DNA from: Candidatus Caenarcanales bacterium
GTDB lineage: Bacteria > Cyanobacteriota > Vampirovibrionia > LMEP-6097
Direction of reading: 5' to 3'
Assembly (NCBI GenBank): GCA_022447685.1
Contig: JAKVAO010000004.1
Coordinates: 1,978-65,977, forward strand
DNA: 64,000 nucleotides
Made by a program: the position numbers and the translations under genes
The notes under the pieces: model-generated
What the model saw: only the letters and a program-made list of their open reading frames with translations
Database searches by the model: none
Told to the model about the DNA's origin: nothing
Part shown: positions 1-64,000 of the stretch, piece after piece
Layout: each line of letters starts with the position of its first letter
Numbering within the stretch: position 1 is the stretch's first letter

Positions 1-2
1 GT

Positions 3-491
3 TTCTTTCCTGTTGAGTTACCCGATGGTGACATACAATACACCAGAAATGGACACTTTACCATAGATAGAGAAGGCTTTGTTACTACTCTTCATGGTGA
101 TAAACTCCTAGACGAAGGGCTTGCACCAATAGTCATAGATATCAGCAGTAGTAAAGATATCACTGTTACCAAAGACGGTACTTTTCTAATAGATGGACAA
201 GCAATGACGCGGCTCTCTACATTTAACTTCCCACAGGGGGCAGGTATAGTAAGAATGACCGGGGATAAATATGACCTAGGAGATGATAATATGACCATGA
301 ATAATGGTGTTGTCATGATTCAAAGTAACGCTGATTTGTTTCACCAAGGGTTTCTTGAAGATTCCAATGTAAGCGCTGTAAAAATGTCTACAGAAATGAT
401 AAAAACCATGAGAAGCTATGAGGCGAATCAAAAAGTTATGAAATCTCAGGTTGATACTTTGAGATTGATTATGGATATTGGTAGAATTTAA
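3..491 (+). CDS. 5'-truncated flagellar basal-body rod protein (FlgF/FlgG family), C-terminal part
   Basis: Frame 3 is open from the window edge. The translation ...YTRNGHFTIDREGFVTTLHGDKLL...GFLEDSNVSAVKMSTEMIKTMRSYEANQKVMKSQVDTLRL matches the conserved C-terminal domain of FlgE/F/G rod proteins (SNV..EM..MI...RAYE.N.K...T.D..L). The ORF track shows only the 204..491 part. Confidence 0.7.
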   Translation, partial: FFPVELPDGDIQYTRNGHFTIDREGFVTTLHGDKLLDEGLAPIVIDISSSKDITVTKDGTFLIDGQAMTRLSTFNFPQGAGIVRMTGDKYDLGDDNMTMNNGVVMIQSNADLFHQGFLEDSNVSAVKMSTEMIKTMRSYEANQKVMKSQVDTLRLIMDIGRI

Positions 492-500
492 AAGCCTACC

Positions 501-2030
501 ATGCAGAAATTAATAAATTTATTTAGCAAGTCTAAAGAACTTGACATCAAAACCGAAGTTTTATCGGGCTTAACTGTTGCTATCGCCTTGATTCCTGAAG
601 CTGTGGCTTTTGCCTTCATTGCTGGCTTATCACCTCTAACTGGACTTTATGCAGCCTTCGTTATGGGTTTTGTTACTTCTATCTTCGGTGGACGCCCAGG
701 TATGATTTCTGGCGCAACAGGAGCTGTAGCAGTAGTATTAGTTGCACTCGCTAAAAGCCATGGAGTTGAATATATCTTCGCAACTGTAGTACTAGCTGGA
801 ATTTTACAGATGCTTGCAGGAATATTTAAACTTGGTAAATTCATGCGCTTAGTGCCACACCCAGTAATTTTCGGATTCGTAAATGGGCTTGCCATCATTA
901 TTTTCATGTCGCAGTTAGATCAATTCAAAAACGAAACTGGTGACTGGCTTTCAGGTATATCTATGTACACTATGCTGATTTTAGTCGGAATAACTATGCT
1001 AATAATTTGGCTATTACCAAAATTAACTAAAATCATCCCTTCCTCTCTTGCAGCTATACTAGCGATATTTGGATTAGTGTCAGTCTTCGGTATTGAAACC
1101 AAAACGGTTGGTGACATAGCTTCTATTCAGGGAGGTTTCCCACCTTTTCATCTTCCATTAGTACCATTTAACTTAGAAACAGTATCATTGATTTTCCCTT
1201 ACGCCCTGATCATGGCTGGAGTTGGGCTCATAGAAAGTTTACTTACCTTAAATATCATTGATGAAATCACAGAAACTAGAGGACACGGTAATAGAGAAGC
1301 TTTCGCTCAAGGTCTTGCCAACTGTATCTCTGGTATTTTTTCAGGCATGGGTGGCTGTGCCATGATTGGACAAAGTTTAATCAATATCTCTTCAGGTGCA
1401 AGAGCAAGGCTATCTGGAATAATAGCTTCTGTGATGTTACTTGTCTTTATTATGTTTGGTGCAGGACTAGTGGAACAATTACCAATAGCAGCACTTACAG
1501 GTTTAATGATCATGGTTTCCATAGGAACTTTCGAGTGGGCAAGTCTTAAGACCATCAATAAAATGCCTAAATCAGATATAACGATTATGGTGCTAGTAAC
1601 TCTGGTAACAGCAGTATTACACAACTTAGCCTTAGCTGTGCTCACTGGAGTTATCATTGCCGCCTTAGTTTTCGCTTGGGATAACGCAAAAAGAATCAGA
1701 GCAAGAAAATATCTAGATGATAATGGAGTTAAACACTACGAAATCTACGGTCCATTATTCTTCGCATCTACAACGCTATTTGGTGAGAAGTTTGATGTAC
1801 TCAATGATCCTACAGAAGTAATTATAGATTTTGCAGAAAGTAGAATCGTTGATATGTCAGCTATCGAAGCCCTCAACAAAATCACTGAACGTTATAGAAA
1901 AGTAGGTAAGAACGTTCATCTAAAACACCTCAGTTCTGACTGCCTAATGCTACTTAAAAACGCTGAAAAAATCATTGATGTCAATGTTCTTGAGGATCCA
2001 ACCTATAAAGTTGTAGTCGATGAACTCTAA
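501..2030 (+). CDS. SulP-family anion (sulfate) permease with C-terminal STAS domain
   Basis: 509-aa polytopic membrane protein with a typical SulP N-terminus (LSGLTVAIALIPEAVAFAFIAG) and a C-terminal STAS-like domain (GPLFFAST...VIIDFAESRIVDMSAIEAL). Confidence 0.85.
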   Translation: MQKLINLFSKSKELDIKTEVLSGLTVAIALIPEAVAFAFIAGLSPLTGLYAAFVMGFVTSIFGGRPGMISGATGAVAVVLVALAKSHGVEYIFATVVLAGILQMLAGIFKLGKFMRLVPHPVIFGFVNGLAIIIFMSQLDQFKNETGDWLSGISMYTMLILVGITMLIIWLLPKLTKIIPSSLAAILAIFGLVSVFGIETKTVGDIASIQGGFPPFHLPLVPFNLETVSLIFPYALIMAGVGLIESLLTLNIIDEITETRGHGNREAFAQGLANCISGIFSGMGGCAMIGQSLINISSGARARLSGIIASVMLLVFIMFGAGLVEQLPIAALTGLMIMVSIGTFEWASLKTINKMPKSDITIMVLVTLVTAVLHNLALAVLTGVIIAALVFAWDNAKRIRARKYLDDNGVKHYEIYGPLFFASTTLFGEKFDVLNDPTEVIIDFAESRIVDMSAIEALNKITERYRKVGKNVHLKHLSSDCLMLLKNAEKIIDVNVLEDPTYKVVVDEL

Positions 2031-2059
2031 GCTTACTGCTTAAGCTATCCTTATAATAT

Positions 2060-2593
2060 ATGTCAAAAAAAGCAATATTTGCAGGTGGTTGTTTCTGGTG
2101 TACTGAAAGTACCTTCGCCAAAATCCAAGGAGTCCTAGAAGTCTATCCCGGATACATAGGTGACGAAGCTTACAATGCAAACTACGAAGCTGTTTCATCT
2201 GGAATAACTAAGCACTATGAAGCTATAGAAGTAATTTATGATGAAAATCAAATCAGCTACGAGAACTTATTAGATGCCTTCTGGCGTGAGATCGATCCAA
2301 CTGATCCATATGGACAATTCGCAGATAAAGGACCTCAATACAAAAGCGCAATATTTTATTTAGATGAAGAGCAAAAAGAATTAGCTGAAAAATCTAAGCA
2401 GGATTTGGAGGATTCTAAAAAGTTCGATAAAGCTATAGCGACTGAAATTATCCAAGCCAAAGACTTCTATATTGCTGAAGAATACCACTGTGAGTACTAT
2501 AAAAAGAATGCAATGCACTATGAAATGTACCGTAAAGGATCGGGGCGTTCAGATTTTCTTGCAAAAACATGGGGAAATAACTGTAAAATATAA
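2060..2593 (+). CDS. msrA: peptide methionine-S-sulfoxide reductase MsrA
   Basis: The N-terminus AIFAGGCFWCTE carries the MsrA active-site motif GCFWC. Length is 177 aa. Confidence 0.9.
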   Translation: MSKKAIFAGGCFWCTESTFAKIQGVLEVYPGYIGDEAYNANYEAVSSGITKHYEAIEVIYDENQISYENLLDAFWREIDPTDPYGQFADKGPQYKSAIFYLDEEQKELAEKSKQDLEDSKKFDKAIATEIIQAKDFYIAEEYHCEYYKKNAMHYEMYRKGSGRSDFLAKTWGNNCKI

Positions 2594-2596
2594 TTC

Positions 2597-4720
2597 ATGC
2601 AAAGAAGCATTTTTCTTTTCCTAGTTTTGGCTTTTATAAGTTTTGCTTGCACGCAAAAAAAGTCAGCAGATAATGGGACTATAAGTTTAAATTCTCCTAA
2701 TGGTGAAATCGTTTTGGATTTTAAACTTTGTGATATTAAATCTCCAATATATAGTGTTAAATTCCAGGATAAAGAAATTATCAGTTCCTCTAACCTTGGC
2801 TTTGAATTCAAGAATCAGCCAGACTTACTTGAAGGTTTCAAAGTTATAGATACTGTAGAGAACTCATTTAAAGAAACTTGGGAACCTCTATGGGGGCAAG
2901 AATCTAGCATCAAAAACGAATTCAATGAACTTATAGTTAAGCTTGAAGAAGAGAAAGCACCGAATAGAAAAATCAATATACACTTCAAAGCCTTCAATGA
3001 TGGTATTGCATTCAGATATGAAGTACCAGAACAAGAAAATCTAAAAGATTTCATTATCATCGACGAGAAAACTACTTTTAACTTTACTGAAGACCATACT
3101 GCTTGGTGGATACCTAGTGATTATGATACTTATGAATTCATTCACAATGAATCTCCAATTTCACAAATCCCAGAAGCTACAAAAAACAGTCAGCATGGAC
3201 ACTCAAGACAAGATCACTGGAAAGGTGCAAATACACCAATCACCATGCAAAGCCCTGATAAAGATTACTGTATAGCAATCCACGAAGCGAACCTTCAGAA
3301 CTATGCTGGTATGACCTTGATACCAGTAAAAGATTCTCCTTACTCTGACTTCTCTTTTGAAGCTGATTTAGTACCGTGGGATAATGGCGACAAAGTTAGA
3401 GCTTCTGCTCCACTAAAAAGTCCTTGGAGAACTATTCTCATAACTAAAACTCCTGAAGAATTATTAAAATCAAGAATGATTCTAAACTTAAATGAACCTA
3501 ACAAAATAACAGATACAAGCTTCATTAAACCACTTAAATATATTGGAATTTGGTGGTCTATGCATTTAGGTATTGCAACTTGGGGACAAAATGGCCGCCA
3601 CGACGCCAATACTGAAAATACTAAAAAACATATTGAATTTGCCAAAAAACATAACTTCAATGGAGTACTAGTAGAAGGCTGGAACCAAGGTTGGGAACAG
3701 TGGTATCAAGATGATAACTTCGATTATGTAACCCCATACGATGATTTTGATTTAGCAGCAGTTAGCAAGTTTGCTGAAGCAAAAGATGTTGAGTTAATCG
3801 GACACTGTGAAACTGGTGGTCAATTCGAAGGTTTCGAGAAGCGCTTAGAAGAAGCATTCAGTCTCTATGAAAACAATGGAATAAATGCTGTTAAAACAGG
3901 GTATGCAGGGACACCATTTGGTGAAGGCAAAAAACCTTATTTCCATCACGGTCAGAGAATGGTAGAGCACTACAACAAAGTTCTTAAAGCTGCAGCTGAA
4001 CATAAAATTACATTAGATGTTCATGAACCAATTAAACCAACTGGACTTGCAAGAACTTACCCTAACCTTATGAGCCATGAAGGGGTAAGAGGTATGGAAT
4101 GGAATTCATGGAGTGATGGTAATCCTCCTTTCCATACTTGCTCATTACCGTTCACTAGAGGTCTTGCTGGACCAATAGATTACACACCAGGAATCTTTGA
4201 TTTAGATTTTAGTGAAAACCCTCTACCTACTAGAAAGCTCTGGAATAAAATCGGTGGTTTGGATAACCCAGGTGGCATGCATAGCACCCTTGCAAGGCAA
4301 CTTGCACTCTATGTAGTACTCTATAGCCCACTTCAAATGGCTTCTGATTTATTAGAACACTATGAAAATCATCCAGCTTTCGAGTTTATCGAGAAAGTTC
4401 CAGTGGATTGGTCAGAGACAGAAATAGTTGATGCTGAAATCGGTGATTACCTAGTAACAGCTAGAAAGGCTAAAGATTCTGAGAACTGGTATCTAGGAGC
4501 TATTACTAATGAAGAAGCACGCACTATAACTATAAAATTAGATTTCTTAGATACTGATAAAACTTACCAAGCTAAAATCTTCCAAGATACAGCTGATGCA
4601 CACTATGAAAATAATCAAGAAGCATATGAAATTATCAGCAAGGAGCTAAGCGCTAATGATGAATTAGAACTTAAGCTAGCAGCTGGTGGTGGAACTGCAA
4701 TTATTTTTGAGAGTCCATAA
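2597..4720 (+). CDS. glycoside hydrolase family 97 alpha-glucosidase (SusB-like), lipoprotein
   Basis: 707 aa with GH97-typical length and conserved blocks (IGIWWSMH, GVLVEGWN, HE..KPTG, MEWN). The signal peptide plus Cys (LAFISFAC) suggests a lipoprotein. Confidence 0.8.
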   Translation: MQRSIFLFLVLAFISFACTQKKSADNGTISLNSPNGEIVLDFKLCDIKSPIYSVKFQDKEIISSSNLGFEFKNQPDLLEGFKVIDTVENSFKETWEPLWGQESSIKNEFNELIVKLEEEKAPNRKINIHFKAFNDGIAFRYEVPEQENLKDFIIIDEKTTFNFTEDHTAWWIPSDYDTYEFIHNESPISQIPEATKNSQHGHSRQDHWKGANTPITMQSPDKDYCIAIHEANLQNYAGMTLIPVKDSPYSDFSFEADLVPWDNGDKVRASAPLKSPWRTILITKTPEELLKSRMILNLNEPNKITDTSFIKPLKYIGIWWSMHLGIATWGQNGRHDANTENTKKHIEFAKKHNFNGVLVEGWNQGWEQWYQDDNFDYVTPYDDFDLAAVSKFAEAKDVELIGHCETGGQFEGFEKRLEEAFSLYENNGINAVKTGYAGTPFGEGKKPYFHHGQRMVEHYNKVLKAAAEHKITLDVHEPIKPTGLARTYPNLMSHEGVRGMEWNSWSDGNPPFHTCSLPFTRGLAGPIDYTPGIFDLDFSENPLPTRKLWNKIGGLDNPGGMHSTLARQLALYVVLYSPLQMASDLLEHYENHPAFEFIEKVPVDWSETEIVDAEIGDYLVTARKAKDSENWYLGAITNEEARTITIKLDFLDTDKTYQAKIFQDTADAHYENNQEAYEIISKELSANDELELKLAAGGGTAIIFESP

Positions 4721-5297
4721 GTGCTGACTGAAAACTAGGCAAAGCTCTTAAACTAGAAATCACTACAGTAAGTAGAACTAAGTACTCAGTTAGATTGAGA
4801 GGACTTGCTAGATTAAACAAAGCTGGCTGCCAGGCTAGGAAAATAAAAATAACTACTTTCAAAACTCCGTAGAAAGCCCGCATAAAACGACTTGAACGAA
4901 GAAAACTGTTCCCAAGTGGTTTAGAAGACTTTAGCCTTAGTAAGTCTACAGCAAAACCTCTAGTGATAAAGAAAACAAAAACCCACAGGGCTAAAGTTTT
5001 CAAAAAGAAAACATAAAAAATCAAATATATATTCTCAACTACACGATCACAAAATATATCAAATTTAGCTCCAAACTCTGTCTCCTGCTTTAAAGCCCTA
5101 GCTACGACACCATCAAGTCCATCCAAAGCAATTACCAGAATCACTGATATAGAGAAAAAGAACCTGACTGTGACTGAACTAATATGAGCTGATTCACTAG
5201 AAACATTTAGAGCTTGAAAGCAAACAATACAAAAAACTAAAGCAAGTAAAACTCGAAAAACACAAATAATATTCGGAACATTGAAATATTTAAGCAC
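4701..5297 (-). CDS. CDP-alcohol phosphatidyltransferase (PgsA-like)
   Basis: Polytopic membrane protein carrying the D-G-x2-A-R-x8-G-x3-D-x3-D signature (ALDGLDGVVARALKQETEFGAKFDIFCDRVVE). Its 3' end overlaps the GH97 gene convergently by 20 nt. Confidence 0.7.
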   Translation of the reverse strand: MLKYFNVPNIICVFRVLLALVFCIVCFQALNVSSESAHISSVTVRFFFSISVILVIALDGLDGVVARALKQETEFGAKFDIFCDRVVENIYLIFYVFFLKTLALWVFVFFITRGFAVDLLRLKSSKPLGNSFLRSSRFMRAFYGVLKVVIFIFLAWQPALFNLASPLNLTEYLVLLTVVISSLRALPSFQSALMDSQK

Positions 5298-5361
5298 TAG
5301 GAAATTTTAGCAAGAGAAATCGAAACAAGAAAAAGTGATACCATTTAATTTCGGAGCATCA

Positions 5362-5375
5362 ATACTATCTTAAAT
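5362..5375 (+). promoter_or_regulatory. copy of conserved leader motif (TACTATCTTAAAT) of the effector-like family
   Basis: Near-identical to the TGCTATTATCTTAA motif at 9938 and 18870. It is followed by ...tcaatcaatcctcaagta, homologous to ...tctaattacactccaccctcaagta of the 9956 gene. Confidence 0.35.
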
Positions 5376-5648
5376 TTCAATCAATCCTCAAGTAATCCAA
5401 GCAATAATCATCAAGTTCAAGCAAAACTTGGAGATTTAGCAGATAAAAATATCCTCTTAAACCAAAGATTAAATCAGGGAATTCAAGAAAAACAAGTTCA
5501 AGCAACCAATCAAAGTGCAAATATACAAAGTATAAGTAGTAACAGAAATATTAATGCAGATCTAGCTCCTAGTCCTAAAGAAATAGAGATTATAGAAAAT
5601 CTAATAATCCCCAACGTAAATAAATTTAAAGAACACAATCTTCCTGAA

Positions 5649-6977
5649 ATGCAAATGCACTGGGAAGGTACTAAAAAGAAACAAGGTCCTCTAGCACTAG
5701 AACCTCGAAAACAAGAAGAAATCAAAGCAGCAATATCCAAAGAATCACAGCAAAGCTCAGGTATATTTAATTTATTCAACAAAAAAGAAAATTCACTTAA
5801 CTATGAAGAAGCTGGAGAGAAGAAGGCTCTAGAAGTACTTGAGCTCGGTAGTACCGCTGTAATTTTAGGTGTCAAAGACTCAGAAACAGGTAACTATGAA
5901 AAAGTAATAAGAGTAGATAGTAATTTTCCACCTAATGTCCCTATCACCCAACATCTAGAACACTCTTATCAAAGCCTAGAGTCTCTTCAAGGAAGCCCAT
6001 ACGTAATTCGTGCTTCTGAAACCACACAAGTACAAGACAAAAATGGCAATATCAGCTTTATCTCAGGCGTTGAATACTTAGACAGTGACAAATGGGCGAA
6101 CTTCGATAAGAATCTTGAGGTCTCTGAAGCTAGGGAAAATACTAATATGAGTAAAGCAGAATTAGTTCAGTCTCTAAAAACAGTTCAGGGACTACTTACA
6201 GCTAGTCAAGGAATTTATCAACAGGGAGCAAGCCTTACTAACACTAAAGAATTTAAGGTTAATACTGAAACAGATCAAGCTATTTATGCACATCCAGGTG
6301 GGCTTAAAAAGCCAGTAGACAGTGTCACAGGCGCAATTCTAGGATCTGTACCATTACTAAATCTGAATAATGAATACCAATATGCTAACTATCTTGCAAG
6401 AGCAGATGAGCAGAATCTAAGCCCAGAGGATAGAAATTCTAAAACAGCAGCTATAGCAAATGCTGTCCGTAATCAACAACAAATACCGATTTTCGCAACT
6501 ATGATTGGCTTGGAGCAATCTATTACTGGAAAGTGGCATTATGGAAACGCTCTAAAAAAACCAATACCTAAAGCAATCACTAAAAAAGATACTTTAATTC
6601 AAAAATCACTCTCAGTAAATAACACTTACAATATGAGTTTGGAAAAATACCGCAAACAATTCCAACAAAAATACGCAAGAGACATTGACCAAAACGCTCA
6701 CCATGAAAACTTCAAAGCAATTCTAAAAAAATTACCTGAAAAGCTTGTACAAAATTCCCAACAAAATAAAGAATTACGCAACGAAATAGCAAATCTCGTA
6801 AATGATCTTACTAGTCTTAAGAAAACCAATCCAGGAATGACTGAAAAAGAAGCTTTAAAAAACCCTGAAGGCTATCAATATCGCCTAAGATCTGAAGATG
6901 ATTCAAAAACAGATAAAGAATATAATCCAAGGAAAGAGCAAACTGAAGAAGTTAAGGATCCACTGAAAAACGTCTAA
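5649..6977 (+). CDS. hypothetical Q/N/S-rich protein (effector-like paralog family); start uncertain
   Basis: 442-aa ORF from the first ATG. The same frame is open and coding-like (…NFNQSSSNPSNNHQVQ…) back to 5349 with no ATG. The 5' region is homologous at nucleotide level to the leaders of the 9956/11173, 8412 and 18921 genes. Confidence 0.5.
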   Translation: MQMHWEGTKKKQGPLALEPRKQEEIKAAISKESQQSSGIFNLFNKKENSLNYEEAGEKKALEVLELGSTAVILGVKDSETGNYEKVIRVDSNFPPNVPITQHLEHSYQSLESLQGSPYVIRASETTQVQDKNGNISFISGVEYLDSDKWANFDKNLEVSEARENTNMSKAELVQSLKTVQGLLTASQGIYQQGASLTNTKEFKVNTETDQAIYAHPGGLKKPVDSVTGAILGSVPLLNLNNEYQYANYLARADEQNLSPEDRNSKTAAIANAVRNQQQIPIFATMIGLEQSITGKWHYGNALKKPIPKAITKKDTLIQKSLSVNNTYNMSLEKYRKQFQQKYARDIDQNAHHENFKAILKKLPEKLVQNSQQNKELRNEIANLVNDLTSLKKTNPGMTEKEALKNPEGYQYRLRSEDDSKTDKEYNPRKEQTEEVKDPLKNV

Positions 6978-7146
6978 AGTAACATTTTTCAACCCTTACC
7001 GAGGAATAAATCCTAGCTCAGGGAGCGGATCCTTAATATTCTTTATCAGGCAGTCGCCACTCAAAACTTCGTTTTGCAGTGCCTCCTTAACTTTACAAAT
7101 GTTCAGCGAAGAATAGCTAATATTATTGAGAAGCTAAATCAACCAT

Positions 7147-7204
7147 AAATATGCAGTAAAACTTCAGATTTAAATCGTAAATGTGCAGTAGAACTTCAGA
7201 TTTA
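7147..7204 (+). promoter_or_regulatory. two 26-bp direct repeats (AAATATGCAGTAAAACTTCAGATTTA / AAATGTGCAGTAGAACTTCAGATTTA) upstream of ATPase gene
   Basis: 24 of 26 positions identical with a 32-bp period. The repeats end 4 bp before a TATAAT box at 7209..7214 and the ATG at 7221. Confidence 0.4.
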
Positions 7205-7208
7205 TGGG

Positions 7209-7214
7209 TATAAT
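7209..7214 (+). promoter_or_regulatory. -10 box GGGTATAAT, 6 nt upstream of the ATPase start (leaderless-type)
   Basis: TATAAT hexamer at 7209..7214 and ATG at 7221. The same layout recurs at all four ATPase paralogs. Confidence 0.4.
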
Positions 7215-7220
7215 AAGAAT

Positions 7221-8393
7221 ATGGACTATATTAAACGAGTAATTAAATTACCGAAGAAATATAGTTTTTTCCTTTTTGGACCGAGACAAGTAGGTAAAAG
7301 TACTCTTCTAAAGAAATATTTTTCTGAGACTGAGAGTATGAAATATGATCTATTAGACTTTTCACTACTAAGGAAATTAGAAAAGGATCCCAGTATATTT
7401 TTTAATGAAGTAGAGTCAAGAGCTAAAAAAATAAAATATGTTTTAGTTGATGAAGTACAAAAACTCCCTTGGATACTAGATGAAGTTCATAGAGTGATTG
7501 AGAATAGTGAAAATCCACCTTATTTTATACTCACAGGTTCAAGTTCACGCAAACTAAAACAATCTCAAGCCAATCTTCTAGCTGGCAGGGCAATATCAAA
7601 ATTTCTATTTCCATTTATCTATGAAGAACTGCACAATTTTAATTTAAATGAAATCTTGCAATTCGGTTCTCTACCTAATGTTTATCTTCAGGAGGACAAA
7701 AATATTAAATACGAAATCCTGAAATCATATACCAACACATATATAAAAGAAGAGATTAAAGAAGAAGCTCTGGTTAGAAATCTCAATGCTTTCAATGAAT
7801 TTTTATACTTTGCTGCTGAAGAGAATGGCAATCTAATAAATTACAGCAATATAGCTCAAGATACTGGAGTTAGTTTAAATACGATTAAGGAATATTATCA
7901 AATACTCATGGATACATTAATGGGTTTTATGCTCATGCCAATCAGAAAGTCAGTCAGGCAACAAATAGCAAGAAGCCCAAAGTTCTATTTTTTTGATACT
8001 GGAGTTCAAAGAGCTTTAAGCAACAAACTACAAGTAGCACTAGTCCAAAAAACCAAAGAATACGGTAAAGCTTTTGAGCACTGGCTTATAAAAGAAATCA
8101 TCTATAAATCTAAGTACAACAATAAAGACTATAAGTTTTCTTTCTATAGAGTAAATGAAAATATTGAAGTTGATTTAGTAATTGAAAAGCCAGATGGAGA
8201 AATACTTGCTATAGAAATCAAAGCAAATAATAACCCTAAAGCAGAAAAATTGAAAGGTTTAAAATCATTTAATAAAATTTTCCCTGAAGCAAAGCTAATA
8301 TGCTCCTGTCTTACAGACAAAATCCAAGAGATAAATAAAGATAATTATAAAATTACTATAATTCCATGGCGAGATCTTCTTGAACTTATATGA
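7221..8393 (+). CDS. AAA+ ATPase, DUF4143 family (COG1373), paralog 1
   Basis: Walker A motif LFGPRQVGKST near the N-terminus, an hhhhDE Walker B (YVLVDEVQ) and a C-terminal DUF4143-like region. It is paralogous to the genes at 15624, 17649 and 62291. Confidence 0.8.
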   Translation: MDYIKRVIKLPKKYSFFLFGPRQVGKSTLLKKYFSETESMKYDLLDFSLLRKLEKDPSIFFNEVESRAKKIKYVLVDEVQKLPWILDEVHRVIENSENPPYFILTGSSSRKLKQSQANLLAGRAISKFLFPFIYEELHNFNLNEILQFGSLPNVYLQEDKNIKYEILKSYTNTYIKEEIKEEALVRNLNAFNEFLYFAAEENGNLINYSNIAQDTGVSLNTIKEYYQILMDTLMGFMLMPIRKSVRQQIARSPKFYFFDTGVQRALSNKLQVALVQKTKEYGKAFEHWLIKEIIYKSKYNNKDYKFSFYRVNENIEVDLVIEKPDGEILAIEIKANNNPKAEKLKGLKSFNKIFPEAKLICSCLTDKIQEINKDNYKITIIPWRDLLELI

Positions 8394-8395
8394 TC

Positions 8396-8409
8396 TGTTA
8401 TTATCTTGG
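8396..8409 (+). promoter_or_regulatory. conserved leader motif copy (TGTTATTATCTTGG) before ATG 8412
   Basis: The TATTAT hexamer lies 8 nt upstream of the ATG. Shares ATTATCTT with the 9938 and 18870 copies. Confidence 0.35.
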
Positions 8410-8411
8410 AT

Positions 8412-9344
8412 ATGGTAACGAATCCTCCTCCTAGTCTTCCTCCTCAAAATGCAGCTTTAGTTAAATTTACCGATACTAATATTGAGAATAGAGTTCCACC
8501 CAATGCTAATCAGGCAATGAATCAAACTAAAGATAAAGATGGAAGGAATCCAATTGATTTAATTTTGGCACAAAAACAAATAAATAATAATTCAGATTCA
8601 ATGAGACCAGAAGATGTAGTTAAAAGACAAATCAACACAAGTATCAAAAATTATGAAGATCTAGAAAGAGTTATCAATGAGACACCAAATGTTATTGACA
8701 CTGAGACTCAAAAAGCATTAGGACAACTTATCACTAATCTAACAGTCTTAAGAGACAATATAGATATTCCTTCTATAACAGAAAATCAAGAATCTCAAAG
8801 TCTGTTATCAAATATTGAACTAATGTCAGGAGCTTTAAATATCTTTAACAGTCAAAGAGCATACATTACTAATAACGATAATACTAATAGACCTGATAAC
8901 TTAGAAGAGAGAACTCAAGTTTTGAACACTTTAAAACAAAATCTCCCAATAGTCATCAACACACAATTAACTAATAGCCAAAAACTTATAAGTACAGCTG
9001 TACTAAAACCACAATATGAGAGTATCATGAATAATTTTGATTCAGCAATTAAGCAACTTCAAAACAACCCTGAAGCTAGTTCAATACTAAAAAATGCCCA
9101 AACTGATCTAAATTTATTTAAAGAAATACTAGGCACAGGTGGAGCAAGTTCTGAATCCGTCATAAATAAGACTTTAACTCTTAATCAAGAACTCACTGAT
9201 TTAAATAATCAACTCAAAGACGGAACTGTTGAAGATTTCGGTCTCAATAATGTTGTGGGTTTTATCGCAAAACTAAGTGATGATCTAGTAGTTGAAGGTA
9301 AAGCACTCGATATACAAGAGGATTTACAAAATATACAAAATTAA
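8412..9344 (+). CDS. hypothetical Q/N-rich effector-like protein (N-terminus MVTNPPPSLPP)
   Basis: The ORF track starts at TTG 8406, but the first ATG is at 8412. The protein has the N-terminal P-P-S motif shared with three other genes and no recognisable domain. The frame continues coding-like for 51 codons after the TAA stop (9345..9500). Confidence 0.6.
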   Translation: MVTNPPPSLPPQNAALVKFTDTNIENRVPPNANQAMNQTKDKDGRNPIDLILAQKQINNNSDSMRPEDVVKRQINTSIKNYEDLERVINETPNVIDTETQKALGQLITNLTVLRDNIDIPSITENQESQSLLSNIELMSGALNIFNSQRAYITNNDNTNRPDNLEERTQVLNTLKQNLPIVINTQLTNSQKLISTAVLKPQYESIMNNFDSAIKQLQNNPEASSILKNAQTDLNLFKEILGTGGASSESVINKTLTLNQELTDLNNQLKDGTVEDFGLNNVVGFIAKLSDDLVVEGKALDIQEDLQNIQN

Positions 9345-9504
9345 AGAGCACAAGAATTAAAAAAAGCAGCCTGGCAAGACCTAATTAAAGCAAGAACATT
9401 TGAAACAATACCACCACAACAAGCCCTACAAGGGGGAAATAATACTGGTATTAACCCTGCACTACTCCTTCAAATCAGAAATCAATTTCTAAATAATTAA
9501 AACC

Positions 9505-9873
9505 CTAAGCCTTCAAATCAGGTCTCAAATTAGCAGCCTCACCAAGGTAAACATGCTTAACCTCAGCTTGCTCCACTGGCAAATTACACTGAACTAATAA
9601 ACGCACACATCTAGCGAGCATGCCATCTATCTGCGGCTCCTGAGATGTGAAAAAAGGTATATGCTGCCAGCCCATACCCTGACGTATAGCTGATGACGCA
9701 TTCAAAGAAGTTAAATCAGAAGTCATAGTCAGAAACAGCATAACAATATCAGCTTCAGGCTTGATATTGTTCTTCTCTATAATCTGCTTGATCATTTCAA
9801 GTGACGCAGCTTTAATTTCTTCAGCACTATCAACATTGACAGTGGTAGCTCCACGAATTGCAACTAATCCCAT
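9505..9873 (-). CDS. aroH: AroH-class monofunctional chorismate mutase
   Basis: 122 aa. MGLVAIRGATTVNVDSAEEI...RPDLKA aligns along its length with Bacillus AroH (MMIRGIRGATTVE...LRPDL). Confidence 0.75.
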   Translation of the reverse strand: MGLVAIRGATTVNVDSAEEIKAASLEMIKQIIEKNNIKPEADIVMLFLTMTSDLTSLNASSAIRQGMGWQHIPFFTSQEPQIDGMLARCVRLLVQCNLPVEQAEVKHVYLGEAANLRPDLKA

Positions 9874-9937
9874 GAATACTAAGTTTAGCAGGTAGTATCT
9901 GAATAATTGTAGAAGAGTTCAAATTCAAGATAAAATT

Positions 9938-9951
9938 TGCTATTATCTTAA
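9938..9951 (+). promoter_or_regulatory. conserved leader motif TGCTATTATCTTAA immediately upstream of the pre-insertion start codon (ATG 9956)
   Basis: Identical 14-mer at 18870..18883. The TATTAT hexamer lies 9 nt before the ATG at 9956. Confidence 0.4.
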
Positions 9952-9959
9952 AATTATGA

Positions 9960-9967
9960 TTTCTAAT
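9960..9967. repeat. left copy of 8-bp target-site duplication TTTCTAAT
   Basis: Identical octamer at 11219..11226, directly abutting the IS inverted repeats. Confidence 0.6.
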
Positions 9968-11218
9968 TCAGGGCAACCGCAAAGTCGTCTTAGCTATTTT
10001 GGAAAAGAATATCTTGTAAGTACTGATTACTAGAAGCCGCTTTAACTCTTCGTGTTTTAAGACTTTTCTTCGACTCAGAATCTTTTTTAAGTAAATTTAA
10101 AGCAATTTTTCTAGCCATAGCAAGGTTTTGTGGAGCATTATCCTTTCTTACTCTTGATTCATCTTCTCTAAAAACAACATCTAAAATACAATGTAAGTTG
10201 TTTTCTATGTTCCAATGAGATCTAACAATATTCAGCAACTCTTCTGCAGAAAGGTTTAAGCTCGTTATGTAATATCTTCTTTGGCTGGTTTCTTTTTTTG
10301 TTTTTACATCATATTTTTGAGATTCAACAACAAATACCGTTTTTAAATCTTTCCAAGCTGTAATATTATCAAAAAGTTTTTCTTTAATATCCCACTCCGT
10401 GAGAGGGACTGTGTAACATAGAAGTTTTTCAATTCTTCCATGATCTTTCTCAAATTTAGTTTCAAAAAAATCATACTCTCTTTTAAAACCTTCTTCTATT
10501 CCTTTATCTAAAAAGCTTTTTACATTTTTATGGAACAAGCCTTGATTACCTTTTAAAGCTAAAACATAATCAGCTTTTGCTTTTCTAATATCTTTTGCTA
10601 TTTCTTTTTGACAGCCCATTGCATCGATAGTTACTATCTTCTTATTCAAGTCTAAAAGCCTTATCAGTTCAGGAATTGCTGTAATTTCATTACTCTTTTT
10701 GTCTACTGCCACTTGTCCAAGACTCAAGCCATTACTACAACACCAAACATTTACTAAGTGCAAGGCTGACTTTTTTGAGCTATTTTCATATGAAGATCTC
10801 AATGTTTTACCATCAATAGCTACTATTGCTCCTTCTGTGATAGTTGCAAGCGCTTGTGACCAAGCAGTAAAACAGTTAGCAAATTCCTTTGGATTTATTT
10901 CTGCAAAAACTCTTTCAAAAGTATCATGGGACGGGATGCCGTGTTTTAAATCTAAAAAAGTTCTTAACCAATCTTCTTTCGCTTCACATATTGCTACTAT
11001 TTCCTCCCAGTCATCAGTTTTACAGATACTTCCGACTATCGCTAAGAGAATTATTTCTAGCAAATCGTGACGTTTTCCACGAGAATCACGAGGATCTTCT
11101 AGCTCATTAAAATATTCTTCTACTAAACTTTTACTTACTTTCACAACTCTATTAAGTCATGAATACTGGCTATTGGCCAGACTTACATTCGTATTAGACG
11201 ACTTTGCGGTTGCCCTGA
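9968..11218 (-). mobile_element. ISAs1-family insertion sequence (1251 bp), intact
   Basis: ~23-bp terminal inverted repeats: TCAGGGCAACCGCAAAGTCGTCT at 9968.. and its reverse complement ending at 11218. It contains a single transposase ORF and is flanked by the 8-bp direct repeat TTTCTAAT. Confidence 0.8.
9990..11144 (-). CDS. ISAs1-family (H-repeat-associated) DDE transposase
   Basis: 384 aa carrying the ISAs1 hallmark blocks KSNEITAIPELIRLLD, DAMGCQKEIA, LKGNQG, YYITSL and SHWNIENNLHCILDVVFREDE. Confidence 0.85.
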   Translation of the reverse strand: MKVSKSLVEEYFNELEDPRDSRGKRHDLLEIILLAIVGSICKTDDWEEIVAICEAKEDWLRTFLDLKHGIPSHDTFERVFAEINPKEFANCFTAWSQALATITEGAIVAIDGKTLRSSYENSSKKSALHLVNVWCCSNGLSLGQVAVDKKSNEITAIPELIRLLDLNKKIVTIDAMGCQKEIAKDIRKAKADYVLALKGNQGLFHKNVKSFLDKGIEEGFKREYDFFETKFEKDHGRIEKLLCYTVPLTEWDIKEKLFDNITAWKDLKTVFVVESQKYDVKTKKETSQRRYYITSLNLSAEELLNIVRSHWNIENNLHCILDVVFREDESRVRKDNAPQNLAMARKIALNLLKKDSESKKSLKTRRVKAASSNQYLQDILFQNS

Positions 11219-11991
11219 TTTCTAATTACACTCCACCCTCAAGTACTATAAGTTTCAATTACAACAACACAAATCAGACTTTAGTTAAGACTATTGATTA
11301 TAAAGAGCCGGAACTTAATATACCTGGATCTGATGCTAGTCAGAAAATGAAAGCAACAGAAAATGATAATAGAAACAATCATACCCTGACAACAAAACTT
11401 AATGCTATTCCAACAAATATAGAAAACACTGAAAACCTAGTAGCAATAAAAGTACCAGACAACTTTAATATGCAGCAATTTGAAAATATAGGTAGAGAAT
11501 TGTCAGAAGAACTTAATATTCAAATTGAAAAACCTGAAGAGCAAGCTCCAGATCTAAGTGATTTCATTGACATGAAAGAAATTAATCAATTTAACAACAA
11601 TGATACACAAGGAAAAACAGATACACTTCTTAAAACCTTTACAGAAGTAAGAAACTTTTTAAACAAGCCAGAAACTAATATATTTGGAAAAGTAGTTATA
11701 GATACAATGCTAGACAGCCTCTCAAAACTAGTAAAGGAAAATTATGATCAAGTAATTAAGAACGAGACTAACAATAACTCCAAGGATAATTTTAATAAAC
11801 TATTTTTACAATTAAGAGTACTTAAAGTGATTTTAGAAAAGCAAAACACAATTAATAATCTAAATCCCCCAGGACATGACCGACACGACCAAATCGCAGC
11901 AGAAGGCAGAGATATTATTCATACATACGTTGGAAAAATAATTAACCAGACCAATACAATACTTCCAGAAGACCAACAAATGGACTTATAA
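11173..11991 (+). CDS. hypothetical effector-like protein, 5' end replaced by the IS insertion (the present ORF starts at a TTG inside the IS inverted repeat)
   Basis: Removing 9968..11226 restores ...TATCTTAAAATT ATG ATT TCT AAT TAC ACT CCA CCC TCA AGT, encoding MISNYTPPSS, which joins in frame to the downstream body. The Q/N-rich body has no known domain. Confidence 0.6.
   Translation: MARLTFVLDDFAVALISNYTPPSSTISFNYNNTNQTLVKTIDYKEPELNIPGSDASQKMKATENDNRNNHTLTTKLNAIPTNIENTENLVAIKVPDNFNMQQFENIGRELSEELNIQIEKPEEQAPDLSDFIDMKEINQFNNNDTQGKTDTLLKTFTEVRNFLNKPETNIFGKVVIDTMLDSLSKLVKENYDQVIKNETNNNSKDNFNKLFLQLRVLKVILEKQNTINNLNPPGHDRHDQIAAEGRDIIHTYVGKIINQTNTILPEDQQMDL
11219..11226. repeat. right copy of 8-bp target-site duplication TTTCTAAT
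   Basis: Matches 9960..9967. Confidence 0.6.
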
Positions 11992-11992
11992 A

Positions 11993-12400
11993 TTATCTAA
12001 CAACCAAAAACTCAGCTATTAATGCATTAAAATCATCAGCAAAGTCATTGTATGCACTAACGAAGCCTATGGTATGCTTACTTCCAAAAAATTCTTCCAT
12101 AGCTTCACAGAAGTAAGCATCATCGAAATCACTGTATTCAGTGTTAATAATAATATCTAAAGTATCCTCATAGGCGCCTGGATCGAAATCCAATAATTTT
12201 TTTCTAAATTTGAAAAACTCCGCTACTGAATTCTGAATATATTCTTTACTCAATCTCGAATAATCTTCACGAGTAAGATCATTAAATCTTGATTTCATAT
12301 CAATAGTCGCAGCGATTAACTGATTAATTCTACCTCTGATGTATAAATCTTTGAGAGATAAAATTTCTAAGCAATATACTTTTAATTTCTTGCCCTTCAT
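11993..12400 (-). CDS. hypothetical protein (135 aa)
   Basis: Clean ORF with coding-like composition and no recognisable motif. Confidence 0.45.
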   Translation of the reverse strand: MKGKKLKVYCLEILSLKDLYIRGRINQLIAATIDMKSRFNDLTREDYSRLSKEYIQNSVAEFFKFRKKLLDFDPGAYEDTLDIIINTEYSDFDDAYFCEAMEEFFGSKHTIGFVSAYNDFADDFNALIAEFLVVR

Positions 12401-12572
12401 ATCATCTTATATCGACAGATCTATGCTTTCGCAAACTAGAGGGAAGGTACTATATTTAATTTTTATATTCATAAAAAATCAGTCTTTCATACCACTAAAT
12501 AAAGATATGCTATTCATTTGAACCGATTTTGCGTCACTGAAAGAATACAGCAAATTTGCTACTATAACTAAG

Positions 12573-12926
12573 ATGGAAACGAAAATGCAGCATCAAACAC
12601 CGTGGGGAGCTTGGGAAGTTTTGGATGATGCTGAATCGCATAAAGTTAAGAAAGTCACGATTAAACCTGGTCACAGACTAAGTTACCAGAAGCATTTTAA
12701 AAGAGAAGAGAATTGGTTTATAGTTCAAGGTAAAGCCAAAGTCACTCTAAATGATGAAGAGCATACTCTCAGCACAGGCGAATTTATCCATATTCCATTT
12801 GAAGCTTTACACCGAATCGAAAACATTGATGACACCATTGAACTCATATTTATTGAAATTCAGAGAGGTTCTTACTTCGGAGAGGACGACATAGTACGTG
12901 TGTCTGATGATTACGGTAGAGATTAG
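12573..12926 (+). CDS. cupin-domain protein (mannose-6-phosphate isomerase type II C-terminal cupin-like)
   Basis: WGAWEVLDDAESHKVKKVTIKPGHRLSYQKHFKREENWFIVQGKAKV...GEFIHIPFEALHRIENIDDT...IEIQRG is the classic stand-alone cupin_2 pattern. Confidence 0.7.
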   Translation: METKMQHQTPWGAWEVLDDAESHKVKKVTIKPGHRLSYQKHFKREENWFIVQGKAKVTLNDEEHTLSTGEFIHIPFEALHRIENIDDTIELIFIEIQRGSYFGEDDIVRVSDDYGRD

Positions 12927-12942
12927 GGTATAATCTCTAGGT

Positions 12943-14199
12943 ATGGCAGAAAAAAAAGGAAATTTCTTCTTCACTTCAGAATCAGTAAGTGAAGGTCACC
13001 CAGATAAGATTTGTGATCAAATCTCAGACGCAGTCTTGGACGCGATTTTATCGAAAGACCAGACGGCGAGGGTTGCCTGTGAAACATTTTGTACTACTGG
13101 ACTTGTAGTTGTAGGTGGTGAAATCACAACTAATTGCTACGCTCCAGTAAATGAGATCGCAAGAGACAAAATTAGAGAAATTGGTTACTCAGGAAAAATG
13201 GGCGGCGGTTTCGACGCTGATAACTGTTCTGTAATGGTAACTTTAGACCAACAATCAGCTGATATCTGTGCAGGTGTTGATAAATCACTAGAAACTAGAG
13301 ACAGCGATGAAGAAGATACTGGTGCTGGTGACCAAGGAATTATGTTTGGCTTTGCTTGTAATGAAACTTCAGAGTACATGCCGCTTGCAATTAATCTTTC
13401 ACACGCGATAGTGAAACAATTAGCTGATGTCAGAAAAAATCACCCTGATATCAACTATCTAAGACCTGACTCTAAGTCTCAAGTAACTATAGAGTATAGA
13501 GACGGTGTAGCTGCAAGAATAGAAGCTATAGTAGTTTCCACACAGCACGATCCAGAAGTTAAGGGTGAAACAGAAAACTCTAAAATCCAAGAAATTATTG
13601 CACAGGATATTAGAAAACTAGTTATAGACAAAGTCCTAAAAGACGCACCAGTTAAAATTGATGATAAAACCAAACTCTACTTCAATCCATCAGGAAGATT
13701 CGTAATCGGTGGACCACAAGGTGACGCTGGTCTTACTGGTAGAAAAATTATAGTAGATACCTACGGTGGCTATGCCCGTCATGGTGGTGGTGCTTTCTCA
13801 GGAAAAGACCCAACCAAAGTAGATAGATCCGCTGCTTATGCAGCACGCCATGCAGCGAAAAATATAGTAGCTGCTGGTTTAGCTGAACAATGTGAAATTC
13901 AACTTTCTTATGCTATTGGTGTAGCCAAGCCTACAAGCATTTACGTAAACACGTTCACAACTAGTGAACATTCTGACGAGAAACTTGTTCAAATTATCGA
14001 ACAAGTTTTCGATTTCAGACCTAAAAAGATCATTGAGAACTTCGATTTACTGTGGATGCCAGCTAAAAGAAATGGTAGGTTCTATCAAGAAACAGCTAAA
14101 TATGGTCACTTCGGTAGAGATGATTTAGATTTGCCTTGGGAAAGACTTGATAAAGTTGATGAAATTAAGAAAGTTCTTGAAAGTGCTTGTGTGGCTTAA
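12943..14199 (+). CDS. metK: S-adenosylmethionine synthetase
   Basis: [39 protein letters not shown] and [23 protein letters not shown] are MetK signature blocks. Confidence 0.95.
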
Positions 14200-14266
14200 G
14201 TAGCTCTTTATAATAAAATTATTAACAATAGGAAAATCTTTAAAATAAGAAGATAAGATTTTCTGA

Positions 14267-15505
14267 ATGATACCTAGCAGCTCTGGTGATAAATTTGATA
14301 AAGTTCAGCCTTCAAGTACTTCTAACGCAATAACGAGAAAGCAACAAGGAAACGAAGTCAGTGAAATAAAGAACCAAGATTCTAATGTATTTTCTGCTAA
14401 AGGGAATCAAGAACCACTTACTATAGATTTTAATGAAAGACCCCTAAGTGAAGAAGAACAAAAAATTCTTGCTTTAGTCCCAGAGAACCTAAGAGCCCCA
14501 GTCTTATACTTCATGCTTCATTTAGATGAAAAAGAAGGCAAAGCTGCGATATTAAATAATTTAAGTCAGAATCTAAATCCTGCTTTCTTACTAGCTCAAA
14601 TGAATGGTCAAGACGAAAGTGTATCTTATGCTATGCCTGAGTATCAAAGCAGAGCAAATTATCTGGAAACAAATGATAATAATACAGCTGCCTACTCACA
14701 AGCTAAAACAAGACAGAAAAGAACCTTAGTAGAAAATCTATCAAACTTATCAACTGATAATTTAGCTGAACTTGAAGAAATTACCGCTGCTTTAGTGCAA
14801 AGTGCTAAAGAAAATCAAAATATTCAAATCAGCCCAGAAGCTGTGCAATTATTAGAAAATATTAAACCGGAAATCAGTCTTTTAAGTCCACAGGAAAGAC
14901 AAGAGTTTTTCTCTGCCATGTACTTCATTAAAGATGCTGTTGCCAGTAATATAATTAGAGAAGAGGATGAGGGAAAATTTATACCAAACCAAGAGAACAA
15001 TATGTTTGATCCACAAGATAGTATTCTTGAGATAAATCGTCTGAAAACAATGCAAGCAGACTTAAATACAATGCAACAGCTCGGAATAATAAATGATCAA
15101 AATCTCTACAAAACCATAAAAAATAATCTTAGCCGCCAAGCCAAAAATCTAGGTCAACACAATATGGTTCACAAAGCTTTAATTACAATTGCTGCTATCA
15201 ATGCCTTACAGGGTAAAGATTTTCAAATAAACTCTGATTTCATCAGCAAAGAAGAGCAGGGAAGATTTATACACGCAAATACTTTAGACGCAACAGTAAT
15301 TTCACAAGAAGCTAAACAATATATGTCAAGCAATATTAATTTCTATGACATTGCCAAACTAGGCTCAAGAATTCTAGAGGAACTGAAATCTTCCAAACAA
15401 AATAGCTCAGAATCAAGTATCAAGCAACTCAAAACAGCTGCAGAATCTGTGAGAAAAGAAAAACCTGAATTGTTTGACAATCTTCATTTAACAGTTAGTT
15501 TATAG
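14267..15505 (+). CDS. hypothetical Q/N/S-rich effector-like protein (N-terminus MIPSSSGD)
   Basis: 412 aa with no domain hit by eye. Has the N-terminal P-S-S motif of the family and ends with TAG. Confidence 0.6.
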   Translation: MIPSSSGDKFDKVQPSSTSNAITRKQQGNEVSEIKNQDSNVFSAKGNQEPLTIDFNERPLSEEEQKILALVPENLRAPVLYFMLHLDEKEGKAAILNNLSQNLNPAFLLAQMNGQDESVSYAMPEYQSRANYLETNDNNTAAYSQAKTRQKRTLVENLSNLSTDNLAELEEITAALVQSAKENQNIQISPEAVQLLENIKPEISLLSPQERQEFFSAMYFIKDAVASNIIREEDEGKFIPNQENNMFDPQDSILEINRLKTMQADLNTMQQLGIINDQNLYKTIKNNLSRQAKNLGQHNMVHKALITIAAINALQGKDFQINSDFISKEEQGRFIHANTLDATVISQEAKQYMSSNINFYDIAKLGSRILEELKSSKQNSSESSIKQLKTAAESVRKEKPELFDNLHLTVSL

Positions 15506-15611
15506 CTATGTTGCACCAAACCTAAATCGACGAATACTTTATTTTCCATAAGATTGCTAAGCGTTTCTAAGCAATTATTAACAAATCGCAAAAAATTTGC
15601 AATTTCATAGG

Positions 15612-15617
15612 TATAAT
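15612..15617 (+). promoter_or_regulatory. -10 box AGGTATAAT, 6 nt upstream of ATG 15624
   Basis: Same GGTATAAT-N6-ATG arrangement as at 7209 and 62278. Confidence 0.4.
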
Positions 15618-15623
15618 ACAAAT

Positions 15624-16829
15624 ATGCAAAAAATTTCCCGAACAATATTAAGTAAATTAATATCTGAGCTGGAGAACGACAAAGTATTGATTCTTTTAGG
15701 AGCAAGGCAAGTTGGTAAAAGCTTTCTAATGAATGAACTAGAGTTAAAACTTAAAAAAGCATCCAAGAAATTTAATAGCTATAACTTAGAAATCCCAAAA
15801 GATAACCGAATCTTCGCTAGAGATGAATTAGAGCTATATGAAGAAATCAGTGAAGGAGTAAATTATTTATTTATAGATGAATTTCAATATTATAATAATG
15901 CTTCTCATTTATTCAAAGCCTTTTATGATGATAGAAGAAAAAAAATCAAAGTTATAGCATCTGGTTCATCTGCTTTAGAAATGCATAAACACCTAAAAGA
16001 AAGTTTAGCTGGCAGAAAAAAAACCTATATTATTTACCCACTTAGCTTCAAAGAAGCTCAAGAAACCAAGGTCAGTTTTAATAATTATTTACTATACGGT
16101 GCTTTAGCAGAAATCCTTAATATAGAACAAAAAACAGATAAAATCACTGCACTTGAAGAAATACACAGTACTTATATATTAAAAGATATCAAAGCACTGA
16201 TTAAAGAAGAAAGTATTTCTAGTTTCAATGCTTTAATATACAGCTTAGCTCAAAACCAAGGACAAATTATTTCAAGTAATTCTTTAGCGAATGATTTGCG
16301 TTTAAATACACAAAGCTTAGAGCGTTACCTAGAGATTCTAGAACAAACCTATGTTCTTTATAAATTATCTAGTTTTTCTAAAAACTTAAGTAATGAGCTA
16401 AAAAAATCTAAAAAATACTATTTTTATGACAGTGGAATTCGAAACTCAATACTAAATAACTTCTCATCGATAGAAAAAAGAAAAGATAAAGGCAGTATCT
16501 ACGAAGCTTACGTAGCACAATTCTTAACTATTAACTCAATACCAAACTCAGAGCTTCGCTTCTGGAGAACCAGGAATGGAGATGAAATTGATTTCGTATT
16601 CTTAAAAAACCAAGTTCCGTATTTATTTGAGGTAAAATCGAAACTAAAAAGAAAAGAAATTCCAAATGCTATGAAAATCTTTTTGCGTAATTACCGTGAG
16701 ATTGGTGGAGCTTATATCATTAACGAAAACCTTGATGAGGAACTAGAATATTCTGGAGTAACTGTAAGATTTATTCCAATTAATAAGCTAGAAGAAGATT
16801 TGGAGATAGCTGAAATATTTTCAACTTAA
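15624..16829 (+). CDS. AAA+ ATPase, DUF4143 family, paralog 2
   Basis: The ORF track starts at TTG 15597, which would run through the TATAAT box. From ATG 15624 the protein MQKISRTILSKLISELENDKVLILLGARQVGKSF aligns with the N-terminus of paralog 3 and shows high identity to it overall. Confidence 0.8.
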   Translation: MQKISRTILSKLISELENDKVLILLGARQVGKSFLMNELELKLKKASKKFNSYNLEIPKDNRIFARDELELYEEISEGVNYLFIDEFQYYNNASHLFKAFYDDRRKKIKVIASGSSALEMHKHLKESLAGRKKTYIIYPLSFKEAQETKVSFNNYLLYGALAEILNIEQKTDKITALEEIHSTYILKDIKALIKEESISSFNALIYSLAQNQGQIISSNSLANDLRLNTQSLERYLEILEQTYVLYKLSSFSKNLSNELKKSKKYYFYDSGIRNSILNNFSSIEKRKDKGSIYEAYVAQFLTINSIPNSELRFWRTRNGDEIDFVFLKNQVPYLFEVKSKLKRKEIPNAMKIFLRNYREIGGAYIINENLDEELEYSGVTVRFIPINKLEEDLEIAEIFST

Positions 16830-16834
16830 TCTAA

Positions 16835-17530
16835 CTAAGCTTCCGCTTTCTTAGACTTTATATCCTTCAGCTCCGCTTCCAAAGACTCAATCTTCTCCTG
16901 CATAGCCTGCAAAGTAGCACCAACAAAGTCCGGTGTCTTATTATGCTCTAAATTATCAATATTATCTATGCATTCTTTGAGTTCACCATTCATTTTCACA
17001 ATTCGTCCTGGGATTCCTACCACTGTTGAATAAGATGGAATATCCTTTAGAACTACTGAATTAGCACCAACTTGAACATAATCCCCAATATCTATATTTC
17101 CCAAAACCTTGGCTCCAGCACCAACGACAATATTCGAAGCTAAAGTCGGATGACGTTTTTCTTTTTTCGTAGAAACTCCACCTAAGGTCACTCCCTGATA
17201 GAGTGTTACATTATCACCAATGATAGTAGTTTCACCAATGACCACCCCTGTGCCATGATCTATAAAAAAATCTTTCCCTATCTGTGCCGCTGGGTGAATC
17301 TCAATACCAGTAATAATCTTAATTACATGAGCTGAGACTCTTACTATAAATTTGGTAAGTGGTTTGAGAAAAGCTAAAAAACCATAATCTTTAGTCCACA
17401 AAACATGAAAAATTCTATGCGCCAAAATCGCATGAAAACCTGGGTAACAAAATAAAATTTCAAAAATTGAGTTACAGGCAGGATCTTTCCTGTAGATATT
17501 TTTTATCTCCTCCTGAAAAGTCCTGAACAT
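16835..17530 (-). CDS. cysE: serine O-acetyltransferase
   Basis: C-terminal left-handed beta-helix hexapeptide repeats (GIEIHPAAQIGKDFFIDHGTGVVIGETTIIGDNVTLYQGVTLGG) and an N-terminal SAT helical domain. Confidence 0.85.
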   Translation of the reverse strand: MFRTFQEEIKNIYRKDPACNSIFEILFCYPGFHAILAHRIFHVLWTKDYGFLAFLKPLTKFIVRVSAHVIKIITGIEIHPAAQIGKDFFIDHGTGVVIGETTIIGDNVTLYQGVTLGGVSTKKEKRHPTLASNIVVGAGAKVLGNIDIGDYVQVGANSVVLKDIPSYSTVVGIPGRIVKMNGELKECIDNIDNLEHNKTPDFVGATLQAMQEKIESLEAELKDIKSKKAEA

Positions 17531-17572
17531 ATTTGTGATTATACTATGACTGGAAATTGGATAATTTTGACC

Positions 17573-17611
17573 TTACTTAAGAATCCTGCCACTAGCAAGA
17601 TTCTTAAGTAA
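17573..17611. promoter_or_regulatory. perfect 13-bp inverted repeat TTACTTAAGAATC-N13-GATTCTTAAGTAA in the cysE/ATPase divergent region
   Basis: Arms 17573..17585 and 17599..17611 are exact reverse complements. The element sits about 25 bp upstream of the -10-like box of the ATPase gene. Confidence 0.35.
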
Positions 17612-17636
17612 TGGTTAGGAATTCCACCCAAAGTGG

Positions 17637-17642
17637 TAAAAT
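17637..17642 (+). promoter_or_regulatory. -10-like box GGTAAAAT, 6 nt upstream of ATG 17649
   Basis: Conserved position relative to the start in all four ATPase paralogs. Confidence 0.35.
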
Positions 17643-17648
17643 TAAGTA

Positions 17649-18863
17649 ATGCAGGAATTTCAAAGACAATTAATAGAAACCCTGCTTAAAGAACTTACGA
17701 ACTCTAAAGTTACCTTAATCTTTGGACCTAGACAGAGTGGTAAAAGCTTTTTGATGAATCACATAGCAAGTCAAGTAAAAGGCAAATTTACTTACTACGA
17801 TTTTGAACAACCTGCTGATCTTAGAAAATTTACAGGCAATGATGAGGATATACATGAACTACTTCTAAATTCAGGCAAAACAGTATTCATAGACGAATTT
17901 CATTATCTAAAAAATGCCGGGAAAATTTTTAAAGGAATCTATGACTTAGGTAAACGTAACCCTAAAAAACAAATCAAAATCTTTGCCTCCGGCTCTTCTG
18001 CCATTGAAATGCACAAACATATAAAAGAAAGTATGGCTGGAAGAGTTCACAAATACCAACTTATGCCTCTAAGCTTAGAAGAATACTCATCTATTGATTT
18101 AGATAAAGAAAATTACTTTATTTATGGTGGCTTACCAGAGACTTATCAATATGACGGAGAAGAAAGAGAGAGCTACCTAAATGGTATTCTTGAAACCTAC
18201 ATCCAGAAAGACATTAAATCTCTAGTAAAAGAAGAGAACATTTCAAGTTTTAATAAATTAATCTATATGCTTGCAGCAAGTCAAGGACAAGTAGTCTCAG
18301 TGAGTAATCTTGCAAATGACTTAAGCGTATCAGCACAAACAGTTCAATCTTACCTAGATACTTTGGAGCAGACTTATACTCTTTATCCTTTGAAATCCTT
18401 TTCAAATAACCTTAGCAATGAATTAAAAAAATCGCGTAAGTACTACCTCTATGACCTAGGAATTAGAAATGCACTAATTAAAGACTTTAGTAAATTAAAT
18501 GAGCGCAAAGATCTTGGCTGCATTATGGAAAGCTATGTTTATCACTATCTTCTCTTCATAGCCAATAAAGCAAATACCGATATTTTCTTCTGGAGAACTA
18601 GTAAAGGCAATGAGGTAGACTTCGTCTGGAAAAAAAATCAAAAACTTATTCCTATAGAGGTAAAAAACAAATATGAAGTGAGTAATCTTAGTAAAGGTAT
18701 GGAAACCTTCATGAGATATTACCCTCTAACAGAAAAAGCTATTATTTTGTTTAATAAGTCAAATAATTTTGATGATTATCAGGAAATTAATCTTCGAGGT
18801 AGGACTCTTTATTTAATAAATATTGGAAATGCTCATTTATACTTGAGGGATGTTTTGCAGTAG
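17649..18863 (+). CDS. AAA+ ATPase, DUF4143 family, paralog 3
   Basis: Walker A motif IFGPRQSGKSF, with long blocks identical to paralog 2 (SSFN.LIY.LA..QGQ..S.SNLANDL.....Q....YL..LEQTY.LY.L.SFS.NLSNELKKS.KYY.YD.GIRN). Confidence 0.8.
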   Translation: MQEFQRQLIETLLKELTNSKVTLIFGPRQSGKSFLMNHIASQVKGKFTYYDFEQPADLRKFTGNDEDIHELLLNSGKTVFIDEFHYLKNAGKIFKGIYDLGKRNPKKQIKIFASGSSAIEMHKHIKESMAGRVHKYQLMPLSLEEYSSIDLDKENYFIYGGLPETYQYDGEERESYLNGILETYIQKDIKSLVKEENISSFNKLIYMLAASQGQVVSVSNLANDLSVSAQTVQSYLDTLEQTYTLYPLKSFSNNLSNELKKSRKYYLYDLGIRNALIKDFSKLNERKDLGCIMESYVYHYLLFIANKANTDIFFWRTSKGNEVDFVWKKNQKLIPIEVKNKYEVSNLSKGMETFMRYYPLTEKAIILFNKSNNFDDYQEINLRGRTLYLINIGNAHLYLRDVLQ

Positions 18864-18869
18864 AACCCA

Positions 18870-18883
18870 TGCTATTATCTTAA
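18870..18883 (+). promoter_or_regulatory. conserved leader motif TGCTATTATCTTAA upstream of the 18921 gene
   Basis: 14 of 14 identical to 9938..9951. It is followed by a vestigial ATGATCTAT (compare ATGATTTCT at 9956), and then TTAAAATATGATT resembles TTAAAATTATGATT at 9956. Confidence 0.4.
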
Positions 18884-18920
18884 TCCTATGATCTATTATA
18901 TTTAGGTTTCAAATTAAAAT

Positions 18921-20453
18921 ATGATTAACCCAAGCTCAAATCAAAGAGACCCCAACATTAGATTCTTACTGAAAACAAATGGTGAAAAAATAACAGTAAC
19001 ACCTTATAAACAAGCTCCTATTGCCAACAAAATTCTCCACAAAAAAGATCAAACAATTCCAAGAGAAGAAACACCTAAAATAAATCCAGAAATGACAGCA
19101 GGAGATTTAACAGAAATATTATTTACATTCAAGCCAAGTGACTTCTACAACAAACAAAATAACGAAAATTTAAGAGTAGTTATAAAGGAGAAAGCAGATT
19201 TTGGCTTTGAAAGGGAAGTTAGAAAGTGGAGAGAGAAATTCCCCAAATTAAACTTTAAACAAAGATTGGGATTCTTATCTATGTTTGCAGAAAAACATGA
19301 AGAGCTAAATATAAAAACAAATCAATTTAAAAGAAATAATGACCACCTAAGAAAATTTATAGACAACCGAGCTTTAGAATTTTTAAGAAATGAAATAGCC
19401 AAGGAAGAACTTTTCTCAAATAAAAATAAAGATTCTAAAGAATTTAATGATTTCAATAATCTATTTATTTCACTAAAAAAACTCAGACACGGTTGGGCAT
19501 ATAGGCAAGACAGTATTCATCAGTTATTAGTACAAAAAATTGACTGGGAAAAACCGCTGACAGACAATACCTTGAAGCTAATAGAAAGTAGTTTCATACA
19601 TCCCATAGAACATTATGCACAAGGTAAAAGAGTTGAATACTATGAAGAAAGAGAATTACTTGCAGAAGTAAGTGCAAACTTAAAAAAATATAATCATCCA
19701 AAACAAGAAATATACAAAAATGCCTTCGAATATAATCCTAATCAAGAATTTGCATTAGCAAAATTAACAGATGTATTGGAAGAGTATTTAAAAGAACAAA
19801 AATTGTCTAACATGGGTGAAAATATGTCACCAGAAATCAATTATGCAATCGAAGGTTCGCTATATTCAATTTTCCATGACTACGCACATTATCTTTTAAA
19901 TGATGAAAATTTTATACCAAATCTTGAAAATGAAAATAAAAGTGAAGAAGATGAATTAAAAGTTAGACAAAATGAATTAAGAGTAGCTGCTGCTGAAGGT
20001 CTGATGTACTTCATATTAGATATACGCTCCTCCGGAAGATTTTCACCATCAAATGAATGGGCGGATTCATCCTACGCAAATCAACTAGAGTATTATAATA
20101 AATACAGAGATACCACACCAGGCTTAAGTAAAGAAGAAGTAGAAGTATCCAAACTTTATGGTATTTTTATGGCTCTCCAAACTATAAACCATAATATGAA
20201 TGTACTTAAAAATTATTCAAACAACAAACTTTTAAACTATCACACTAAGACAAGCGACCTAGCAAAATTTGAGCCTGCACCTACAAAAATAATAGTTAAT
20301 GGCGAGGAAACTACTTGGTACGAACTAATCAAAAAAGATCCTGCTAAATTTGAAAAAATCATTTCTGACTCAATAGATAAAATACTAGAAAATCGAAAAA
20401 AATCTGAAGAAATTATCCCAGACTCAACAGATGAAAATAAAGCTAAAATATAA
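18921..20453 (+). CDS. hypothetical K/N/E-rich effector-like protein (N-terminus MINPSSNQRDP)
   Basis: 510 aa with the N-terminal P-S-S motif of the family and no recognisable domain. Confidence 0.6.
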   Translation: MINPSSNQRDPNIRFLLKTNGEKITVTPYKQAPIANKILHKKDQTIPREETPKINPEMTAGDLTEILFTFKPSDFYNKQNNENLRVVIKEKADFGFEREVRKWREKFPKLNFKQRLGFLSMFAEKHEELNIKTNQFKRNNDHLRKFIDNRALEFLRNEIAKEELFSNKNKDSKEFNDFNNLFISLKKLRHGWAYRQDSIHQLLVQKIDWEKPLTDNTLKLIESSFIHPIEHYAQGKRVEYYEERELLAEVSANLKKYNHPKQEIYKNAFEYNPNQEFALAKLTDVLEEYLKEQKLSNMGENMSPEINYAIEGSLYSIFHDYAHYLLNDENFIPNLENENKSEEDELKVRQNELRVAAAEGLMYFILDIRSSGRFSPSNEWADSSYANQLEYYNKYRDTTPGLSKEEVEVSKLYGIFMALQTINHNMNVLKNYSNNKLLNYHTKTSDLAKFEPAPTKIIVNGEETTWYELIKKDPAKFEKIISDSIDKILENRKKSEEIIPDSTDENKAKI

Positions 20454-20455
20454 AC

Positions 20456-21175
20456 ATGCCACAAGAAATAATCATATGCAGCAGTAACCAAGGAAAATTA
20501 AGAGAGTTCGCTGAAATCCTAGATATACTCTATGAAAGATCTTCACTAGAACTAGACCCTGAACAATACTACTTCAAAAACCTAAGAGACCTAGGAATCA
20601 ATGATTTCGATCCTGAAGAAACAGGTTCAACATACCTAGAAAACGCGAGAATCAAAGCTATAGCTGGAGCTAAAAGAACTAATCAAATTTCTTTAGCAGA
20701 CGATAGTGGCATCGAAGTACAAGCTTTAAATGGTGAACCAGGTATCTACTCAGGAAGATACTTACGTGATCCAGATAAAGGAGTAAATGGTTTACTTACA
20801 AGTATGGCAGACAAAGAAAATAGAGAAGTTCGTTATGTCTGTGCGCTAGTACTTGCAAATCCAGAAGGTGAGATTATCTTCGAAACTATGTCCTACTGGT
20901 ATGGTGAACTTGCTACAGAGAAACATGGAGAGCAAGGCTTCGGTTTCGATCCGATAGTGTACCCAGTGCTAGAAACTAATTACGACGATCAGATTCATAT
21001 AGAGCAAGAATTTAAATTCCCTGAATCAGGACATACTAATAAAACTAAAACCGTAGCAGAAATGGAATCTAGAGAGAAAAACTCATACAGTCATAGATTT
21101 AAAGCTATGAAGAAATTACTTAGATTTCTTTTAAAGAAAGTTGATTTGGCACAGGATAGTGCTGATGTCATCTAG
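20456..21175 (+). CDS. rdgB: non-canonical purine NTP pyrophosphatase (Ham1/RdgB family)
   Basis: The N-terminus IIICSSNQGKLREF and the C-terminal SHRFKAMKKLLRFL fit RdgB/Ham1. Confidence 0.8.
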   Translation: MPQEIIICSSNQGKLREFAEILDILYERSSLELDPEQYYFKNLRDLGINDFDPEETGSTYLENARIKAIAGAKRTNQISLADDSGIEVQALNGEPGIYSGRYLRDPDKGVNGLLTSMADKENREVRYVCALVLANPEGEIIFETMSYWYGELATEKHGEQGFGFDPIVYPVLETNYDDQIHIEQEFKFPESGHTNKTKTVAEMESREKNSYSHRFKAMKKLLRFLLKKVDLAQDSADVI

Positions 21176-22076
21176 CTATAGCCACATAGCTGTTATGCCT
21201 AGTGAAACTCTTACTGGACTTGATGTTCAAGAAGGGTTAATATATTTTGATTGCACTCTAGGTGGAGCTGGACACTCGAAAATGATTCTAGAACAACTAA
21301 ATGGTACTGGACATCTATACTCCTTCGATCAAGATATAAATGTAATTCAAAGTCACAAAGAGGAAGCTACTAAATATGAAAACTGGACTTTAGTTCATAG
21401 TAACTTTGAAAATATCCCTGAATACTGTAAAGAGAATAATATCGAGATCACTGGTGGCTTACTAATGGACTTAGGGCTAAGCTCTATACAGTTAGATAAT
21501 CCTGAAAGAGGTTTTAGCTACCAACACGAAAGCCAGCTAGATATGCGCATGGATACAGACTTAGAAATATCTGCCTATGAAGTAATCAACCATTTCAAAG
21601 AAAAAGAAATCGCTGATATATTCTATAACTATTCAGAGGAAAGACTTTCAAGACAAATAGCATCTAAGATTATTGAAAAACGTCCAATTGAAACGAATAA
21701 AGAATTAGCTGATCTTATCAAAGAAATCTATTGGAAGCGTTACCACAAACACTCGAAGACACATCCAGCAACTAAATGTTTTCAAGCATTAAGAATCTAT
21801 GTAAACCGTGAATTAGAAGTTTTGGAAAACTTATTAGAAGCAATTCCTGGATTACTTTCTGAAAACGCCAAAGTAGTAATTATCTCATTTCATTCTCTTG
21901 AAGATAGGGTAGCCAAACTATTTTTCAAAAAGAAAAGTGATGATTATAAATTTGAATTAGATTTCAAAAAACCACTAGAAGCAAGTAGAGAAGAAATGAA
22001 AGTCAATTCTAGATCCCGCTGTGCAAAACTAAGAGCAGGAAAATTTACTGTTAAGGAAAATAATCTATGCCAGTAA
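21165..22076 (+). CDS. rsmH: 16S rRNA (cytosine1402-N4)-methyltransferase RsmH
   Basis: YSHIAVMPSETL...YFDCTLGGAGHS...GGLLMDLGLSS.QLD...RGFS...LDMRMD...SFHSLEDR are RsmH blocks. The ORF track starts earlier (21141), but the canonical RsmH N-terminus begins at the Met at 21165. Confidence 0.9.
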   Translation: MSSSYSHIAVMPSETLTGLDVQEGLIYFDCTLGGAGHSKMILEQLNGTGHLYSFDQDINVIQSHKEEATKYENWTLVHSNFENIPEYCKENNIEITGGLLMDLGLSSIQLDNPERGFSYQHESQLDMRMDTDLEISAYEVINHFKEKEIADIFYNYSEERLSRQIASKIIEKRPIETNKELADLIKEIYWKRYHKHSKTHPATKCFQALRIYVNRELEVLENLLEAIPGLLSENAKVVIISFHSLEDRVAKLFFKKKSDDYKFELDFKKPLEASREEMKVNSRSRCAKLRAGKFTVKENNLCQ

Positions 22077-23065
22077 TTTATTCAGATTACCAAGCTCCGT
22101 TACTATTTCGTAACCCACACCTGCACACAATTTTCCCATATCTATTACGTAAACGCCCCAAACTCAAATACTCCAGAACTAGAATTGAAACAAGAGATAA
22201 TGACTTTTTAGATTTAGATTTTTTGATTCATAAAAACTCTCACTTAAATTCAAATAGCAGTTTAGTAATCATTTGTCATGGTCTAGAGAGCAATTCTGAA
22301 ACAGGAACTGAAGCTAGTATAGGGAAAATACTCTATGATCACGACTACGATATTTTAGCTATGAACTATAGAGCCTGTAGCGGTGAGGACAATAGACTGA
22401 GTAAAACTTACCACAGTGGCAAAAGTGAAGACCTAAGAGAAGTCTTAGCTTATGTTCTAGAGAATTATAACTATGAAAATATTTACCTAGTAGGAATCAG
22501 CATTGGTGGCAATATAGTTCTAAAATATCTAGGAGAAGAAGCCGGACAAATCAATCCTAAAATCAAAAAAGCTATAGCTTTATCCACACCGATAGATCTT
22601 GCTTGTAGCGCAAATCAAATGGCAAAGCCTACAAATTACATATATATGAAACGCTTTCTATTAAACCTTTATAGGAAAATGAAAATCAAATCTAAGCATT
22701 TCCCAGATACAGTTTCAGTAAAGGACTTTCACAAAATGAAAAACTTTCATGATTTTGATGGCAAATACACAGCACCATTAAACGGTTTCAAATCTGCTGA
22801 AGATTACTGGCAAAAAGCAAGTTCCAAGCAACTCCTAAATTCAATACAAATTCCTACATTGATGCTGAGTTCAGAAGACGATAGTTTTCTTGGAGGAAAT
22901 TGTTATCCAATCCTTGAAGCAATGGATAGTAAAAATTTACACTTAGAAATCACTAAACACGGTGGACATGTAAGTTTTATAGATTTCAACAAAGAAAATA
23001 TTTATTACCACGAAAGAAGAATACTTGAATTTTTTCAATCTTCACAAGATAGAATAGCGAGTTAA
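22067..23065 (+). CDS. alpha/beta-fold hydrolase (YheT-like)
   Basis: GISIGGN nucleophile elbow (G-x-S-x-G) and overall resemblance to the YheT/abhydrolase family. The start overlaps the rsmH stop, suggesting translational coupling. Confidence 0.7.
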   Translation: MPVIYSDYQAPLLFRNPHLHTIFPYLLRKRPKLKYSRTRIETRDNDFLDLDFLIHKNSHLNSNSSLVIICHGLESNSETGTEASIGKILYDHDYDILAMNYRACSGEDNRLSKTYHSGKSEDLREVLAYVLENYNYENIYLVGISIGGNIVLKYLGEEAGQINPKIKKAIALSTPIDLACSANQMAKPTNYIYMKRFLLNLYRKMKIKSKHFPDTVSVKDFHKMKNFHDFDGKYTAPLNGFKSAEDYWQKASSKQLLNSIQIPTLMLSSEDDSFLGGNCYPILEAMDSKNLHLEITKHGGHVSFIDFNKENIYYHERRILEFFQSSQDRIAS

Positions 23066-23075
23066 AATATAAATA

Positions 23076-23432
23076 GTGAACTACATCTCATCCAATAAAC
23101 TTTTAATAGTAGCTATTTTTATATTTGCATTAAGCAGCGTATTAATGTTTATCAATATTGGATTTGAGTCTGTAAATAAAGCTTTAAAAACAGAAATCAA
23201 TAATATTTATAACGAAAAAAATAAACTCAAAGTTTCTTATTTACAAAGAAGCTCTATAAACAACTTAAGTGGAACAGCAAGTAGATTCCAAATGGTTCAC
23301 ATCAACGATAAAAATAGTTTTACTATCAATGAAAACAATTATAAATTCAGTAATAAACTTAATGAAAAAACATTAAATGAGAAACTCCAAGCTTATCAAC
23401 TTGAAAGAAAAAAACTTATTTATGGGTTTTAG
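23076..23432 (+). CDS. small bitopic membrane protein, possibly FtsL/DivIC-like
   Basis: 118 aa with one N-terminal TM helix (LLIVAIFIFALSSVLMFINIGF) followed by a coiled-coil segment. This architecture, and a position downstream of rsmH, are typical of FtsL, but the identification is weak. Confidence 0.3.
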   Translation: MNYISSNKLLIVAIFIFALSSVLMFINIGFESVNKALKTEINNIYNEKNKLKVSYLQRSSINNLSGTASRFQMVHINDKNSFTINENNYKFSNKLNEKTLNEKLQAYQLERKKLIYGF

Positions 23433-23441
23433 ATAGTTTTT

Positions 23442-23867
23442 TTAAAACGGGATTTCCATATCTTCTTCACTAAAATCTGAACTGTCAGACTGTGAAGGTG
23501 AAGAGTTATATACTTCAGTATCAACAAGATTACTAGAACTAGACCCAGATGAAGCACTTAGAAGATTAAGCTTACTTGCTTCAACAACAAAAGCTCTAAC
23601 ATTGTTACCTTCTCTATCAGTATATTGTTCTATTTGAGGTCTTCCAATAACCAAAACCTCAGCTCCAGAATTCAAAGAATCAAGATACTGAGCGTGATTA
23701 TCACCCCAAAGATTAACTTTTACAGAGTGCTGTTTAACTTCTTTACTTCTACCATCATATCTATCGATATTCATGTAGAAAGAAATAACCGAAACATTAT
23801 TAGGCGTATATCTTTGTTCAGCCTTATTATTCAAAGTACCAGATAAAGTTATAGAAGCAAATGTCAT
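23442..23867 (-). CDS. ssb: single-stranded DNA-binding protein
   Basis: OB-fold N-terminal domain, an S/Q-rich linker, and the acidic C-terminal tip EEDMEIPF that is canonical for SSB. Confidence 0.85.
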   Translation of the reverse strand: MTFASITLSGTLNNKAEQRYTPNNVSVISFYMNIDRYDGRSKEVKQHSVKVNLWGDNHAQYLDSLNSGAEVLVIGRPQIEQYTDREGNNVRAFVVEASKLNLLSASSGSSSSNLVDTEVYNSSPSQSDSSDFSEEDMEIPF

Positions 23868-23868
23868 A

Positions 23869-24168
23869 TTATGATGCTAGCACTTCTTGTACGTTATAAA
23901 TCTCAAATCTTAAAAGATCTTCAACTAATTTCATTCTATCTTTGATAGCACTGACATCACTTGGCTCAGCACTTAACTTAAGAATAATCTGGAAAGAACT
24001 TTTCTTGTCTTTAATCGGATAAGCTAAAGTTTGCTTACCTTTTAAATTAACATCGTCAAATTTAACATTGAATTTAGATAGAGTAGACTCTAAATCTTTC
24101 AAAAACCTAGTTGCAGATGAATCATCGAAGTTAGGAGCTAATATTAGAAGAAGTTCGTAAGTTTTCAT
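23869..24168 (-). CDS. rpsF: 30S ribosomal protein S6
   Basis: MKTYELLLILAPN... has S6-like size and N-terminus. Its position immediately upstream of ssb is the conserved rpsF-ssb arrangement. Confidence 0.75.
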   Translation of the reverse strand: MKTYELLLILAPNFDDSSATRFLKDLESTLSKFNVKFDDVNLKGKQTLAYPIKDKKSSFQIILKLSAEPSDVSAIKDRMKLVEDLLRFEIYNVQEVLAS

Positions 24169-24186
24169 AGCTAAATTAATATTATA

Positions 24187-24603
24187 TTATCTTTTCGATG
24201 TCATTGCAAGTTTTTTATCATTGTCCTGATTTAAGCCCTCCAAATAAAGCTTTCCCTCAAGTACAGTAACAGCAGATCCAGCAAGCTTAGACTTGTATCC
24301 ACCACTTGCATCGAGAGAAATTTGAATTTCAAGTCGCCCTTTACGCTTTAGAATATCTCCCTACTCTGCTTTGAGAATAAGTTTAGCTGCATCATCAAGT
24401 TCATAAACATTATTCTTTACTAGATAAACAGCCATAGGGCCATTAGCAGAGTCGGTAACTGGATCCTCAAAAATATCGAAGTAAGGAGAGAAAAACCTCG
24501 AACAAAAATGTGAATCTTCATCATGAGTCTCAGTAGTAAAAACCGCAAAACCTTTAGTTTCAAGCTCAGTACCAAAGGCTTCTAATTCAGCATATATAAA
24601 CAA
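24187..24603 (-). pseudogene. remnant of a PhzF-family (phenazine-biosynthesis-like epimerase) gene: N-terminally truncated and with an in-frame TAG
   Basis: The 80-aa ORF (...SRFFSPYFDIFEDPVTDSANGPMAVYLV...) matches the second half of PhzF. After the TAG at 24361..24363 the same frame continues GDILKRKGRLEIQISLDASGGYKSKLAGSAVTVLEGKLYL, the PhzF C-terminus. The total of about 135 aa compares with about 280 aa for an intact protein. Confidence 0.6.
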
Positions 24604-24853
24604 CTTTATTTAAAACCTCTAAGCTCTTTATAGGATTCATATTAAAGATTATAAAGTAGTTGGTCTTTTTTTCATTCCAAAGAACTATCTTTAATCGGTA
24701 AAAACTCAACTTAATCATGATTACAAAAGAACTGAAACGTGGTAAGTTAGCCTTTGTGGGTAAAGCTGGTTAAAAAACCCACTTGTGTGTAAAATAAATT
24801 ACTAATTTTTTAGTGGTTTACCTGTGCATAATCAAAAGTAAAAGGAAGAGAAA

Positions 24854-27800
24854 ATGGAAACTGATACACAGAAAGAAGAACTTTTTAGGATGCTACAAAT
24901 TCGTCCTGTACAAGAAAAAACTGAAAATCTAAAATATATTTTCACAAAAAAACTAGATAACTCAACACTAAGGCTTGATCTTCAAAAAACCAGAAATAAC
25001 TATAAACAAGTTAAAAAAATTACTGAAGAATTTGTTAAATCAGCGAGGTTTAAATCTAAATTTAATTCAGAAAAGCTAAATGCAATTGCACAGCTACTAG
25101 AAACTCAGAGAAAAACTCCTGATTTAGCGAAACTAAGAGTAGAATTGAAAACTATAATTGGACCTGATTCTAATAAGTTCACCAAAATCAATACCAATGA
25201 AGAAGAAATTAACCAAATGTGGGATTCTCTTACAGCAACTACTATTTCACAAGAAGAACCTGAGAAAAGAGAAGAATTAATCCAAAGCTTGAGAACTCAA
25301 AACTTTCTTCAAGCATTAAACAATGATTCTAATGTCCTAGAGGATGATACTGAGGTTTTAAGATTACTTAAAGCAAGACCAACTCTAGCAAGCGTTGATG
25401 AAATCAATAATCTTCAAGCAAGAGCTTTTGAGAAGAGAGGAAGAGCACAAAGAACTAAAAACGAAACACAAGACTTTAGTAGAAGAGTAGCTCTATACAA
25501 TAGAATTAAAGAGCTGGAAAACACCAGTAAAGATCTCAATAAAATCTACAAAGTTAATATCAAAGAATCAAGCAAAAGTGCTTCTAAAAATGATATTCAA
25601 CAATCAAAAGCGATACTAGAAAGCCTCAAAAAAGAAAAACCTACAACGGTAAGAAACAACGCTAGTAGTATAAATGTAAATAGAACTATAGTTAATAGGT
25701 TAAACGTTAAAACATTCAATTCACTTGCAAGTTCAAGCAAAGCTAACACTGCTGTTCTAAATAGAGGGGCAGCAAATACTGCTCTAGCAGAGGATTTAGA
25801 AAATGAAGAATTATTTTTACTTTCATCTAATAAAACTAAAGCCACTATTCTTTCAAATAATATCCAAAGAAAACTTACATCTAAATCACAAGCTGTACTT
25901 AAGGACTTTGAAAAAGGTGCTGATGATGAATTAGAAATTAGAAAAACTGAAAATGAAATCGATAAAAGATTAAATCTAGCAAATAAATTAATGATGCAAG
26001 ACTTGCCTACTAAATCAATAATCAAATTAACTAGATTGAGAGAGGCTTCTAAAGCACAATCTTCTAGATTTAATTTTGATCCAGATATCTATAAACTTTT
26101 CAGACCTAGAGTTGATTTATCTAGCTTAAACCCTAATAAAATTACCGGTTCATTTAAGGTTATCGGGATTGGTGACTTACTAAAAGTTGAACAAGAACTA
26201 GTTGACTACCAGGCTTCAGAAGTTTCACATGTTGAAAATGTTATGCAATCTGAAAATAAAAATAGATCATTTAGAAGAAAAACTAATCAAGAAGAAACTT
26301 TATTCACTTCTGAAACGATTGAAGAAGAAAATTCTTATGATCTTCAAAGTACCAAGAGAAGCCAAATGTACAATGAAGTTCAGTCTCAGATTAGAAATGA
26401 AAGCGAAATGAGCTTAGGTATTAATCTTTCAGCCAAATATGGTCCTGTGAAACTTAGTACGGATGCAAACTTCAGCTCAAGACAATCAAAAGAACAAAGC
26501 GCTAAAACAGCTTCTGACTTTGCTAAAGAAGTTACTGAGAAATCAGCAAATACCATCAGCAGTAAAGTTCAAGAAGAAAGAACTACCAAAACTCAAACTG
26601 AGGTTGAAGAGCTTAGTTCACATGGTTTCGATAACTCAAATGGTTCAGGGCATGTAGTTGGAATTTACCAGTGGTTAAACAAGAGATATAAAAACAGAGT
26701 TGTTAACTATGGTAAAAGATTAATGCTTGAGTTCATGGTTCCAGAACCAGCTGCTTTCTATAAGTACGCTCAAGAAAACCCTGTTAATGATATCGATACT
26801 ACTTATATCCCAGCCAAACCAGATCCAATCGGTGATTTAAACTACAGTGATATCAACAGGTCTAACTATAGTGTCTTTGCAGCTAAATATAATGCTGTCG
26901 GCATTCAAGCCCCTCCATCAAGTAAGATCTGCCTTGGTACTAGTATCACCAAGGATTACTCTAAAAAGCAAGAGTATTCTGTAATGATGAACAAGGAATT
27001 AAAAATCCCTGATGGTTATCAAGCCGATAATGCTGAAATTGACTATAGTGCTGTCTGGAGTTCAAATGATTCACCAGCTATCTACTTACTAGTAGGTGAT
27101 GAGAAATTCAAATACTCTGATGGTAACCATATTTTAAATCTTAAAAATGAAGTTGGTACACTTCCCATTTCACTTATGTGCGATTTAAAAGCTATAGCAA
27201 TCAACATCGACGTAGAATGCAAACTTAGAGAAGAAACTTATCAGAACTGGCAAATAGCTACTTATGAAGCAATCAAAGCTGCATACGATAAGATGCAAAA
27301 TGAGTACGAAGATGCTATGCGTCAAGCTGAAATCGATACAGGAGTTCAAATCCGTGGTAACAACCCAGATAAGAATAGAATCACAGAGCAGACTGAACTT
27401 AAAAAATCATGTATCAGAATTCTTTCAAGAGATAGTTTCGAAAACTTCGATGCTATGAAAGATGCTGTTTCGTTTGGTTATCCTGAATTTGATTTAGATG
27501 ATGCTGAACAAGAAGGAAAGTATGTTCAATTCATGGAACAAGCTTTTGAATGGGAGCAAATGACTTACATTAACTATCCTTACTTCTGGGGAAGAAAAAC
27601 TAATTGGTTAGAAACTCAATCATTGTCTGATACAGATCCTAAATTTGAAGCTTTCCTAAAAGCTGGTTACGCTAAAGTAAATATGCCAGTAAGACCAGGC
27701 TATGAAGATGCAGTAATGTACTTCATCAACTCCGGCGGAGAGATTTGGAAAGGTGGTGAAGCACCTGTAATCAACGATCCTATGTATGTATCAATCGCTG

Positions 27801-27910
27801 AAGAGCTTTCAGAGCCTGAAGGTGAGCAAGTAGGTGAAGAATGGGAAACTAAAGTAGCTACTAACTTAGTAATGATTAACCAAGAATCTAAGCTGCCTAG
27901 CTTCAGCTAA
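24854..27910 (+). CDS. large hypothetical protein (1018 aa): K/E/N-rich coiled-coil N-half and globular C-half
   Basis: Strong SD (AAAGGAAGAG) 6 nt upstream of the ATG. No recognisable catalytic motif. Followed by patatin 52 bp downstream. Confidence 0.6.
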   Translation: METDTQKEELFRMLQIRPVQEKTENLKYIFTKKLDNSTLRLDLQKTRNNYKQVKKITEEFVKSARFKSKFNSEKLNAIAQLLETQRKTPDLAKLRVELKTIIGPDSNKFTKINTNEEEINQMWDSLTATTISQEEPEKREELIQSLRTQNFLQALNNDSNVLEDDTEVLRLLKARPTLASVDEINNLQARAFEKRGRAQRTKNETQDFSRRVALYNRIKELENTSKDLNKIYKVNIKESSKSASKNDIQQSKAILESLKKEKPTTVRNNASSINVNRTIVNRLNVKTFNSLASSSKANTAVLNRGAANTALAEDLENEELFLLSSNKTKATILSNNIQRKLTSKSQAVLKDFEKGADDELEIRKTENEIDKRLNLANKLMMQDLPTKSIIKLTRLREASKAQSSRFNFDPDIYKLFRPRVDLSSLNPNKITGSFKVIGIGDLLKVEQELVDYQASEVSHVENVMQSENKNRSFRRKTNQEETLFTSETIEEENSYDLQSTKRSQMYNEVQSQIRNESEMSLGINLSAKYGPVKLSTDANFSSRQSKEQSAKTASDFAKEVTEKSANTISSKVQEERTTKTQTEVEELSSHGFDNSNGSGHVVGIYQWLNKRYKNRVVNYGKRLMLEFMVPEPAAFYKYAQENPVNDIDTTYIPAKPDPIGDLNYSDINRSNYSVFAAKYNAVGIQAPPSSKICLGTSITKDYSKKQEYSVMMNKELKIPDGYQADNAEIDYSAVWSSNDSPAIYLLVGDEKFKYSDGNHILNLKNEVGTLPISLMCDLKAIAINIDVECKLREETYQNWQIATYEAIKAAYDKMQNEYEDAMRQAEIDTGVQIRGNNPDKNRITEQTELKKSCIRILSRDSFENFDAMKDAVSFGYPEFDLDDAEQEGKYVQFMEQAFEWEQMTYINYPYFWGRKTNWLETQSLSDTDPKFEAFLKAGYAKVNMPVRPGYEDAVMYFINSGGEIWKGGEAPVINDPMYVSIAEELSEPEGEQVGEEWETKVATNLVMINQESKLPSFS

Positions 27911-27962
27911 TTGACTATTACAAAATTTAGTCACAAACTCGAAAATAAAAGGTGCATAAGCT

Positions 27963-29342
27963 GTGGACTATATCAAGAAAGAAGATGTAGAGTATTTAGT
28001 CTTTGAAGGTGGCGGAGGGGCAGGTAATGCCTTTCCCGGTGCCCTAAATGCTTTAGAAGAATTAAAGATACTTCAATTCAAAAAAAATAAAGTAGTAGGA
28101 AAAATAAGAGGCTTTGGTGGAGCTTCTGCTGGGGCAATTAATGCTCTATTCCTCTCTTTAGGATATAGTCCCAGTGAAATGCAAACTATACTTGATCAAA
28201 ACAACTTCGAGGATTTCTTTGACACACCAAACATCACCCATAGACCATATACTTTTACTGCTAAGAAAAGTACTAAAGTAAAAGATGACTTAGCAAAGCT
28301 TGCAAAAGAACTTGAGCAAGGAGTTTTTGGGAATATCTTTAAATATTGTTTTGGATGGATTTTATCAAATAAAGCAATAAGTAGCTTAGCCTGGGGAACC
28401 ATAGCTGCAGGTTATACGATGCTTAGTTACTTTTTTGGTGCAGCTCTTTCAGCCATAAGCATAGTCATGATGGGTAAAATGCCACAACAAATGCTTAAAA
28501 AAATAAAAGATAACCTGAAAAATAATAAAGTACAATTCTCCTTACTTTTCCACTATGGAATTTTCCCAGGTTTTACTTTTAGACACTTTCTAAATAAATA
28601 CATTAAACTTGCTGTAAATAGAGTCGGAGCCTCTGATATAAGTGGTGATGAAATTACTATCAGTGGAGTTAAGAAAAAAATTCAAGACATTAACTTTGCT
28701 GACCATGAAAAGATTTTCGGCATAAAGTTAATAGTTACTGGAACCAATCTAGAAACTATGAAAAGTGTCCAGTTCAGTTCTCTTACTACTCCTAATTTTC
28801 CTATTGCTGATGCCGTAAGAATCTCAATGAGTATTCCTATGGCATTTCAGCCTTTAATCCTAAAAGATGACAATGATCTTAGACAAGTAATCAAAAGTGG
28901 AGAAAACCCAAGAAACCATTTCCTCAAAGGAGTCTGGGTTGATGGAGGTTTACTCAACAACGCCCCTGTAGCAGCTTTTGATCAAATAGCTGGAACTCAT
29001 ACTAAAACACTTGCTCTTAGATTAAGACAGGATGAAAGAAGTGAAATAGAAACAGTTTTTGATTTCTTCAAAATCTATCCACTTAGTTTAGGACTTATGG
29101 GTACTGGTGAAGCTTATATCGATAATGCTGCAAGTACCTTTGATAGAACTATCAATATCAAGGTGAAAAATAGTGAAATGGGTTTATTTGATTTTAAAGT
29201 GGATAAAGCAACCTTTACAAAAGTAAATGATAGATCTAAGAAGACGGTCAAAGACTTTTTTGCAAGTGCAGCAGCTATCCAAAGAATTAAAGATGAAGCA
29301 CAGAAAACTGGTTCAGGTGAGTATCCTGTTAATGATTTATAA
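27963..29342 (+). CDS. patatin-like phospholipase
   Basis: Glycine-rich oxyanion loop FEGGGGAGNAFPG, serine hydrolase motif GASAGA (G-x-S-x-G) and the Asp dyad motif VDGGLLNNAPV. GTG start with an AAGGTG SD. Carries a hydrophobic insert (AWGTIAAGYTMLSYFFGAALSAISIVMMG). Confidence 0.8.
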   Translation: MDYIKKEDVEYLVFEGGGGAGNAFPGALNALEELKILQFKKNKVVGKIRGFGGASAGAINALFLSLGYSPSEMQTILDQNNFEDFFDTPNITHRPYTFTAKKSTKVKDDLAKLAKELEQGVFGNIFKYCFGWILSNKAISSLAWGTIAAGYTMLSYFFGAALSAISIVMMGKMPQQMLKKIKDNLKNNKVQFSLLFHYGIFPGFTFRHFLNKYIKLAVNRVGASDISGDEITISGVKKKIQDINFADHEKIFGIKLIVTGTNLETMKSVQFSSLTTPNFPIADAVRISMSIPMAFQPLILKDDNDLRQVIKSGENPRNHFLKGVWVDGGLLNNAPVAAFDQIAGTHTKTLALRLRQDERSEIETVFDFFKIYPLSLGLMGTGEAYIDNAASTFDRTINIKVKNSEMGLFDFKVDKATFTKVNDRSKKTVKDFFASAAAIQRIKDEAQKTGSGEYPVNDL

Positions 29343-29350
29343 TAAATCTG

Positions 29351-30145
29351 ATGGATAAAAAAGCAGATATTGGAATTTTTGGTGGTAGTGGACTCTACTC
29401 TTTCTTAGAAAACGTAGAAGAAGTTCAAGTAGAGAGTGAATATGGACCCTGCTCAGATTCAGTATTCATAGGAGAATACGCCGGTAAAAAAATAGCTTTC
29501 TTACCACGTCACGGACGCAAACATACTATCCCACCTCATAAGATCAACTACCGAGCAAACGTAAACGCCATGAAAAAACTAGGAGTAAGCTCAGTAATCT
29601 GCCCATGTGCTGTAGGAAGTTTAAAAAAAGAAATAGAACCGGGTCACTTTGTAATAGCAGACCAGTGGGTTGATAGAACGAATGGCAGAGCCGATACTTT
29701 CTTTGATGGACCTATTGCAACACATGTCAGTGCTGCTTATCCTTATATAGAAGAATTAAGAAAACTCGCTATAAATTCTGCAAAAGAAAACTCTATTACC
29801 GTACATGAAAAAGGTACTATAGCTGTTATTAATGGTCCTAGATTCAGTTCAAGAGCAGAATCTGAATGGTTTACAAAAATGGGATGGGATATTATAAATA
29901 TGACCCAATACCCTGAAGCACATCTAGTAAGAGAAGCCGGTATGGCATGTGTAAATATTTCTTTAGTTACTGACTATGACTGTGGTTTAGTAGCTGATTG
30001 TGAACCAGTTAGTCACGCTGCTGTTTTCGAAGTATTTAATAACAATATTGATAAATTAAGAAAAATGTTATTCACCTTAATTGAAAAAATTCCAGTAGGA
30101 GAATATTGGGGTGCAGACAAGGTTTTAGAAAACTCTAGATTTTAA
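29351..30145 (+). CDS. mtnP: S-methyl-5'-thioadenosine phosphorylase (PNP/MTAP family)
   Basis: IGIFGGSGLY, RHGRKHTIPPHKINYRANV and IINMTQYPEAHLVREAGMACVNISLVTDYD are MTAP blocks. It starts 8 nt after the patatin stop. Confidence 0.85.
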   Translation: MDKKADIGIFGGSGLYSFLENVEEVQVESEYGPCSDSVFIGEYAGKKIAFLPRHGRKHTIPPHKINYRANVNAMKKLGVSSVICPCAVGSLKKEIEPGHFVIADQWVDRTNGRADTFFDGPIATHVSAAYPYIEELRKLAINSAKENSITVHEKGTIAVINGPRFSSRAESEWFTKMGWDIINMTQYPEAHLVREAGMACVNISLVTDYDCGLVADCEPVSHAAVFEVFNNNIDKLRKMLFTLIEKIPVGEYWGADKVLENSRF

Positions 30146-30171
30146 TTACATTAATACTCTAATTTATACAA

Positions 30172-30204
30172 TAAAAAAAGCCGCTCATAATGAGCGGCTT
30201 TTTC
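30172..30204. terminator. bidirectional rho-independent terminator AAAAAAAGCCGCTCATAATGAGCGGCTTTTTC
   Basis: 8-bp GC-rich stem GCCGCTCA/TGAGCGGC with a 3-nt loop, flanked by an A-run and a T-run. It lies between the convergent mtnP and giant-protein genes. Confidence 0.8.
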
Positions 30205-30225
30205 ATGACGAATGAGAGAATTATT

Positions 30226-33200
30226 TTAGTTAACCTCTTTGTATCTAAGTTTCACAACTGGGTTTGAAATACTGTCATCCAAAACTTCTATTTCCAAAAG
30301 ATTATCTGATCCAGCAATATAAGTACTGTTATCAACTTTAATGAAATAACTTGGGAAACTTGGGGTAAAAAAGCCAGTTAACCTTAAGAAATATCTATGA
30401 CCTTGATGTAAATTAGTTGCTGTAAAAGTAGTATTGGAAGTCATAGTCTTAGTGAAATAACTATGTTCAGCACTTAAATCAATTACATTGCCAACTAAAA
30501 CACCCTTATCAGTAGTAAGAGAAGAAATAGTACCTGGTGCTAAGTCAGCAGCAGTAATACTACCATCTTGAATATCATCACCAGTTAAAGATTCATCTAG
30601 AACTTTATCTGTGGTAACAGCATCAGGAGCTAACTTAGTATTAATTACACTGCCATCTGCCAAATCTACTGTATCAATAGTTCCATCTAAAATATCAACT
30701 GAAGTAATTGAGTTATCAGCAATCTCAGTTGTAGTAACAGAAGCAGGTCCAACAGTAATTGCACCTAAAGTACTTGGGTGAAGATCCTGAGGTAGAATAG
30801 TTCCATCAAGTATCTTAGTTGTAGTTACTGCATTTGGTCCTATTTTCTGATTAGTTACCGCCGAGATACCAAGATCAGCACTTTGAATCGAAGCATCTAA
30901 AATATGGAAAGAGTTTACAGCAGAGCCTAAAATTTTGTCAGATGTCACCGATGAATTAGCGATTTTTATTGATGTAACCGATGCTGAAGCTAGTTTGGTA
31001 TCAGTTATAGAAAAATCTGCTATCTTTGATGTAGTAACCGAGTCATTAATTAACTTAGGCGTTGATATAGAATTATTAGCAATCTTAGCTGCTGTTACAG
31101 CATTATTTGCTAATTTTGCTGTTGTTATTGAACCATCAGCAACAGTAAGAGAAGTTAATACAACTGGATCTAGATCTGCTACTTGGATAGTGCCGTCTAA
31201 TATCTTACTACTTGTTACTGCATCTACAGCAAGCTTAGGGGTCGTTACACTACCATCAGCTAAATCAACTGTCACAATAGTACCGTTTTGGATATTGGAA
31301 GATAAAATTGTATTGTTTGCTATTTGAACATTAGTAATAGAGTTATTGGTAATATTTGATGCTGTTATCGTACCTGAAGCTAAATCAGCACCTGTTATTG
31401 TTCCATCCAAGATCTTGTCAGTTGTGACAACATCTGCAGCAAGCTTAGGATTAGTTACGCTACCATCAGCAAGCATAGCTGTAGTTACTGAACCTGCTCC
31501 AGGTACCACAGAACTTAGGACACTTGGATCTAAGTCTGCTACTTGGATAGTTCCATCTAGAATCTTGTTACTTGTTACTGCGTCTGTAGCGAGTTTAGAG
31601 TTGGTTATACTACCATCAGCTAAGTCTACAGTCTGGATTGTGCCATCCTGAATATTTGTAGATAGGATAGTATCGTTGTCTATCTGAATATTGGTAATAG
31701 AATTATTTGTAATGTTTGATGCAGTTATCGTTCCTGGGGCTAAGTCTGCACCAATAATTGTTCCATCTAGAATCTTTCCAGTGGTTACTGCATCTGAAGC
31801 AAGCTTAGGATTAGTTACACTACCATCTGCTAAGTCTACTGTTTGAACACCACCATCTTGGATCTTAATACTAGTTACTGAATTATCAGCTAGAGAACCA
31901 GTACTAATAGTTCCTGGAGCTAGGTCATCGATTGTGATCGAACCGTCTAAAATATCATCACCAGTTAAACTTTCATCTACTACTTTTGTAGTGTCTACCG
32001 CATCACCTGCTAGTTTCACTAATGTTACTGCTGCATCTGCTAGATCAGCTTCCATTACTTCACCATCTAGAATCTTTCCAGTGGTTACTGCATCTGAAGC
32101 TAATTTAAGATTAGTTACACTACCATCAGCCAAGTCTACAGTTGCAATAGTACCGTCTACTATCTTGATACTTGTTACTGAATTGTCTGCAAGTATTGTA
32201 TTAGTTACTGAACCTGCTCCAGGTACCACAGAACTTAGGACACTTGGATCTAAGTCTGCTACTTGGATAGTTCCATCTAGAATCTTGTTACTTGTTACTG
32301 CGTCTGTAGCGAGTTTAGAGTTGGTCATACTACCATCAGCTAAGTCTACAGTCTGGATTGTGCCATCCTGGATATTAGTAGACAAGATTGTATCGTTGTC
32401 TATCTGAATATTAGTAATAGAATTATTTGTAATGTTTGATGCAGTTATCGTCCCTGGGGCTAAATCTGCGCCTGTGATAGTACCATCTAAGATTTTATCT
32501 GTGGTAACTGCATCTGGAGCTAGTTTCACATTAGTCACACTACCATCTGCAAGAGAACCTGTACTAATAGTTCCTGGAGCTAAATCATCAACAGTAATTG
32601 AGCCATCTTGAATATCATCACCAGTTAAGCTTTCATCAACTACCTTTGTAGTATCTACAGAATCTACTGCTAACTTAACTAATGTCACAGCATCGTCTGC
32701 TAAATCATCTGTGATAATTGTTTCATCTAAAATCTTGTCTGTTGTTACTGCATCTGAAGCTAATTTAGGATTAGTTACGCTACCATCTGCTAAGTCTACC
32801 GTTTCAATAGTACCGTCTATTATCTTGATACTTGTTACTGAATTATCTGCAAGTATTGTATTAGTTACTGAACCTGCTCCAGGTACTACTGAAGTGAGTA
32901 CACTTGGATCTAAATCAGCAACTTGAATAGTTCCATCTAAAATCTTATTACCTGTTACAGCGTCATCAGCTAATTTAGGATTAGTTACAGCTAGGTTTCT
33001 AATTTTATTAGTTCTAACTGCATTGTTTCTAATCTTACTAGTTCTAACACTTGCATTGGCAAGATCAGCAGTAGCTATAGTTCCATCTAAAATTTTATCT
33101 GTTGTTACTGCATCTGCTGCAAGTTTAGGATTAGTTACACTACCGTCTGCAAGAGAACCTGTACTAATAGTTCCTGGAGCTAAATCATCAACAGTAATTG

Positions 33201-35679
33201 AACCATCTTGAATATCATCACCAGTTAAACTTTCATCAACTATCTTTGTCGTATCTACAGAGTCTGCCGCTAACTTAACTAATGTCACAGCATCGTCTGC
33301 TAAATCATCTGTAATAATTGTTTCATCTAAAATCTTGTCTGTTGTTACTGCATCTGCTCCAAGTTTAGGATTAGTTACACTACCATCTGCAAGCTCTGTT
33401 GTACCTACAGAACCTGGAGTAATACCAGTGATATCAGATAATCTTGCAAGAGTACCATCTCCCTCTGGAAGAGTTAAGTTTACATCTGCTGTGCTTGCAC
33501 CATTTAAAATGAATTTTGCATTATAAGTTAAGCCATCAAATGTTATCGCTTCTGTTGTAGCACTACCATTACTACTCTTTAATCTTAAAGCTTCATCCAA
33601 AGAATTCAATACTGTTGTATCTAAGTCTGCTACAGTGATCGTGCCATCTAGAATCTCATCAGAAGTTACTGAACCTGTATCTAAATCATCTGCTGTTAAT
33701 GAATTGTCTATAACCTTATCTGAATTAACTGAATCTGTTGCTAACTTGAGAACTGTTACATGACCATCTGTAATCTTGTCTGTAGTAACACTATCATTTG
33801 CTAAATCTACTGACGTAATAGTGCCATCAAAAATATTTCCACCAGTCAAAGTATTAGGAGCTACATCAGCACCGAAAATAGAGCCGTCCTGAATATCAAC
33901 ACCAGTTAAAGTACCGTCAATAACTTTATCTGAATTAACTGAATCTATTGCTAGTTTTAAAACTGTTACATGACCGTCTGTGATCTTACTTGTAGTAACT
34001 GCATCATCGGCTAGATCAGCTGTTCCTACTTCACCATCTAAAATTTTATCTGTTGTTACTGCATCTGCTGCAAGTTTAGGATTAGTTACACTACCATCTG
34101 CAAGCTCTGTTGTACCTACAGAACCTGGAGTAATACCAGTAATATCAGATAATCTTGCTAAAGTACCATCTCCCTCTGGAAGAGTTAAGTTCACATCTGC
34201 TGTGCTTGCACCATTTAAAATGAATTTTGCATTGTAAGTTAAACCATCAAATGTTATCGCTTCTGTTGTAGCACTAGCATTACTACTTTTAAGTCTTAAA
34301 GCTTCATCCAAAGAATTTAATACTGCTGTATCTAAGTCTGCTGCCGTGATTGTGCCATCATCTATCTTGTCAGTTGTTACCGCATCTGCTGCTAATTTAG
34401 GATTAGTTACACTACCATCTGCTAACTGAGCAGTATTCACAGTTCCATTACCAGGAGTTAAACCTACTAAATCCTCTAATCTTGCTACAGTACCGTTTGC
34501 TGCAGGCAAAGTTAAATTAGTTAATTCAGCCTGAGAATTCAATACAGTATTAAAATTACCAATATAGGTTGTGAACTTAGTAGTGTCAGTAGAGCTTTGC
34601 AGCTTCTTAACTGAATCATCACCATCAGGATTAAAAACAAAGTTTCTTCTAGTACTATTAGAAGTGAAATATAAATCACCTGAATTATCAAATTCAAAAG
34701 CACCTTCTGTAAGTGAGCTTGGTAGAGGACTTGGTCTAAATCTCATAATTGGTAACTCTTGAGAATTATCACCTGGAGCTATATCCAAAGTCGCCTCAGG
34801 ACTATCTTCATTAATACCAATTCTTCTATTAGAGTCTATAACTAGAATAGGAACCGATGGATCTGTGCTTGATGTTACAGCCATGATTTTACCGTTTTGA
34901 ACAATAATTGGAAGATCACCAGAAATACCAGAAGTTTCAGTTCCAGGATTAGCCTCTGAAGTTTCAGAATCAAAGTCTACTACTTCATTAGAACCATATC
35001 TTAGTCTTTTACGTCTAACTACCTCTCTTTTGCGAGAAGGAACAACTGGAATATTTACCTCAACAGTATTATTTTGGTTATCAGAAACAACAGAAATAGC
35101 CTTAGAATTACCTCTTGTGCTAGCATTCCATCTAACGTTGTTTACAAGGAAATCCATCACAGTTTCTTTAACTGAATCATAATCAGGGTTTACACTTTGA
35201 GCTAAATTATTTGCATAAACACCTTCAGCGTTTAAATCTACACTATTAGTTAATAATAATTTATCGTTAGAAGCATACCACTCGATGTAAACAGTTTTAG
35301 ATCCAGTAAATGGCATTAAAGGTAAATCTAATTGATAATCTTTTAAATTTTTCTTACCCTTTGGGAATTTTACGTAGGTTTTTGAAATTACATCTTTTTG
35401 TCCTAAAGCATTAACCTCATATGCTCTATACGAAAAAGAATCTTCCGTACTATCAGGAGCCAAAAATAAATTTGGGCTTACCCTTAATCTTAGACGCGCC
35501 TCACTTTCTGGAAAAACTTTATTAAAGTCTTCATCCTGGCCAAATACGTTAATATCGCATTCACCTGATACACATTCCAAAGGAACGAACTGAGCCTTCG
35601 CTATATTTGGCATGAAATAGCCCTGCAGTAAAACTGCACATAGCAAGGTCAAGGTTAAGGTTTGTCTAAGTAATTTCAT
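30226..35679 (-). CDS. giant secreted repeat protein (1817 aa), decapeptide-repeat beta-solenoid-like; putative surface adhesin
   Basis: N-terminal signal peptide MKLLRQTLTLTLLCAVLLQGYF. A non-repeat head of about 430 aa is followed by roughly 130 copies of a ~10-aa unit ([IL]-x-[DN]-[GA]-[ST]-[IV]-T-x-x-[KND], for example LADGSVTNPKLAADAVTTDKILDGTI), and then a C-terminal domain of about 100 aa. Confidence 0.8.
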   Translation of the reverse strand: MKLLRQTLTLTLLCAVLLQGYFMPNIAKAQFVPLECVSGECDINVFGQDEDFNKVFPESEARLRLRVSPNLFLAPDSTEDSFSYRAYEVNALGQKDVISKTYVKFPKGKKNLKDYQLDLPLMPFTGSKTVYIEWYASNDKLLLTNSVDLNAEGVYANNLAQSVNPDYDSVKETVMDFLVNNVRWNASTRGNSKAISVVSDNQNNTVEVNIPVVPSRKREVVRRKRLRYGSNEVVDFDSETSEANPGTETSGISGDLPIIVQNGKIMAVTSSTDPSVPILVIDSNRRIGINEDSPEATLDIAPGDNSQELPIMRFRPSPLPSSLTEGAFEFDNSGDLYFTSNSTRRNFVFNPDGDDSVKKLQSSTDTTKFTTYIGNFNTVLNSQAELTNLTLPAANGTVARLEDLVGLTPGNGTVNTAQLADGSVTNPKLAADAVTTDKIDDGTITAADLDTAVLNSLDEALRLKSSNASATTEAITFDGLTYNAKFILNGASTADVNLTLPEGDGTLARLSDITGITPGSVGTTELADGSVTNPKLAADAVTTDKILDGEVGTADLADDAVTTSKITDGHVTVLKLAIDSVNSDKVIDGTLTGVDIQDGSIFGADVAPNTLTGGNIFDGTITSVDLANDSVTTDKITDGHVTVLKLATDSVNSDKVIDNSLTADDLDTGSVTSDEILDGTITVADLDTTVLNSLDEALRLKSSNGSATTEAITFDGLTYNAKFILNGASTADVNLTLPEGDGTLARLSDITGITPGSVGTTELADGSVTNPKLGADAVTTDKILDETIITDDLADDAVTLVKLAADSVDTTKIVDESLTGDDIQDGSITVDDLAPGTISTGSLADGSVTNPKLAADAVTTDKILDGTIATADLANASVRTSKIRNNAVRTNKIRNLAVTNPKLADDAVTGNKILDGTIQVADLDPSVLTSVVPGAGSVTNTILADNSVTSIKIIDGTIETVDLADGSVTNPKLASDAVTTDKILDETIITDDLADDAVTLVKLAVDSVDTTKVVDESLTGDDIQDGSITVDDLAPGTISTGSLADGSVTNVKLAPDAVTTDKILDGTITGADLAPGTITASNITNNSITNIQIDNDTILSTNIQDGTIQTVDLADGSMTNSKLATDAVTSNKILDGTIQVADLDPSVLSSVVPGAGSVTNTILADNSVTSIKIVDGTIATVDLADGSVTNLKLASDAVTTGKILDGEVMEADLADAAVTLVKLAGDAVDTTKVVDESLTGDDILDGSITIDDLAPGTISTGSLADNSVTSIKIQDGGVQTVDLADGSVTNPKLASDAVTTGKILDGTIIGADLAPGTITASNITNNSITNIQIDNDTILSTNIQDGTIQTVDLADGSITNSKLATDAVTSNKILDGTIQVADLDPSVLSSVVPGAGSVTTAMLADGSVTNPKLAADVVTTDKILDGTITGADLASGTITASNITNNSITNVQIANNTILSSNIQNGTIVTVDLADGSVTTPKLAVDAVTSSKILDGTIQVADLDPVVLTSLTVADGSITTAKLANNAVTAAKIANNSISTPKLINDSVTTSKIADFSITDTKLASASVTSIKIANSSVTSDKILGSAVNSFHILDASIQSADLGISAVTNQKIGPNAVTTTKILDGTILPQDLHPSTLGAITVGPASVTTTEIADNSITSVDILDGTIDTVDLADGSVINTKLAPDAVTTDKVLDESLTGDDIQDGSITAADLAPGTISSLTTDKGVLVGNVIDLSAEHSYFTKTMTSNTTFTATNLHQGHRYFLRLTGFFTPSFPSYFIKVDNSTYIAGSDNLLEIEVLDDSISNPVVKLRYKEVN
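31490..34340. repeat. higher-order tandem duplications (units of 600 to 720 bp, more than 90% identical) inside the giant gene
   Basis: Near-identical segments occur starting at 31491 and 32211 (720-bp period), at 32551 and 33151 (600 bp), and at 33361 and 34072 (711 bp). Confidence 0.7.
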
Positions 35680-35837
35680 ATTTATCCTCGTAATTATTTA
35701 AATACTGAAAATCAAATTAAAAATCCTAACTCAATGGAACAGTATTTACATCTAAAAATTATATTATTTTGAAAGTCGTTATGTCAAAATAAGATATCCA
35801 AAATATATAAATAGTGAAAATTAATAAATTTACTATA

Positions 35838-35880
35838 AAATAAAAAACCCCCTTCAAAAAGCTGAAGAGGGTCTGTTAAA
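35838..35880 (-). terminator. probable rho-independent terminator downstream of the SOD gene
   Basis: On the minus strand: CCCTCTTCAGCTTTTTGAAGGGGG followed by TTTTTT. The stem is imperfect. Confidence 0.4.
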
Positions 35881-35911
35881 TAAGGATTTTCCTATGAAAT
35901 TATTTTTGAAA

Positions 35912-36568
35912 TTAAGCAGCTACAGCTTCTAAATCAATGATTTTTTTGCCAGATTTAGCAGCAGCATAATATTCAGCTATTTTGTTCCAATTGATCATTT
36001 TCCAGAAAGTAGCGATAAAATCAGGTCTTCTATTCTGTACTTCTAAATAGTAAGCATGCTCCCAAACATCAAGAACCATAACTGGTTTCTTGTCAGAATC
36101 CATTAAACAGTTATCTTGGTTTACAGTATTCTCGATATTTAAAGAACCATCAGTATTTACAGTTAACCAAGTCCAACCACTACCAAATAAAGTAGCAGCA
36201 CTGTTAGAGAATTTTTCTTTGAAAGCTTCAAAACTACCAAAATCTTTGTTGATTTGTTCAGCTAATTCACCACTAGGAGCTTCAGGAGCATTAGGTCCTA
36301 AAATATTCCAGAAAAGTGTGTGGTTATAGTGACCACCACCATTATTGATAACAGCTTGTCTTTTGTCAGCTGGGAAGTCTTTAGTTTTAAGACCAGTTAA
36401 TAATTCTTCGATAGCAGTGTTTTCAAAACCTGTTCCTTCAAGAGCAGCGTTTAATTTAGTTACATAAGCATTGTGGTGTTTTCCATAATGGAATTCTAAA
36501 GTGCTAGCTTGATAGTTAGGCTCAAGAGCATTCATTTCCCATGGAAGTGCAGGTAAAGTATGTGGCAT
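35912..36568 (-). CDS. Fe/Mn-family superoxide dismutase
   Basis: ALEPNYQASTLEFHYGKHHNAYV, GGGHYNHTLFW and DVWEHAYY are SodA/SodB family signatures. The metal cofactor cannot be called from sequence alone. Confidence 0.9.
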   Translation of the reverse strand: MPHTLPALPWEMNALEPNYQASTLEFHYGKHHNAYVTKLNAALEGTGFENTAIEELLTGLKTKDFPADKRQAVINNGGGHYNHTLFWNILGPNAPEAPSGELAEQINKDFGSFEAFKEKFSNSAATLFGSGWTWLTVNTDGSLNIENTVNQDNCLMDSDKKPVMVLDVWEHAYYLEVQNRRPDFIATFWKMINWNKIAEYYAAAKSGKKIIDLEAVAA

Positions 36569-36863
36569 ATTTCAGTGTCTCCTTGTTAATCTTTAGTATT
36601 TACTAAAATTTTATTCCACCTATTATTATTGCAAATCATAAGACTTAGTGAAGAAAACGAAAATCGTTCTCAATAAAAGAAAGCTAAGCTCTAATAAAGC
36701 TTGCATAAAATGCAGATTATTTACAACTGAGATAAGAAGAACTTAACTTTAATAAGTTATATAATCTATGGTGTGTGTAGTCTAAAGCTACTAAAAACTA
36801 AATAGAATACTTAAAACATTGAGTGTTATCAATAGTGTGTTTGATCATCCGGGAGGGCAGTGA

Positions 36864-37049
36864 ATGAATACAGACTGTAAAACACTAGAAGATGTTTGTG
36901 AATCAAAGTCTATGAGAAGACTCGACTCGCTTCGTGGTGAACTGGTATGCGAACAGTTAAAGGATCACGAGGATGAAGTTCTAGAGTCCTTTAGAGACAT
37001 TGAGCAAATAAATACACTTCTAGAAAATCGACAAAGAAAGCTTTTTTAA
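36864..37049 (+). CDS. small hypothetical protein (61 aa)
   Basis: Strong SD GGGAGGG 6 nt upstream of the ATG. Acidic, helical composition. Two perfect hairpins (9-bp and 11-bp stems) follow at 37050..37125. Confidence 0.35.
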   Translation: MNTDCKTLEDVCESKSMRRLDSLRGELVCEQLKDHEDEVLESFRDIEQINTLLENRQRKLF

Positions 37050-37134
37050 GTAAGAAACCTCTCTTACTTAAGTCGCCATCAAGAAAAGTCCACGCCTGTT
37101 TCTTTGGACTTTTCTTGACTTTGCTTTCAAACAT

Positions 37135-37689
37135 TTATATAAGTTCAGGTAGAGTAACAACTACGTTTGCTCTAACCGGAACAGCTTTAGAAACGTCTTT
37201 ATTACCATTAGATGTAGATTTAGCCCAAGGACTAGCTTTAGCCTTCAGTTTAAATTTAAGCTCCCTAGTATCTGAATCATAGTTAACAACAGTTAAAGTT
37301 CCAGTAGCACTAGTATCATCTGTAGATGTAATACCAGTAGTCTTAGTATTTAAACCATTGATTTTAGTTTTTTGACCTTGGAAAACGATTACAGCTTGAT
37401 TAACATCTTCATTCGCTGTAGATGTAATATCAAGTTTGGTACCTTTCTCTAATAACTCAACAGCATTTGTGGGAAGAATAACAGTTAAAGTACCAGAAAC
37501 AGTTCCTTTAGCTCCACCTAAAGTGATATTAATTCTATCCGCTTGCTGAACTGCTGCAACAGAATTACCACCTTCAGAGTTGCTTACACTTCTATAAGCA
37601 ACAAAACCGAATTTAACTTTAGCTTTATCCTTAGCAAAAACTGCTGAACACATTAATAAAACACTTAATACACAGAATATTTTTTTCAT
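37135..37689 (-). CDS. secreted hypothetical protein (184 aa), T/S/G-rich, beta-rich
   Basis: Signal peptide MKKIFCVLSVLLMCSAVFA followed by a mature domain with no assignable family. Confidence 0.55.
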   Translation of the reverse strand: MKKIFCVLSVLLMCSAVFAKDKAKVKFGFVAYRSVSNSEGGNSVAAVQQADRINITLGGAKGTVSGTLTVILPTNAVELLEKGTKLDITSTANEDVNQAVIVFQGQKTKINGLNTKTTGITSTDDTSATGTLTVVNYDSDTRELKFKLKAKASPWAKSTSNGNKDVSKAVPVRANVVVTLPELI

Positions 37690-37727
37690 TATTTTGATCT
37701 CCTAATATTTGCTGATTATATATTAAA

Positions 37728-38621
37728 TTAAACAAGTTTTTCTTCAATAAGATCATGAAGTTTATCTTTACTTTTTTGAGTAACACTATCGATAAATGAA
37801 TAAGCTCTATAAATGTGCAAATCCTCGAAAGTTTTTTGGAGTTTTTCTTGAAGTTTAGATTGTTGTTTATTCATATTAACAGTCACTTCAGGGAAATAAA
37901 CTTTTGGAAAAAAAGAATCTTTAATATAATTAGTCATCTTCTCTACAGAGTCAAAATTAACAGTATTATCAACAAGAGATTTAATGAATTTATCAATGTT
38001 TTCATTCTTTCTTATTTCATTATTTGCACTTGGATTAATATCTATAAAACGGTGATACAAAGCTTTTGCACTATCTTCTAAACTAGCATAAGATTTTTCC
38101 GTAGGAGTTTCAACTATATATCCCATACTTGGATTCCTATAAGAACCTTCAAGATACAAAGAATCAATTAAGGGTAAAGCATTTTGCTCGATAAACTCTT
38201 CTACTATTTTAGGGTTACTTTTTTTAAGTAAATGAGACAACCAGAAAATTTGATGATTAAATGAAAACAAATCACGTTGAAACTCTTCTTTAAACTGCAA
38301 GTCATCATCAAAAAATTGAGACAAAGTTTGCTGCTTATTAGACAGTGGGTCATATCTGTAATATTCATGTGTGAAATTATCTAACTTTTCTTTAAATCTA
38401 CCTAACTCCTCTTTCTGCATTTGCAAAAAATCTGATTCAGGAATAACAGAAATACTCTTCAAAGGCTCATTTGGCTTTTTGAAAAGTACTCCATATTTTT
38501 TGGTATAAAGTTCATTAGCATTTCTAACTTGAAGATCAGCTTCGGCAACAGTAACTTTATTCTCAGTATTTAAATGAGAAGTAACAGGTTCTTTTAAAGT
38601 AGTAGTAACTGCCTTAACCAT
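37728..38621 (-). CDS. hypothetical protein (297 aa)
   Basis: Clean ORF with coding-like composition and no motif recognised. Confidence 0.55.
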   Translation of the reverse strand: MVKAVTTTLKEPVTSHLNTENKVTVAEADLQVRNANELYTKKYGVLFKKPNEPLKSISVIPESDFLQMQKEELGRFKEKLDNFTHEYYRYDPLSNKQQTLSQFFDDDLQFKEEFQRDLFSFNHQIFWLSHLLKKSNPKIVEEFIEQNALPLIDSLYLEGSYRNPSMGYIVETPTEKSYASLEDSAKALYHRFIDINPSANNEIRKNENIDKFIKSLVDNTVNFDSVEKMTNYIKDSFFPKVYFPEVTVNMNKQQSKLQEKLQKTFEDLHIYRAYSFIDSVTQKSKDKLHDLIEEKLV

Positions 38622-38776
38622 AAACTAATAAAAGCCCTGAAACAAAGAATAAAATCTTAAATTTCAGAATTTATAAATTAACTAATTGATTAGATAAAAT
38701 CATACCAAAGAAGTAAATCAAATACAAGTGTTTTTCAAAACCAATTACTAAAGATAATAATATTTTAACAATAAAA

Positions 38777-39045
38777 GGTGGCATCGAGATTAGCTATTTT
38801 CGACTGAAGCCGAGTCAAGCGAAAGCTTGCTTTCATTTGCGAGTGAAAGTCGTAAACACGGAGTTTCCCCGCAGCGAAGCTGACGGGGTATTACGCAAAT
38901 CTGGAGAAACACTTTGTGTTTCTGAGCCTTCACAATCAGCGAGTGAAAGCTCTATGAGCTCTCCCTCACAAATAGCTCAGGCTACGATGCCACTTTTGTT
39001 ACTCGTTCGTCCTATTCATCTCCTTAGCAAAGCTAAGGAGTATTT
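38777..39045. ncRNA. candidate structured non-coding RNA (class undetermined)
   Basis: Intergenic segment with much higher G+C than its surroundings. The 5' GGTGGCATCG (38777..38786) pairs with CGATGCCAC (38985..38993), followed by TTTT. Nested perfect hairpins: GAAAGC-TT-GCTTTC, CCCCG-N11-CGGGG, AGAAACAC-TTT-GTGTTTCT, AGCTC-TAT-GAGCT, and CTCCTTAGC-AAA-GCTAAGGAG at 39019..39039. The overlapping ORF 38837..39115 has implausible composition. Confidence 0.3.
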
Positions 39046-39132
39046 CGAACTCATAATAAATATTTCGCGCCCAAATAAAAATCCCCACTTTTTTCAAAGC
39101 AGGGATTCTATTTAATTATTCAATAAATTCAA

Positions 39133-39732
39133 CTAAGCAGCTACAGCTTCGTTGAAGTAATCTTTAAGACCATCTTCAGTAGGCTTCATAGCTTTATCGC
39201 CTTCGTTCCAGTTAGCTGGACAAACTTCACCATTCTTCTCGAAGAACTGAAGAGCTTTAACCATTCTGATAGCTTCATCAATATTTCTTCCTAAAGGTAA
39301 GTTGTTTACAACTTGGTGTTGAACAGTTTGTTCTTTGTCGATAAGGAATAAACCTCTGAAAGCTACTCCCATGTTTTCTTCAACAACATCATAAGCTTCA
39401 GCGATTTCTTTCTTAAGGTCAGAAACTAAAGCGTACTTAACGCCTTTGATACCGCCTTGGTTCTTATCAGTGTTTAACCAAGCGAAGTGAGAGAACTTAG
39501 AATCAACAGAAACTCCAATAACTTCTGTATCTAAACTATTAAATTCTTCCAATTTAGCTTGGAAAGCGTGTAATTCAGTTGGGCAAACAAATGTGAAATC
39601 TAATGGATAGAAAAATAAAACTACATATTTCTTACCTTTGAAATCACTCAATTTGATTTGCTTAAACTCTGTACCGTTAACAACTGCGTCAGCTGTAAAA
39701 TCTGGTGCTTCTTTTCCTACTAATACTCCCAT
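39133..39732 (-). CDS. 2-Cys peroxiredoxin (AhpC/TSA family)
   Basis: FFYPLDFTFVCPTE contains the peroxidatic Cys motif. The resolving Cys lies in GEVCPANW. Length is 199 aa. Confidence 0.9.
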   Translation of the reverse strand: MGVLVGKEAPDFTADAVVNGTEFKQIKLSDFKGKKYVVLFFYPLDFTFVCPTELHAFQAKLEEFNSLDTEVIGVSVDSKFSHFAWLNTDKNQGGIKGVKYALVSDLKKEIAEAYDVVEENMGVAFRGLFLIDKEQTVQHQVVNNLPLGRNIDEAIRMVKALQFFEKNGEVCPANWNEGDKAMKPTEDGLKDYFNEAVAA

Positions 39733-39868
39733 GTTTTTCTCCTTTTTTGGTTATTATCGGTAGACTTTAAATTTGAAATATAAAGTCTTTTTAAAGCTCG
39801 AAAACCTTGGATCAAGCCCTAATAACAAGATTGATTATACAACAACATGGTATGATTATCAGTCCAAG

Positions 39869-40930
39869 AAGATGAAAAATTTAGAAAAAACTAAAGTATT
39901 CAACGTCAATATCGAAAAGATTGACGCTTTGGCTACTCCAAAAAAAATAGCCGAAGAAATTCAAATCTCTGAGGATATATCTGAGTTTGTTTATCAAAGT
40001 AGAGAAACTATCTCAAATATCATCCAAGGTAAAGATAATAGGTTACTTGCAATAGTTGGACCTTGTTCTATTCATGACCAAGAATTAGCTTTTCATTACG
40101 CAGAGAAAATAGCAGCACTTAGAAAAGAAGTTGAAGACAAAATCTTTCTTGTTATGAGAGTTTATTTCGAGAAGCCAAGAACATCAACTGGCTGGAAAGG
40201 AATGATTAACGATCCACATCTCAATGGTTCTTTTCATATGGAAGAAGGTTTGAGAACAGCTAGAAGAATTCTTAAAACTATCAATATGCTAGGAGTCCCA
40301 TGTGCAACAGAGATGTTAGACCCTCTAGTTCCGCAATACATTGCAGATCTAGTTTCATGGGTAGCTATCGGAGCTAGAACTACTGAATCACAGACACACA
40401 GAGAGATGTCTAGTGGATTATCTATGCCTGTAGGTTTCAAAAATGCAACCAATGGTGATGTCGGTGTTGCAATCAACGCGATCAAATCATCGCGCGCACC
40501 TCATTCTTTTCTAGGAATACACCAAGATGAAGGTAAAGTAGCTATTTATCACACTAAAGGAAACCCAAACTGTCACATAGTTTTACGTGGTGGAAAAGCT
40601 GGACCTAACTACAGTGTTGAACATATTGAGAAATATGAAGCTGAGCTTAAAGCCTCTAATATCGACAGCAAAATCATAATAGACTGCAACCACGAGAACT
40701 CTGGTAAAGATCCATATAAACAACCTAAAGTTCTAGAATCTATTGCAGAACAGAAGAAACTAGGCAACCAGTCCATCTGTGGTTTCATGGTTGAAAGTAA
40801 TATCTTCGGTGATAATCAATCTATTCCAGAAGATCTTACTCAACTTAAATATGGTGTTTCGATCACAGATAAATGTTTAGATTGGGAAAATACTGAGAAA
40901 TCTATAAGAAATTTAGCTAGTAGCTTATAA
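39869..40930 (+). CDS. 3-deoxy-7-phosphoheptulonate (DAHP) synthase, class I (AroG/F/H type)
   Basis: RLLAIVGPCSIHD, VMRVYFEKPRTSTGWKGMINDPH, WVAIGARTTESQTHREMSSGLSMPVGFKN and HIVLRGG align along their length with E. coli AroG. The ORF track begins at 39773, but the homologous region and a sensible length start at the Met at 39869. Confidence 0.85.
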   Translation, partial: KMKNLEKTKVFNVNIEKIDALATPKKIAEEIQISEDISEFVYQSRETISNIIQGKDNRLLAIVGPCSIHDQELAFHYAEKIAALRKEVEDKIFLVMRVYFEKPRTSTGWKGMINDPHLNGSFHMEEGLRTARRILKTINMLGVPCATEMLDPLVPQYIADLVSWVAIGARTTESQTHREMSSGLSMPVGFKNATNGDVGVAINAIKSSRAPHSFLGIHQDEGKVAIYHTKGNPNCHIVLRGGKAGPNYSVEHIEKYEAELKASNIDSKIIIDCNHENSGKDPYKQPKVLESIAEQKKLGNQSICGFMVESNIFGDNQSIPEDLTQLKYGVSITDKCLDWENTEKSIRNLASSL

Positions 40931-40940
40931 TATTAACGTT

Positions 40941-42659
40941 ATGTTAATTCGCTATAGCCTGGTTTTAATTCTTTGCTTAATATTTGGTAATTATATGAAA
41001 GCATCAGCTTTACCTTGTGAGACAAGCAAATCTGCATTTATAGATGCGGTTTCCAACGATACAATAAATTTGATTACTGTAGATGATTATTCAATAGGAG
41101 AAAGTAGAACTATTAACACTCCTGTAGGTCCTGGTCTATTACAAAGATCTGGAGGACAGCTACTTTTCACAGTTCCTGGTTCTGGTAACAATACCAAGAC
41201 AGTAACTATTACTATGACAACATCAGCATTTAAGGCAGATGATCTTATACTGCAATTTGCTGTTGGTCCTTTAACAAATGGCTTAGCTAGTTGTGGTGAC
41301 AGAGATTTTCTAGACAACGTTGTATCTAACACAGCAGATAACCCTAGAGTATTTAAAGCAAATAACCTCAATGACAATAACGGAGATACTTCATATATAA
41401 TCTCAACAAACAGTGGTGTCAATAACACATCTACTCAATCTTTTGGTATTGAAGTTGAATTACAAACAATTCCAGGACAAGTTTATGAAGCAACTTGTGG
41501 CGCTATTCAAGAAAGAGGATCAACAACAGAATCTTTTGAATGCAATATCAGCATCAATGAAGGATCCAGTAGTTCTGAAGGTGGCAATGATGAAACTAGT
41601 GAGCCTGAAGAACCAGTTACTGTAGTCGAAGAAGAAGTAAAAATACAACCAGAGGTTAGAGATGGCAATTGCCCATTAACGGCTCTTGAGCATTTAAATA
41701 TTGCTGTGAGAACTGAACAAGCAATCAAAGAAAGACTAAATGGCTTTGCAGAACAATTAGAAGAAGCTAGACTAGCTGTTTCTGATGCAGGAGTAAACCC
41801 AGGTCCAGCATTAAGAAGATTAGATATATTAGTAGAATTTATTCGTGATGATATTAGTGAAGCTAGAAACGCAGCTAAAGGTGCTTTAGATTTCTCTATA
41901 AGACATTTAGAATGCGCTAAAGCTCAATCTGAAAACACTGTAGCTGATGAAGCTATAGATAGAGCTATAGCTCATGACACTGAAGCCAAAACAGCTGTTA
42001 TGACAGAAGATCCTTCACTGAATGAAGAATCTATTCGCTTAAAAGCTACATTAGAAAACACAGTAAGTGATATTGACCAAGCTTTAGAAGATAAAGAAGA
42101 CGCTGGTACAGAATTAGACTCTTCATACACTTTGCCAGAATTTAACAACGAAACCGTTCAAGATGTTGTAGATAGTGCTGTTGGTGAAATAGAATCACTT
42201 ACAGAAGATTTAAAAACTTTACTTGAAAATCAATTCGGTACTATAGAAGCTAATAATAAAATCGCTGCAATAGATGCAATCTGTGAAGTTCAAGTCAGTG
42301 ATTGTATAACACAGTACTACGAAGAAGTTGTTGAAGCTTACACTAAAGCTCACACTAAAGTTAGACAGGCTCTTCTCGATAAGAAAAAAGAAGAAGAAAG
42401 TGCTAAACGCAAGAAAGCAATTGATAGAACTGTTAAAAAAATAGATAAAGGCTACACTTCAGTTATAAAGTCAGTAGAAAAAATCAAGAAAACTAACAAC
42501 AATGCTTGTCCTCCAGACTCGTTTAGATTAACGCCTCTAGCTAGACAGAGAAGAATTGATAAACTTCTTAAACTTAGAAGAAAGGCTACTCTCTATAGAG
42601 ACAAGCAATGGTTAAGAATCATTGATAGAGCACTTCTAAAAGAAGGTTTCTCTAACTAA
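40941..42659 (+). CDS. secreted hypothetical protein (572 aa) with acidic linker and helical, K-rich C-terminus
   Basis: Signal peptide MLIRYSLVLILCLIFGNYMKASA. No recognisable domain. Confidence 0.55.
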   Translation: MLIRYSLVLILCLIFGNYMKASALPCETSKSAFIDAVSNDTINLITVDDYSIGESRTINTPVGPGLLQRSGGQLLFTVPGSGNNTKTVTITMTTSAFKADDLILQFAVGPLTNGLASCGDRDFLDNVVSNTADNPRVFKANNLNDNNGDTSYIISTNSGVNNTSTQSFGIEVELQTIPGQVYEATCGAIQERGSTTESFECNISINEGSSSSEGGNDETSEPEEPVTVVEEEVKIQPEVRDGNCPLTALEHLNIAVRTEQAIKERLNGFAEQLEEARLAVSDAGVNPGPALRRLDILVEFIRDDISEARNAAKGALDFSIRHLECAKAQSENTVADEAIDRAIAHDTEAKTAVMTEDPSLNEESIRLKATLENTVSDIDQALEDKEDAGTELDSSYTLPEFNNETVQDVVDSAVGEIESLTEDLKTLLENQFGTIEANNKIAAIDAICEVQVSDCITQYYEEVVEAYTKAHTKVRQALLDKKKEEESAKRKKAIDRTVKKIDKGYTSVIKSVEKIKKTNNNACPPDSFRLTPLARQRRIDKLLKLRRKATLYRDKQWLRIIDRALLKEGFSN

Positions 42660-42667
42660 GAGTCGAT

Positions 42668-43675
42668 TTGCTTAAGTGCTTAATTAAATGCTATATTATG
42701 TATATGGCTAATTTATTAATAGATAAAGCTACAGAATCAGAGCAATATTTAGAAAATATTGATGAAAATGGTGTTCTGCTCATGGGTTGGAGGCTCAAGA
42801 AAGTAACTGATAATCTATTTAAACAAGTACAGGATCTTTATGACAAGCGTAAAAGGAATTTTAAAGCTGTATGGTTTACACCACTCATCACTATATATAA
42901 AAATCCAGATATAGAATTAAAAACACTAGCCGAGAAAAGAAAAGTTACAGCGTCAGCAATTACACAAATAGTAAAAGAACTAGAGAAAAATAATTTAGTT
43001 AAAACAAAAAAATCTAAAGAAGATCAAAGATCAAAAACAATTAAGATTACAAAAAAAGGAATAGAGTTACTCACATCAATAATCCCAGACCTTAATCTAA
43101 TTGAAGAGACAATTAATGAACTTTTATCACATGACTTTCATAGTACACTCGCTAAACTCGAAAATTTCAGTCAAAAACTATCCGAAAGCTCTTTTGAAGA
43201 AAGATATATAGAAAAAATTAAAATAATTAAGTACCAAGATAAATATAAAAAAGACTTCAAAGAACTTAACGAATCATGGTTTAATCCAATGTTTTCACAA
43301 ACAGATTATGATAGAAAACAATTTAGAAATCCACAGAAATCAATTATAGAGAAAGGTGGAGAAATATTTTTATTAGTTTCAGACGATGAGTTAATAGGAA
43401 ATATTTGTCTAATACATCATGATAATGACAATATTGAAATTTCTAAAATGTGTGTCAGAAAAGATTTCCAAGGTTTAGGTTTATCTAAATTATTAATGAA
43501 CCAAGCTATAGAATATGCACGTGAGAAAAAATATAATAGGATAACTCTTTATACAAACTCTCAGTTATCAAGTGCTATAGAGCTTTATAGAAAATATAAT
43601 TTTATTCAAGAAACAGTCGATTCCAAACACTCATATGGTGACAGAGCTGATATGCAGTTTAAGTTATATCTGTAA
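42668..43675 (+). CDS. bifunctional MarR-type HTH regulator / GNAT N-acetyltransferase
   Basis: wHTH block LAEKRKVTASAITQIVKELEKNNLVKTKKSKEDQRSKTIKITKKG in the N-half. GNAT acetyl-CoA pocket (...ISKMCVRKDFQGLGLSKLLMNQAIEYAR...) in the C-half. Confidence 0.7.
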   Translation: MLKCLIKCYIMYMANLLIDKATESEQYLENIDENGVLLMGWRLKKVTDNLFKQVQDLYDKRKRNFKAVWFTPLITIYKNPDIELKTLAEKRKVTASAITQIVKELEKNNLVKTKKSKEDQRSKTIKITKKGIELLTSIIPDLNLIEETINELLSHDFHSTLAKLENFSQKLSESSFEERYIEKIKIIKYQDKYKKDFKELNESWFNPMFSQTDYDRKQFRNPQKSIIEKGGEIFLLVSDDELIGNICLIHHDNDNIEISKMCVRKDFQGLGLSKLLMNQAIEYAREKKYNRITLYTNSQLSSAIELYRKYNFIQETVDSKHSYGDRADMQFKLYL

Positions 43676-43676
43676 A

Positions 43677-45116
43677 TTAATCATAAATACTAACAAAGTT
43701 ATATTTATAAAGCTGAGACTGAACACTGCCACTTCTCATATAGTCTATAAATTTTGCGACATTAGTTGTGAGCTTACCTAAACTAACTAAATATAAATAA
43801 CGAGACAATGGATACTGTCCTTTTCTAACTTTCTCAGTATCTATAGTAATTTTCTTAACACCATTTTCTTCAGAAATTATCACAGGAGCTATCCCTTTCT
43901 CTTCGAAGATTGTAGAAATTTTGAGTATTTTAAGATCTCTACCTTTCACATCTCCTAAACTTGCAAAGGAAATCGCATTAGGTTCAGATTCAACAAAATC
44001 CATAACTTGATTAACATCATAAATTTGAGTTACATCACTTGCAAACTTATCACCATAAAGAACTCTTTCTCTAAAGAAGCTCACAGTTCCATGGTGGAAT
44101 GTTTTAGAGTATTTCTTAACTTCTGATTGATTACCACCAAATTCACTCCAAGAAACAGCTTCTTTAGAATATATTTTCTGAAGATCTTCTACCGATAAAA
44201 CACTAACAGGGTTTAGTTTGTTTACAACTATAACAACTACATCTAAAGCCATTTTGTGATCAACTAATTCTTTACCTGAAATCTTTATAGCTCTCTTTCT
44301 TTCAGCTATAGTAGGAATTCTAGAACAAGAAGCAAGCTCTATCTTACCTTCTATAAGATTACTGATAGCCATACTAGAGTCAGATTTCTCTAAACTAAGT
44401 TCAAGACCTGGATTATCGATATTGAAACCAGATTTATAATCATCAAAAATTCTAACCAAAGATGAAGAACCATTAATCCTAATTTCCTTAGATTTACTAG
44501 CTACTGAAAGAGAACTTAAATTTCTATCTGACCTATATTCATTCATCAAAGATGTCAAATTAGTAGCATGATTATTAAAGAAACGGTCATAAATTAAATA
44601 ACCAATCGCTGAAAGCATTATCAAAAACAATATAGGAGCCATGCAACCTATAGACTTAGATTCTGGAGCTGCTTGCTGAGCCGCCGCTTGAGCTTGGGGA
44701 TTAGCTCTTGGAGTTTTCTTAGCTATAACCTTTTTATAGTCTTTAAGTGGAATATTTTCAGAAATATATTCAATAGCTATATCAACAAGATTACTTGCAT
44801 CAGCTAAGCTGACACCAAGATCCATAGAAATAGTATTGAGATCAGACCTATAATAAAGAACTAATTCTGCTGCTCTCTTAACTCTAAGGTAATTATTATG
44901 CCTCGGGGCGATATATTTTCCATTATTATAAGAACTTATCTCAGCCATTGGCGACGACAAGTGTTTAATCAAATTATTAATAGCTAAAGCTAGAGACATT
45001 AACTCTGACTTTTGAGTATCTGAAATCTCAGTATCACTATATCTATCTATATGAGTAGAAAAATCAAGTATGGTTAATATGATATTTTTTCTAACTTCTA
45101 ATTCTGTAAGTGACAT
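43677..45116 (-). CDS. membrane protein with a cytoplasmic HTH-like N-domain, one TM helix and a periplasmic PstS-like phosphate-binding domain
   Basis: The C-terminal 280 aa resemble PstS/PBP2 (SCSRIPT..ER.RAIK, LDVVVIVVNKLNPVSVLSVEDLQKIYS...WSEFGG). A TM segment lies around IGCMAPILFLIMLSAIGYLIY. The N-terminal region around LRVKRAAELVLYY...ISMDLGVSLADASNLV is HTH-like. Confidence 0.55.
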   Translation of the reverse strand: MSLTELEVRKNIILTILDFSTHIDRYSDTEISDTQKSELMSLALAINNLIKHLSSPMAEISSYNNGKYIAPRHNNYLRVKRAAELVLYYRSDLNTISMDLGVSLADASNLVDIAIEYISENIPLKDYKKVIAKKTPRANPQAQAAAQQAAPESKSIGCMAPILFLIMLSAIGYLIYDRFFNNHATNLTSLMNEYRSDRNLSSLSVASKSKEIRINGSSSLVRIFDDYKSGFNIDNPGLELSLEKSDSSMAISNLIEGKIELASCSRIPTIAERKRAIKISGKELVDHKMALDVVVIVVNKLNPVSVLSVEDLQKIYSKEAVSWSEFGGNQSEVKKYSKTFHHGTVSFFRERVLYGDKFASDVTQIYDVNQVMDFVESEPNAISFASLGDVKGRDLKILKISTIFEEKGIAPVIISEENGVKKITIDTEKVRKGQYPLSRYLYLVSLGKLTTNVAKFIDYMRSGSVQSQLYKYNFVSIYD

Positions 45117-45339
45117 ATTAACTGTTTTCTATATTCTTAACTACTAAACCGTAAAGTATTTCGAGAGTATCTTCACTAACTGAGTTAGCAAGCATCCTAA
45201 TCATGACTTCAGATATTAGCTCTCTATTTTCACCGTCCATTTAAACTTTCATTTTACATTAACTGGTAAAAAGCTGCCATTTTATAAAGTTTAATGAGAA
45301 TATTTTCATTTATTTTGAGTTTCATTATATATTTTGAAT

Positions 45340-46467
45340 GTGAAACTAATAGTTGGCTTAGGAAATATAGGAAGTAAGTATGATAATACCAGGCATAATA
45401 TAGGCTTTGATTTTTTAGATTATTTAGCGAAAAAAGAAAATTTAAATTTCAGAGAAGAGAAAAAATTTAAAGCTTTCATCGCAAAAAAAGACGATATAAT
45501 TTATATCAAACCAACTACATATATGAATCTTTCAGGAGATTCTGTATTAAAATTAATGAGCTTCTTCAAAATCAAAAGAGAAGATATCTTAGTAGCTCAC
45601 GATGATGTCAGCATCAACTACCCTGAAACTAGGTTCTCATTCAATAGAGGAGCTGGTGGTCAACACGGTATAGAAGACATAATCAAAAAATCAGGTGGGA
45701 AAAGTTTTGGACGTATAAGAATAGGTGTGGGTCCTGACCCTGGCGGCGATAAAAGAGCTAACTATGTTCTTAGTAAGTTTAATAATGATGAACAGAATAA
45801 AAAAGAACTGATCTACAAAGACTCTGAATTTATATTGGATCAATGGCTTAAACTACCAATTGAAAAAATTCAAAACCCAAAAAACAAAAAACAAGCTAAT
45901 GCTAAGCTAAAAAAGATGAATTATAAATTGAAAAAAGGTTTAACTCTCTGGTTTACTGGCTTATCCGGCGCTGGAAAATCGACAGTAGCAAATGCTTTAA
46001 TTGGAAAACTATCTAAGAACAATAAAAAGTTTCCTTTAGAGCTTTTAGACGGTGATGAAATAAGAGAAAACCTCAATCAAGGACTAGGTTTCAGTAAAGA
46101 AGATAGATTTACTAATATAAAAAGAATATCTTTTCTTGCTGGTAAAATTTCTAAACATAATGTTCTAGTAGTAGTGCCAGTTATCGCTCCATACCAGGAA
46201 GCAAGAGATATGGCAAGATCTATGAGTGAAGATTTCATAGAAGTATTTGTGAATGCAAGTATAGAAAAAGTAGAGGAAAGAGATGTTAAAGGACTCTATG
46301 CTAAAGCAAGATCTGGTGAAATTCAAAATTTCACAGGCATATCCGATCCGTATGAGGCCCCCTCAAATCCTGATATAGAGCTTAACACAGACAAAGAGTC
46401 AATTTCAAAATCTGTTGATAAAGTTTTAAACAAATTATTGGAAAAGGGATATGTAGAAAAAATTTAA
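45340..46467 (+). CDS. peptidyl-tRNA hydrolase fused to adenylyl-sulfate (APS) kinase domain
   Basis: Residues ~1 to 175 are a complete Pth (MKLIVGLGNIGSKYDNTRHNIGF, YMNLSGDSV, HDD, RIRIGVG). After a K-rich linker, residues ~200 to 375 are a complete CysC-type kinase (LWFTGLSGAGKSTVANAL, LDGDEIRENLNQGLGFSKEDR, FIEVFVNASIEKVEERDVKGLYAKARSGEIQNFTGISDPYE). GTG 45340 restores the canonical Pth N-terminus. The ORF track starts at TTG 45334. Confidence 0.75.
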   Translation: MKLIVGLGNIGSKYDNTRHNIGFDFLDYLAKKENLNFREEKKFKAFIAKKDDIIYIKPTTYMNLSGDSVLKLMSFFKIKREDILVAHDDVSINYPETRFSFNRGAGGQHGIEDIIKKSGGKSFGRIRIGVGPDPGGDKRANYVLSKFNNDEQNKKELIYKDSEFILDQWLKLPIEKIQNPKNKKQANAKLKKMNYKLKKGLTLWFTGLSGAGKSTVANALIGKLSKNNKKFPLELLDGDEIRENLNQGLGFSKEDRFTNIKRISFLAGKISKHNVLVVVPVIAPYQEARDMARSMSEDFIEVFVNASIEKVEERDVKGLYAKARSGEIQNFTGISDPYEAPSNPDIELNTDKESISKSVDKVLNKLLEKGYVEKI

Positions 46468-46704
46468 AAATAATTTTCTACATGAAATTTGAGATCATTT
46501 CCTCAAATTTACTTTGTCAAGTTTTTAATCAACAAGTTTATGAAAAGTTTTGAACATAAAATATTTAAAGACAGAGTCAAATAAATCCAAGTTTTGAACA
46601 AAAACTACAGTGTTTATTACTACTTAGGAATAAATTAATTAAAAAAACAAATATATATAAATTTAAGAAGAAATCTGTTTAAAAACTTGGTATATTTTTA
46701 AATC

Positions 46705-47850
46705 ATGAAACTAAAAGTTTCTCAAAAATTATTAGACAAAGCTATCAAGTCAGTTAATAAAGCTGTACCAGCGAAAGGCATACAGCCAATACTTAACAAT
46801 ATTTATTTAAAAACACTTGGTGAAAAGTTATTATTAAATGCAACTGATTTAGATTTTTGGATTGAAGCTACGATTCCAGCTAATAATTTGAATGAAGGTT
46901 CAGTAGCAATTTCTGCAAAGAAAATAGAAGAAATTTCAAGTAAATTTTCTGATGAAGAATTAGATTTATTTATGGAAGATGAAAAGAAAATTCTTGAAAT
47001 TGGTTCTGAGAAAATAAAATTTGATCTAATTGGTTTACCTGGAGATGATTTCCCAGCTTTTGAAAAACCAGATTTTATAGATCAAGATTTTATAAGTATC
47101 AATAGACAAGAGTTTTTAGATCTCTTAAACGTAGTTCAAATATCTGCTTCTAGATTTGATTTGAATAATATACTTGGTGGAATTTATATTGGAATTAAAC
47201 AAGAAGAAGATAATTCATATTTTCTAGAATTTGCTAGCTCTGATGGTGGCAGGCTTTCAGCTTATAAGATGAAGCTTGATAATATTAATGAAACTCATAA
47301 GTTTGCTAACAAAGCTGTCATAGTTCCTATAAAAATTATTCTAGATGTTCAGAAGATCTTAGATACTAGTGTTGATGATAATGTAGAAATTGGTTTTCTT
47401 TCATCTAGAGTGGTATTCAAAACTGAAGATAGATATGTTGTTTCTAGAATACTTGAAGGTGAGTATCCTAACTACATGGAATTAGTTCCAAAGACTCATG
47501 ACAAAGAAGCTATTATCAATAGAAAAGATCTTCAGCAAGCATTAGACAGAGTTTCAGTTATGGCTAATGAAGTTACCAATATGGTTAAGTTTTCATTCAA
47601 TGATAATCAAATGACCCTTGAGTGTTCTAATTTGGATTTTGGTAATGCTGTTGAATCTTTAGAGGTTGTTTCTTACAATGGTTCAGAGTTTGAAATTAAT
47701 TTTAATGTTAGATTTATAATGGATTACTTAAAGGTTATTGATTCGGATAATATAGTAATTCACATGAATGCTAACGAAAGTCCTGCTCTAGTAAAACCAG
47801 AGCAAGGTCAAGAACACATCTATGTGATAATGCCTTTAAAATCTAATTAA
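46705..47850 (+). CDS. dnaN: DNA polymerase III beta sliding clamp
   Basis: Three-domain clamp of 381 aa with N-terminus MKLKVSQKLLDKAIKSVNKAVPAKGIQPILNNIYLKT and C-terminal MPLKSN. No dnaA lies upstream in this window. Confidence 0.9.
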   Translation: MKLKVSQKLLDKAIKSVNKAVPAKGIQPILNNIYLKTLGEKLLLNATDLDFWIEATIPANNLNEGSVAISAKKIEEISSKFSDEELDLFMEDEKKILEIGSEKIKFDLIGLPGDDFPAFEKPDFIDQDFISINRQEFLDLLNVVQISASRFDLNNILGGIYIGIKQEEDNSYFLEFASSDGGRLSAYKMKLDNINETHKFANKAVIVPIKIILDVQKILDTSVDDNVEIGFLSSRVVFKTEDRYVVSRILEGEYPNYMELVPKTHDKEAIINRKDLQQALDRVSVMANEVTNMVKFSFNDNQMTLECSNLDFGNAVESLEVVSYNGSEFEINFNVRFIMDYLKVIDSDNIVIHMNANESPALVKPEQGQEHIYVIMPLKSN

Positions 47851-47896
47851 TTTCTTTAATTATTAGTTTACTAAATTATTCTTAAGGGGTAACCGT

Positions 47897-50455
47897 TTAT
47901 AAAAAAGCTAGCTGAGATTTTTTTGCATCTATATCAGATCTAAGTGAATTAGCTTTATCCTCATCATAGTTAGGTGTTGACTCAAGAGTTAATAGTTCAC
48001 TTTCTAGACTTGCTATTTCATCTTCTATAAATATTCTTTGTTCTTCATCATTTGTAATATCTCTATTAACAAAGAATGCATCAACTGTATCTCTTGTAAC
48101 TGATTCACCATCAACATCCATAGTAAAGCTACTGGTTAAACTTATATCGTTACCATTTTTATCAAACTTCTCACCAACGTTTCCAGAGTAGTTAGTTGAA
48201 ATAGATGTGATGCCTACTTCTTCAAGACCTTTCATCTCACCTTTGCCAACTTTACCGTCTCCATCCATATCAGCCCAAACTTTAAGCTCACTGAATGCTT
48301 CATCTTCAGATGTAATTTGACCATCTTGGTTGGTATCTAATTTAGCTAATTCTTCATAACCATTATCAGCATCGTTTTGATCACCAAATAATTCTGAACC
48401 GTCATCAATTTGACCGTTACCATTTCTATCTAATGCTAAGAATGCATCATCAAACCCTTGACTACTTTGTGTCCATGCTGTTCTATCTAATTGTTGATCT
48501 GCATTTAAGTCGAAGTTAACTCCATTTTCAACAGATGTTAATTCGATTCCATCACCATCTATATCTAAGATCACTGGAGATGACCATCTGAAAGAAGAAT
48601 CAACTACTTCATAATCCTGACCTTCTACTTCAATTGTTTGACCAGCTACAGTATCATCTGCTACATCACCCCATGCATTAGTATTACCAGACAATTCATT
48701 TCTATCTATTGTTCCAAGAACCTCTCCAGAGTGAATATCTACTATTACTGGTGTCGTAGCAGACATTTCTTTATCTTCGTCTGACATCATAGCCAAGACA
48801 TTTTGATAAAGCTCGTCATTTGTTGAATCATAGTTTATTTGATTATAGTTATAACCATTATGATTATCACCGAATTGTCCACCAGATACACCCATTATAT
48901 CTCCAAGTGAATGTGCATCCCAACCACCAACTACTATTACTTCTCTAGGTGCAATCATATCCTGTAATTCACTACTAGTAACTGTTTGATCGCCGAAAGC
49001 AAATGTTTCTACATTAGTTACTGTATTAACATCACCATTATCATTATCAGTAAATGTAAAAGTATTATTACCTTCATCAGTTATTGAATAACTACTAAAA
49101 CCTTTATTTAGAGCTAAAGTATCATTTCCCTCGCCACCATCTATAGTATTGTCTCCATAACCGTCAGTTATTATGTCATCTCCAGCTCCACCTTCGATAT
49201 TATCGTTTCCTTCACTACCGTCAATGACATCGTCACCGAATCCACCATCTATGGTGTCGTTTCCAGCTCCACCGTCTATAGTATCGTCTCCAGCTCCACC
49301 ATCTATAATATCGTCACCAGCACCACCATCAATTGTGTCATCACCATCTCCACCATCTATAATATCGTCACCGGCTCCGCCGTCTATAATGTCATCACCA
49401 TCTCCTCCATTAATAGTGTCGTTACCTTCTCCACCATTAAGATTGTCATTGCCAGCTCCGCCATTAAGAATGTCATTACCTTCGCCACCAATCAATGTAT
49501 CGTTACCACCATTACCATTGATAGTGTCATCACCATCTAAACCATTTATTTCATCATCGCCATCGGTTCCCTCTAACACATCATCACTATCTGTAGCAAA
49601 ACCTAATGCGATAGCTTCATGTAATTCAGCTATTGTGAATAATTCTTCGCCATCATCAGTAAGGAATAAAAAGTTTTCTACACTCATTACAGTGGTAGTA
49701 TTTTCTGGATTATCAGCATCTGTAATTCTGATATTATTTCCGCTATCATAGTCAATTATAAAATCATCAGTACTTCCCTCAAAAACAACAGTATCTTCTC
49801 CTAAACCACCCATAACAGTGTTTTGTCCAGTACCAGCTACTATAAAGTCGTTTCCGTTTCCAGCATCTATTAGATCATTACCCGGACCACCATGTATATA
49901 GTCATCACCATTTCCAGCTATAATATGGTCATCACCGGCTTCCCCATAAATAACATCATTTCCATTTCCACCATAGACTCTGTCATCACCTGATCCAGCT
50001 AGTATTGAATCATTTCCACTACCGCCACTTATTAGGTCATCTCCTGCACCTGCGTCAATAACATCGTTACCACTAGTTGAACTTACATTATCATCACCAT
50101 CGCCACTATCTATGATTGCGTCACTAACTACTGCAGAAATTATCCTATCATTACCATCAAATGAAGCAATATTACTATTATCATAGTCATAGATTGTATC
50201 GCCGTCATTACTTCCTGATCTTATATCGTTGCCATTTCTATTAAAAGTATTATTGCCTGACAATTCGTTTCTCATTGAGTCCAAACGTGAACTTATATTA
50301 TCGACATCAATAGGAGCTAGGTCAGGATTATCCGCCATTGCTCTATCCAGTGTAGGGTCATATGATTGCCCATTAACCTTAACGCCTTTTCGGGTTAAAT
50401 TGTTCTCTTCAATGTTTATCAAACTATCATTTAAAAAATTATTATTTATAACCAT
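47897..50455 (-). CDS. RTX-family calcium-binding repeat protein (852 aa) with additional EF-hand/dockerin-like Ca loops
   Basis: More than 25 nonapeptide GGxGxDxUx repeats (for example GGAGDDIIDGGDGDDTIDGGAGDD). Later D-x-D/N-x-D-G-x-I loops (DRNGNGQIDDGSE, DTNQDGQITSEDE, DMDGDGKVGKGE). No signal peptide, consistent with a T1SS-type substrate. Confidence 0.8.
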   Translation of the reverse strand: MVINNNFLNDSLINIEENNLTRKGVKVNGQSYDPTLDRAMADNPDLAPIDVDNISSRLDSMRNELSGNNTFNRNGNDIRSGSNDGDTIYDYDNSNIASFDGNDRIISAVVSDAIIDSGDGDDNVSSTSGNDVIDAGAGDDLISGGSGNDSILAGSGDDRVYGGNGNDVIYGEAGDDHIIAGNGDDYIHGGPGNDLIDAGNGNDFIVAGTGQNTVMGGLGEDTVVFEGSTDDFIIDYDSGNNIRITDADNPENTTTVMSVENFLFLTDDGEELFTIAELHEAIALGFATDSDDVLEGTDGDDEINGLDGDDTINGNGGNDTLIGGEGNDILNGGAGNDNLNGGEGNDTINGGDGDDIIDGGAGDDIIDGGDGDDTIDGGAGDDIIDGGAGDDTIDGGAGNDTIDGGFGDDVIDGSEGNDNIEGGAGDDIITDGYGDNTIDGGEGNDTLALNKGFSSYSITDEGNNTFTFTDNDNGDVNTVTNVETFAFGDQTVTSSELQDMIAPREVIVVGGWDAHSLGDIMGVSGGQFGDNHNGYNYNQINYDSTNDELYQNVLAMMSDEDKEMSATTPVIVDIHSGEVLGTIDRNELSGNTNAWGDVADDTVAGQTIEVEGQDYEVVDSSFRWSSPVILDIDGDGIELTSVENGVNFDLNADQQLDRTAWTQSSQGFDDAFLALDRNGNGQIDDGSELFGDQNDADNGYEELAKLDTNQDGQITSEDEAFSELKVWADMDGDGKVGKGEMKGLEEVGITSISTNYSGNVGEKFDKNGNDISLTSSFTMDVDGESVTRDTVDAFFVNRDITNDEEQRIFIEDEIASLESELLTLESTPNYDEDKANSLRSDIDAKKSQLAFL

Positions 50456-50524
50456 ACCAATCTCCGAATCTTATTCGTATAGATAACATAGTATGGTTAA
50501 GCTTCTATTATGTTGCTGTTTTTT

Positions 50525-51798
50525 TTATATACTTATAGTGGAATTTTCTAGAAATTCAGAGATTGCTTTACTTATTTCTAAGTATCTATTATATATGTGC
50601 CAAGTTTTTTCTATGTTTATACCTGTTCTAAGAATTTTCATATTTTTTAAGAGATTAGCTTTGTTTTTTAATGTGTATATATTATCAATGTTTATTGAAT
50701 TTAAATATGATTCGATTAATGTTTGATTATCTTTACTATATTTAGCAGATTCCAAACTAATTCCCATATTTTGCATTTCTTCTATATCTTTCGTTAGATT
50801 TGTCGGGTCTTCATCATATTTACCTAATTCAAGATCTTCTTTTATCTGATTAAATTTACTTTCTCTTTCTTTATACTTTTCAATAGCTTCTTCTTGTGTC
50901 ATATAATTTGGAAGATCAGGAAGTAGTAATTTAGCTAATTTTTCTTTTCCGTATTTTAGAGCTAGTTCATAAGGCAATGCGGTTAAACTATTAGGGTTTT
51001 CTTTAAGGGATGCCATGAATTTTATTGAGCTTTTTGATTCTAGTAAATTAAAAAGTTTTTTTAATTTATCAAGTGATGTTTTAGACTAAGGTTCTAGTAT
51101 TTCCTCTGCTATGGTGTGGTAGACATTATTATTGGTATTTTTGATAACAGGTAATCCCATAAGCGACATTTCAGGAACTTTATTTAGAAATTTTTCTACT
51201 AATTTGCTGTTGAAAATTTCTTTCGTAAAGAGTGCATTTAAGAGTGGGTATTTTTCTTCTTCCTTATCTAGAATAATGATTACTGAATCTGCGTCTTTGA
51301 TTAATTGTTTATCTATTATGAACTCTAAAAAATTATCATCTGGATTTAGCTTTTTGTTTTTTTCTATATGATCATCAATATATATAATAAGTTTACTAGA
51401 ACAGATTTATAATCATTTTTATTAATTTTGTTTTCAATATCTTTAAGTGTAGTTATAACAATTGAGTTTTTTTTAGGCTCATTAAGAAATTCGAGAAGAG
51501 CAGTTTGAACATTATCTAATTTCTCCAAACTAAAATTATCTGATGAACTATTTATAAGTTCTATTAATTTATTTATTTCTTCAGTAAATTCGTCTTTGAT
51601 AGTGTAAGGTTTATTTTCTATTACTTTAATGTTGCTTAAAGTTTCTATTTCTTCTCTATTGATAACTTGTTTTTGCAAATTTTTGGAGGCTTTTTCCCAG
51701 AATAATTTTCTTTGTTTTTTGTTGTAATTATCATTTTTACTGGAATAAAAGAAGTTTTTTCCTTTTATTATTGTATAGGGATAACTTGTGTAAACCAT
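50525..51798 (-). pseudogene. disrupted gene in three in-frame or near-frame pieces (144 aa + ~105 aa + 163 aa)
   Basis: ORF 51364..51798 is followed after a frameshift (around 51365..51395) by an open coding-like frame, ...SKLIIYIDDHIEKNKK...AEEILEP, with no start codon. This ends at a TAG at about 51064. The same frame then continues SKTSLDKLKKLFNLLESKSSIKF-MASLK... into ORF 50525..51016. Confidence 0.5.
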
Positions 51799-51800
51799 GA

Positions 51801-53072
51801 CTAAGTATTATAAATACCTTTATCTGAGAGACTCTCGTTAGAAATATTATTTTTCTTTAATGTAGTAATTATGTTTTTAGATTTCAGTTCTATTTCTTCG
51901 AACTCTTTTTCAGGATTGGAATCTGCTGTTATTCCAGCACCACTATGTAAGCTTAATTCTTGATTATTTTTATCATAAACAAGTGTTCTTATAAGAATAT
52001 TGAATTCGCCACCTTCGTGGAATTTATAGTAACCTGCAGAGCCTGTGTAAAGACCACGAGTTTGATTTTCTATTTCTTCTATAAGTTCTATTGCTTTTTG
52101 TTTTGGAGTACCTGTTATAGAGCCTCCTGGGAAGCAATAAGAAAATATTTTTTCAAAATCAGGTATTCTTATTTCGTTTTGTTTTCGGGCGTGATTTATT
52201 TCAAGTATATGTTCTTGATTTAAAGCACCTTGAACCGTAGATATAAGATGAAAAAGATCTTTAAATTTATATTTTTGCATTAGCTCAATAACTTTTACTG
52301 ATGCTGTTTTAGAAATTTTACCAATATCATTTCTAATTAGATCAACAATCATCATGTGTTCAGCTTTTTCTTTCTCCGAACAATCTAATATATTTTCTTC
52401 ATTTAATTTTGCTGTTCCTTTTATAGGACTACTTTTTACTGTTAGTTCATTATTTTCAAAAGTGAATTTCAAGAAAGATTCAGGGGAACTACTGATTATT
52501 GAGTAATTTTCAAAATCTATGAAACTCATATATGGAGATGGATTTGAGTTTTTTAGATCTTTATATAAATTTTTAAGATCTTGGTAACTTAGTTTTTCTT
52601 TACTAATAATGACTTTTTCAGAAATATTTACTTGGTATATATCTCCTTCTTCGATGAATTTTTGGCATTTGCAGACATTATTTATAAATCTAGTTTTATT
52701 GAATAATTCTGTGTTAAGTAAATCAATAGTATTCAATTTTGAATGAGATGTTTCTTTTTGATTTTTAATAAGCAAATTTTCGTATTGTTTTTTATGAATT
52801 TCTTCATATAACACAATTTCTATTTTTCTTTCATAGCTTATGTAAGCAGCAAAACCTGAGTTTTTCAGATTTAAAATATCTGGATTTGCTGTTATGAAAT
52901 TTTGCATGTCTTTAAAGCTATAGAATTTTGCTATAGCTTTATCTGCAAATATTTGGTTTTTTTGTTGATAAGAATTAACTGTATGCGTGTCTAAATCACA
53001 GGTTTCAAGAAGAAACTTATGGTCTATCAATTTTAAGTCTGACTGACGCATTACCATGAAATCCTTCTGCAT
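51801..53072 (-). CDS. pabB: chorismate-binding enzyme, aminodeoxychorismate synthase component I-like (PabB)
   Basis: C-terminal chorismate-utilising motifs (PGGSITGTPK, RGLYTGSAGYY, GAGITADSNPEKEFEE). It is adjacent to folB. The annotated start overlaps folB by 56 nt, so the true start may be internal. Confidence 0.75.
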   Translation of the reverse strand: MQKDFMVMRQSDLKLIDHKFLLETCDLDTHTVNSYQQKNQIFADKAIAKFYSFKDMQNFITANPDILNLKNSGFAAYISYERKIEIVLYEEIHKKQYENLLIKNQKETSHSKLNTIDLLNTELFNKTRFINNVCKCQKFIEEGDIYQVNISEKVIISKEKLSYQDLKNLYKDLKNSNPSPYMSFIDFENYSIISSSPESFLKFTFENNELTVKSSPIKGTAKLNEENILDCSEKEKAEHMMIVDLIRNDIGKISKTASVKVIELMQKYKFKDLFHLISTVQGALNQEHILEINHARKQNEIRIPDFEKIFSYCFPGGSITGTPKQKAIELIEEIENQTRGLYTGSAGYYKFHEGGEFNILIRTLVYDKNNQELSLHSGAGITADSNPEKEFEEIELKSKNIITTLKKNNISNESLSDKGIYNT

Positions 53073-53382
53073 TGATTACAGGCTTATGAATTTTGATATC
53101 TATGTAGTTGATAACGTTAAAATCATTGAAAAGCTTGTCAGTAATTGATTTACATAAGTGTTCAATTAAATTAAATTCTTTAGATTTAGCAACATCCTGG
53201 ATAGCATGACTCAGAGAGACATAGCTGATACTATCTTCCATTTTGTCACCGTTACAAGCATCACGAAGATCAATTCCAACTATAAGATCAACAATTACTG
53301 CTTGACCTCTAATTCTTTCATTTTCATAGATTCCTAATCTACAAAAGGCTTGTACTTTTTCTAAATGTATTTCTGTGATCAT
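53017..53382 (-). CDS. folB: dihydroneopterin aldolase
   Basis: 121 aa. MITEIHLEKVQAFCRLGIYENERIRGQAVIVDLIV...SISYVSLSHAIQDVA...IKIHKP follows the FolB pattern. Confidence 0.8.
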   Translation of the reverse strand: MITEIHLEKVQAFCRLGIYENERIRGQAVIVDLIVGIDLRDACNGDKMEDSISYVSLSHAIQDVAKSKEFNLIEHLCKSITDKLFNDFNVINYIDIKIHKPVINAEGFHGNASVRLKIDRP

Positions 53383-53384
53383 AA

Positions 53385-54002
53385 TTAACTTGCTGTTATT
53401 TCTGTTTTTAATCTCTTAACTCTTTCAGAGAACTCATAAGCAAGTTCACTTGTTGTATTTAGTACTTCTTCAAGATTTTTAGCTTTTTCTTTGAAGAAAC
53501 TTAAGTCTTTCTCTAATTGGCTAATTTGAGATTCTTGTTTTTCAACTTGATTAGTTAGTTCTTCTTCCTTAGCTTTAGCTTCACTCATAAGCTTAGCTGA
53601 ATCTTCATTAGTTTCAATAGGACTAGTTTCATTACTTTGGTTAGATTCTTTAGAATTATCTTCTGTATTGGATTTCAGTATTTTAGCTTCTAAATCCTCT
53701 AATTTATTATTGTACTCATCAATTTCTTTTTGAAGTTTGGTGATTTCTTCGTTCTTCTCATTTAGAGTGCTTTGAAGTTTAGCAATGCTTTTTCTTTCTT
53801 CATCACTTAATCTTGTAACCTCGTTAAGTGCTTTGTCTAGAAGAGATTGGCTTTTTTCTAGATTAGCTGCTTTTCCCAAACCACGAAAAATTATTTCGAA
53901 GATATTCTTAGAATTTCTCTTATTAATTTCTGTTAGTACTTTATCTTTTGCAGATTTTATAAAATCTGATATTTCTTTTAGCCTTGATTCATTATTTTGC
54001 AT
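53385..54002 (-). CDS. coiled-coil hypothetical protein
   Basis: The ORF track begins at 54062, overlapping the upstream gene by 70 nt. The Met at 54002 is preceded by AAGGAG at an appropriate spacing and avoids the overlap. The protein is charged with heptad-like periodicity. Confidence 0.5.
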   Translation of the reverse strand: MQNNESRLKEISDFIKSAKDKVLTEINKRNSKNIFEIIFRGLGKAANLEKSQSLLDKALNEVTRLSDEERKSIAKLQSTLNEKNEEITKLQKEIDEYNNKLEDLEAKILKSNTEDNSKESNQSNETSPIETNEDSAKLMSEAKAKEEELTNQVEKQESQISQLEKDLSFFKEKAKNLEEVLNTTSELAYEFSERVKRLKTEITAS

Positions 54003-55122
54003 GTTCAAGCTCCTTAGGGTCTTCAGAAGTTCTTCCTGACTCTTCTTGCTCATTATTATCATTTTCTATCTTTATTTCTGTTTCAACTATTTTAGTTCCC
54101 ATTCTTCTCTTGTCTTTTTCTAGATTTATAATCTCAAGATTTAATTTAGTGTTGACTGCAGGGAACTCTTTTTCAGAATAAGTAGATTTGTGAACTAGAG
54201 CTTCTATTCCAGGTTCTACTTCAGCGAAGAAACCAAATTCAGCGTGGCTGACAACTTTAGCTTCGTGTTTGCTACCAACAGCGTATTTCTTTTCATCGAT
54301 AACAGTCCATGGATCTGGAACTATCTGTTTGCGGCTGATTGCAACTTGAAGATTATCCTGGTCTATTTTGAAAACTTTACCTGAAATATCATCACCAACA
54401 TTAACTAGATCAGAAGGTTCTTTTAATCTAGCCCATGAAAGTTCAGATGACGGAATTAAGATATCTATTCCTTGATACTCAATGAAAACTCCAAATTTAG
54501 TAGTTCTCACAACTTTACCAGTAATTTCTTGACCAATAGCAAGTTTGCTCATTACTTCTTGGCTTTTGGCTTTCATTTGTTCTTCACTGATAGTCTTGTG
54601 ATCTAATATGATTTTATTTTTTTCTTGATCAATTTCGTGGATTCTTGCTGGAATTTTTTTACCAACCCACTCATTTTGAGCGATATTTTTTAAAGTTTCA
54701 TATTTATAATCCATTAATTTAAATGGAATGAAAGCAGTCTGATTAGTAGAAGAAATAATAACTTCAGCTCCGCTTTTTACTATTTTGCTGATGCTAACTT
54801 CAAGGTTTTGTCCTTGTAATTCTTCTAGTTGCTTCCATTTATTCTTATCTTCAATTTTCTTGACAGAAGCTCTGAAAACACCTTTGGTTTTCTTTTCTCT
54901 GTCAACTAATAAAACTTCAACTCTCTCACCAAGTTTAAAATCTTTTTTCTCTCCGAGTTCGTTTATATTCACAAAAGCTTCATAACATTTATTTATATCT
55001 AAATAAACACCTTGTGAATTCGAAGCAAGAACTGAACCAGTGATAACTTCTCCAAGCTTAGGTTCTTTATCTTGTCTGTCAAGCTGAATTTGCTCTACTA
55101 ACTTAATGAACTTGTTTGACAT
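53992..55122 (-). CDS. S1 RNA-binding-domain protein (four S1 repeats; short ribosomal protein S1-like)
   Basis: Four tandem ~70-aa S1 folds (GEVITGSV..., GQNLEVSISKIVKSGAEV..., GQEITGKVVRTTKFGVFIE..., GSKHEAKVVSHAEFGFFAEV). Confidence 0.75.
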   Translation of the reverse strand: MSNKFIKLVEQIQLDRQDKEPKLGEVITGSVLASNSQGVYLDINKCYEAFVNINELGEKKDFKLGERVEVLLVDREKKTKGVFRASVKKIEDKNKWKQLEELQGQNLEVSISKIVKSGAEVIISSTNQTAFIPFKLMDYKYETLKNIAQNEWVGKKIPARIHEIDQEKNKIILDHKTISEEQMKAKSQEVMSKLAIGQEITGKVVRTTKFGVFIEYQGIDILIPSSELSWARLKEPSDLVNVGDDISGKVFKIDQDNLQVAISRKQIVPDPWTVIDEKKYAVGSKHEAKVVSHAEFGFFAEVEPGIEALVHKSTYSEKEFPAVNTKLNLEIINLEKDKRRMGTKIVETEIKIENDNNEQEESGRTSEDPKELEHAK

Positions 55123-55150
55123 AAATTAATACGTAATATTATATCTTAAC

Positions 55151-55591
55151 TCATTTTTGCTTTGTAAACTCAGAAAAATAAAATCTAGATGCAAAAGCTA
55201 GCGCTAAAGCTATTCCCATATAAAAAAAACCAAATAAATTATATGGATCGCAACCTATATCTTTCAAAAATCTGAGTAAAAATCCTAAAGCTATCATAAG
55301 TAAGATAGTTACTACTCCTTTTGTACCGAAAAGAACTAAAAATCCTTTTAAGTAATTAATCGGGTTCGAATCAATTTTGTCTAGATTTTGTAAATTGCGC
55401 ATGCAAGCTTTTTTAAGAACAGTAGATGATTTAACAATTCCTATAATTAATGAAAGAATTAATAGTGATAACATCCAGTTAGGTTCAACGAAGTAAGGCT
55501 CAAGCCATCCAAGTGCTCTCGATCCTATTCTAAAACCTACGCTTAACCAAATTATTCCGGCTAGTAGTAAGCTAAACTTTGCTGGTGTCAT
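55151..55591 (-). CDS. small polytopic membrane protein (146 aa)
   Basis: Four predicted TM helices. Sits in the operon downstream of batB. Confidence 0.45.
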   Translation of the reverse strand: MTPAKFSLLLAGIIWLSVGFRIGSRALGWLEPYFVEPNWMLSLLILSLIIGIVKSSTVLKKACMRNLQNLDKIDSNPINYLKGFLVLFGTKGVVTILLMIALGFLLRFLKDIGCDPYNLFGFFYMGIALALAFASRFYFSEFTKQK

Positions 55592-55622
55592 GTGTCATAT
55601 TCTAACAAAGTTAAGTTTAAAT

Positions 55623-57254
55623 TTACCAAGGATTTAACTTTGTGTCATTTTTCTGTTTTGAATCTGTAGTATTAAGTCTTTGAGGGTTTTTGGCTTCTTG
55701 GATTTGCATTAGTAAATTTTCAATTTCTTCTTTACTAAGCTCATTTTGATTTTCCTGTTTGTTTTTTTCTTCTTTTTCTTTTTGTTCGTCTTTTTTATCT
55801 TTGTTTTTTTTATCTTGTGTGTCTTTTTCTTTATCTTCTTTTTGTTCTTCTTCAAGAAGTTTCTCTGCTAGTTTGAGATTGAATTGAGCGTTTAAATCTT
55901 TAGGGTCTATTGCTAGAGATGATTTGTAAGCATTAATAGCTGATTTATAATCTTTTTGTTTAAAAAAACTATTGCCTAGATTATAGAAAGATTTTTCTTT
56001 GAGAAAATTATCCTGTGAATTATTTTTGATGCTTTGCTCAAAGGAGTTTTGTGCTGCCTTAAAATCATTTTCTTTATAGAGACAGATTCCTAGATGATAA
56101 TTTAGTCTAGGGTTGTTGGGGTTTTTCACTAAATCTTTTATATAGTTATCTTTTGCTTTTTCAAAATTACTTTTTTTAAGTTCAGAGTTACCTTGAATCG
56201 TATTAATAAAAGCGTGTGCAGGATGGCTGTTGAATATAAGGCTGAACAGTAAGAATATCGAGAAGAAATTTTTAAAATTGAAATTACTTAAAAGTTCTAT
56301 TAGTAGAAAAATGAAGGCTAGACCAAGAAATATTTGAAAACTTTCATGCCATCTTTGAACCTTGCCTGATTTAAGTTTGACTGACTCGTTTTCATTTCTA
56401 ATAAAACTTCTATATAGTTGTTCTAGGTGAAAGTTGCCTGTTCTTGATCTAATGTACTTACCATCTGTGATTTCAGCTATTTCCTTAAGTAGTTTATCGT
56501 TTAATTTACTTACAACTATGTTTCCTTCTTTGTCTTTTATTAATTCACCTTGGTATTTTATTGGTGCGCCTTGATTAGAACCGATACCAATGGAGACAAT
56601 TCTAATTCCTAGTTCTTTAGCTTCTTCTGCTTTTTTCTTGGTTGCTTCATCCTGTTCTTCACCGTCACTGATTACTATTAAGATTTTGGCTCCAGTTTTT
56701 ACAGGTGAAAAACCTTTGATAGCCATATCTATAGCTGATTTGATGGACGTACCGGCTATAGGTACTGAATCTACATTAATTTCCTTGATCCAGTTTTTTA
56801 TCATTTGATAGTCGTGGGTTAGCGGTGATTGCAGAAAACTTTTACCAGCAAAAATTATTAAACCTAATCTGTCACCATCAAGTTGATTCACCAGTTTCTC
56901 TAACTCTAATTTTGCTCTAAATAATCTAGATGGATTTATATCATCTGCAAGCATACTTTTTGAAACATCAATGGCTATGAAAATATTAGTTCCTTTACTC
57001 TCTATCTCTTTCCAGTCATAGCCCCATCTTGGTGAGACTATAGTAGTAATAAACATAGTCAAAGCCAGGCTTAAAAAGAAGAATTTAAACAATTGTAATT
57101 TTTTGCTAAATGAAGGAAGTATGGTTTTTAGATGTTTGGGATGGCAAAACTGTAATATGGCTTTTTTACTTTTTTGATATGACCAAGTTAGAAATATAAT
57201 TAATGCAGGGATAAGAAGATATAGATATAAAAATTCAGGATGTTTGAGATTCAT
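55623..57254 (-). CDS. BatB/BatC-like protein: N-terminal TM, vWFA domain and TPR repeats
   Basis: vWA MIDAS region (FIAIDVSKSM...LIIFAGKSF...ILIVISDGEEQD) followed by TPR-like repeats (YHLGICLYKENDFKAAQNSFEQSI, FYNLGNSFFKQKDYKSAINAYKSSL) and a K/E-rich tail. Confidence 0.75.
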   Translation of the reverse strand: MNLKHPEFLYLYLLIPALIIFLTWSYQKSKKAILQFCHPKHLKTILPSFSKKLQLFKFFFLSLALTMFITTIVSPRWGYDWKEIESKGTNIFIAIDVSKSMLADDINPSRLFRAKLELEKLVNQLDGDRLGLIIFAGKSFLQSPLTHDYQMIKNWIKEINVDSVPIAGTSIKSAIDMAIKGFSPVKTGAKILIVISDGEEQDEATKKKAEEAKELGIRIVSIGIGSNQGAPIKYQGELIKDKEGNIVVSKLNDKLLKEIAEITDGKYIRSRTGNFHLEQLYRSFIRNENESVKLKSGKVQRWHESFQIFLGLAFIFLLIELLSNFNFKNFFSIFLLFSLIFNSHPAHAFINTIQGNSELKKSNFEKAKDNYIKDLVKNPNNPRLNYHLGICLYKENDFKAAQNSFEQSIKNNSQDNFLKEKSFYNLGNSFFKQKDYKSAINAYKSSLAIDPKDLNAQFNLKLAEKLLEEEQKEDKEKDTQDKKNKDKKDEQKEKEEKNKQENQNELSKEEIENLLMQIQEAKNPQRLNTTDSKQKNDTKLNPW

Positions 57255-57255
57255 A

Positions 57256-58245
57256 TTAAACCCTTTTCAGTATTGTGTTTGATAAAGTTATTTCGAATAA
57301 GAATATGCTAAAGGCAATCCAGAGAAAGTATTCATAAATATCTTTGTAGTTAGTGTATTCCCTGACTTCGACTTCAGTTTTTTCTAGCTTGTCTATTTCG
57401 CTATAGATTGCTTTTAACTCTTCTGTACTTTCAGCTCTATAATATTTTCCAGAAGTGCTTTCAGCAATTTCTATTAGTGTTTCTTCATCTATAGTTACAC
57501 TTTGATTTATTGCTTTTTTCCCGAAAGGTGTGTCAACTATAAATGGTACTTCACCATCTTGTCCTATCCCTATAGTATAGATTTTGATCTGATATTCTTT
57601 TGCAAGTTTACTTGCTGTAATCGGTGAGATTGAACCTGAGGTGTTTTGACCATCTGTCATTAAAATTAGTACTTTGGATTTAGCTTTAAGATCTTTGAGT
57701 CTTTTCACTGCTAGAGCTATAGCTGATCCTATAGCAGTTGATTTCCCGGCTATGCCGATGTCTATATAGTTAACTAAATCTAAGAGTGCGCCATAGTCTC
57801 TTGTAATAGGACATTGAGTATAGGCTTCATCTCCGAAAACTATTAAACCTAATCTGTCATTGCTTCTTTTGAGTATGAATTCACTTAATATTTTTTTGAC
57901 TACAGTTAACCTGTCTACAGCTTGATCGTTGATTTTTAGGTCCAACGCAGACATACTCTGTGAAGTATCTACAGCAAGAATTATATCCAAACCAAGATTT
58001 TTATTAGTTGAGAAGCTTTGACCGAATTGTGGTCTTGCAAGTGCTGTGATAATAATACATAGGCAAAGTATTCTAAAAATAAATGGAATATGAAAACTGA
58101 TCTTATCGATTATATTAGTTAAGCCTAGATTGCTTTCAGCAAGGCTTATTTGTAAACTATTTATGCTTGATTTTTTAAGATATAGATATATCAGTATTGG
58201 AATTAAAATCAGTAACAGAAAGAATACAGGATTTGCAAAGCTCAT
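57256..58245 (-). CDS. BatA-like vWFA-domain membrane protein
   Basis: TM helices plus a vWA MIDAS region (LDIILAVDTSQSM...LGLIVFGDEAY...VLILMTDGQNTSG). Confidence 0.8.
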   Translation of the reverse strand: MSFANPVFFLLLILIPILIYLYLKKSSINSLQISLAESNLGLTNIIDKISFHIPFIFRILCLCIIITALARPQFGQSFSTNKNLGLDIILAVDTSQSMSALDLKINDQAVDRLTVVKKILSEFILKRSNDRLGLIVFGDEAYTQCPITRDYGALLDLVNYIDIGIAGKSTAIGSAIALAVKRLKDLKAKSKVLILMTDGQNTSGSISPITASKLAKEYQIKIYTIGIGQDGEVPFIVDTPFGKKAINQSVTIDEETLIEIAESTSGKYYRAESTEELKAIYSEIDKLEKTEVEVREYTNYKDIYEYFLWIAFSIFLFEITLSNTILKRV

Positions 58246-58769
58246 AAATCTTCCTCCTCTTCATCTGTCTCAATAATAAATTGGCTTTCAATGATTTGTA
58301 TGATTTCTAAACTTTTGGATAAATCTTCGAGTTTATCTTCACCTGAAAAGGATTTTTTAGCGAATTTTGCTAAGTCTGCTCTTTCTAAACATTTAATTAG
58401 ATTATGTGAGGAACTGGTTTCTAGATTTTTGATTTTAGTAAGTACAGTTTCTATTTCCTTAGTTGTTTTATCTAGGATAGAAATTGAAAAACGGAAATCC
58501 AAATAAGATTTCAATAATTCTGAATACTTTTCATAGAAGACTTTTGAATCTGAGACTTGTTCTAATTCTTTTAGCTTTTCAATTATTTTTTCATTTAATG
58601 GTCTAATATCTGATTCGTCTTTTTTCTTGTTTTTGAGATAAATGTAAACGATTACTGCAGCTATGACCAAGATAAGGGGGACTATTAGCCAAATAGGAAT
58701 TTGCATAGAAACAAATCCGTGAACGTCTTTTAAACTATTTATAAGTTTTTCTTTGGTGAGCTCGTCCAT
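58242..58769 (-). CDS. Bat-operon-associated single-TM protein (DUF4381-like)
   Basis: 175 aa with one TM helix (IPIWLIVPLILVIAAVIVYIYL). A 4-nt ATGA overlap with batA indicates translational coupling. Confidence 0.45.
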   Translation of the reverse strand: MDELTKEKLINSLKDVHGFVSMQIPIWLIVPLILVIAAVIVYIYLKNKKKDESDIRPLNEKIIEKLKELEQVSDSKVFYEKYSELLKSYLDFRFSISILDKTTKEIETVLTKIKNLETSSSHNLIKCLERADLAKFAKKSFSGEDKLEDLSKSLEIIQIIESQFIIETDEEEEDL

Positions 58770-58833
58770 TCAATATAAAATTATATCAATAGAAATTTTA
58801 GCCACAGTTTATGATGATAAAATACTGGTATTC

Positions 58834-60225
58834 ATGCTGCTGAGAACGATTTTCTTATTATTAGTATTACTTTTCCCTTTAGCTAATAATTGTTTAGTAC
58901 TTCAAGCATCTGCAAAAAAAAACATTCTTTTTATAGCGATTGATGACCTAAACGATATGGTTCCTATCCTAGATCAGGGAGCTATTGTTAAAACTCCTAA
59001 TATAGATAAACTTGCAAGTAAATCTACAGTTTTTACTAATGCTTTTGCTTCTTCGACTTTATGTAATCCATCTAGATTTTCTTTACTTACAGGTCTGAAA
59101 CCAAGTACAACAGGGGTTTATCTCAATATAAGTAATTCCTTGTTATTAGAAGATGAGTATTTAAATATCATGACTTATCTTAGGCAGCATGATTATCAAA
59201 CTATTGGTGTTGGGAAAATTTTCCATGGTACTCAAAATCAAGAATCTGCCTGGGATATATACCATGGTTATCACAAGAACCGTTTTGCTACTAGAAAATC
59301 GCATAATAAATGGCCTGTTAATTGGGGTGTCGTCAATGATAAGTTTTTAGACCAAAGAGATGAACTAGTCACAGACAAGGCTCTAGAATATATTTCTAAG
59401 AAATTTGAACAGCCGACTTTTTTAGCTGTAGGTTTTCACAATCCACATCTGCCTTGGTTTTACACTAAAGAAATTTATGATAAGCATGCTATTCCTTTGT
59501 CTAAGATTCATAAGCCAGAGGAACCAGAGTATATACTTTCTGACTTACCGAAGTCTGCAAGAACACTTGCCATTCAATACAATATTTTTGATCAATCAAA
59601 TTATCATGAGAAGGTAATCGATGCTCATGAATGGAAACGTGCTATTCAAGCATATTTGGTTGGTGTTGCTTATATGGATGAGAAATTAGGTGAGCTTCTT
59701 GAAGCTTTCTATGCAAGTCCTAACTTTGAAGATACTATAGTTGTTTTGTGGAGTGATCATGGTTATCATCTCGGTGAAAAGAAACATTGGAACAAACATG
59801 GTTTATGGGAGAAGACTACTCATATTCTTCTTATGTTCTCATTTCCACAGAGACAAAAAATAGTTAATAACTCAGTTGTAAGTCTATTAGATGTTTTTCC
59901 AACTATTATTGATTTTCTAGGATTGCCTAAACTTGATCAATTAGAAGGTAATTCTCTTATGCCTATTATGTTTGCAAGTAATGCCGATTGGGATAACCAT
60001 GCTTTAACTACTATGGATTATAAGAATCATTCTGTTCGTGGCATTCGCTGGCGTTATACTCGTTATAAAGATGGGTCTGAAGAGCTTTATGATAAGAAAT
60101 TTGATCAGAGAGAGTTTTATAATTTGGCTGAGAATAAGTCTTTGAAGCAGGTTAAGAAGAGACTTAAGAAGTTTTTACCAGAGGATAATCATAAGCCGAT
60201 TCCGGAAGAGGTGTTTGTTCATTAG
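58834..60225 (+). CDS. sulfatase (formylglycine-dependent arylsulfatase family), secreted
   Basis: The C-x-P-S-R sulfatase signature lies in STLCNPSRFSLLTG. A signal peptide (MLLRTIFLLLVLLFPLANNCLVLQASA) begins at the Met at 58834. The ORF track starts at 58753. Confidence 0.8.
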   Translation: MLLRTIFLLLVLLFPLANNCLVLQASAKKNILFIAIDDLNDMVPILDQGAIVKTPNIDKLASKSTVFTNAFASSTLCNPSRFSLLTGLKPSTTGVYLNISNSLLLEDEYLNIMTYLRQHDYQTIGVGKIFHGTQNQESAWDIYHGYHKNRFATRKSHNKWPVNWGVVNDKFLDQRDELVTDKALEYISKKFEQPTFLAVGFHNPHLPWFYTKEIYDKHAIPLSKIHKPEEPEYILSDLPKSARTLAIQYNIFDQSNYHEKVIDAHEWKRAIQAYLVGVAYMDEKLGELLEAFYASPNFEDTIVVLWSDHGYHLGEKKHWNKHGLWEKTTHILLMFSFPQRQKIVNNSVVSLLDVFPTIIDFLGLPKLDQLEGNSLMPIMFASNADWDNHALTTMDYKNHSVRGIRWRYTRYKDGSEELYDKKFDQREFYNLAENKSLKQVKKRLKKFLPEDNHKPIPEEVFVH

Positions 60226-60368
60226 TATTAGCCCAGTGCTAACTGAATGCAGTTATTTTCTTATGAAAATTACTGTGGAATTTTTCTTTGTAGTATTCGA
60301 CTTCATTTTCATTTACTTTAATCATTCCATTTAGTTTCGTATCATTTTGATTTTGCTCTTCATCAATT

Positions 60369-62090
60369 TTAGTTCGTACTATAGTTAAATCTTCTCCAAA
60401 TTTTTAAGTTTTTGGGGATATTCTTTATATGAGCTTCTCTCATATCTAATCTTCCATTTACTGTCATATTGTTTGGCAGTTTGACACTTTCAGATTCAGT
60501 TAATCCTTGCATTATGAGATCTCCATAAATATTGATTCCATCTTTTAGGACTGGGTTCCCACCCCATATTTTTAAATTACCAACTATGTTTTTAATATTA
60601 AAATTTCTAGTAGTTAAATCACTCATAAAATCTTCATCAAATGTTAAATTACCAATTACTATTTCAAGGTTTTTTATTAGGTTAAAATTTTTATAGTTGA
60701 TTTTTATTTCTTCTCCTGGATTTATAATTAGCTTAGTATTTTCAGTTATATCATTCTGTTCAAACGCTATTTCATTCTTGTTATAGGTATAATTAAATTC
60801 AGCTTTTAAAGCTTCTTGAATCTTTTCTTTGAGCTCTCTTTTATTTTTAAAAACTCTATTTTTGATTTCTGTAAATCTTTTATTTTCATCTGATGATACC
60901 CTAAAGGATTTTACTCTTGAGTCAAAACCGTCCTCTTGAGATAGGAATAATAGTTCATTTAGGTTTAGTTTCTTATCTCTGTTTAATTTATCTTCAATTG
61001 TATTTATTTTTTTTACATTTTCTACTCTTGATATATAGTTACGAAAATCTTTAAAGCTTGTAAGCTCAATCAGTTTTTCTTGAAGTTTATCTAGGTACAC
61101 AGAATCGGTTAGATCCTGATCTGTTTCTTCTCCCTGAATACTATCAATGTATTGATTTATGTATTGATTTTCTTTTATTTGAATTCCAATTTTAGGAATG
61201 TATTCATTTGTATTAGTTATATCAAAGTATATTAATAACTTATTATTGTCTTTTAAGTAAGACTCTGCATATGGAGTTAATCTAAAGCACCAATCGCTGC
61301 CTTTACTTTCGATTAGTTTTGTTAATTTTTCTTCGTCTCCTTTTGAGAATATATTCCATATGCCACTTGTGATTTCTTGTTCTTGTCTATTTATTTCCTC
61401 GTTGAAAAATTTTGCGTATATTTTACTAAAGGAAATACTCATGTTACTGAAGAATTCTTTGTCCTCTACTTTTAAACTCTTTGGATTCTTGAAATAGTTT
61501 TCGATTAGAGTTAATGTTTGATCGAGTGCTTGTGTATTTAATTCTGGGAATAGCGCTCTATCACCCGATTTTCTATCATTATCAAACTTTATTTTGTTAT
61601 TCTTATCTTTGCTTTGTTTTAGTTTGCTCAGTTGATGCCAAACTAAATATCTAGTTTTTGTTGAGTACTTATTTTTACAATCCTTTGAATCAAGGTAGTT
61701 GAGCCAGTTCTTTAATCCCTCTATTTGAGATTCTCGTGATAACTTTACTTCTATTGGCTCTTCTTCCTTTGCCTTTGGTGCTGTATAAAACCCATTAACA
61801 TATTCATTTTTTAGTGATTCATATTCTTTATTTTGCTCGTTTTCTTGGAGTGATTCAAAATATTCTTCACTGATATTGAAAAGTTTTTCAATTAGGTGAT
61901 TTGGATGTGAATTTTCTTTTTTTTGATGTAAAAGATTATTTAACTCCTCTCTTGCTTTTAAGATAATAGGGTTTTGGTTCTCTGTACCTTCTCTAATATT
62001 TTGGGGTGATAAATAATAGTTGAGTAATGACTTTCTAGCAAGAGGTAGATTATTTTTTACTATTTTTGCTATTGGAATCGAATTAGACAT
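60369..62090 (-). CDS. hypothetical protein (573 aa), N-terminus MSNSIP...
   Basis: K/N/E-rich with no recognisable domain. A 42-codon coding-like +1-frame ORF follows its stop (60240..60366). Confidence 0.55.
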   Translation of the reverse strand: MSNSIPIAKIVKNNLPLARKSLLNYYLSPQNIREGTENQNPIILKAREELNNLLHQKKENSHPNHLIEKLFNISEEYFESLQENEQNKEYESLKNEYVNGFYTAPKAKEEEPIEVKLSRESQIEGLKNWLNYLDSKDCKNKYSTKTRYLVWHQLSKLKQSKDKNNKIKFDNDRKSGDRALFPELNTQALDQTLTLIENYFKNPKSLKVEDKEFFSNMSISFSKIYAKFFNEEINRQEQEITSGIWNIFSKGDEEKLTKLIESKGSDWCFRLTPYAESYLKDNNKLLIYFDITNTNEYIPKIGIQIKENQYINQYIDSIQGEETDQDLTDSVYLDKLQEKLIELTSFKDFRNYISRVENVKKINTIEDKLNRDKKLNLNELLFLSQEDGFDSRVKSFRVSSDENKRFTEIKNRVFKNKRELKEKIQEALKAEFNYTYNKNEIAFEQNDITENTKLIINPGEEIKINYKNFNLIKNLEIVIGNLTFDEDFMSDLTTRNFNIKNIVGNLKIWGGNPVLKDGINIYGDLIMQGLTESESVKLPNNMTVNGRLDMREAHIKNIPKNLKIWRRFNYSTN

Positions 62091-62193
62091 ATTTCACGAG
62101 TAGTTATTAAGATAATTGTATTATGGTGTGGTTGTTTGTATTTATATTTTATACTTGTTTTATTTTCTGGTTGGCTTTTGTGCTTTTTAATTT

Positions 62194-62287
62194 TTCGACT
62201 ATAATCGATGAAAGTAGTTAATATTGATTTATTTCGACTATAATCGAAATAAAAGTTAAAATTGTAATTATTTCGGGTATAATCGAA
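62194..62287 (+). promoter_or_regulatory. three tandem 39-bp units, each carrying the near-palindrome TTCGA(c/g)(t/g)TATAATCGA(A)
   Basis: Copies at 62194..62208, 62233..62248 and 62272..62287 with exactly 39-bp spacing. The spacer sequences are also similar. The last copy supplies the TATAAT 7 nt before the GTG start at 62291. Confidence 0.5.
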
Positions 62288-62290
62288 ATA

Positions 62291-63523
62291 GTGACTAAAG
62301 GTTTACTACGTAAAAATTATTTAAAGTCTATTAAGCCTTTTATAGATAAATCTGTAATTAAGGTTATTATTGGTATGCGCCGTAGTGGGAAAAGTTATTT
62401 CCTAAGGCAAATAATTGAAAAGCTTATAGGGCAAGAAAAACAAGTTGTTTATATCGATAAAGAAAATTTGGATTTTAAAAATATTAGAGATTTTAATGAT
62501 TTAGATGAGTATATTAAATCCAAAATTAATAAGAGAAAAAAAACTTATTTATTTATTGACGAGATTCAAGATATTCAAGGCTGGGAGAAAGCAATAGCTT
62601 CATATCAAGGTTCAGGTAATTTTGATATTTATATTACAGGATCTAATTCTGAGCTTTTATCTTCTGAATTATCAACACTAATATCTGGTCGCTATGTTGA
62701 ATTTTATCTCTATACATTATCTTTTAATGAATTTATTGAATTTAGGAAAAGATCATTGAAAAAATTTAAACGTAAAAATTCTAATAAAGTAAATTTGCAA
62801 AAAGAATTTTTGAATTATTTGGCATTTGGTGGTCTACCAGGAATTCATGAATTTGACTTAGATAGAGAAAATATTTATAAATTAATAAATGCTATTTTCA
62901 GCACTATCGTTTTAAAAGATTTAGTAGCTAGGTATGAGATTCGAAATGTAAGAATTCTTGAAAATATTTATAGTTTTATTTTTGATAATATAGCTAATAT
63001 TTTTTCAGCAAAAAAAATTGCTGATTATTATAAATCTCAAAATATAAAAGTTAGTGTAGATACGGTTCTTAGTTATATATCTCATTTAGAAGCAGCTATG
63101 CTTTGTAAAAAAGTTCCTCGCTATGATCTAAAAGGGAAGAGACTTTTAGAAGTCCAAGAAAAGTATTTTTTAAATGATATTGGTTTTAGAAATGCTTTAT
63201 TAGGTTTTAGCTTAAAAGATATCAATGCTTTACTTGAAAATGTGGTTTATTTGCATTTGAAAATGGCTGGATATCAAGTATATATTGGAAAAATGGATAA
63301 TTATGAAATAGATTTTGTCGCCAAAAAGCGTGATGAAATAATTTATTATCAAGTTTGTTATTTACTTAATGACGAAAAGGTAGTAGAAAGAGAGTTTAGA
63401 CCTCTTCTCAGGATAGAAGATGCTTATCCTAAGTATGTTTTAAGTATGGATGAACTATGGGATGAGCATTATTGTGGGATTAAACGTTTGAATATTATTG
63501 AGTTTCTTTGTGAGGTTTTTTAG
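62291..63523 (+). CDS. AAA+ ATPase, DUF4143 family, paralog 4
   Basis: GTG start. Walker A motif IIGMRRSGKSY, Walker B (YLFIDEIQ) and the C-terminal DUF4143-like region. Confidence 0.8.
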   Translation: MTKGLLRKNYLKSIKPFIDKSVIKVIIGMRRSGKSYFLRQIIEKLIGQEKQVVYIDKENLDFKNIRDFNDLDEYIKSKINKRKKTYLFIDEIQDIQGWEKAIASYQGSGNFDIYITGSNSELLSSELSTLISGRYVEFYLYTLSFNEFIEFRKRSLKKFKRKNSNKVNLQKEFLNYLAFGGLPGIHEFDLDRENIYKLINAIFSTIVLKDLVARYEIRNVRILENIYSFIFDNIANIFSAKKIADYYKSQNIKVSVDTVLSYISHLEAAMLCKKVPRYDLKGKRLLEVQEKYFLNDIGFRNALLGFSLKDINALLENVVYLHLKMAGYQVYIGKMDNYEIDFVAKKRDEIIYYQVCYLLNDEKVVEREFRPLLRIEDAYPKYVLSMDELWDEHYCGIKRLNIIEFLCEVF

Positions 63524-63526
63524 TTT

Positions 63527-64000
63527 ATGGTTGAATTAAGTAAAGAATTTATAATTTCAGAGTTGAAGAGACTTGCTGAAGCGAATGGGGGGAAGGCTCC
63601 TGGTTTTTCTTTTTTTTATAAGGAGACTGGAATAAGCCATCATCAATTAAATTCATATTGGATAAACTATAGTGATTTAGTCAAAGAGTCAGGATATGAG
63701 CCAAATGAGTTTACTAAGGCATATACTAATGAATTTATAATTGAAAAATTTATAGGATTAATTGGTGAGTTTAAGCAATTCCCAACGCAAAGGATCTTAA
63801 GATTTAAGGCAAAAAACGATTATTCTTTTCCAAGTATGACAACAATGTGGGGAAAATTTGGTTCTAAATTCAACACAGCAAAAAAGATATTAGAATCAGG
63901 ATTAGCTGATAATAATTCTTTGGTTTTAGAAGTGTGTCAAGAAATTGTTGATAATCCTAAAAGTAAAGCTCAATTGAAGGAAAGTCTGGATTCTGAATTA
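63527..64000 (+). CDS. hypothetical protein, 3'-truncated by window edge
   Basis: The ATG lies 3 nt after the ATPase stop, suggesting translational coupling. At least 158 aa of coding-like sequence with no motif recognised. Confidence 0.5.
   Translation, partial: MVELSKEFIISELKRLAEANGGKAPGFSFFYKETGISHHQLNSYWINYSDLVKESGYEPNEFTKAYTNEFIIEKFIGLIGEFKQFPTQRILRFKAKNDYSFPSMTTMWGKFGSKFNTAKKILESGLADNNSLVLEVCQEIVDNPKSKAQLKESLDSEL

What the first reader, a model, noticed from the sequence alone, without database searches (positions are those of the whole stretch)
24854..30204. Operon of a 1018-aa unknown protein, a patatin-like phospholipase and an MTAP/PNP-family phosphorylase, ending at a strong terminator
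The three genes are co-directional with gaps of 52 nt and 8 nt. A single bidirectional terminator closes the operon at 30172..30204.

The patatin has an intact catalytic dyad (GASAG, DGG) and an unusual hydrophobic insert (about 28263..28470). The 1018-aa partner has a long K/E/N-rich coiled-coil N-half and a large globular C-half with no recognisable motif.

Patatin-like lipases are used as membrane-attacking effectors, both in secreted toxins (ExoU/VipD type, each with a partner or chaperone) and in phage-defence modules. PNP/MTAP-fold enzymes also recur as nucleotide-depleting effectors. Finding one of each co-transcribed with a giant unknown protein deserves a look, although the MTAP here has all the housekeeping motifs. 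The operon sits immediately downstream of a decayed PhzF gene.
Basis: partly seen in the sequence, partly recalled or inferred. Interest (0 to 1): 0.6.

Follow-up and report, generated by a model that had tools for sequence, protein, structure and literature searches.

The report
Unknown toxin-partner protein with patatin lipase
The 1018-aa "unknown" protein belongs to a very large, unnamed protein family that sits directly upstream of interchangeable toxin genes across bacteria and archaea; here its toxin is a patatin lipase, and the neighbouring MTAP gene is only a housekeeping bystander.

Summary
The three ORFs, their 52-nt and 8-nt gaps, the patatin GASAG/DGG motifs, the hydrophobic insert, the terminator and the PhzF remnant are all present as described.

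The functional unit is two genes, not three.

- **The 1018-aa protein ("c0").** It has no Pfam, NCBIfam, PADLOC or PDB match. It nevertheless belongs to a family of more than 3,000 clusters at 50% identity, found in many bacterial phyla and in some archaea.
- **Its downstream partner.** Of 171 family members examined, 158 have a co-directional gene directly downstream. That gene is hypervariable and carries classic polymorphic-toxin domains (metallopeptidase, nucleases, deaminases, ADP-ribosyltransferase, RelA_SpoT). SUKH-type immunity genes often follow it.
- **The patatin.** It is a recurrent partner of c0. Four of five blindly chosen relatives of this patatin lie right after a c0 homologue, and a haloarchaeal plasmid carries the same pair.
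- **MTAP.** It follows the pair only in relatives that are at least 92% identical.

c0 carries a conserved amphipathic β-hairpin. I infer that it is the delivery, possibly pore-forming, partner of the toxin. This mechanism is not proven. I found no published description of the family.

The parts
24854..27910 (+). c0: 1018-aa member of a large unannotated protein family that is the conserved upstream partner of variable toxin genes
   Evidence: ORF. No Pfam, NCBIfam, PADLOC or PDB hit. 3,388 clusters at 50% identity with E<=1e-10. 401 loci in GTDB species genomes.
24875..24913 (+). Conserved N-terminal motif of the family (residues ~8-20, consensus F.F..LRP), predicted as a beta-strand
   Evidence: F11 and R17 are at least 90% conserved in 110 sequences. 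Strand E8-18 in the AF2 model.
26141..27907 (+). Conserved C-terminal ~590-aa region (residues 430-1018): long beta-strands, a beta-sandwich, and helical and alpha/beta subdomains
   Evidence: Alignments A2 and A6. AF2 models. 33-41% identity to homologues in many phyla.
26408..26479 (+). Putative amphipathic beta-hairpin (residues 519-542, MSLGINLSAKYGPVKLSTDANFSS) flanked by T/E- and S/T-rich tracts; candidate membrane-inserting element
   Evidence: Strict hydrophobic/polar alternation on both sides of the conserved Y-G-P turn. It gives the strongest period-2 signal in the whole protein. The pattern is kept across 168 homologues, with indels only at the turn. AF2 models it with low confidence.
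27963..29342 (+). Patatin-like phospholipase, the effector (toxin) partner of c0
   Evidence: PF01734 E 7.7e-28. The catalytic motifs are invariant in c0-linked patatins from 5 bacterial lineages and a haloarchaeon. Four of five sampled relatives lie directly downstream of a c0 homologue.
28119..28133 (+). GASAG nucleophile elbow (Ser55)
28941..28949 (+). DGG motif (catalytic Asp327)
28263..28475 (+). Insert in the patatin with a Gly/Ala/Ser-rich hydrophobic stretch. The TM-like character is specific to this lineage; an insert of variable sequence is present in all c0-linked patatins.
29351..30145 (+). MTAP-like purine nucleoside phosphorylase. Probably co-transcribed, but a housekeeping bystander.
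   Evidence: NCBIfam MTAP models score just under cutoff. Adjacent to the pair only in W, L006 and L007. Absent in L086 and L001.
30174..30204 (.). Strong palindromic intrinsic terminator shared by the convergent genes
24190..24603 (-). Remnant of a PhzF-family gene (C-terminal third only, with an in-frame stop); context, not part of the module

Best explanation
Genes 24854..27910 and 27963..29342 form a two-gene toxin cassette.

**Shown.**
- The first gene, c0, is a member of a very large undescribed family.
- The defining context of that family is a co-directional, often translationally coupled, hypervariable toxin gene immediately downstream.
- In this window the toxin is a catalytically intact patatin-type phospholipase A.
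- c0 stays conserved while its partner is swapped between lipases, nucleases, deaminases, peptidases and other toxins.

**Inferred.**
- Because c0 is constant while the toxin changes, its role should be independent of the toxic activity. The likely roles are stabilising, carrying or translocating the toxin.
- My preferred mechanism is that c0 binds its cognate toxin and both are released from the producer by an unknown route. c0 would then oligomerise on a target membrane and insert the conserved amphipathic beta-hairpin (residues 519-542). This would form a beta-barrel pore or translocon that gives the effector access to the target membrane or cytoplasm. That arrangement resembles a binary (A+B) toxin.
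- The patatin would then hydrolyse membrane phospholipids.

The MTAP gene merely shares the transcript and terminator. The pore and translocation steps, the release route and the nature of the target (bacterium or eukaryote) are inferred, not shown.
For: **Size and spread of the family.**
- 3,388 clusters at 50% identity score E<=1e-10.
- 1,337 clusters at 90% identity match the C-half.
- 401 loci occur in GTDB species genomes from Bacteroidota, Actinomycetota, Bacillota, Proteobacteria, Chloroflexota, Melainabacteria and Methanoperedens.
- Homologues also occur on plasmids of B. thuringiensis, rhizobia, Streptomyces and a haloarchaeon.

**Gene context.**
- 158 of 171 c0 genes have a co-directional ORF within 400 nt; the median gap is 45 nt.
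- The C-termini of 57 downstream proteins carry these domains: Tox-MPTase4 x8, WHH x2, EndoU x2, Colicin-DNase x2, CdiA_C, Gln_amidase, two deaminase families, RelA_SpoT, Ntox28, ART, CHAP and patatin.
- SUKH immunity genes follow some of these toxin genes.
- One downstream protein shows PT-TG plus CdiA_C in Rhizobium, both scoring just under the Pfam cutoffs.

**Polymorphism of the toxin relative to c0.**
- In one pair of loci c0 is 94% identical, the toxin N-terminus 91% and the toxin C-terminus 39%.
- In another pair c0 is 97% identical while the toxin is only 27% and 24% identical.

**Patatin as a partner.**
- It is found after c0 in the window lineage, in L086, L001, Chloroflexota L009, Bacillota L017/L018, Bacteroidota L016/L026/L054 and on the Natronorubrum plasmid.
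- In the reverse test, 4 of 5 sampled patatin relatives lie just downstream of a c0 homologue, with overlapping stop/start codons or a gap of a few nt.
- Patatin is the commonest recognisable partner in the clade that contains the window's c0.

**The hairpin.**
- It gives the strongest period-2 amphipathic signal in the protein.
- It is conserved as a pattern across 168 sequences, including archaeal ones.
- Indels occur only at the YGP turn, and S/T/E-rich tracts flank it.
- AF2 cannot model residues ~473-589 with confidence although the segment is highly conserved.

**Accessory proteins.** Some loci encode lectin-like or receptor-binding-like proteins: Laminin_G_3, GH16 and Toxin_R_bind_N.
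Against: - Neither c0 nor the toxins have a signal peptide, and no export route is evident.
- The two AF2 models disagree on the inner pair of long strands, residues 467-491 and 568-592.
- No immunity gene is evident next to the patatin in the window or in most patatin-type loci.
- The window patatin is a single-domain protein that co-diverges with c0 (57% and 59% identity to L001). It is not a polymorphic C-terminal module.
- The loci with the clearest polymorphic-toxin signature are Bacteroidota c0 homologues that are only ~35% identical to the window protein.
Confidence: 0.5

Rival explanations
1. Intracellular anti-phage (abortive infection) system. c0 would be a sensor or regulator that unleashes its neighbouring effector (patatin, nuclease and so on) on the producer's own cell after infection.
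For: - Neither protein has a signal peptide.
- Variable effectors beside a conserved large protein are typical of defence systems.
- Patatin is a known defence effector type, and the patatin gives weak PADLOC phospholipase-effector hits.
- Several c0 loci lie on plasmids or in variable regions, some next to helicase, HTH and transposase genes.
- Patatin-type loci lack an obvious immunity gene.
Against: - c0 has no PADLOC hit.
- Downstream genes carry SUKH immunity proteins, the pre-toxin PT-TG domain, orphan toxin fragments and C-terminal cassette swapping. These are hallmarks of exported polymorphic toxins.
- Some partners are cell-wall hydrolase-like (CHAP), and some loci encode lectin-like accessory proteins.
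- c0 is absent from 50,697 phage genomes, so there is no sign of phage counter-use. This last point is weak.
Confidence: 0.2
2. c0 is an adaptor, chaperone or co-effector that loads the downstream toxin onto a secretion machine encoded elsewhere (T6SS, T7SS, an extracellular contractile injection system or T9SS). It would not be a self-sufficient translocator.
For: - Known toxin systems often pair an effector with an upstream adaptor or chaperone.
- Many downstream toxins have hydrophobic helical segments that might need chaperoning.
- Het-C-type toxins were previously linked to PVC-type injection systems (PMC3482391).
Against: - The family spans diderm bacteria, monoderm bacteria and archaea. 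No single secretion machine has that distribution.
- No secretion-system genes recur in 170 neighbourhoods.
- A length of 1,000-1,500 aa is far larger than known adaptors.
- This idea does not explain the conserved amphipathic hairpin.
Confidence: 0.17
3. All three genes, MTAP included, form one functional unit, for example a nucleotide-depleting plus membrane-attacking defence operon.
For: There is an 8-nt gap, no internal terminator, and one shared strong terminator.
Against: - MTAP scores as ordinary MTAP.
- It follows the pair only in relatives that are at least 92% identical.
- It is missing from the 85% and 57% relatives and from all other c0 loci.
Confidence: 0.03
4. Chance adjacency of a housekeeping lipase and a structural or surface protein.
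For: None beyond the lack of annotation.
Against: The pairing recurs across phyla and domains with coupled or overlapping genes, and it holds in the reverse test that starts from the patatin.
Confidence: 0.02

Closest known systems
Polymorphic toxin systems (Zhang, de Souza, Anantharaman, Iyer & Aravind 2012, PMC3482391)
   Same: Homologous loci have toxins with swapped C-terminal domains drawn from the same Pfam toxin repertoire (Tox-MPTase4, WHH, EndoU, CdiA_C, deaminases, ART, Ntox28). They also have SUKH immunity genes and orphan fragments downstream.
   Different: - The conserved element is a separate upstream gene (c0) with no known trafficking domain.
- No link to T2SS, T5SS, T6SS, T7SS, PVC or MuF is visible.
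- In the window the toxin is a whole single-domain patatin without recognisable immunity.
- I found no mention of this family in that paper.
Binary A+B toxins with a beta-barrel translocase (anthrax PA with LF/EF; C2, iota, Vip1/Vip2). Comparison from general knowledge.
   Same: A separately encoded large component carries an amphipathic hairpin flanked by polar tracts, and an adjacent gene encodes an enzymatic toxin.
   Different: - No sequence or fold similarity to PA-type or aerolysin-type proteins.
- No signal peptide.
- Targets are probably microbial in most homologous loci.
- Pore formation is untested.
Tc (ABC) toxin complexes. Comparison from general knowledge.
   Same: A conserved large delivery component is combined with a hypervariable toxic cargo encoded next to it.
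   Different: c0 has no TcA, TcB or Rhs-repeat features and no fold match. Its size and architecture are different.
T6SS Tle phospholipase effectors with VgrG or adaptor partners, and ExoU/VipD-type patatin effectors
   Same: A lipase effector is encoded beside a dedicated partner gene. The catalytic Ser-Asp dyad is intact.
   Different: - There is no T6SS, T3SS or T4SS context.
- The VpdC model gives only a partial 59-bit match against a 1000-bit cutoff.
- The partner family also occurs in monoderm bacteria and archaea.
Patatin effectors of anti-phage systems (for example CBASS CapV; PADLOC phospholipase effector models)
   Same: Patatin fold. Weak PADLOC hits (E 8.7e-5) over the N-terminal 100 residues.
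   Different: No cyclase or other sensor genes are present, c0 is not in PADLOC, and homologous loci carry immunity genes.

Membership tests
Patatin-like phospholipase (PF01734) | Profile match above the gathering score | tested here: met
   98.4 bits against a cutoff of 27.7; E 7.7e-28
Patatin-like phospholipase (PF01734) | Gly-rich oxyanion loop, GxSxG nucleophile and DG[GA] catalytic Asp | tested here: met
   GGGGAG at residues 15-20, GASAG at 53-57 and DGG at 327-329. G16-18, S55 and D327 are invariant in 8 c0-linked patatins. The usual Arg/Lys of GGGxRG is Ala here.
S-methyl-5'-thioadenosine phosphorylase (MTAP; NF005876, TIGR01694) | Score at or above the equivalog cutoff | tested here: inconclusive
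   303.9 against 306 and 269.8 against 274.85. The match is full-length and just below both cutoffs.
Polymorphic toxin system | Toxin with a conserved N-region and a variable C-terminal toxin domain | tested here: not met
   Not met by the window patatin, which is single-domain and co-diverges with c0. Met in homologous Bacteroidota loci.
Polymorphic toxin system | Cognate immunity gene immediately downstream | tested here: not met
   In the window the next gene is MTAP. SUKH-type immunity genes are present in homologous loci.
Polymorphic toxin system | Recognised trafficking domain or linked secretion system | tested here: not met
   c0, the patatin and the c1-type toxins have no Pfam or NCBIfam trafficking domain. 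No secretion genes recur nearby.
Beta-barrel pore-forming toxins and translocases (aerolysin, haemolysin, PA type) | Amphipathic beta-hairpin with alternating residues, flanked by Ser/Thr-rich tracts | tested here: met
   Residues 519-542. The pattern is conserved in 168 homologues.
Beta-barrel pore-forming toxins and translocases (aerolysin, haemolysin, PA type) | Sequence or fold homology to a known PFT family | tested here: not met
Beta-barrel pore-forming toxins and translocases (aerolysin, haemolysin, PA type) | Oligomerisation and membrane pore formation | not testable with these tools
   Needs biochemistry, cryo-EM or multimer modelling.
Known anti-phage defence systems (PADLOC-DB v2) | Match of the system's proteins to defence models | tested here: not met
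   c0 and MTAP give no hit. The patatin gives only weak N-terminal hits, E 8.7e-5 and 2.4e-4.
ExoU/VipD/VpdC-type secreted patatin effectors | Equivalog-level similarity and a T3SS or T4SS context | tested here: not met
   NF043045 VpdC gives 59 bits against a cutoff of 1000, covering about 50 residues. There is no secretion-system context.

The most novel reading that the evidence does not exclude
c0 defines a previously unrecognised toxin-delivery platform that does not depend on the producer's envelope type. It would be a self-inserting beta-barrel translocase, encoded next to interchangeable toxins, and used from Bacteroidota to Actinomycetota, Melainabacteria and archaea. That would amount to a prokaryote-wide family of binary polymorphic toxins.
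Probability: 0.3. Interest if true: 0.9.

Novelty: new variant of a known kind. Interest (0 to 1): 0.7.

Why it matters
- **Annotation.** Thousands of proteins of about 1,000-1,500 aa that are now labelled "hypothetical" would gain a functional context as the constant partner of polymorphic toxins. Their unannotated neighbours could then be flagged as candidate toxins and immunity proteins.
- **Delivery route.** If c0 is a delivery or translocation device, it would be a toxin-delivery route that needs none of the known secretion machines and works across envelope types. That bears on microbial competition.
- **Engineering.** Such a device could be relevant to protein-delivery tools.
- **This genome.** For this Melainabacteria genome it identifies a likely lipase weapon. 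It also removes MTAP from any effector role.

Tried and rejected
1. **Direct annotation of c0.** Pfam, NCBIfam, PADLOC, PHROGs, phmmer against PDB, and a 110-sequence profile against PDB gave nothing. The only outputs were a PHROG at E 0.012 and spurious helical matches to coronavirus nsp8.
3. **A shared module between toxin types.** I tested whether the patatin's hydrophobic insert matches the hydrophobic N-region of the c1-type toxins. An HMM gave at most 7.6 bits, so there is no relationship.
4. **Toxin domains fused to long c0 proteins.** The long Bacteroidota c0 proteins (up to 1,581 aa) carry no recognisable Pfam toxin or receptor domain.
5. **A conserved MTAP in L001.** The PNP_UDP_1 gene near the pair in L001 is not an MTAP orthologue.
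6. **Phage origin.** No c0 homologue occurs in 50,697 phage genomes.
7. **Metagenome scan for close relatives.** It returned only distant Bacteroidota-type homologues. These were useful for context statistics but not for testing MTAP synteny.
8. **Literature.** Seven full-text searches and reading of PMC3482391 and PMC12419801 found no description of this family or of a c0-like partner. Absence from this library is not proof of absence.
9. **Second AF2 run on the C-half alone.** It did not improve the region 473-589, and it lost the inner strand pair.

Full report
**1. Observation**

All are on the + strand, with gaps of 52 and 8 nt.
- A palindromic hairpin at 30174..30204 has a 13-14 bp stem with A7 and T5 flanks. 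It folds at -19.1 and -20.2 kcal/mol on the two strands (z about -6; 0 of 200 shuffles fold as well). It lies between the MTAP gene and the convergent 1817-aa gene.
- The middle protein is a patatin (PF01734, E 7.7e-28) with GASAG and DGG at the stated positions. It also has a Gly/Ala/Ser-rich hydrophobic insert at residues ~101-171.
- The third protein scores as MTAP, just below the NCBIfam equivalog cutoffs.
- Upstream lies the C-terminal third of a PhzF gene with an in-frame stop. That gene is intact in two close relatives.
- The closest genomes are MAGs of Candidatus Caenarcaniphilales/Melainabacteria, at 95% and 92% identity for the big protein.

**2. The 1018-aa protein is not an orphan**

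- It has no hit in Pfam, NCBIfam, PADLOC or PDB sequences.
- Searching with the C-terminal 589 residues found 1,337 clusters at 90% identity.
- An exhaustive HMMER search with a four-sequence profile found 3,388 clusters at 50% identity with E<=1e-10.
- A scan of one genome per GTDB species found 401 loci.
- Members come from Bacteroidota, Actinomycetota, Bacillota, Proteobacteria, Chloroflexota, Acidobacteriota, Melainabacteria and the archaeon Methanoperedens.
- Plasmid copies occur in Bacillus thuringiensis HD-771, rhizobia, Streptomyces, Chryseobacterium and the haloarchaeon Natronorubrum bangense. None occurs in 50,697 phage genomes.
- Every named member is annotated "hypothetical protein". 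I call the family c0.
- The conserved parts are a short N-terminal motif (F.F..LRP), a LWD.L motif near residue 123, and the C-terminal ~590 residues. There are 25 invariant columns in 110 sequences.

**3. What lies next to c0**

I called ORFs in 173 loci and located 171 c0 genes.

- 158 of the 171 have a co-directional ORF of at least 100 aa that starts within 400 nt of the c0 stop. The median gap is 45 nt, and many overlap.
- In Bacteroidota this gene is usually a 600-920-aa protein (cluster c1). It has a shared N-region with hydrophobic helices and a variable C-terminus.
- The last 330 residues of 57 such downstream proteins hit classic polymorphic-toxin domains:

| Domain | Count |
|---|---|
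| Tox-MPTase4 | 8 |
| WHH | 2 |
| EndoU_bacteria | 2 |
| Colicin-DNase | 2 |
| CdiA_C | 1 |
| Gln_amidase | 1 |
| YwqJ-deaminase | 1 |
| XOO_2897-deaminase | 1 |
| RelA_SpoT | 1 |
| Ntox28 | 1 |
| ADP-ribosyltransferase (ADPrib_exo_Tox, ART) | 1 each |
| CHAP | 1 |
| Patatin | 1 |

- Small genes that follow include the SUKH-family immunity proteins SMI1_KNR4 and SUKH-3.
- Truncated c1 fragments further downstream look like displaced orphan cassettes.
- The Rhizobium partner shows PT-TG plus CdiA_C, both just under the Pfam cutoffs. The Paenibacillus and Streptomyces partners give weak Het-C matches.
- Two partners, apparently from Actinomycetota loci, are flavin amine oxidases.
- Between closely related loci c0 stays conserved while the toxin changes. 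In L066 versus L072, c0 is 94% identical, the toxin N-terminus 91% and the toxin C-terminus 39%. In L056 versus L069, c0 is 97% identical but the toxin only 27% and 24%.
- Some loci add lectin-like proteins with Laminin_G_3, GH16 and Toxin_R_bind_N domains.
- In Flavobacteria a divergent Peptidase_S24 (LexA-like) regulator is frequent upstream.

Together these are the hallmarks of polymorphic toxin loci as defined in PMC3482391. The difference is that the constant element is a separate upstream gene.

**4. The patatin is a cognate partner of c0**

- A patatin follows c0 in all of these: the window and its 95% and 92% relatives; an 85% relative (L086, where the patatin is split into two ORFs); a 57% relative whose record is labelled Gammaproteobacteria (L001/L008, 3-nt gap, different flanking genes); a Chloroflexota MAG (L009); two Bacillota MAGs (L017, L018); three Bacteroidota (L016, L026, L054); and the Natronorubrum plasmid, where RefSeq itself annotates a patatin-like phospholipase.
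- All eight aligned c0-linked patatins keep the oxyanion loop, the GxSxG motif and the DGG motif. All also have an insert after the nucleophile elbow.
- Reverse test: starting from the window patatin, only about 30 clusters match over the full length. Four of them (28-39% identity) lie just downstream of a gene that tblastn confirms as a c0 homologue, with overlapping stop/start codons or a gap of a few nt.
- In a neighbour-joining tree of c0 C-halves, the window protein falls in a multi-phylum clade of ~970-aa proteins. Patatin partners are scattered through that clade, and patatin is its commonest recognisable partner there.

**5. MTAP is a bystander**

- It follows the pair only in W, L006 and L007.
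- After the pair, L086 has an unrelated 199-aa gene.
- L001 has an opposite-strand gene and then a PNP_UDP_1 protein with no similarity to the window's MTAP.
- No other c0 locus has an MTAP.
- The 8-nt gap and the absence of an internal terminator make co-transcription likely. The association is still only positional.

**6. Structure and mechanism**

- AF2 with a 110-sequence alignment gave pLDDT 76.5. The model has these parts:
  - a helical N-half;
  - two very long outer beta-strands (434-464 and 600-630) enclosing a poorly modelled segment;
  - a beta-sandwich (~690-790);
  - long helices (793-858);
  - an alpha/beta C-terminal domain.
- A second run on the C-half alone reproduced everything except residues 473-589, which fell below pLDDT 50. 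That segment is nevertheless among the most conserved: R502, E508 and G530 are invariant.
- Within that segment, residues 519-542 alternate hydrophobic and small polar residues on both sides of a Y-G-P turn.
  - This is the strongest period-2 amphipathic signal in the protein.
  - The pattern, rather than the exact sequence, is kept across 168 homologues, including archaeal ones.
  - Indels are confined to the turn.
  - T/E-rich and S/T-rich tracts flank it.
- From general knowledge, this is the signature of the membrane-inserting hairpin of beta-barrel pore-forming toxins and of the anthrax PA translocase.
- c0 is constant while its partners span unrelated enzymatic activities. Its role should therefore be generic, such as stabilising, carrying or translocating the toxin.
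- My preferred model is a binary toxin in which c0 is the membrane-inserting B component.
- The release route is unknown, since neither protein has a signal peptide. The target is unknown too.
- Patatin-type loci lack an obvious immunity gene. This may mean non-self targets, activation only on delivery, or a different biology.

**7. Rivals**

- *Abortive-infection defence.* This remains possible at about 0.2. It explains the lack of signal peptides and of immunity genes in patatin loci. It is hard to reconcile with SUKH immunity genes, PT-TG, cassette swapping, CHAP-type partners and lectin-like accessory proteins.
- *Adaptor for a distant secretion machine.* About 0.17. The distribution across monoderm bacteria, diderm bacteria and archaea, and the absence of recurrent secretion genes, argue against it.
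- *A three-gene functional operon, or chance adjacency.* The comparative data contradict both.

**8. Novelty**

- Polymorphic toxins, patatin effectors and binary toxins are all known kinds.
- The new elements are the c0 family itself, its role as the constant partner of swappable toxins, and its spread into archaea.
- I found no description of it in Pfam, NCBIfam, PADLOC, the PDB or seven literature searches. This cannot exclude a paper outside the searchable library.
- I therefore rate it a new variant of a known kind, with a 0.3 chance that it is a truly new delivery machine.

Noticed in passing
window 30226..35679 (- strand): 1817-aa protein with a hydrophobic N-terminus and long arrays of degenerate ~20-25-aa repeats of the type DGSVTNPKLAxDAVTTDKILDGTI. 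It has no Pfam family above threshold. The orthologue in the 95% relative L006 is only 1366 aa, so the repeat number varies. TRF reports a 360-nt unit x1.8 at 31165..31827.
   Followed up: partly
window 24190..24603 (- strand); L006 6659..7606; L007 1576..2463: The PhzF-family gene is reduced to its last ~109 codons with an in-frame stop. It is intact in L006 (315 aa) and L007 (295 aa). L006 also has three extra genes between phzF and c0, which implies a deletion in the window lineage.
   Followed up: yes
L007 3057..6083; L086 13034..14391: In close relatives the c0 gene (L007: 596 + 395 aa) or the patatin gene (L086: 253 + 199 aa) is split into two ORFs. The cause is either frameshift decay or assembly error.
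   Followed up: no
L049 5056..8295 (also L052, L063, L079): Chryseobacterium loci carry a second, different 345-aa patatin and a BspA-type leucine-rich-repeat protein just upstream of c0. Between c0 and the toxin they also have a ~120-aa protein (cluster c18) whose sequence looks nucleotidyltransferase-like by eye.
   Followed up: partly
L053 4647..11995; L084 4364..12115: Two c0 paralogues in tandem precede a single toxin gene in two Flavobacterium loci. This may hint at hetero-oligomers.
   Followed up: no
L050 7445..8140; L036 7213..8019 (and 21 further loci): A divergently transcribed Peptidase_S24 (LexA-like) regulator lies directly upstream of c0 in many Flavobacteriia. This suggests stress-inducible expression, as with colicins.
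   Followed up: partly
L174 (Natronorubrum bangense plasmid NZ_CP031306.1, 568976..574031): A haloarchaeal megaplasmid carries a c0 homologue (1147 aa), a 71-aa ORF and an annotated patatin-like phospholipase. The c0-patatin pair therefore crosses the domain boundary.
   Followed up: partly
L173 (B. thuringiensis HD-771 plasmid p01, NC_018486.1 100592..104643): A c0 homologue (967 aa) overlaps a 383-aa protein with no Pfam match on a B. thuringiensis plasmid.
   Followed up: no
window 18921..20453 (+): A 510-aa K/E/N-rich ORF of unknown function lies upstream of an ORF that resembles rdgB/Ham1 by eye (20456..21175). It was not examined.
   Followed up: no

What the first reader, a model, noticed from the sequence alone, without database searches (positions are those of the whole stretch)
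38777..39045. GC-rich, highly structured intergenic element that looks like an ncRNA gene
The element lies between two minus-strand protein genes (37728..38621 and 39133..39732). The G+C content jumps well above the local background, which is typical of structural RNA genes in AT-rich genomes.

A 9 to 10-bp closing helix pairs GGTGGCATCG (38777) with CGATGCCAC (38985), followed by TTTT, enclosing about 200 nt. At least four perfect internal hairpins lie inside it: GAAAGC/GCTTTC, CCCCG/CGGGG, AGAAACAC/GTGTTTCT and AGCTC/GAGCT. A fifth perfect 9-bp hairpin, CTCCTTAGC-AAA-GCTAAGGAG, lies at 39019..39039.

The only ORF through the region (38837..39115) has non-protein-like composition. The size and closing-stem architecture are compatible with a 6S-like or other regulatory RNA. 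I could not match RNase P, tmRNA, SRP or common riboswitch signature sequences by eye. The strand is undetermined, because there is a T-run after the closing stem on both strands.
Basis: seen in the sequence. Interest (0 to 1): 0.55.

Follow-up and report, generated by a model that had tools for sequence, protein, structure and literature searches.

The report
Structured mobile repeat, IS605-like ends
The GC-rich folded stretch is real and kept in shape by selection, but it is one copy of a small, gene-less mobile repeat scattered through marine Caenarcaniphilales genomes, built like an IS200/IS605-type mini-transposon, and not a housekeeping RNA gene such as 6S.

Summary
Window 38770-39060 is a 291-nt, 48% G+C, very strongly folding, non-coding block in a 33% G+C genome, with no Rfam match.

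It is not a syntenic single-copy RNA gene. The closest relatives (AhpC 96-98% identical) lack it at this locus, and L127 shows the empty site. Three more copies, each exactly 222 nt, lie at unrelated loci in the related MAG DT_14. The window copy is the same unit plus a 69-nt internal module.

Across the copies, five base pairs in four helices show compensatory double changes. The fold is a four-way junction plus a separate hairpin domain.

Read on the window's minus strand, the unit has the anatomy of an IS200/IS605-type non-autonomous element (PATE):
- It has no terminal inverted repeats.
- TTTAT sits in the 5' flank and again at the 3' terminus.
- A hairpin lies near each end.
- AATA directly precedes the foot of both hairpins. 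This is the position-wise complement of TTAT, as with AAAG/TTAC in IS608.

The roughly 160-nt junction domain ends at the terminal TTTAT, where TnpB guide-RNA scaffolds sit.

Still open: no TnpA or TnpB was found, transcription is untested, and the strand is only favoured, not proven. This is a new member of a known kind, of moderate interest.

The parts
38770..39060 (-). Whole repeat unit, long variant: 291 nt, made of the 222-nt family core plus a 69-nt module. If the IS605 reading is right, the element proper is 39055 to 38771 on the minus strand, and TTTAT at 39060-39056 is the flanking target motif.
   Evidence: Limits of homology to L131, L132/L129 and L137. The empty site is seen in L127. 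nhmmer and the covariance model recover only this copy in the window.
39056..39060 (-). TTTAT on the minus strand, directly 5' of the unit. Candidate target or left cleavage motif (TAM / C_L).
   Evidence: Present at the same position in all four independent copies, while the sequence further out differs.
39041..39044 (-). AATA on the minus strand, directly 5' of the foot of the left hairpin. Candidate left guide tetranucleotide (G_L).
   Evidence: Invariant in four copies. It is the position-wise complement of TTAT, as AAAG is to TTAC in IS608 (PMC3201880, PMC5934647).
39020..39040 (-). Left near-terminal hairpin: 9 bp with a 3-nt loop. Candidate IP_L.
   Evidence: One compensatory U-A to A-U change in L137. 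One change in L132 gives G.U on the minus strand and C/A on the plus strand.
39005..39050 (-). Outer 5-bp helix GUUCG/CGAAC that encloses the left hairpin.
   Evidence: Compensatory C-G to U-A change in L137.
38777..38993 (-). Junction domain closed by helix P1 (38777-38786 with 38985-38993). It contains long hairpin P2 (38925-38983), hairpin P3 (38905-38923), and stem P4 (38787-38794 with 38895-38902), which carries hairpin P5.
   Evidence: RNAalifold consensus on both strands. Two compensatory double changes fall in P1. The MFE is lower on the minus strand in all four copies.
38867..38888 (-). Right near-terminal hairpin (P5): CCCCG-(T)-CAGC TTC GCTG-CGGGG on the minus strand, with a conserved bulged T. 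Candidate IP_R.
   Evidence: C-G, U.G and U-A all occur at one pair across the copies. The bulge is kept in all copies. The top of the stem (AGC-NNN-GCT) matches the left hairpin.
38889..38892 (-). AATA on the minus strand, directly 5' of the foot of the right hairpin. Candidate right guide tetranucleotide (G_R).
   Evidence: Invariant in four copies.
38797..38865 (.). 69-nt internal module, found only in the window copy and its strain variants. It forms three extra hairpins, including CAAGC-GAAA-GCTTG, and carries the first GCGAGTGAAAG.
   Evidence: Absent from the three DT_14 copies, which are all exactly 222 nt. No match elsewhere. Weak similarity to the reverse complement of the unit's own P2-P3 region.
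38771..38775 (-). TTTAT at the 3' terminus of the unit on the minus strand. Candidate right cleavage motif (TEM / C_R). A TnpB-type guide would start just beyond it.
   Evidence: CTTTTAT is invariant in the four copies, and homology ends one base later.
39073..39100 (-). Intrinsic terminator of ahpC. It is not part of the element and marks where the native intergenic DNA resumes.
   Evidence: Stem plus U-run, picked up by terminator-containing Rfam models. It is conserved in position in relatives that lack the element.

Best explanation
**What it is.** Window 38770-39060 is one copy, a 291-nt long variant, of a 222-nt gene-less repeat. The repeat is dispersed in marine Caenarcaniphilales (non-photosynthetic cyanobacteria).

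**How it most likely moves.** It is most likely a non-autonomous IS200/IS605-type element, that is, a palindrome-associated transposable element (PATE). Its active top strand is the window's minus strand. On that strand it inserts 3' of TTTAT. It carries a hairpin near each end for a Y1 (HUH) TnpA transposase supplied in trans. AATA sits at the foot of each hairpin and would pair with the TTAT of the cleavage sites.

**What the middle part may do.** The roughly 160-nt four-way-junction domain between the left end and the terminal TTTAT is probably transcribed. It may act as the scaffold of a TnpB-type guide RNA (omega/reRNA) whose guide is read from the 3' flank.

**Shown here.**
- The unit is dispersed in several copies.
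- It is present or absent at a given locus among close relatives.
- Its boundaries are sharp.
- It is non-coding.
- Its helices covary.
- The motif layout is as described.

**Inferred only.** The transposition mechanism, the active strand, transcription, and any guide-RNA role.
For: **1. Mobile or dispersed.**
- The element is absent from the ahpC locus of the closest relatives.
- L127 shows the ahpC terminator joined directly to the spacer that follows the element in the window.
- Three further copies sit on three scaffolds of MAG DT_14. This is the same genome as L005, which lacks the element at the ahpC locus.
- Neighbouring genes differ at each copy and the orientation varies.

**2. Sharp boundaries and a conserved motif.** All four copies share the same boundaries, with TTTAT in the minus-strand 5' flank and CTTTTAT at the 3' end.

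**3. No terminal inverted repeats.** The left and right ends are not reverse complements of each other (direct reading).

**4. Near-terminal hairpins with guide-like AATA.**
- The two hairpins share the stem top AGC-NNN-GCT, and the right one has a conserved bulged T.
- AATA directly precedes both hairpin feet in all four copies. A chance estimate is about 2e-4 before allowing for the choices made.
- The geometry copies IS608: the guide AAAG sits 5' of the hairpin foot, the cleavage site is TTAC, and A+17 pairs with T-4 (PMC3201880, PMC5934647).
- The plus-strand reading fails the same test. In the window copy, the only one computed before the script stopped, the tetranucleotides are GTTT and TCAT. 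For the other copies this rests on my reading of the sequences.

**5. TTTAT is a documented target motif.** It is a TAM of an IS605-family TnpB, and PATEs are reported often to encode omega RNAs (PMC10055086).

**6. Selection beyond what TnpA needs.** The long-range closing helix P1 carries two compensatory double changes. Five pairs in all covary, which 0 of 500 shuffles reach, and slid controls give 0-1. This points to a folded RNA.

**7. Position and size.** The junction domain is about 160 nt and abuts the terminal motif. This matches the roughly 150-nt right-end RNA of ISDra2 (PMC8612924).

**8. Strand.** The minus strand folds 5-12 kcal/mol better in every copy.
Against: - No TnpA (Y1_Tnp) or TnpB gene was found. 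None lies in the 64-kb window: 42 of the 49 listed ORFs of at least 140 aa were scanned against Pfam. ORFs in the 8-kb loci around the other copies were listed but not scanned against protein families. The rest of the genomes could not be searched.
- No full-length IS with the same ends is known.
- Because TTTAT occurs at both borders, a 5-6-bp target-site duplication made by another kind of transposase cannot be excluded.
- The distance from the right hairpin to the cleavage motif is about 22 nt, and 91 nt in the window copy. It is 10 nt in IS608.
- The left hairpin has no bulged base.
- Wobble evidence for the strand is mixed. Four one-sided changes keep G.U on the plus strand against two on the minus strand.
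- No sequence or Rfam similarity to any known guide-RNA scaffold was found.
- Only four independent copies are known, from two closely related genomes.
- No expression data exist.
Confidence: 0.5

Rival explanations
1. It is a multi-copy family of independent small RNA genes: a trans-acting or protein-binding structured RNA of about 220-290 nt. The family would have spread by duplication or recombination and is not an IS605-type transposon. The A/T-rich borders would be its own promoter -10 region (TATTAT on the minus strand) and its terminator U-tract.
For: - Covariation occurs in four helices, including the long-range closing stem.
- G+C is far above background.
- The closing stem is followed by a U-run on either strand.
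- On the minus strand the unit begins at a TATTAT-like hexamer and ends at CUUUUAUU.
- Sequence is strongly conserved: a 66-nt stretch is invariant between the window copy and L129/L132.
Against: - There is no conserved -35 element. In L132 the -10-like hexamer is TATTAG, which has lost the key final T.
- Gene duplication does not explain identical, base-sharp boundaries at four unrelated loci, a clean empty site, or the conserved TTTAT outside the unit.
- It also leaves unexplained why AATA sits at the foot of both near-terminal hairpins.
- This reading is not exclusive of the best explanation, because a mobile element can also carry an RNA gene.
Confidence: 0.2
2. It is another kind of miniature mobile repeat, comparable to ERIC, BOX or Correia-type structured intergenic repeats. 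It would be moved by a DDE or unknown enzyme with a TTTATT target duplication. Its fold would be kept because it is co-transcribed with neighbouring genes and acts there as a stabiliser, an RNase site or an extra terminator.
For: - Copies are dispersed and always intergenic. Two lie directly behind intrinsic terminators.
- Identical hexamers at both borders look like a duplication.
- An internal insertion variant exists, as is known for ERIC (my own knowledge, not tested here).
- The closing stem with flanking A- and U-tracts resembles a two-way terminator.
Against: - There are no terminal inverted repeats, which DDE-type miniature elements need.
- The one IS in the window, ISAs1-like at 9965-11221, has unrelated ends.
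- The same 'duplication' sequence at four independent sites implies a sequence-specific target. That is typical of IS200/IS605 and unusual for DDE elements.
- The AATA/TTAT arrangement would then be a coincidence.
Confidence: 0.2
3. It is a unique housekeeping or regulatory RNA gene (6S-like, RNase P-like or tmRNA-like), or a cis-acting leader or riboswitch of the downstream 297-aa gene.
For: The size, G+C content, closing stem and strong fold fit. On the minus strand it lies upstream of the 297-aa gene.
Against: - No Rfam family matches at any useful threshold, and no tRNA or tmRNA is found.
- The element is missing from the same locus in the closest relatives.
- It is present in several copies next to unrelated genes, in both orientations.
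- The 297-aa gene's upstream region is conserved in L127 without the element.
Confidence: 0.03

Closest known systems
PATEs (palindrome-associated transposable elements), the non-autonomous derivatives of IS200/IS605 elements. Examples: Haloquadratum HqIRS families (PMC3119063) and Geobacillus ISGst PATE-like elements (PMC10055086).
   Same: - A few hundred bases long and gene-less.
- No terminal inverted repeats.
- A palindrome near each end, the two being similar to each other.
- A short conserved targeting oligonucleotide at the 5' flank, repeated at the 3' terminus.
- Strain-specific insertions.
- Copies more than 87% identical.
- Internal deletion or insertion variants.
   Different: - No cognate IS605-type transposon or TnpA/TnpB has been identified.
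- The host lineage (Caenarcaniphilales) has no described PATEs in the literature found here.
- The spacing from the right hairpin to the terminus is longer than in IS608.
- The middle of the unit is an elaborate, covarying four-way junction.
IS608 / ISDra2 transposon ends (IS200/IS605 family)
   Same: - The layout is: cleavage motif, spacer, guide tetranucleotide, hairpin.
- The guide sits directly 5' of the hairpin foot and is the position-wise complement of the cleavage motif. Here that is AATA/TTAT, against AAAG/TTAC in IS608.
- There is an extrahelical T in a hairpin.
- The target is T-rich and 4-5 nt long.
   Different: - Here both ends use the same motif pair, whereas IS608 uses TCAA/GAAT on the right.
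- Distances are 15 nt (left) and about 22 nt (right), against 19 and 10 in IS608.
- There are no tnpA or tnpB genes inside.
TnpB omega RNA / right-end RNA (reRNA)
   Same: - A structured scaffold of about 150-160 nt lies on the top strand and ends at the transposon's right terminal motif, so a guide would be read from the flank.
- The TTTAT motif equals a documented TnpB TAM (PMC10055086).
- PATEs are reported often to encode such RNAs.
   Different: - No sequence or covariance-model similarity to any described scaffold.
- No TnpB gene in reach.
- No remnant of a tnpB 3' coding region is visible in the minus-strand frames.
- Transcription is not shown.
Structured intergenic repeats such as ERIC/IRU, BOX and Correia elements
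   Same: Dispersed, intergenic and strongly folding repeats with size variants caused by internal insertions. Their fold is preserved among copies.
   Different: Those families have terminal inverted repeats or a modular box structure and, where known, TA-type duplications. This unit has neither inverted termini nor sequence similarity to them.
6S RNA
   Same: About 200 nt, G+C-rich relative to the genome, closed by a terminal stem.
   Different: 6S RNA is a single-copy gene with conserved synteny, folds into a rod with a central bubble, and is recognised by Rfam. None of this holds here.

Membership tests
IS200/IS605-derived PATE | No terminal inverted repeats | tested here: met
   The ends AATAAAAGGTGGC... 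and ...GAACTCATAATAAA are not reverse complements. The 9-bp closing stem is subterminal on one side only: 7 nt from one end and 67 nt from the other.
IS200/IS605-derived PATE | A palindrome (hairpin) close to each terminus, the two being similar | tested here: met
   The hairpins are at 39020-39040 and 38867-38888. They are the hairpins nearest to each end in the 222-nt form. They share the stem top AGC-NNN-GCT and a pyrimidine-rich 5' arm (6 of 9 positions). Both show covariation.
IS200/IS605-derived PATE | Insertion 3' of a short specific oligonucleotide, with a similar motif as the last bases of the element and no other target duplication | tested here: inconclusive
   TTTAT is in the minus-strand 5' flank and at the 3' terminus of all four copies. 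Because the two motifs are identical, this looks the same as a 5-6-bp duplication. The one empty site (L127) is too diverged to decide.
IS200/IS605-derived PATE | Guide tetranucleotide directly 5' of each hairpin foot that pairs with the cleavage motif | tested here: met
   AATA precedes both feet in all four copies and is the position-wise complement of TTAT. The rule is taken from IS608: G_L AAAG, C_L TTAC, A+17 pairing with T-4 (PMC3201880, PMC5934647). No covariation is available, because all copies carry the same motifs.
IS200/IS605-derived PATE | Too short to encode a transposase, non-coding | tested here: met
   The unit is 222-291 nt. The only open frame carries three stops in L137 and shows no third-position bias.
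IS200/IS605-derived PATE | Several dispersed copies with strain- or species-specific insertions | tested here: met
   Four independent loci are known. The element is absent at the ahpC locus in L004-L007 and L127.
IS200/IS605-derived PATE | Cognate Y1 transposase TnpA, or a full-length IS with the same ends, in the same genome | not testable with these tools
   None lies in the 64-kb window: 42 of the 49 ORFs of at least 140 aa were scanned against Pfam. ORFs near the DT_14 copies were only listed, not scanned against protein families.
TnpB omega RNA (reRNA) | Structured scaffold of about 120-250 nt on the top strand ending at the right terminal motif, with the guide taken from the 3' flank | tested here: inconclusive
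   Position and size fit: the junction domain is about 160 nt and ends 1 nt before TTTTAT. The RNA itself and its 3' end were not observed.
TnpB omega RNA (reRNA) | A TnpB nuclease encoded with it or elsewhere in the genome | not testable with these tools
   No OrfB_IS605 or Zn-ribbon protein is in the window. The rest of the genome is out of reach.
TnpB omega RNA (reRNA) | Similarity to a described scaffold family | tested here: not met
   No Rfam 15 match at E<=10 on either the long or the short form. No match in the phage or plasmid collections.
6S RNA | Match to the 6S covariance models, and a rod-like fold with a central bubble | tested here: not met
   No hit at E<=10. The consensus fold is a four-way junction.
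6S RNA | Single-copy gene conserved in position among relatives | tested here: not met
   Absent at the syntenic locus in relatives, and present in several copies elsewhere.
MITE of a DDE transposon | Terminal inverted repeats matching those of a resident IS | tested here: not met
   There are no terminal inverted repeats. The ISAs1-like IS in the window ends in CAGGGCAACCGCAAAGTCGTC, which is unrelated.
Riboswitch / cis-regulatory leader | Constant association with, and orientation towards, a downstream gene class | tested here: not met
   The neighbours are an orphan gene, a large 749-aa gene of unassigned family, a DUF3370 gene and a 574-aa gene. The element is antisense to them at two loci and co-directional at two.
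Retron msr/msd | Reverse transcriptase gene directly downstream | tested here: not met
   The 297-aa neighbour has no Pfam domain and no homologue. The other copies have different neighbours.

The most novel reading that the evidence does not exclude
The four-way-junction RNA is a free-standing, mobile guide- or scaffold-type RNA. It would spread on IS200/IS605-like ends in a streamlined marine melainabacterial genome that has no linked, or perhaps no, TnpB. That would make it either an orphan omega-like RNA serving a nuclease encoded far away, or a new class of selfish structured RNA that has captured single-strand-transposon ends.
Probability: 0.15. Interest if true: 0.65.

Novelty: new member of a known kind. 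Interest (0 to 1): 0.38.

Why it matters
- **For genome scans.** A G+C-rich, strongly folding intergenic block in an A+T-rich genome need not be a housekeeping RNA gene. Copy number and presence or absence in relatives must be checked before covariation is read as evidence for an RNA gene.
- **For the biology.** This appears to be the first description of a PATE-like family in Caenarcaniphilales (non-photosynthetic cyanobacteria known only from metagenomes); the literature search on the order name turned up nothing on such elements.
- **If the guide-RNA reading holds.** The junction domain would be a compact, well-delimited scaffold of about 160 nt with a TTTAT target motif. That would point to a TnpB-type RNA-guided nuclease in this lineage.
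- **For the locus.** The element marks the ahpC-sodB interval as a hot spot of turnover between close relatives.

Tried and rejected
- **Known RNA families.** Rfam over the whole window at gathering score, and over the long and short forms at E<=10, gave nothing in the element. ARAGORN found no tRNA or tmRNA.
- **Coding.** Rejected. There is no Pfam match, and the only 'homologue' is a spurious ORF on another copy. L137 has in-frame stops and there is no third-position bias.
Impossible. AhpC-based loci from relatives do not contain the element.
- **Retron or leader of the 297-aa gene.** Rejected, because that gene is an orphan and the other copies have different neighbours.
- **Internal repeat GCGAGTGAAAG as a family signature.**
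  - The pattern was badly chosen, because the common 222-nt form has only one copy of the motif.
- **Closing-stem pattern in viral contigs.** It gave 19 hits, about the number I estimated from chance alone, and none resembled the element.
- **Other viral scans.** Five further viral scans (the GCGAGTGAAAG double motif, plus core, tail, left-end and right-end words) found nothing.
- **Phage and plasmid blastn.** No match.
- **Profile search of translated copies.** Against 1.8 billion proteins, only the already known spurious ORF appeared.
- **MITE of the ISAs1-like IS in the window.** Rejected, because the ends are unrelated.
- **Plus-strand reading of the IS605 layout.** Rejected, because the guide and cleavage motifs are not complementary (for the window copy; my reading for the others).
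- **Strand assignment from wobble pairs.** Inconclusive, at 4 against 2.
Full report
**1. The observation**

The element lies in a 511-nt gap between two minus-strand genes: a 297-aa orphan (37728-38621) and a 2-Cys peroxiredoxin AhpC (39133-39732). G+C reaches 48.5% at 38800-38999 against 32.9% for the window, the second-highest 200-nt peak in 64 kb.

The closing helix pairs 38777-38786 with 38985-38993, and the listed hairpins are present. Two corrections apply:
- The 9-bp hairpin is at 39020-39040, one base off the stated position.
- GAAAGC/GCTTTC are too close together to form the stated stem.

Folding is far beyond chance. The z-score is -6.5 on the plus strand and -6.8 on the minus strand, with 0 of 200 shuffles as stable. 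For the full unit it is -7.3 on both strands.

The ahpC gene has its own terminator at 39073-39100, upstream of the element on the minus strand. The element occurs once in the window.

**2. Not a known RNA and not coding**

- Rfam 15 gives no match in the whole window at gathering score, and nothing inside the element at E<=10. This holds for both the long and the short form.
- No tRNA or tmRNA is found.
- One plus-strand frame is open across the element. However, copy L137 has three stops in it, and the 38 variable columns fall 16/12/10 over the codon positions. Amino-acid identity drops much faster than nucleotide identity, for example 74% against 89%.

**3. Organism and synteny**

The flanking orphan protein identifies the source as a MAG named Candidatus Caenarcaniphilales bacterium. 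The same contig recurs in many marine metagenomes.

AhpC homologues led to the syntenic locus in relatives with 96-98% (L004-L007, L127) and 84-87% (L008-L014) identical AhpC. The genes ahpC, a 184-aa secreted-protein gene and sodB are conserved. Nothing between them matches window 37700-39133, and there is no comparable G+C peak.

In L127 the ahpC terminator is followed directly by sequence homologous to window 38768-38615, which is the upstream region of the orphan gene. The window therefore carries an extra block of about 290 nt relative to an empty site. This block includes both the closing-stem domain and the 9-bp hairpin.

**4. Further copies**

Searching the translated open frame found one spurious 87-aa ORF (P0122). 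It lies on a different contig, upstream of a DUF3370 gene (L129).

A scan of one genome per species with an invariant 18-mer returned 12 loci. Three are real copies, and all three are in MAG DT_14 (JABSOS01) on scaffolds 27, 19 and 5 (L131, L132, which is the same locus as L129, and L137). DT_14 is the same genome as L005, which lacks the element next to ahpC. The other nine loci are chance matches, as expected for 18 bases.

- The three DT_14 copies are each exactly 222 nt.
- The window copy (38770-39060) is 291 nt: the same unit plus a 69-nt module at 38797-38865.
- Identity between copies is 87-97%.
- Homology stops at the same bases in all copies.
- Neighbouring genes are unrelated. The unit is antisense to them at two loci and co-directional at two.
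- One copy lies 76 nt from a tRNA gene.
- No further copy was found in about 0.9 Mb of fetched loci by a profile HMM, or in the window and the 16 Caenarcaniphilales-related loci (about 0.19 Mb) by a covariance model.
- Phage, plasmid and viral collections hold nothing similar.

**5. Structure and covariation**

On the 222-nt alignment, RNAalifold gives the same architecture on both strands:
- a closing helix P1;
- a long irregular hairpin P2;
- an 8-bp hairpin P3;
- an 8-bp stem P4 carrying hairpin P5;
- outside P1, a 5-bp helix enclosing the 9-bp hairpin.

Five pairs have changes on both sides that keep pairing: two in P1, one in P5, one in the 5-bp helix and one in the 9-bp hairpin. No shuffle out of 500 reaches this, and structures slid by 1-3 columns give 0-1 such pairs. 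P2, P3 and P4 never vary, so they are neither supported nor contradicted.

Strand evidence is mixed:
- One-sided changes that stay paired as G.U number four on the plus strand and two on the minus strand.
- The minus strand folds better in every copy: -108.8 against -104.0, -88.4 against -78.5, -88.6 against -76.1, and -87.0 against -82.1 kcal/mol. The reason is that P2 then gains invariant G.U pairs.

**6. What kind of element**

The unit has no terminal inverted repeats. The only IS in the window, ISAs1-like at 9965-11221, has unrelated ends. Read on the minus strand, each copy shows the following layout:
- TTTAT in the 5' flank;
- 15 nt ending in AATA;
- the 9-bp hairpin;
- the junction domain, in which hairpin P5 (with a conserved bulged T) is directly preceded by AATA;
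- about 22 nt;
- CTTTTAT at the last conserved bases.

This is the layout of IS200/IS605 ends:
- In IS608 the cleavage motifs lie at some distance from subterminal hairpins.
- They are recognised by a guide tetranucleotide directly 5' of each hairpin foot: G_L AAAG for C_L TTAC, with A+17 pairing with T-4.
- Insertion is 3' of the motif without duplication (PMC3201880, PMC5934647).
- AATA is the position-wise complement of TTAT in the same sense.

AATA occurs two or three times per 222-nt copy, and two of these occurrences are exactly at the two hairpin feet. A rough chance estimate is 2e-4 before allowing for my freedom in choosing hairpins, strand and register. The plus-strand reading gives non-complementary tetranucleotides. 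One search shows this for the window copy; for the other copies it rests on my reading.

Gene-less elements with near-terminal palindromes, no inverted termini and a short targeting oligonucleotide are defined as PATEs (PMC3119063). PATE-like elements in Geobacillus are reported often to encode omega RNAs, and TTTAT is the TAM of one TnpB there (PMC10055086).

Two of the four insertions sit in or just after the T-tract of an intrinsic terminator, which naturally supplies TTTAT.

**7. A possible RNA function**

TnpA needs only the two hairpins and the motifs, yet the long-range helix P1 also covaries. The junction domain is about 160 nt and ends one base before the terminal TTTTAT. This is where the roughly 150-nt right-end RNA of ISDra2 lies, with its guide read from the flank (PMC8612924).

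I therefore infer, without direct evidence, that the domain is a TnpB-type guide-RNA scaffold transcribed from the minus strand.

**8. What is missing**

- No TnpA or TnpB gene lies in the window. Of the 49 listed ORFs of at least 140 aa, 42 were scanned against Pfam. They are housekeeping genes, one ISAs1-type transposase, or have no family match.
- I could not search the rest of these genomes.
- Identical motifs at both borders cannot be told apart from a short target duplication.
- Spacing on the right side differs from IS608.
- There are no expression data.

**9. The window copy**

Its 69-nt module adds three hairpins next to P5 and moves that hairpin 69 nt further from the terminal motif. 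It also coincides with a mismatch in P4. The module aligns weakly to the reverse complement of the unit's own P2-P3 region: score 34, against a shuffled mean of 21 (sd 3.2, maximum 37). It may be a fragment of a second copy.

All three strain-level differences in 2565 nt around the locus fall inside the element (P about 0.0015). Two of them equal the state in copy L131. This suggests exchange between copies, or read mixing, and hence further copies in this genome.

**10. Verdict**

The feature is real and selected for its fold. It is a copy of a dispersed, gene-less mobile repeat and not a unique RNA gene.
- The best-supported mechanism is an IS200/IS605-type PATE on the minus strand (confidence about 0.5).
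- A guide-RNA scaffold role is a weaker inference on top of that (about 0.3).
- This is a new member of a known kind, of moderate interest.

Noticed in passing
window 9965-11221: A complete ISAs1-like insertion sequence. It has a 384-aa DDE transposase (9990-11144, minus strand; DDE_Tnp_1_assoc + DDE_Tnp_1), 26-nt terminal inverted repeats (96% complementary), and a 10-bp direct repeat ATTTCTAATT on both sides. Its ends are unrelated to the element studied.
   Followed up: partly
window 7221-8393, 15597-16829, 17649-18863, 62291-63523: Four paralogous genes for AAA_14 + DUF4143 ATPases within 64 kb. This is an unusual density for one family in a small, A+T-rich genome.
   Followed up: no
window 36569-39132, compared with L004-L008 and L127: The interval between ahpC and the conserved 184-aa secreted-protein gene and sodB is hypervariable among close relatives. 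It holds a 297-aa orphan here, 141-aa and 188-aa genes in L004/L005, a 221-aa gene in L007 (a distant relative of the 188-aa gene), a 204-aa gene in L127, and nothing in L006/L008. None of these has a Pfam domain on record.
   Followed up: partly
window 38779, 38955, 38968 (variants in L128 and L001-L003): All three strain-level differences in 2565 nt fall inside the element. Two of them match the base in the DT_14 copy L131. This suggests gene conversion between copies, or assembly mixing of reads from other copies in the same genome.
   Followed up: partly
L137 2698-2780: A tRNA gene (60.7 bits) lies 76 nt from the L137 copy of the repeat.
   Followed up: no
L040 about 100-700 (JGI12104J13512_1008408): An 88-nt tandem array of at least seven units. 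Each unit has two G+C-rich hairpins enclosed by a CGTAGGGC/GCCCTACG stem. It was found only because it shares GCGAGTGAAAG and is unrelated to the element.
   Followed up: no
window 47897-50455: An 852-aa RTX-repeat protein (10 HemolysinCabind stretches). It accounts for the highest G+C peak of the window (49185-49384), so that peak is coding and not another RNA candidate.
   Followed up: partly
window 38797-38865: The 69-nt module contains GCGAAAGC, and the adjacent hairpin contains GCGAAGC. From my own knowledge, both are known as unusually stable DNA mini-hairpin sequences. They are on the plus strand and are not conserved in the other copies.
   Followed up: no

What the first reader, a model, noticed from the sequence alone, without database searches (positions are those of the whole stretch)
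45340..46467. In-frame fusion of peptidyl-tRNA hydrolase to a complete APS-kinase (CysC-type) domain
Both halves are full length and carry their catalytic signatures. The Pth half has the N-terminal H of the catalytic site (TRHNIGF) and the HDD and GVG blocks. The kinase half has the P-loop GLSGAGKST, the LDGD(E/N)(I/V)R substrate loop and the FTGI(S/D)(D/S)PYE lid.

The two halves are joined by a K-rich 28-aa linker with no stop codon or frameshift. Pth is essential and normally monocistronic. APS kinase belongs to sulfate activation and is usually cysN/cysD-linked. Sulfur genes in this window (sulP, cysE, sulfatase) are not adjacent.

Either this is a genuine bifunctional protein, for example coupling translation quality control to PAPS supply or a kinase acting on a nucleotide or tRNA substrate, or it results from a one-base assembly error that removed a stop.
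Basis: partly seen in the sequence, partly recalled or inferred. Interest (0 to 1): 0.55.

Follow-up and report, generated by a model that had tools for sequence, protein, structure and literature searches.

The report
Conserved Pth–APS kinase fusion enzyme
A non-photosynthetic relative of cyanobacteria makes a tRNA-recycling enzyme and a sulfate-activating kinase as one real, evolutionarily conserved protein; I found no description of this pairing, but each half looks like an ordinary working enzyme.

Summary
Window 45340..46467 (+) is one uninterrupted 375-codon gene. It encodes a full-length peptidyl-tRNA hydrolase (Pth1), a short lysine-rich linker and a full-length APS kinase (CysC).

It is not an assembly error. 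The same fusion occurs in at least seven sequence clusters (57-99% identity). They come from independent ENA, JGI, Logan and NCBI assemblies and sit in the same neighbourhood: PstS-like gene, fusion, dnaN.

Junction length differences are all multiples of three. dN/dS is about 0.1 in both halves. Trees of the two halves agree, which points to a single origin.

The organism is a Candidatus Caenarcaniphilales bacterium. NCBI names the protein only "adenylyl-sulfate kinase".

In a scan of 1.84 billion representative proteins, only this one cluster spans both domains.

Catalytic and substrate-binding residues are intact in both halves. The two deviations (His at the E. coli Asn114 position; Ala for the Ser of ISPY) are lineage-typical and also occur in stand-alone enzymes.

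The AlphaFold2 model gives two confident domains joined by a disordered tether.

Best reading: two canonical enzymes fused after pth moved in front of an ancestral cysC-dnaN pair. Functional coupling is neither shown nor excluded. This is a new domain architecture of moderate interest.

The parts
45340..46467 (+). Complete pth-cysC fusion gene (375 codons plus TAA). The GTG start is conserved in all six orthologous loci examined.
   Evidence: product identical to P0121 / MCH2226430.1
45340..45876 (+). Peptidyl-tRNA hydrolase (Pth1) domain, aa 1-179, including the C-terminal helix 155-171 and the conserved KIQNP.
   Evidence: Pfam PF01195 E 8e-52; TIGR00447 above cut-off; PDB Pth chains E down to 1e-36; Foldseek TM 0.8-0.94
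45394..45396 (+). His19 codon, the equivalent of the E. coli Pth catalytic base His20.
   Evidence: invariant in the seven fusion proteins
45601..45603 (+). Asp88 codon, the equivalent of E. coli Asp93, which polarises the catalytic His.
45664..45666 (+). His109 codon in GGQHG, at the position of the E. coli oxyanion-hole Asn114. The variant is typical of this lineage.
45877..45930 (+). Lys-rich linker, aa 180-197. Residues 185-191 are predicted disordered. AKLKK(K)M-YKLKKG is conserved among the fusions.
45909..45915 (+). In-frame A_AAA_AAG heptamer at the junction. It is only a weak lead for -1 frameshifting.
45916..45918 (+). Met193 codon. It aligns with the start Met of the closest stand-alone APS kinase (P0125, MTAYKLTKGLTLW). 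It is the ancestral cysC start and a possible internal start.
45931..46464 (+). APS kinase (CysC) domain, aa 198-375.
   Evidence: Pfam PF01583 E 1.5e-57; TIGR00455 above cut-off; PDB 5cb6 E 5e-58; Foldseek 5cb8 TM 0.97, rmsd 1.1 A
45958..45984 (+). P-loop GLSGAGKST, aa 207-215.
46045..46065 (+). LDGDEIR, aa 236-242. Asp237 is the Mg-water ligand, Asp239 the catalytic base, and Arg242 binds the phosphosulfate.
43677..45116 (-). Divergent upstream neighbour: a PstS-family periplasmic-binding-protein-like gene. It is conserved next to the fusion in all relatives.
   Evidence: synteny
46705..47850 (+). dnaN (DNA polymerase III beta clamp), the conserved downstream neighbour. No terminator-like site lies in between.
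   Evidence: synteny

Best explanation
This is a genuine, vertically inherited gene fusion, fixed in one sub-clade of Candidatus Caenarcaniphilales (class Vampirovibrionia, non-photosynthetic Cyanobacteriota).

It encodes one polypeptide with two independently folded, canonical enzymes. The N-terminal Pth1 domain hydrolyses the ester bond of dropped-off peptidyl-tRNA. It uses His19 as base, polarised by Asp88, with Asn63 and His/Asn109 stabilising the oxyanion. The C-terminal APS kinase domain transfers the gamma-phosphate of ATP to the 3'-OH of adenosine 5'-phosphosulfate to make PAPS. It uses the P-loop, Asp239 as base and Lys317.

The two are joined by a short, basic, partly disordered tether. 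The tether derives from the Lys-rich C-terminal tail that stand-alone Pth proteins of this lineage already carry, followed by the original start Met of cysC.

The fusion arose once, when pth came to lie directly in front of an ancestral cysC-dnaN pair.

Shown: the fusion is real, is conserved, is under purifying selection in both halves, has intact active-site residues and has a single origin. Inferred: both activities, and the absence of any special coupling beyond co-expression and 1:1 stoichiometry. Because APS kinases are dimers, the fusion probably also makes Pth dimeric.
For: Reality of the fusion:
- Seven fusion clusters (P0001-P0007) at 59-99% identity come from ENA, Logan and JGI. The eighth listed hit, P0008 (57%), is a likely chimera.
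- NCBI holds deposits MCH2226430.1, NQY78752.1, MFM7458225.1 and NBV99106.1. One cluster alone has 98 member sequences.
- The ORF is intact, with a GTG start, in six loci from different samples. One is a long-read contig in which many other genes are broken.
- The neighbourhood PstS-like(-) | fusion(+) | dnaN(+) is kept throughout.
- Junction indels are 3, 6 or 9 bases, and substitutions fall at third codon positions.

Selection:
- Where synonymous sites are not saturated, dN/dS is 0.07-0.27 for Pth, 0.03-0.40 for the linker and 0.06-0.17 for the kinase.

Single origin:
- The fusion halves are monophyletic, with the same internal topology, in both neighbour-joining trees.
- The sister stand-alone cysC P0010 lies directly upstream of dnaN.
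- The sister P0125 lies 2 kb from a stand-alone pth, P0020. P0020 already has the IQNP motif plus a Lys-rich tail.

Active sites:
- Pth residues N9, H19, N63, D88, R125 and R127 are invariant in the seven fusions.
- Kinase residues are invariant apart from F/Y251: the P-loop, L236-D-G-D239, R242, R256, N259, R314, K317 and F331. They map onto the residues listed for M. tuberculosis CysC.

Structure:
- AlphaFold2 mean pLDDT is 94. Only residues 185-191 fall below 50. pTM is 0.58, as expected for two rigid domains without a fixed mutual orientation.
- Foldseek gives TM 0.97 to APS kinase 5cb8 and 0.8-0.94 to Pth structures.
- Many other proteins carry something fused to the N-terminus of an APS kinase domain: Sat, CysN, CysQ, PAPS reductase and patatin. 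That attachment point is therefore well tolerated.
Against: - No activity has been measured.
- No ATP sulfurylase (sat or cysDN), APS/PAPS reductase or sulfotransferase was found in the 64-kb window or in about 10 kb beyond either end. The source of APS and the user of PAPS are therefore unknown.
- The E. coli Asn114 position is His in the window protein, and the Lys105 position is Ser.
- The Ser of the kinase 'ISPY' motif is Ala.
- The linker segment AKLKK(K)M-YKLKKG is more conserved than a passive tether needs to be. This hints at an extra constraint.
- I could not check whether the genome has a second pth or cysC.
Confidence: 0.72

Rival explanations
1. Assembly or sequencing artefact: a lost stop codon or an indel in the A-rich junction wrongly joins two adjacent genes.
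For: The junction is full of A homopolymers, which are error-prone.
Against: The same in-frame junction appears in at least eight contigs from different samples, assemblers and sequence variants down to 61% identity. All length differences are multiples of three. The linker itself is under purifying selection.
Confidence: 0.01
2. The fusion reflects real functional coupling. One version: the dimeric kinase domain acts as an ATP, APS or PAPS sensor or scaffold that tunes Pth activity, so that sulfur or energy status is linked to tRNA recycling. Another version: the kinase domain has acquired a second substrate, such as the 3'-OH of the terminal adenosine that Pth has just freed.
For: - The architecture has persisted through long divergence, with synonymous sites saturated.
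- The junction motif is invariant.
- pth and cysC are already within 2.5 kb of each other in the nearest unfused relative.
- APS kinase chemistry is phosphorylation of an adenosine 3'-OH.
- The tether is short, so the active sites cannot be far apart.
Against: - All residues that hold the sulfate and phosphate of APS are conserved (R242, R256, main chain at I282/A283).
- The domain is 54-58% identical to a crystallised APS kinase, with TM 0.97.
- Nothing indicates an inter-domain interface (pTM 0.58, disordered linker).
- No known pathway links the two enzymes, and no paper mentions the pairing.
- The other close relative has cysC without pth nearby.
Confidence: 0.1
3. One gene gives several products. 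Besides the fusion, free APS kinase is made from the retained ancestral start (Met193). In addition or instead, free Pth is made by -1 ribosomal frameshifting on the A_AAA_AAG heptamer at the junction. The -1 frame stops three codons later.
For: - Met193 is invariant and aligns with the start of the nearest stand-alone kinase.
- An in-frame dnaX-type heptamer sits at 45909-45915. Only three such heptamers exist in 19,295 codons of the window.
- A TAA in the -1 frame follows in all six loci.
Against: - There is no Shine-Dalgarno-like sequence better than AAGAAG before the internal ATG.
- The perfect heptamer is present in only 3 of 6 orthologous loci.
- There is no downstream RNA structure (z = +0.34).
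- The -1 stop is forced by the conserved Tyr-Lys codons TAT AAA.
- A Lys-rich linker in a 33% GC genome readily yields such runs.
Confidence: 0.1
4. The Pth half is a catalytically retired or repurposed module, as in plant CRS2. Real Pth activity would then come from another gene, and the protein would in effect be an APS kinase with an RNA-binding appendage.
For: - The E. coli Asn114 position is His and the Lys105 position is Ser in the window protein.
- CRS2 structures are among the PDB matches, at E 1e-24.
- Databases name the protein only as an APS kinase.
Against: - His19, Asp88, Asn9, Asn63 and Arg127 are invariant, and dN/dS is about 0.1.
These are mostly the nearest stand-alone Pth proteins, plus a few of the fusions themselves, and include ones named from cyanobacteria.
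- The deeper fusion branch (P0005-P0007) has the canonical Asn.
- No second pth lies within about 84 kb.
Confidence: 0.05

Closest known systems
Bacterial peptidyl-tRNA hydrolase Pth1 (E. coli Pth, PDB 2pth/3vjr; Pfam PF01195, TIGR00447)
   Same: Full-length domain with the same fold (TM 0.8-0.94). The catalytic His/Asp pair, Asn10 and Asn68 equivalents, the Arg133 equivalent and the C-terminal helix are all present.
   Different: It carries a 180-aa enzyme on its C-terminus. It has GGQHG instead of GGHNG, and Ser at the Lys105 position. Both are typical of the cyanobacterial/melainabacterial branch of the family. None of the 120 closest Pth homologues listed has a second Pfam domain.
Stand-alone APS kinase CysC (PDB 5cb6/5cb8; I recall this as the Synechocystis sp. 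PCC 6803 enzyme, but the tool did not give the organism)
   Same: About 54-58% identity over the whole domain, TM 0.97, rmsd 1.1 A. The P-loop, LDGD, both Arg, both aromatic clamps and the lid Lys are identical.
   Different: It is fused behind Pth. It has Ala instead of Ser in I(S/A)PY. That variant occurs in 29 of 235 homologues, including long multi-domain proteins of Sat-APS-kinase size (562-578 aa). The contact there is through the main chain.
Known APS kinase fusions: CysN-CysC (M. tuberculosis, PDB 4bzp), Sat-APS kinase (Aquifex, PDB 2gks), metazoan PAPS synthase, CysQ-APS kinase
   Same: The kinase is the C-terminal module, attached through its N-terminus by a short linker.
   Different: In all of those the partner belongs to the same sulfur pathway. 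Here the partner is a translation-rescue enzyme with no known link to sulfur metabolism.
Plant CRS2 (Pth-derived group II intron splicing factor, PDB 1ryb/1rym)
   Same: A cyanobacterial-type Pth fold used in a new protein context.
   Different: From my own knowledge, CRS2 has lost Pth function and works with CAF partners. The domain here keeps all core catalytic residues and is under strong constraint.
E. coli dnaX tau/gamma (-1 frameshift on A AAA AAG)
   Same: The same heptamer, in the same frame, at a domain boundary, followed by a nearby -1 frame stop.
   Different: There is no stimulatory stem-loop or upstream SD-like element, and the heptamer is not conserved among orthologues.

Membership tests
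Pth1 peptidyl-tRNA hydrolase | Sequence matches the family model above the curated cut-off over its full length | tested here: met
   TIGR00447 171.6 bits against a cut-off of 100, profile positions 1-169 of 172. Pfam PF01195 positions 1-180 of 183.
Pth1 peptidyl-tRNA hydrolase | Catalytic His20 and Asp93 (E. coli numbering) | tested here: met
   His19 and Asp88, invariant in the seven fusions.
Pth1 peptidyl-tRNA hydrolase | Substrate and oxyanion residues Asn10, Asn68 and Asn114 | tested here: inconclusive
   Asn9 and Asn63 are present. The Asn114 position is His109 in the window protein and Asn in P0005-P0007. The His form is the majority among motif-bearing sequences, which are mostly the nearest stand-alone Pth proteins.
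Pth1 peptidyl-tRNA hydrolase | Basic tRNA-acceptor clamp (Lys103, Lys105, Arg133) | tested here: inconclusive
   Arg/Lys98 and Arg127 are present. The Lys105 position is Ser100, with Arg103 nearby.
Pth1 peptidyl-tRNA hydrolase | Pth fold | tested here: met
   AlphaFold2 pLDDT above 90. Foldseek TM 0.8-0.94 to many Pth structures.
Pth1 peptidyl-tRNA hydrolase | Hydrolysis of peptidyl-tRNA; essential, sole copy in the genome | not testable with these tools
   No whole genome and no biochemistry were available. No second pth lies within about 84 kb.
APS kinase (CysC, EC 2.7.1.25) | Sequence matches the family model above the curated cut-off | tested here: met
   TIGR00455 211.4 bits against a cut-off of 138.7. 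NF003013 187.4 against 163. NF002059 241.7 against 244, just below.
APS kinase (CysC, EC 2.7.1.25) | P-loop, LDGD motif (Mg ligand and catalytic base) and lid Lys | tested here: met
   GLSGAGKST 207-215, LDGD 236-239 and K317, mapped onto M. tuberculosis CysC residues 452-458, 477-480 and Lys562.
APS kinase (CysC, EC 2.7.1.25) | APS-specific contacts: two Arg on the phosphosulfate, two aromatic residues sandwiching the adenine | tested here: met
   R242, R256, F251 (Tyr in one orthologue) and F331.
APS kinase (CysC, EC 2.7.1.25) | Ser of the ISPY motif (E. coli Ser109, once proposed as the phospho-acceptor; my own knowledge) | tested here: not met
   It is Ala283. The same Ala occurs in 29 of 235 homologues and in PDB 23vk. 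The contact is by main-chain N in the M. tuberculosis CysC structure. I do not regard this residue as defining.
APS kinase (CysC, EC 2.7.1.25) | Pathway context: ATP sulfurylase upstream, and a PAPS reductase or sulfotransferase downstream, in the same genome | tested here: inconclusive
   None was found in the window or about 10 kb beyond either end. sulP, cysE and a sulfatase are present.
Programmed -1 frameshift site (dnaX type) | In-frame X_XXY_YYZ heptamer, conserved among orthologues, with stimulatory elements | tested here: not met
   The heptamer is present in the window but in only 3 of 6 orthologues. No downstream structure.

The most novel reading that the evidence does not exclude
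The fusion is kept because the two activities are mechanistically coupled. Examples: the dimeric kinase domain gates or recruits Pth according to ATP, APS or PAPS levels; or it phosphorylates an adenosine 3'-OH other than that of APS, such as the tRNA 3' end or a related nucleotide. Either would link sulfur or energy status to tRNA recycling in these bacteria.
Probability: 0.08. Interest if true: 0.75.

Novelty: new variant of a known kind. Interest (0 to 1): 0.38.

Why it matters
Both enzymes are textbook proteins, but I found no description of their union in one polypeptide. In a scan of 1.84 billion representative proteins it appeared in a single cluster only.

Long-conserved fusions of unrelated enzymes are classic hints of a functional link. 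If that holds here, it would suggest a connection between ribosome rescue or tRNA recycling and sulfate activation that nobody has looked for.

If there is no link, the case is still useful in two ways. It is a clean, datable example of a neutral or co-expression fusion in an uncultured sister lineage of the cyanobacteria. It is also an annotation warning: public records call the protein only "adenylyl-sulfate kinase", which hides what may be the genome's only copy of an essential gene.

Tried and rejected
1. GTDB species-representative scan with the window protein. The peptide patterns were specific to this one sequence. Only kinase halves of other phyla came back, so the result says nothing about whether the fusion is absent there.

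2. JGI metagenome scan with the fusion alignment. The two apparently long matches (L121, L169) are ordinary pth-mfd pairs joined by tblastn.

3. The homologue search with the Pth half alone did not list the fusion proteins themselves, for reasons I could not see. I used it only for stand-alone relatives.

4. The candidates among the 150 listed representative hits that I checked, four with two matched stretches and six with extra length beyond the matched domain, turned out to be tandem kinases, CysN or Sat fusions, kinases with an unassigned N-terminal extension, or long-tailed Pth proteins. None was a second Pth-kinase fusion.

5. The intervening gene between cysC and pth in the nearest unfused relative is not homologous to the PstS-like neighbour here. 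A simple deletion therefore cannot explain the fusion.

6. Promoter and terminator scan, Rfam and tRNA scans found nothing relevant near the gene.

7. Literature searches found no paper on the fusion and none on sulfate activation in Caenarcaniphilales or Melainabacteria.

8. Extending the context beyond both window ends found no sulfate-activation genes.

9. Frameshifting at the junction heptamer was considered and ranked low.
Full report
**What is in the sequence.** Window 45334/45340..46467 (+) is a single open reading frame with no stop or frameshift. Starting at the GTG at 45340 it encodes 375 residues. These are identical to database protein P0121, deposited at NCBI as MCH2226430.1, [quoted passage not shown].

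Pfam finds a full-length Pept_tRNA_hydro domain (E 8e-52) and then a full-length APS_kinase domain (E 1.5e-57). NCBIfam's equivalog models for pth (TIGR00447) and apsK (TIGR00455) both score well above their curated cut-offs. The only correction is that the linker is about 20-25 residues, not 28.

**Is it an artefact?** No. A search of 5.8 billion proteins found seven further clusters with both domains: P0002-P0007 at 59-78% identity, plus P0008 at 57%, which looks like a chimera. They come from ENA, Logan and JGI assemblies.

Cluster look-ups add further NCBI deposits (NQY78752.1, MFM7458225.1, NBV99106.1). One cluster has 98 member sequences on contigs up to 174 kb.

I retrieved DNA for eight fusion-bearing contigs from different samples and analysed five of them, plus the window, at the codon level. 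Each has an intact 375-384-codon gene starting with GTG. The same neighbours flank it: a divergent PstS-like binding-protein gene upstream and dnaN downstream. One of these contigs is a long-read assembly in which many other genes are fragmented, yet the fusion is whole.

In the DNA alignment of the junction, every length difference is a multiple of three. Substitutions sit at third codon positions.

Nei-Gojobori estimates, where synonymous sites are not saturated, give these dN/dS ranges:

| Region | dN/dS |
|---|---|
| Pth half | 0.07-0.27 |
| Linker | 0.03-0.40 |
| Kinase half | 0.06-0.17 |

**How widespread and how old.** A full HMMER scan of 1.84 billion representative proteins (50% identity clusters) returned one representative spanning both halves, at 818 bits. 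The next hit is a single-domain kinase at 211 bits.

Any other fusion of these two families should have scored well above 211 bits. The hits I checked with two matched stretches or with extra length proved to be tandem kinases, CysN-, or Sat-kinase fusions, kinases with an unassigned N-terminal extension, or long-tailed Pth proteins. So the architecture is confined to one clade.

Neighbour-joining trees of the two halves, each with stand-alone relatives, place the fusions as one clade with the same internal branching. That means one fusion event followed by vertical descent.

The nearest stand-alone kinases show what came before:
- P0010 lies directly upstream of dnaN, with the PstS-like gene nearby.
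- P0125 lies 2 kb upstream of a stand-alone pth, P0020, on the same strand. An unrelated gene lies between them.

P0020 already ends in "...IQNPSKPKPKKNK...", a Lys-rich tail. P0125 begins "MTAYKLTKGLTLW". The fusion reads "...IQNPKNKKQANAKLKK-M-NYKLKKGLTLW". The linker is therefore the shortened Pth tail butted onto the original start codon of cysC.

The closest other stand-alone Pth genes sit in unrelated contexts: nuoD-pth, or rpsD-pth.

**Are the two halves likely active?** For Pth, the E. coli work summarised in PMC3488237 defines the roles as follows:
- His20 is the base and Asp93 is its partner.
- Asn68 and Asn114 form the oxyanion hole.
- Asn10 binds the peptide.
- Lys103, Lys105 and Arg133 bind the acceptor stem.

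The fusion has His19, Asp88, Asn63, Asn9, Arg/Lys98 and Arg127, all invariant or conservatively kept in the seven orthologues.

Two positions differ. Asn114 is His109 (GGQHG) and Lys105 is Ser100. GGQHG is the commonest form among all retrieved sequences in which the motif could be read (75 of 114). Most of these are the nearest stand-alone Pth proteins, including ones named from Cyanobacteria and Melainabacteria. The deeper fusion branch has Asn there. This is a lineage trait, not decay.

For the kinase, the M. tuberculosis CysC structures (PMC4373884) list these features:
- the P-loop;
- LDGD, with a Mg-water ligand and the catalytic base;
- two Arg on the phosphosulfate;
- two Phe around the adenine;
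- a lid Lys and a lid Arg.

All are present: 207-215, 236-239, R242, R256, F251, F331, K317 and R314. The only departure is Ala283 for the Ser of "ISPY". In M. tuberculosis CysC that position contacts sulfate through its main-chain N. Ala occurs in 29 of 235 homologues, including long multi-domain proteins of Sat-kinase size, and in a solved structure.

The kinase half is 54-58% identical to the crystallised APS kinase 5cb6/5cb8.

An AlphaFold2 model built on 114 sequences has mean pLDDT 94, and only residues 185-191 fall below 50. Its pTM is 0.58, as expected for two rigid bodies on a flexible tether. Its halves superpose on APS kinase (TM 0.97) and on Pth structures (TM 0.8-0.94).

**Context.** I scanned 50 of the 51 ORFs I took as genes against Pfam. 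There is no ATP sulfurylase, CysD/CysN, APS/PAPS reductase or sulfotransferase. Nor is there any in the roughly 1.3 kb recoverable upstream of the left end and about 10 kb beyond the right end of the window.

A SulP permease (501..2030), a true cysE (16835..17530, minus strand; TIGR01172 above cut-off), metK (12943..14199) and a sulfatase (58753..60225) are present but scattered. The source of APS and the consumer of PAPS therefore remain unknown.

No terminator-like site separates the fusion from dnaN.

**Most likely mechanism.** Two canonical enzymes are made as one chain. Pth recycles tRNA from dropped-off peptidyl-tRNA, and the kinase converts APS to PAPS. The fusion guarantees co-expression at equal amounts. 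Because APS kinases are dimers, it probably also presents Pth as a dimer. The basic tether may add some affinity for tRNA.

I rate [quoted passage not shown] at about 0.7.

**Alternatives.**
- An artefact is excluded.
- True functional coupling, or a new kinase substrate such as an RNA 3'-terminal adenosine, is attractive because of the long persistence and the unusually conserved junction motif. Nothing positive supports it, and the APS-binding residues argue against a new substrate.
- Multiple products from one gene are possible. Met193 is the retained ancestral start. An in-frame A_AAA_AAG heptamer, one of only three in 19,295 codons of the window, lies right at the junction with a -1 frame stop three codons on. 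However, the heptamer is perfect in only three of six orthologues and no RNA structure follows it.
- A retired, CRS2-like Pth half is unlikely given the conservation.

**Novelty and interest.** Searches of the paper library found nothing on this pairing. Public records name the protein only as a kinase. It is a new domain architecture of two well-known families in an uncultured lineage. I class it as a new variant of a known kind and score its interest as moderate. The score would rise sharply only if biochemical coupling were shown.

Noticed in passing
window 45909-45915: An in-frame dnaX-type slippery heptamer, A_AAA_AAG, lies exactly at the domain junction. Only three exist in 19,295 codons of the window. 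A -1 shift would stop three codons later and give free Pth. It is not conserved in half of the orthologues, and no downstream structure follows.
   Followed up: partly
window 45118-45240 (-): A conserved 40-codon ORF (MDGENRELISEVMIRMLANSVSEDTLEILYGLVVKNIENS) lies immediately upstream of, and nearly abutting, the PstS-like gene. A 39-40 aa gene is called at the same place in six related loci (L081-L083, L088-L090).
   Followed up: partly
window 47897-50455 (-): An 852-aa RTX calcium-binding repeat protein lies right after dnaN. Relatives L082, L088 and L089 have other genes at this position, so it looks like a lineage-specific insertion.
   Followed up: no
window 7221-8393, 15597-16829, 17649-18863, 62291-63523 (all +): There are four paralogous AAA_14/DUF4143 ATPase genes in one 64-kb window, with a fifth just beyond the right end (L181). 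Their presence varies between otherwise near-identical contigs (L177 versus L178).
   Followed up: no
window 42668-43675 (+): A second fusion-type gene two genes upstream: a MarR-type HTH domain joined to a GNAT acetyltransferase domain (335 aa).
   Followed up: no
window 30226-35679 (-) and 24854-27910 (+): Two giant ORFs of 1817 aa and 1018 aa have no Pfam match at E <= 1e-5.
   Followed up: no
window 9990-11144 (-): An IS4-family DDE transposase (DDE_Tnp_1_assoc + DDE_Tnp_1). It carries one of the three in-frame A_AAA_AAG heptamers. The related contig L177 has different genes from about the position equivalent to window 7000 onward and shows none of this segment, transposase included.
   Followed up: no
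protein P0008 (JGI contig of 3,061 bp): A 390-aa protein in which an aminotransferase fragment replaces the first ~90 residues of the Pth half and the rest of the fusion follows. It is probably a chimeric contig or a local rearrangement.
   Followed up: no
L084 7444-10645 (GCA_964438425.1): In the nearest unfused relative, stand-alone cysC and pth lie 2 kb apart on the same strand, with an unrelated 482-aa gene between them. The two genes were therefore neighbours before they fused.
   Followed up: partly
L177-L180, about 0.5-1.3 kb upstream of the window's sulP: A flagellar basal-body rod gene lies just beyond the left end of the window. This indicates a flagellated organism.
   Followed up: no
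NCBI records NBV99106.1 and MFM7458225.1: Fusion proteins of the P0007 cluster are deposited under '[Proteobacteria bacterium]' and '[bacterium]'. This probably reflects mis-binning or missing classification of Caenarcaniphilales contigs.
   Followed up: no
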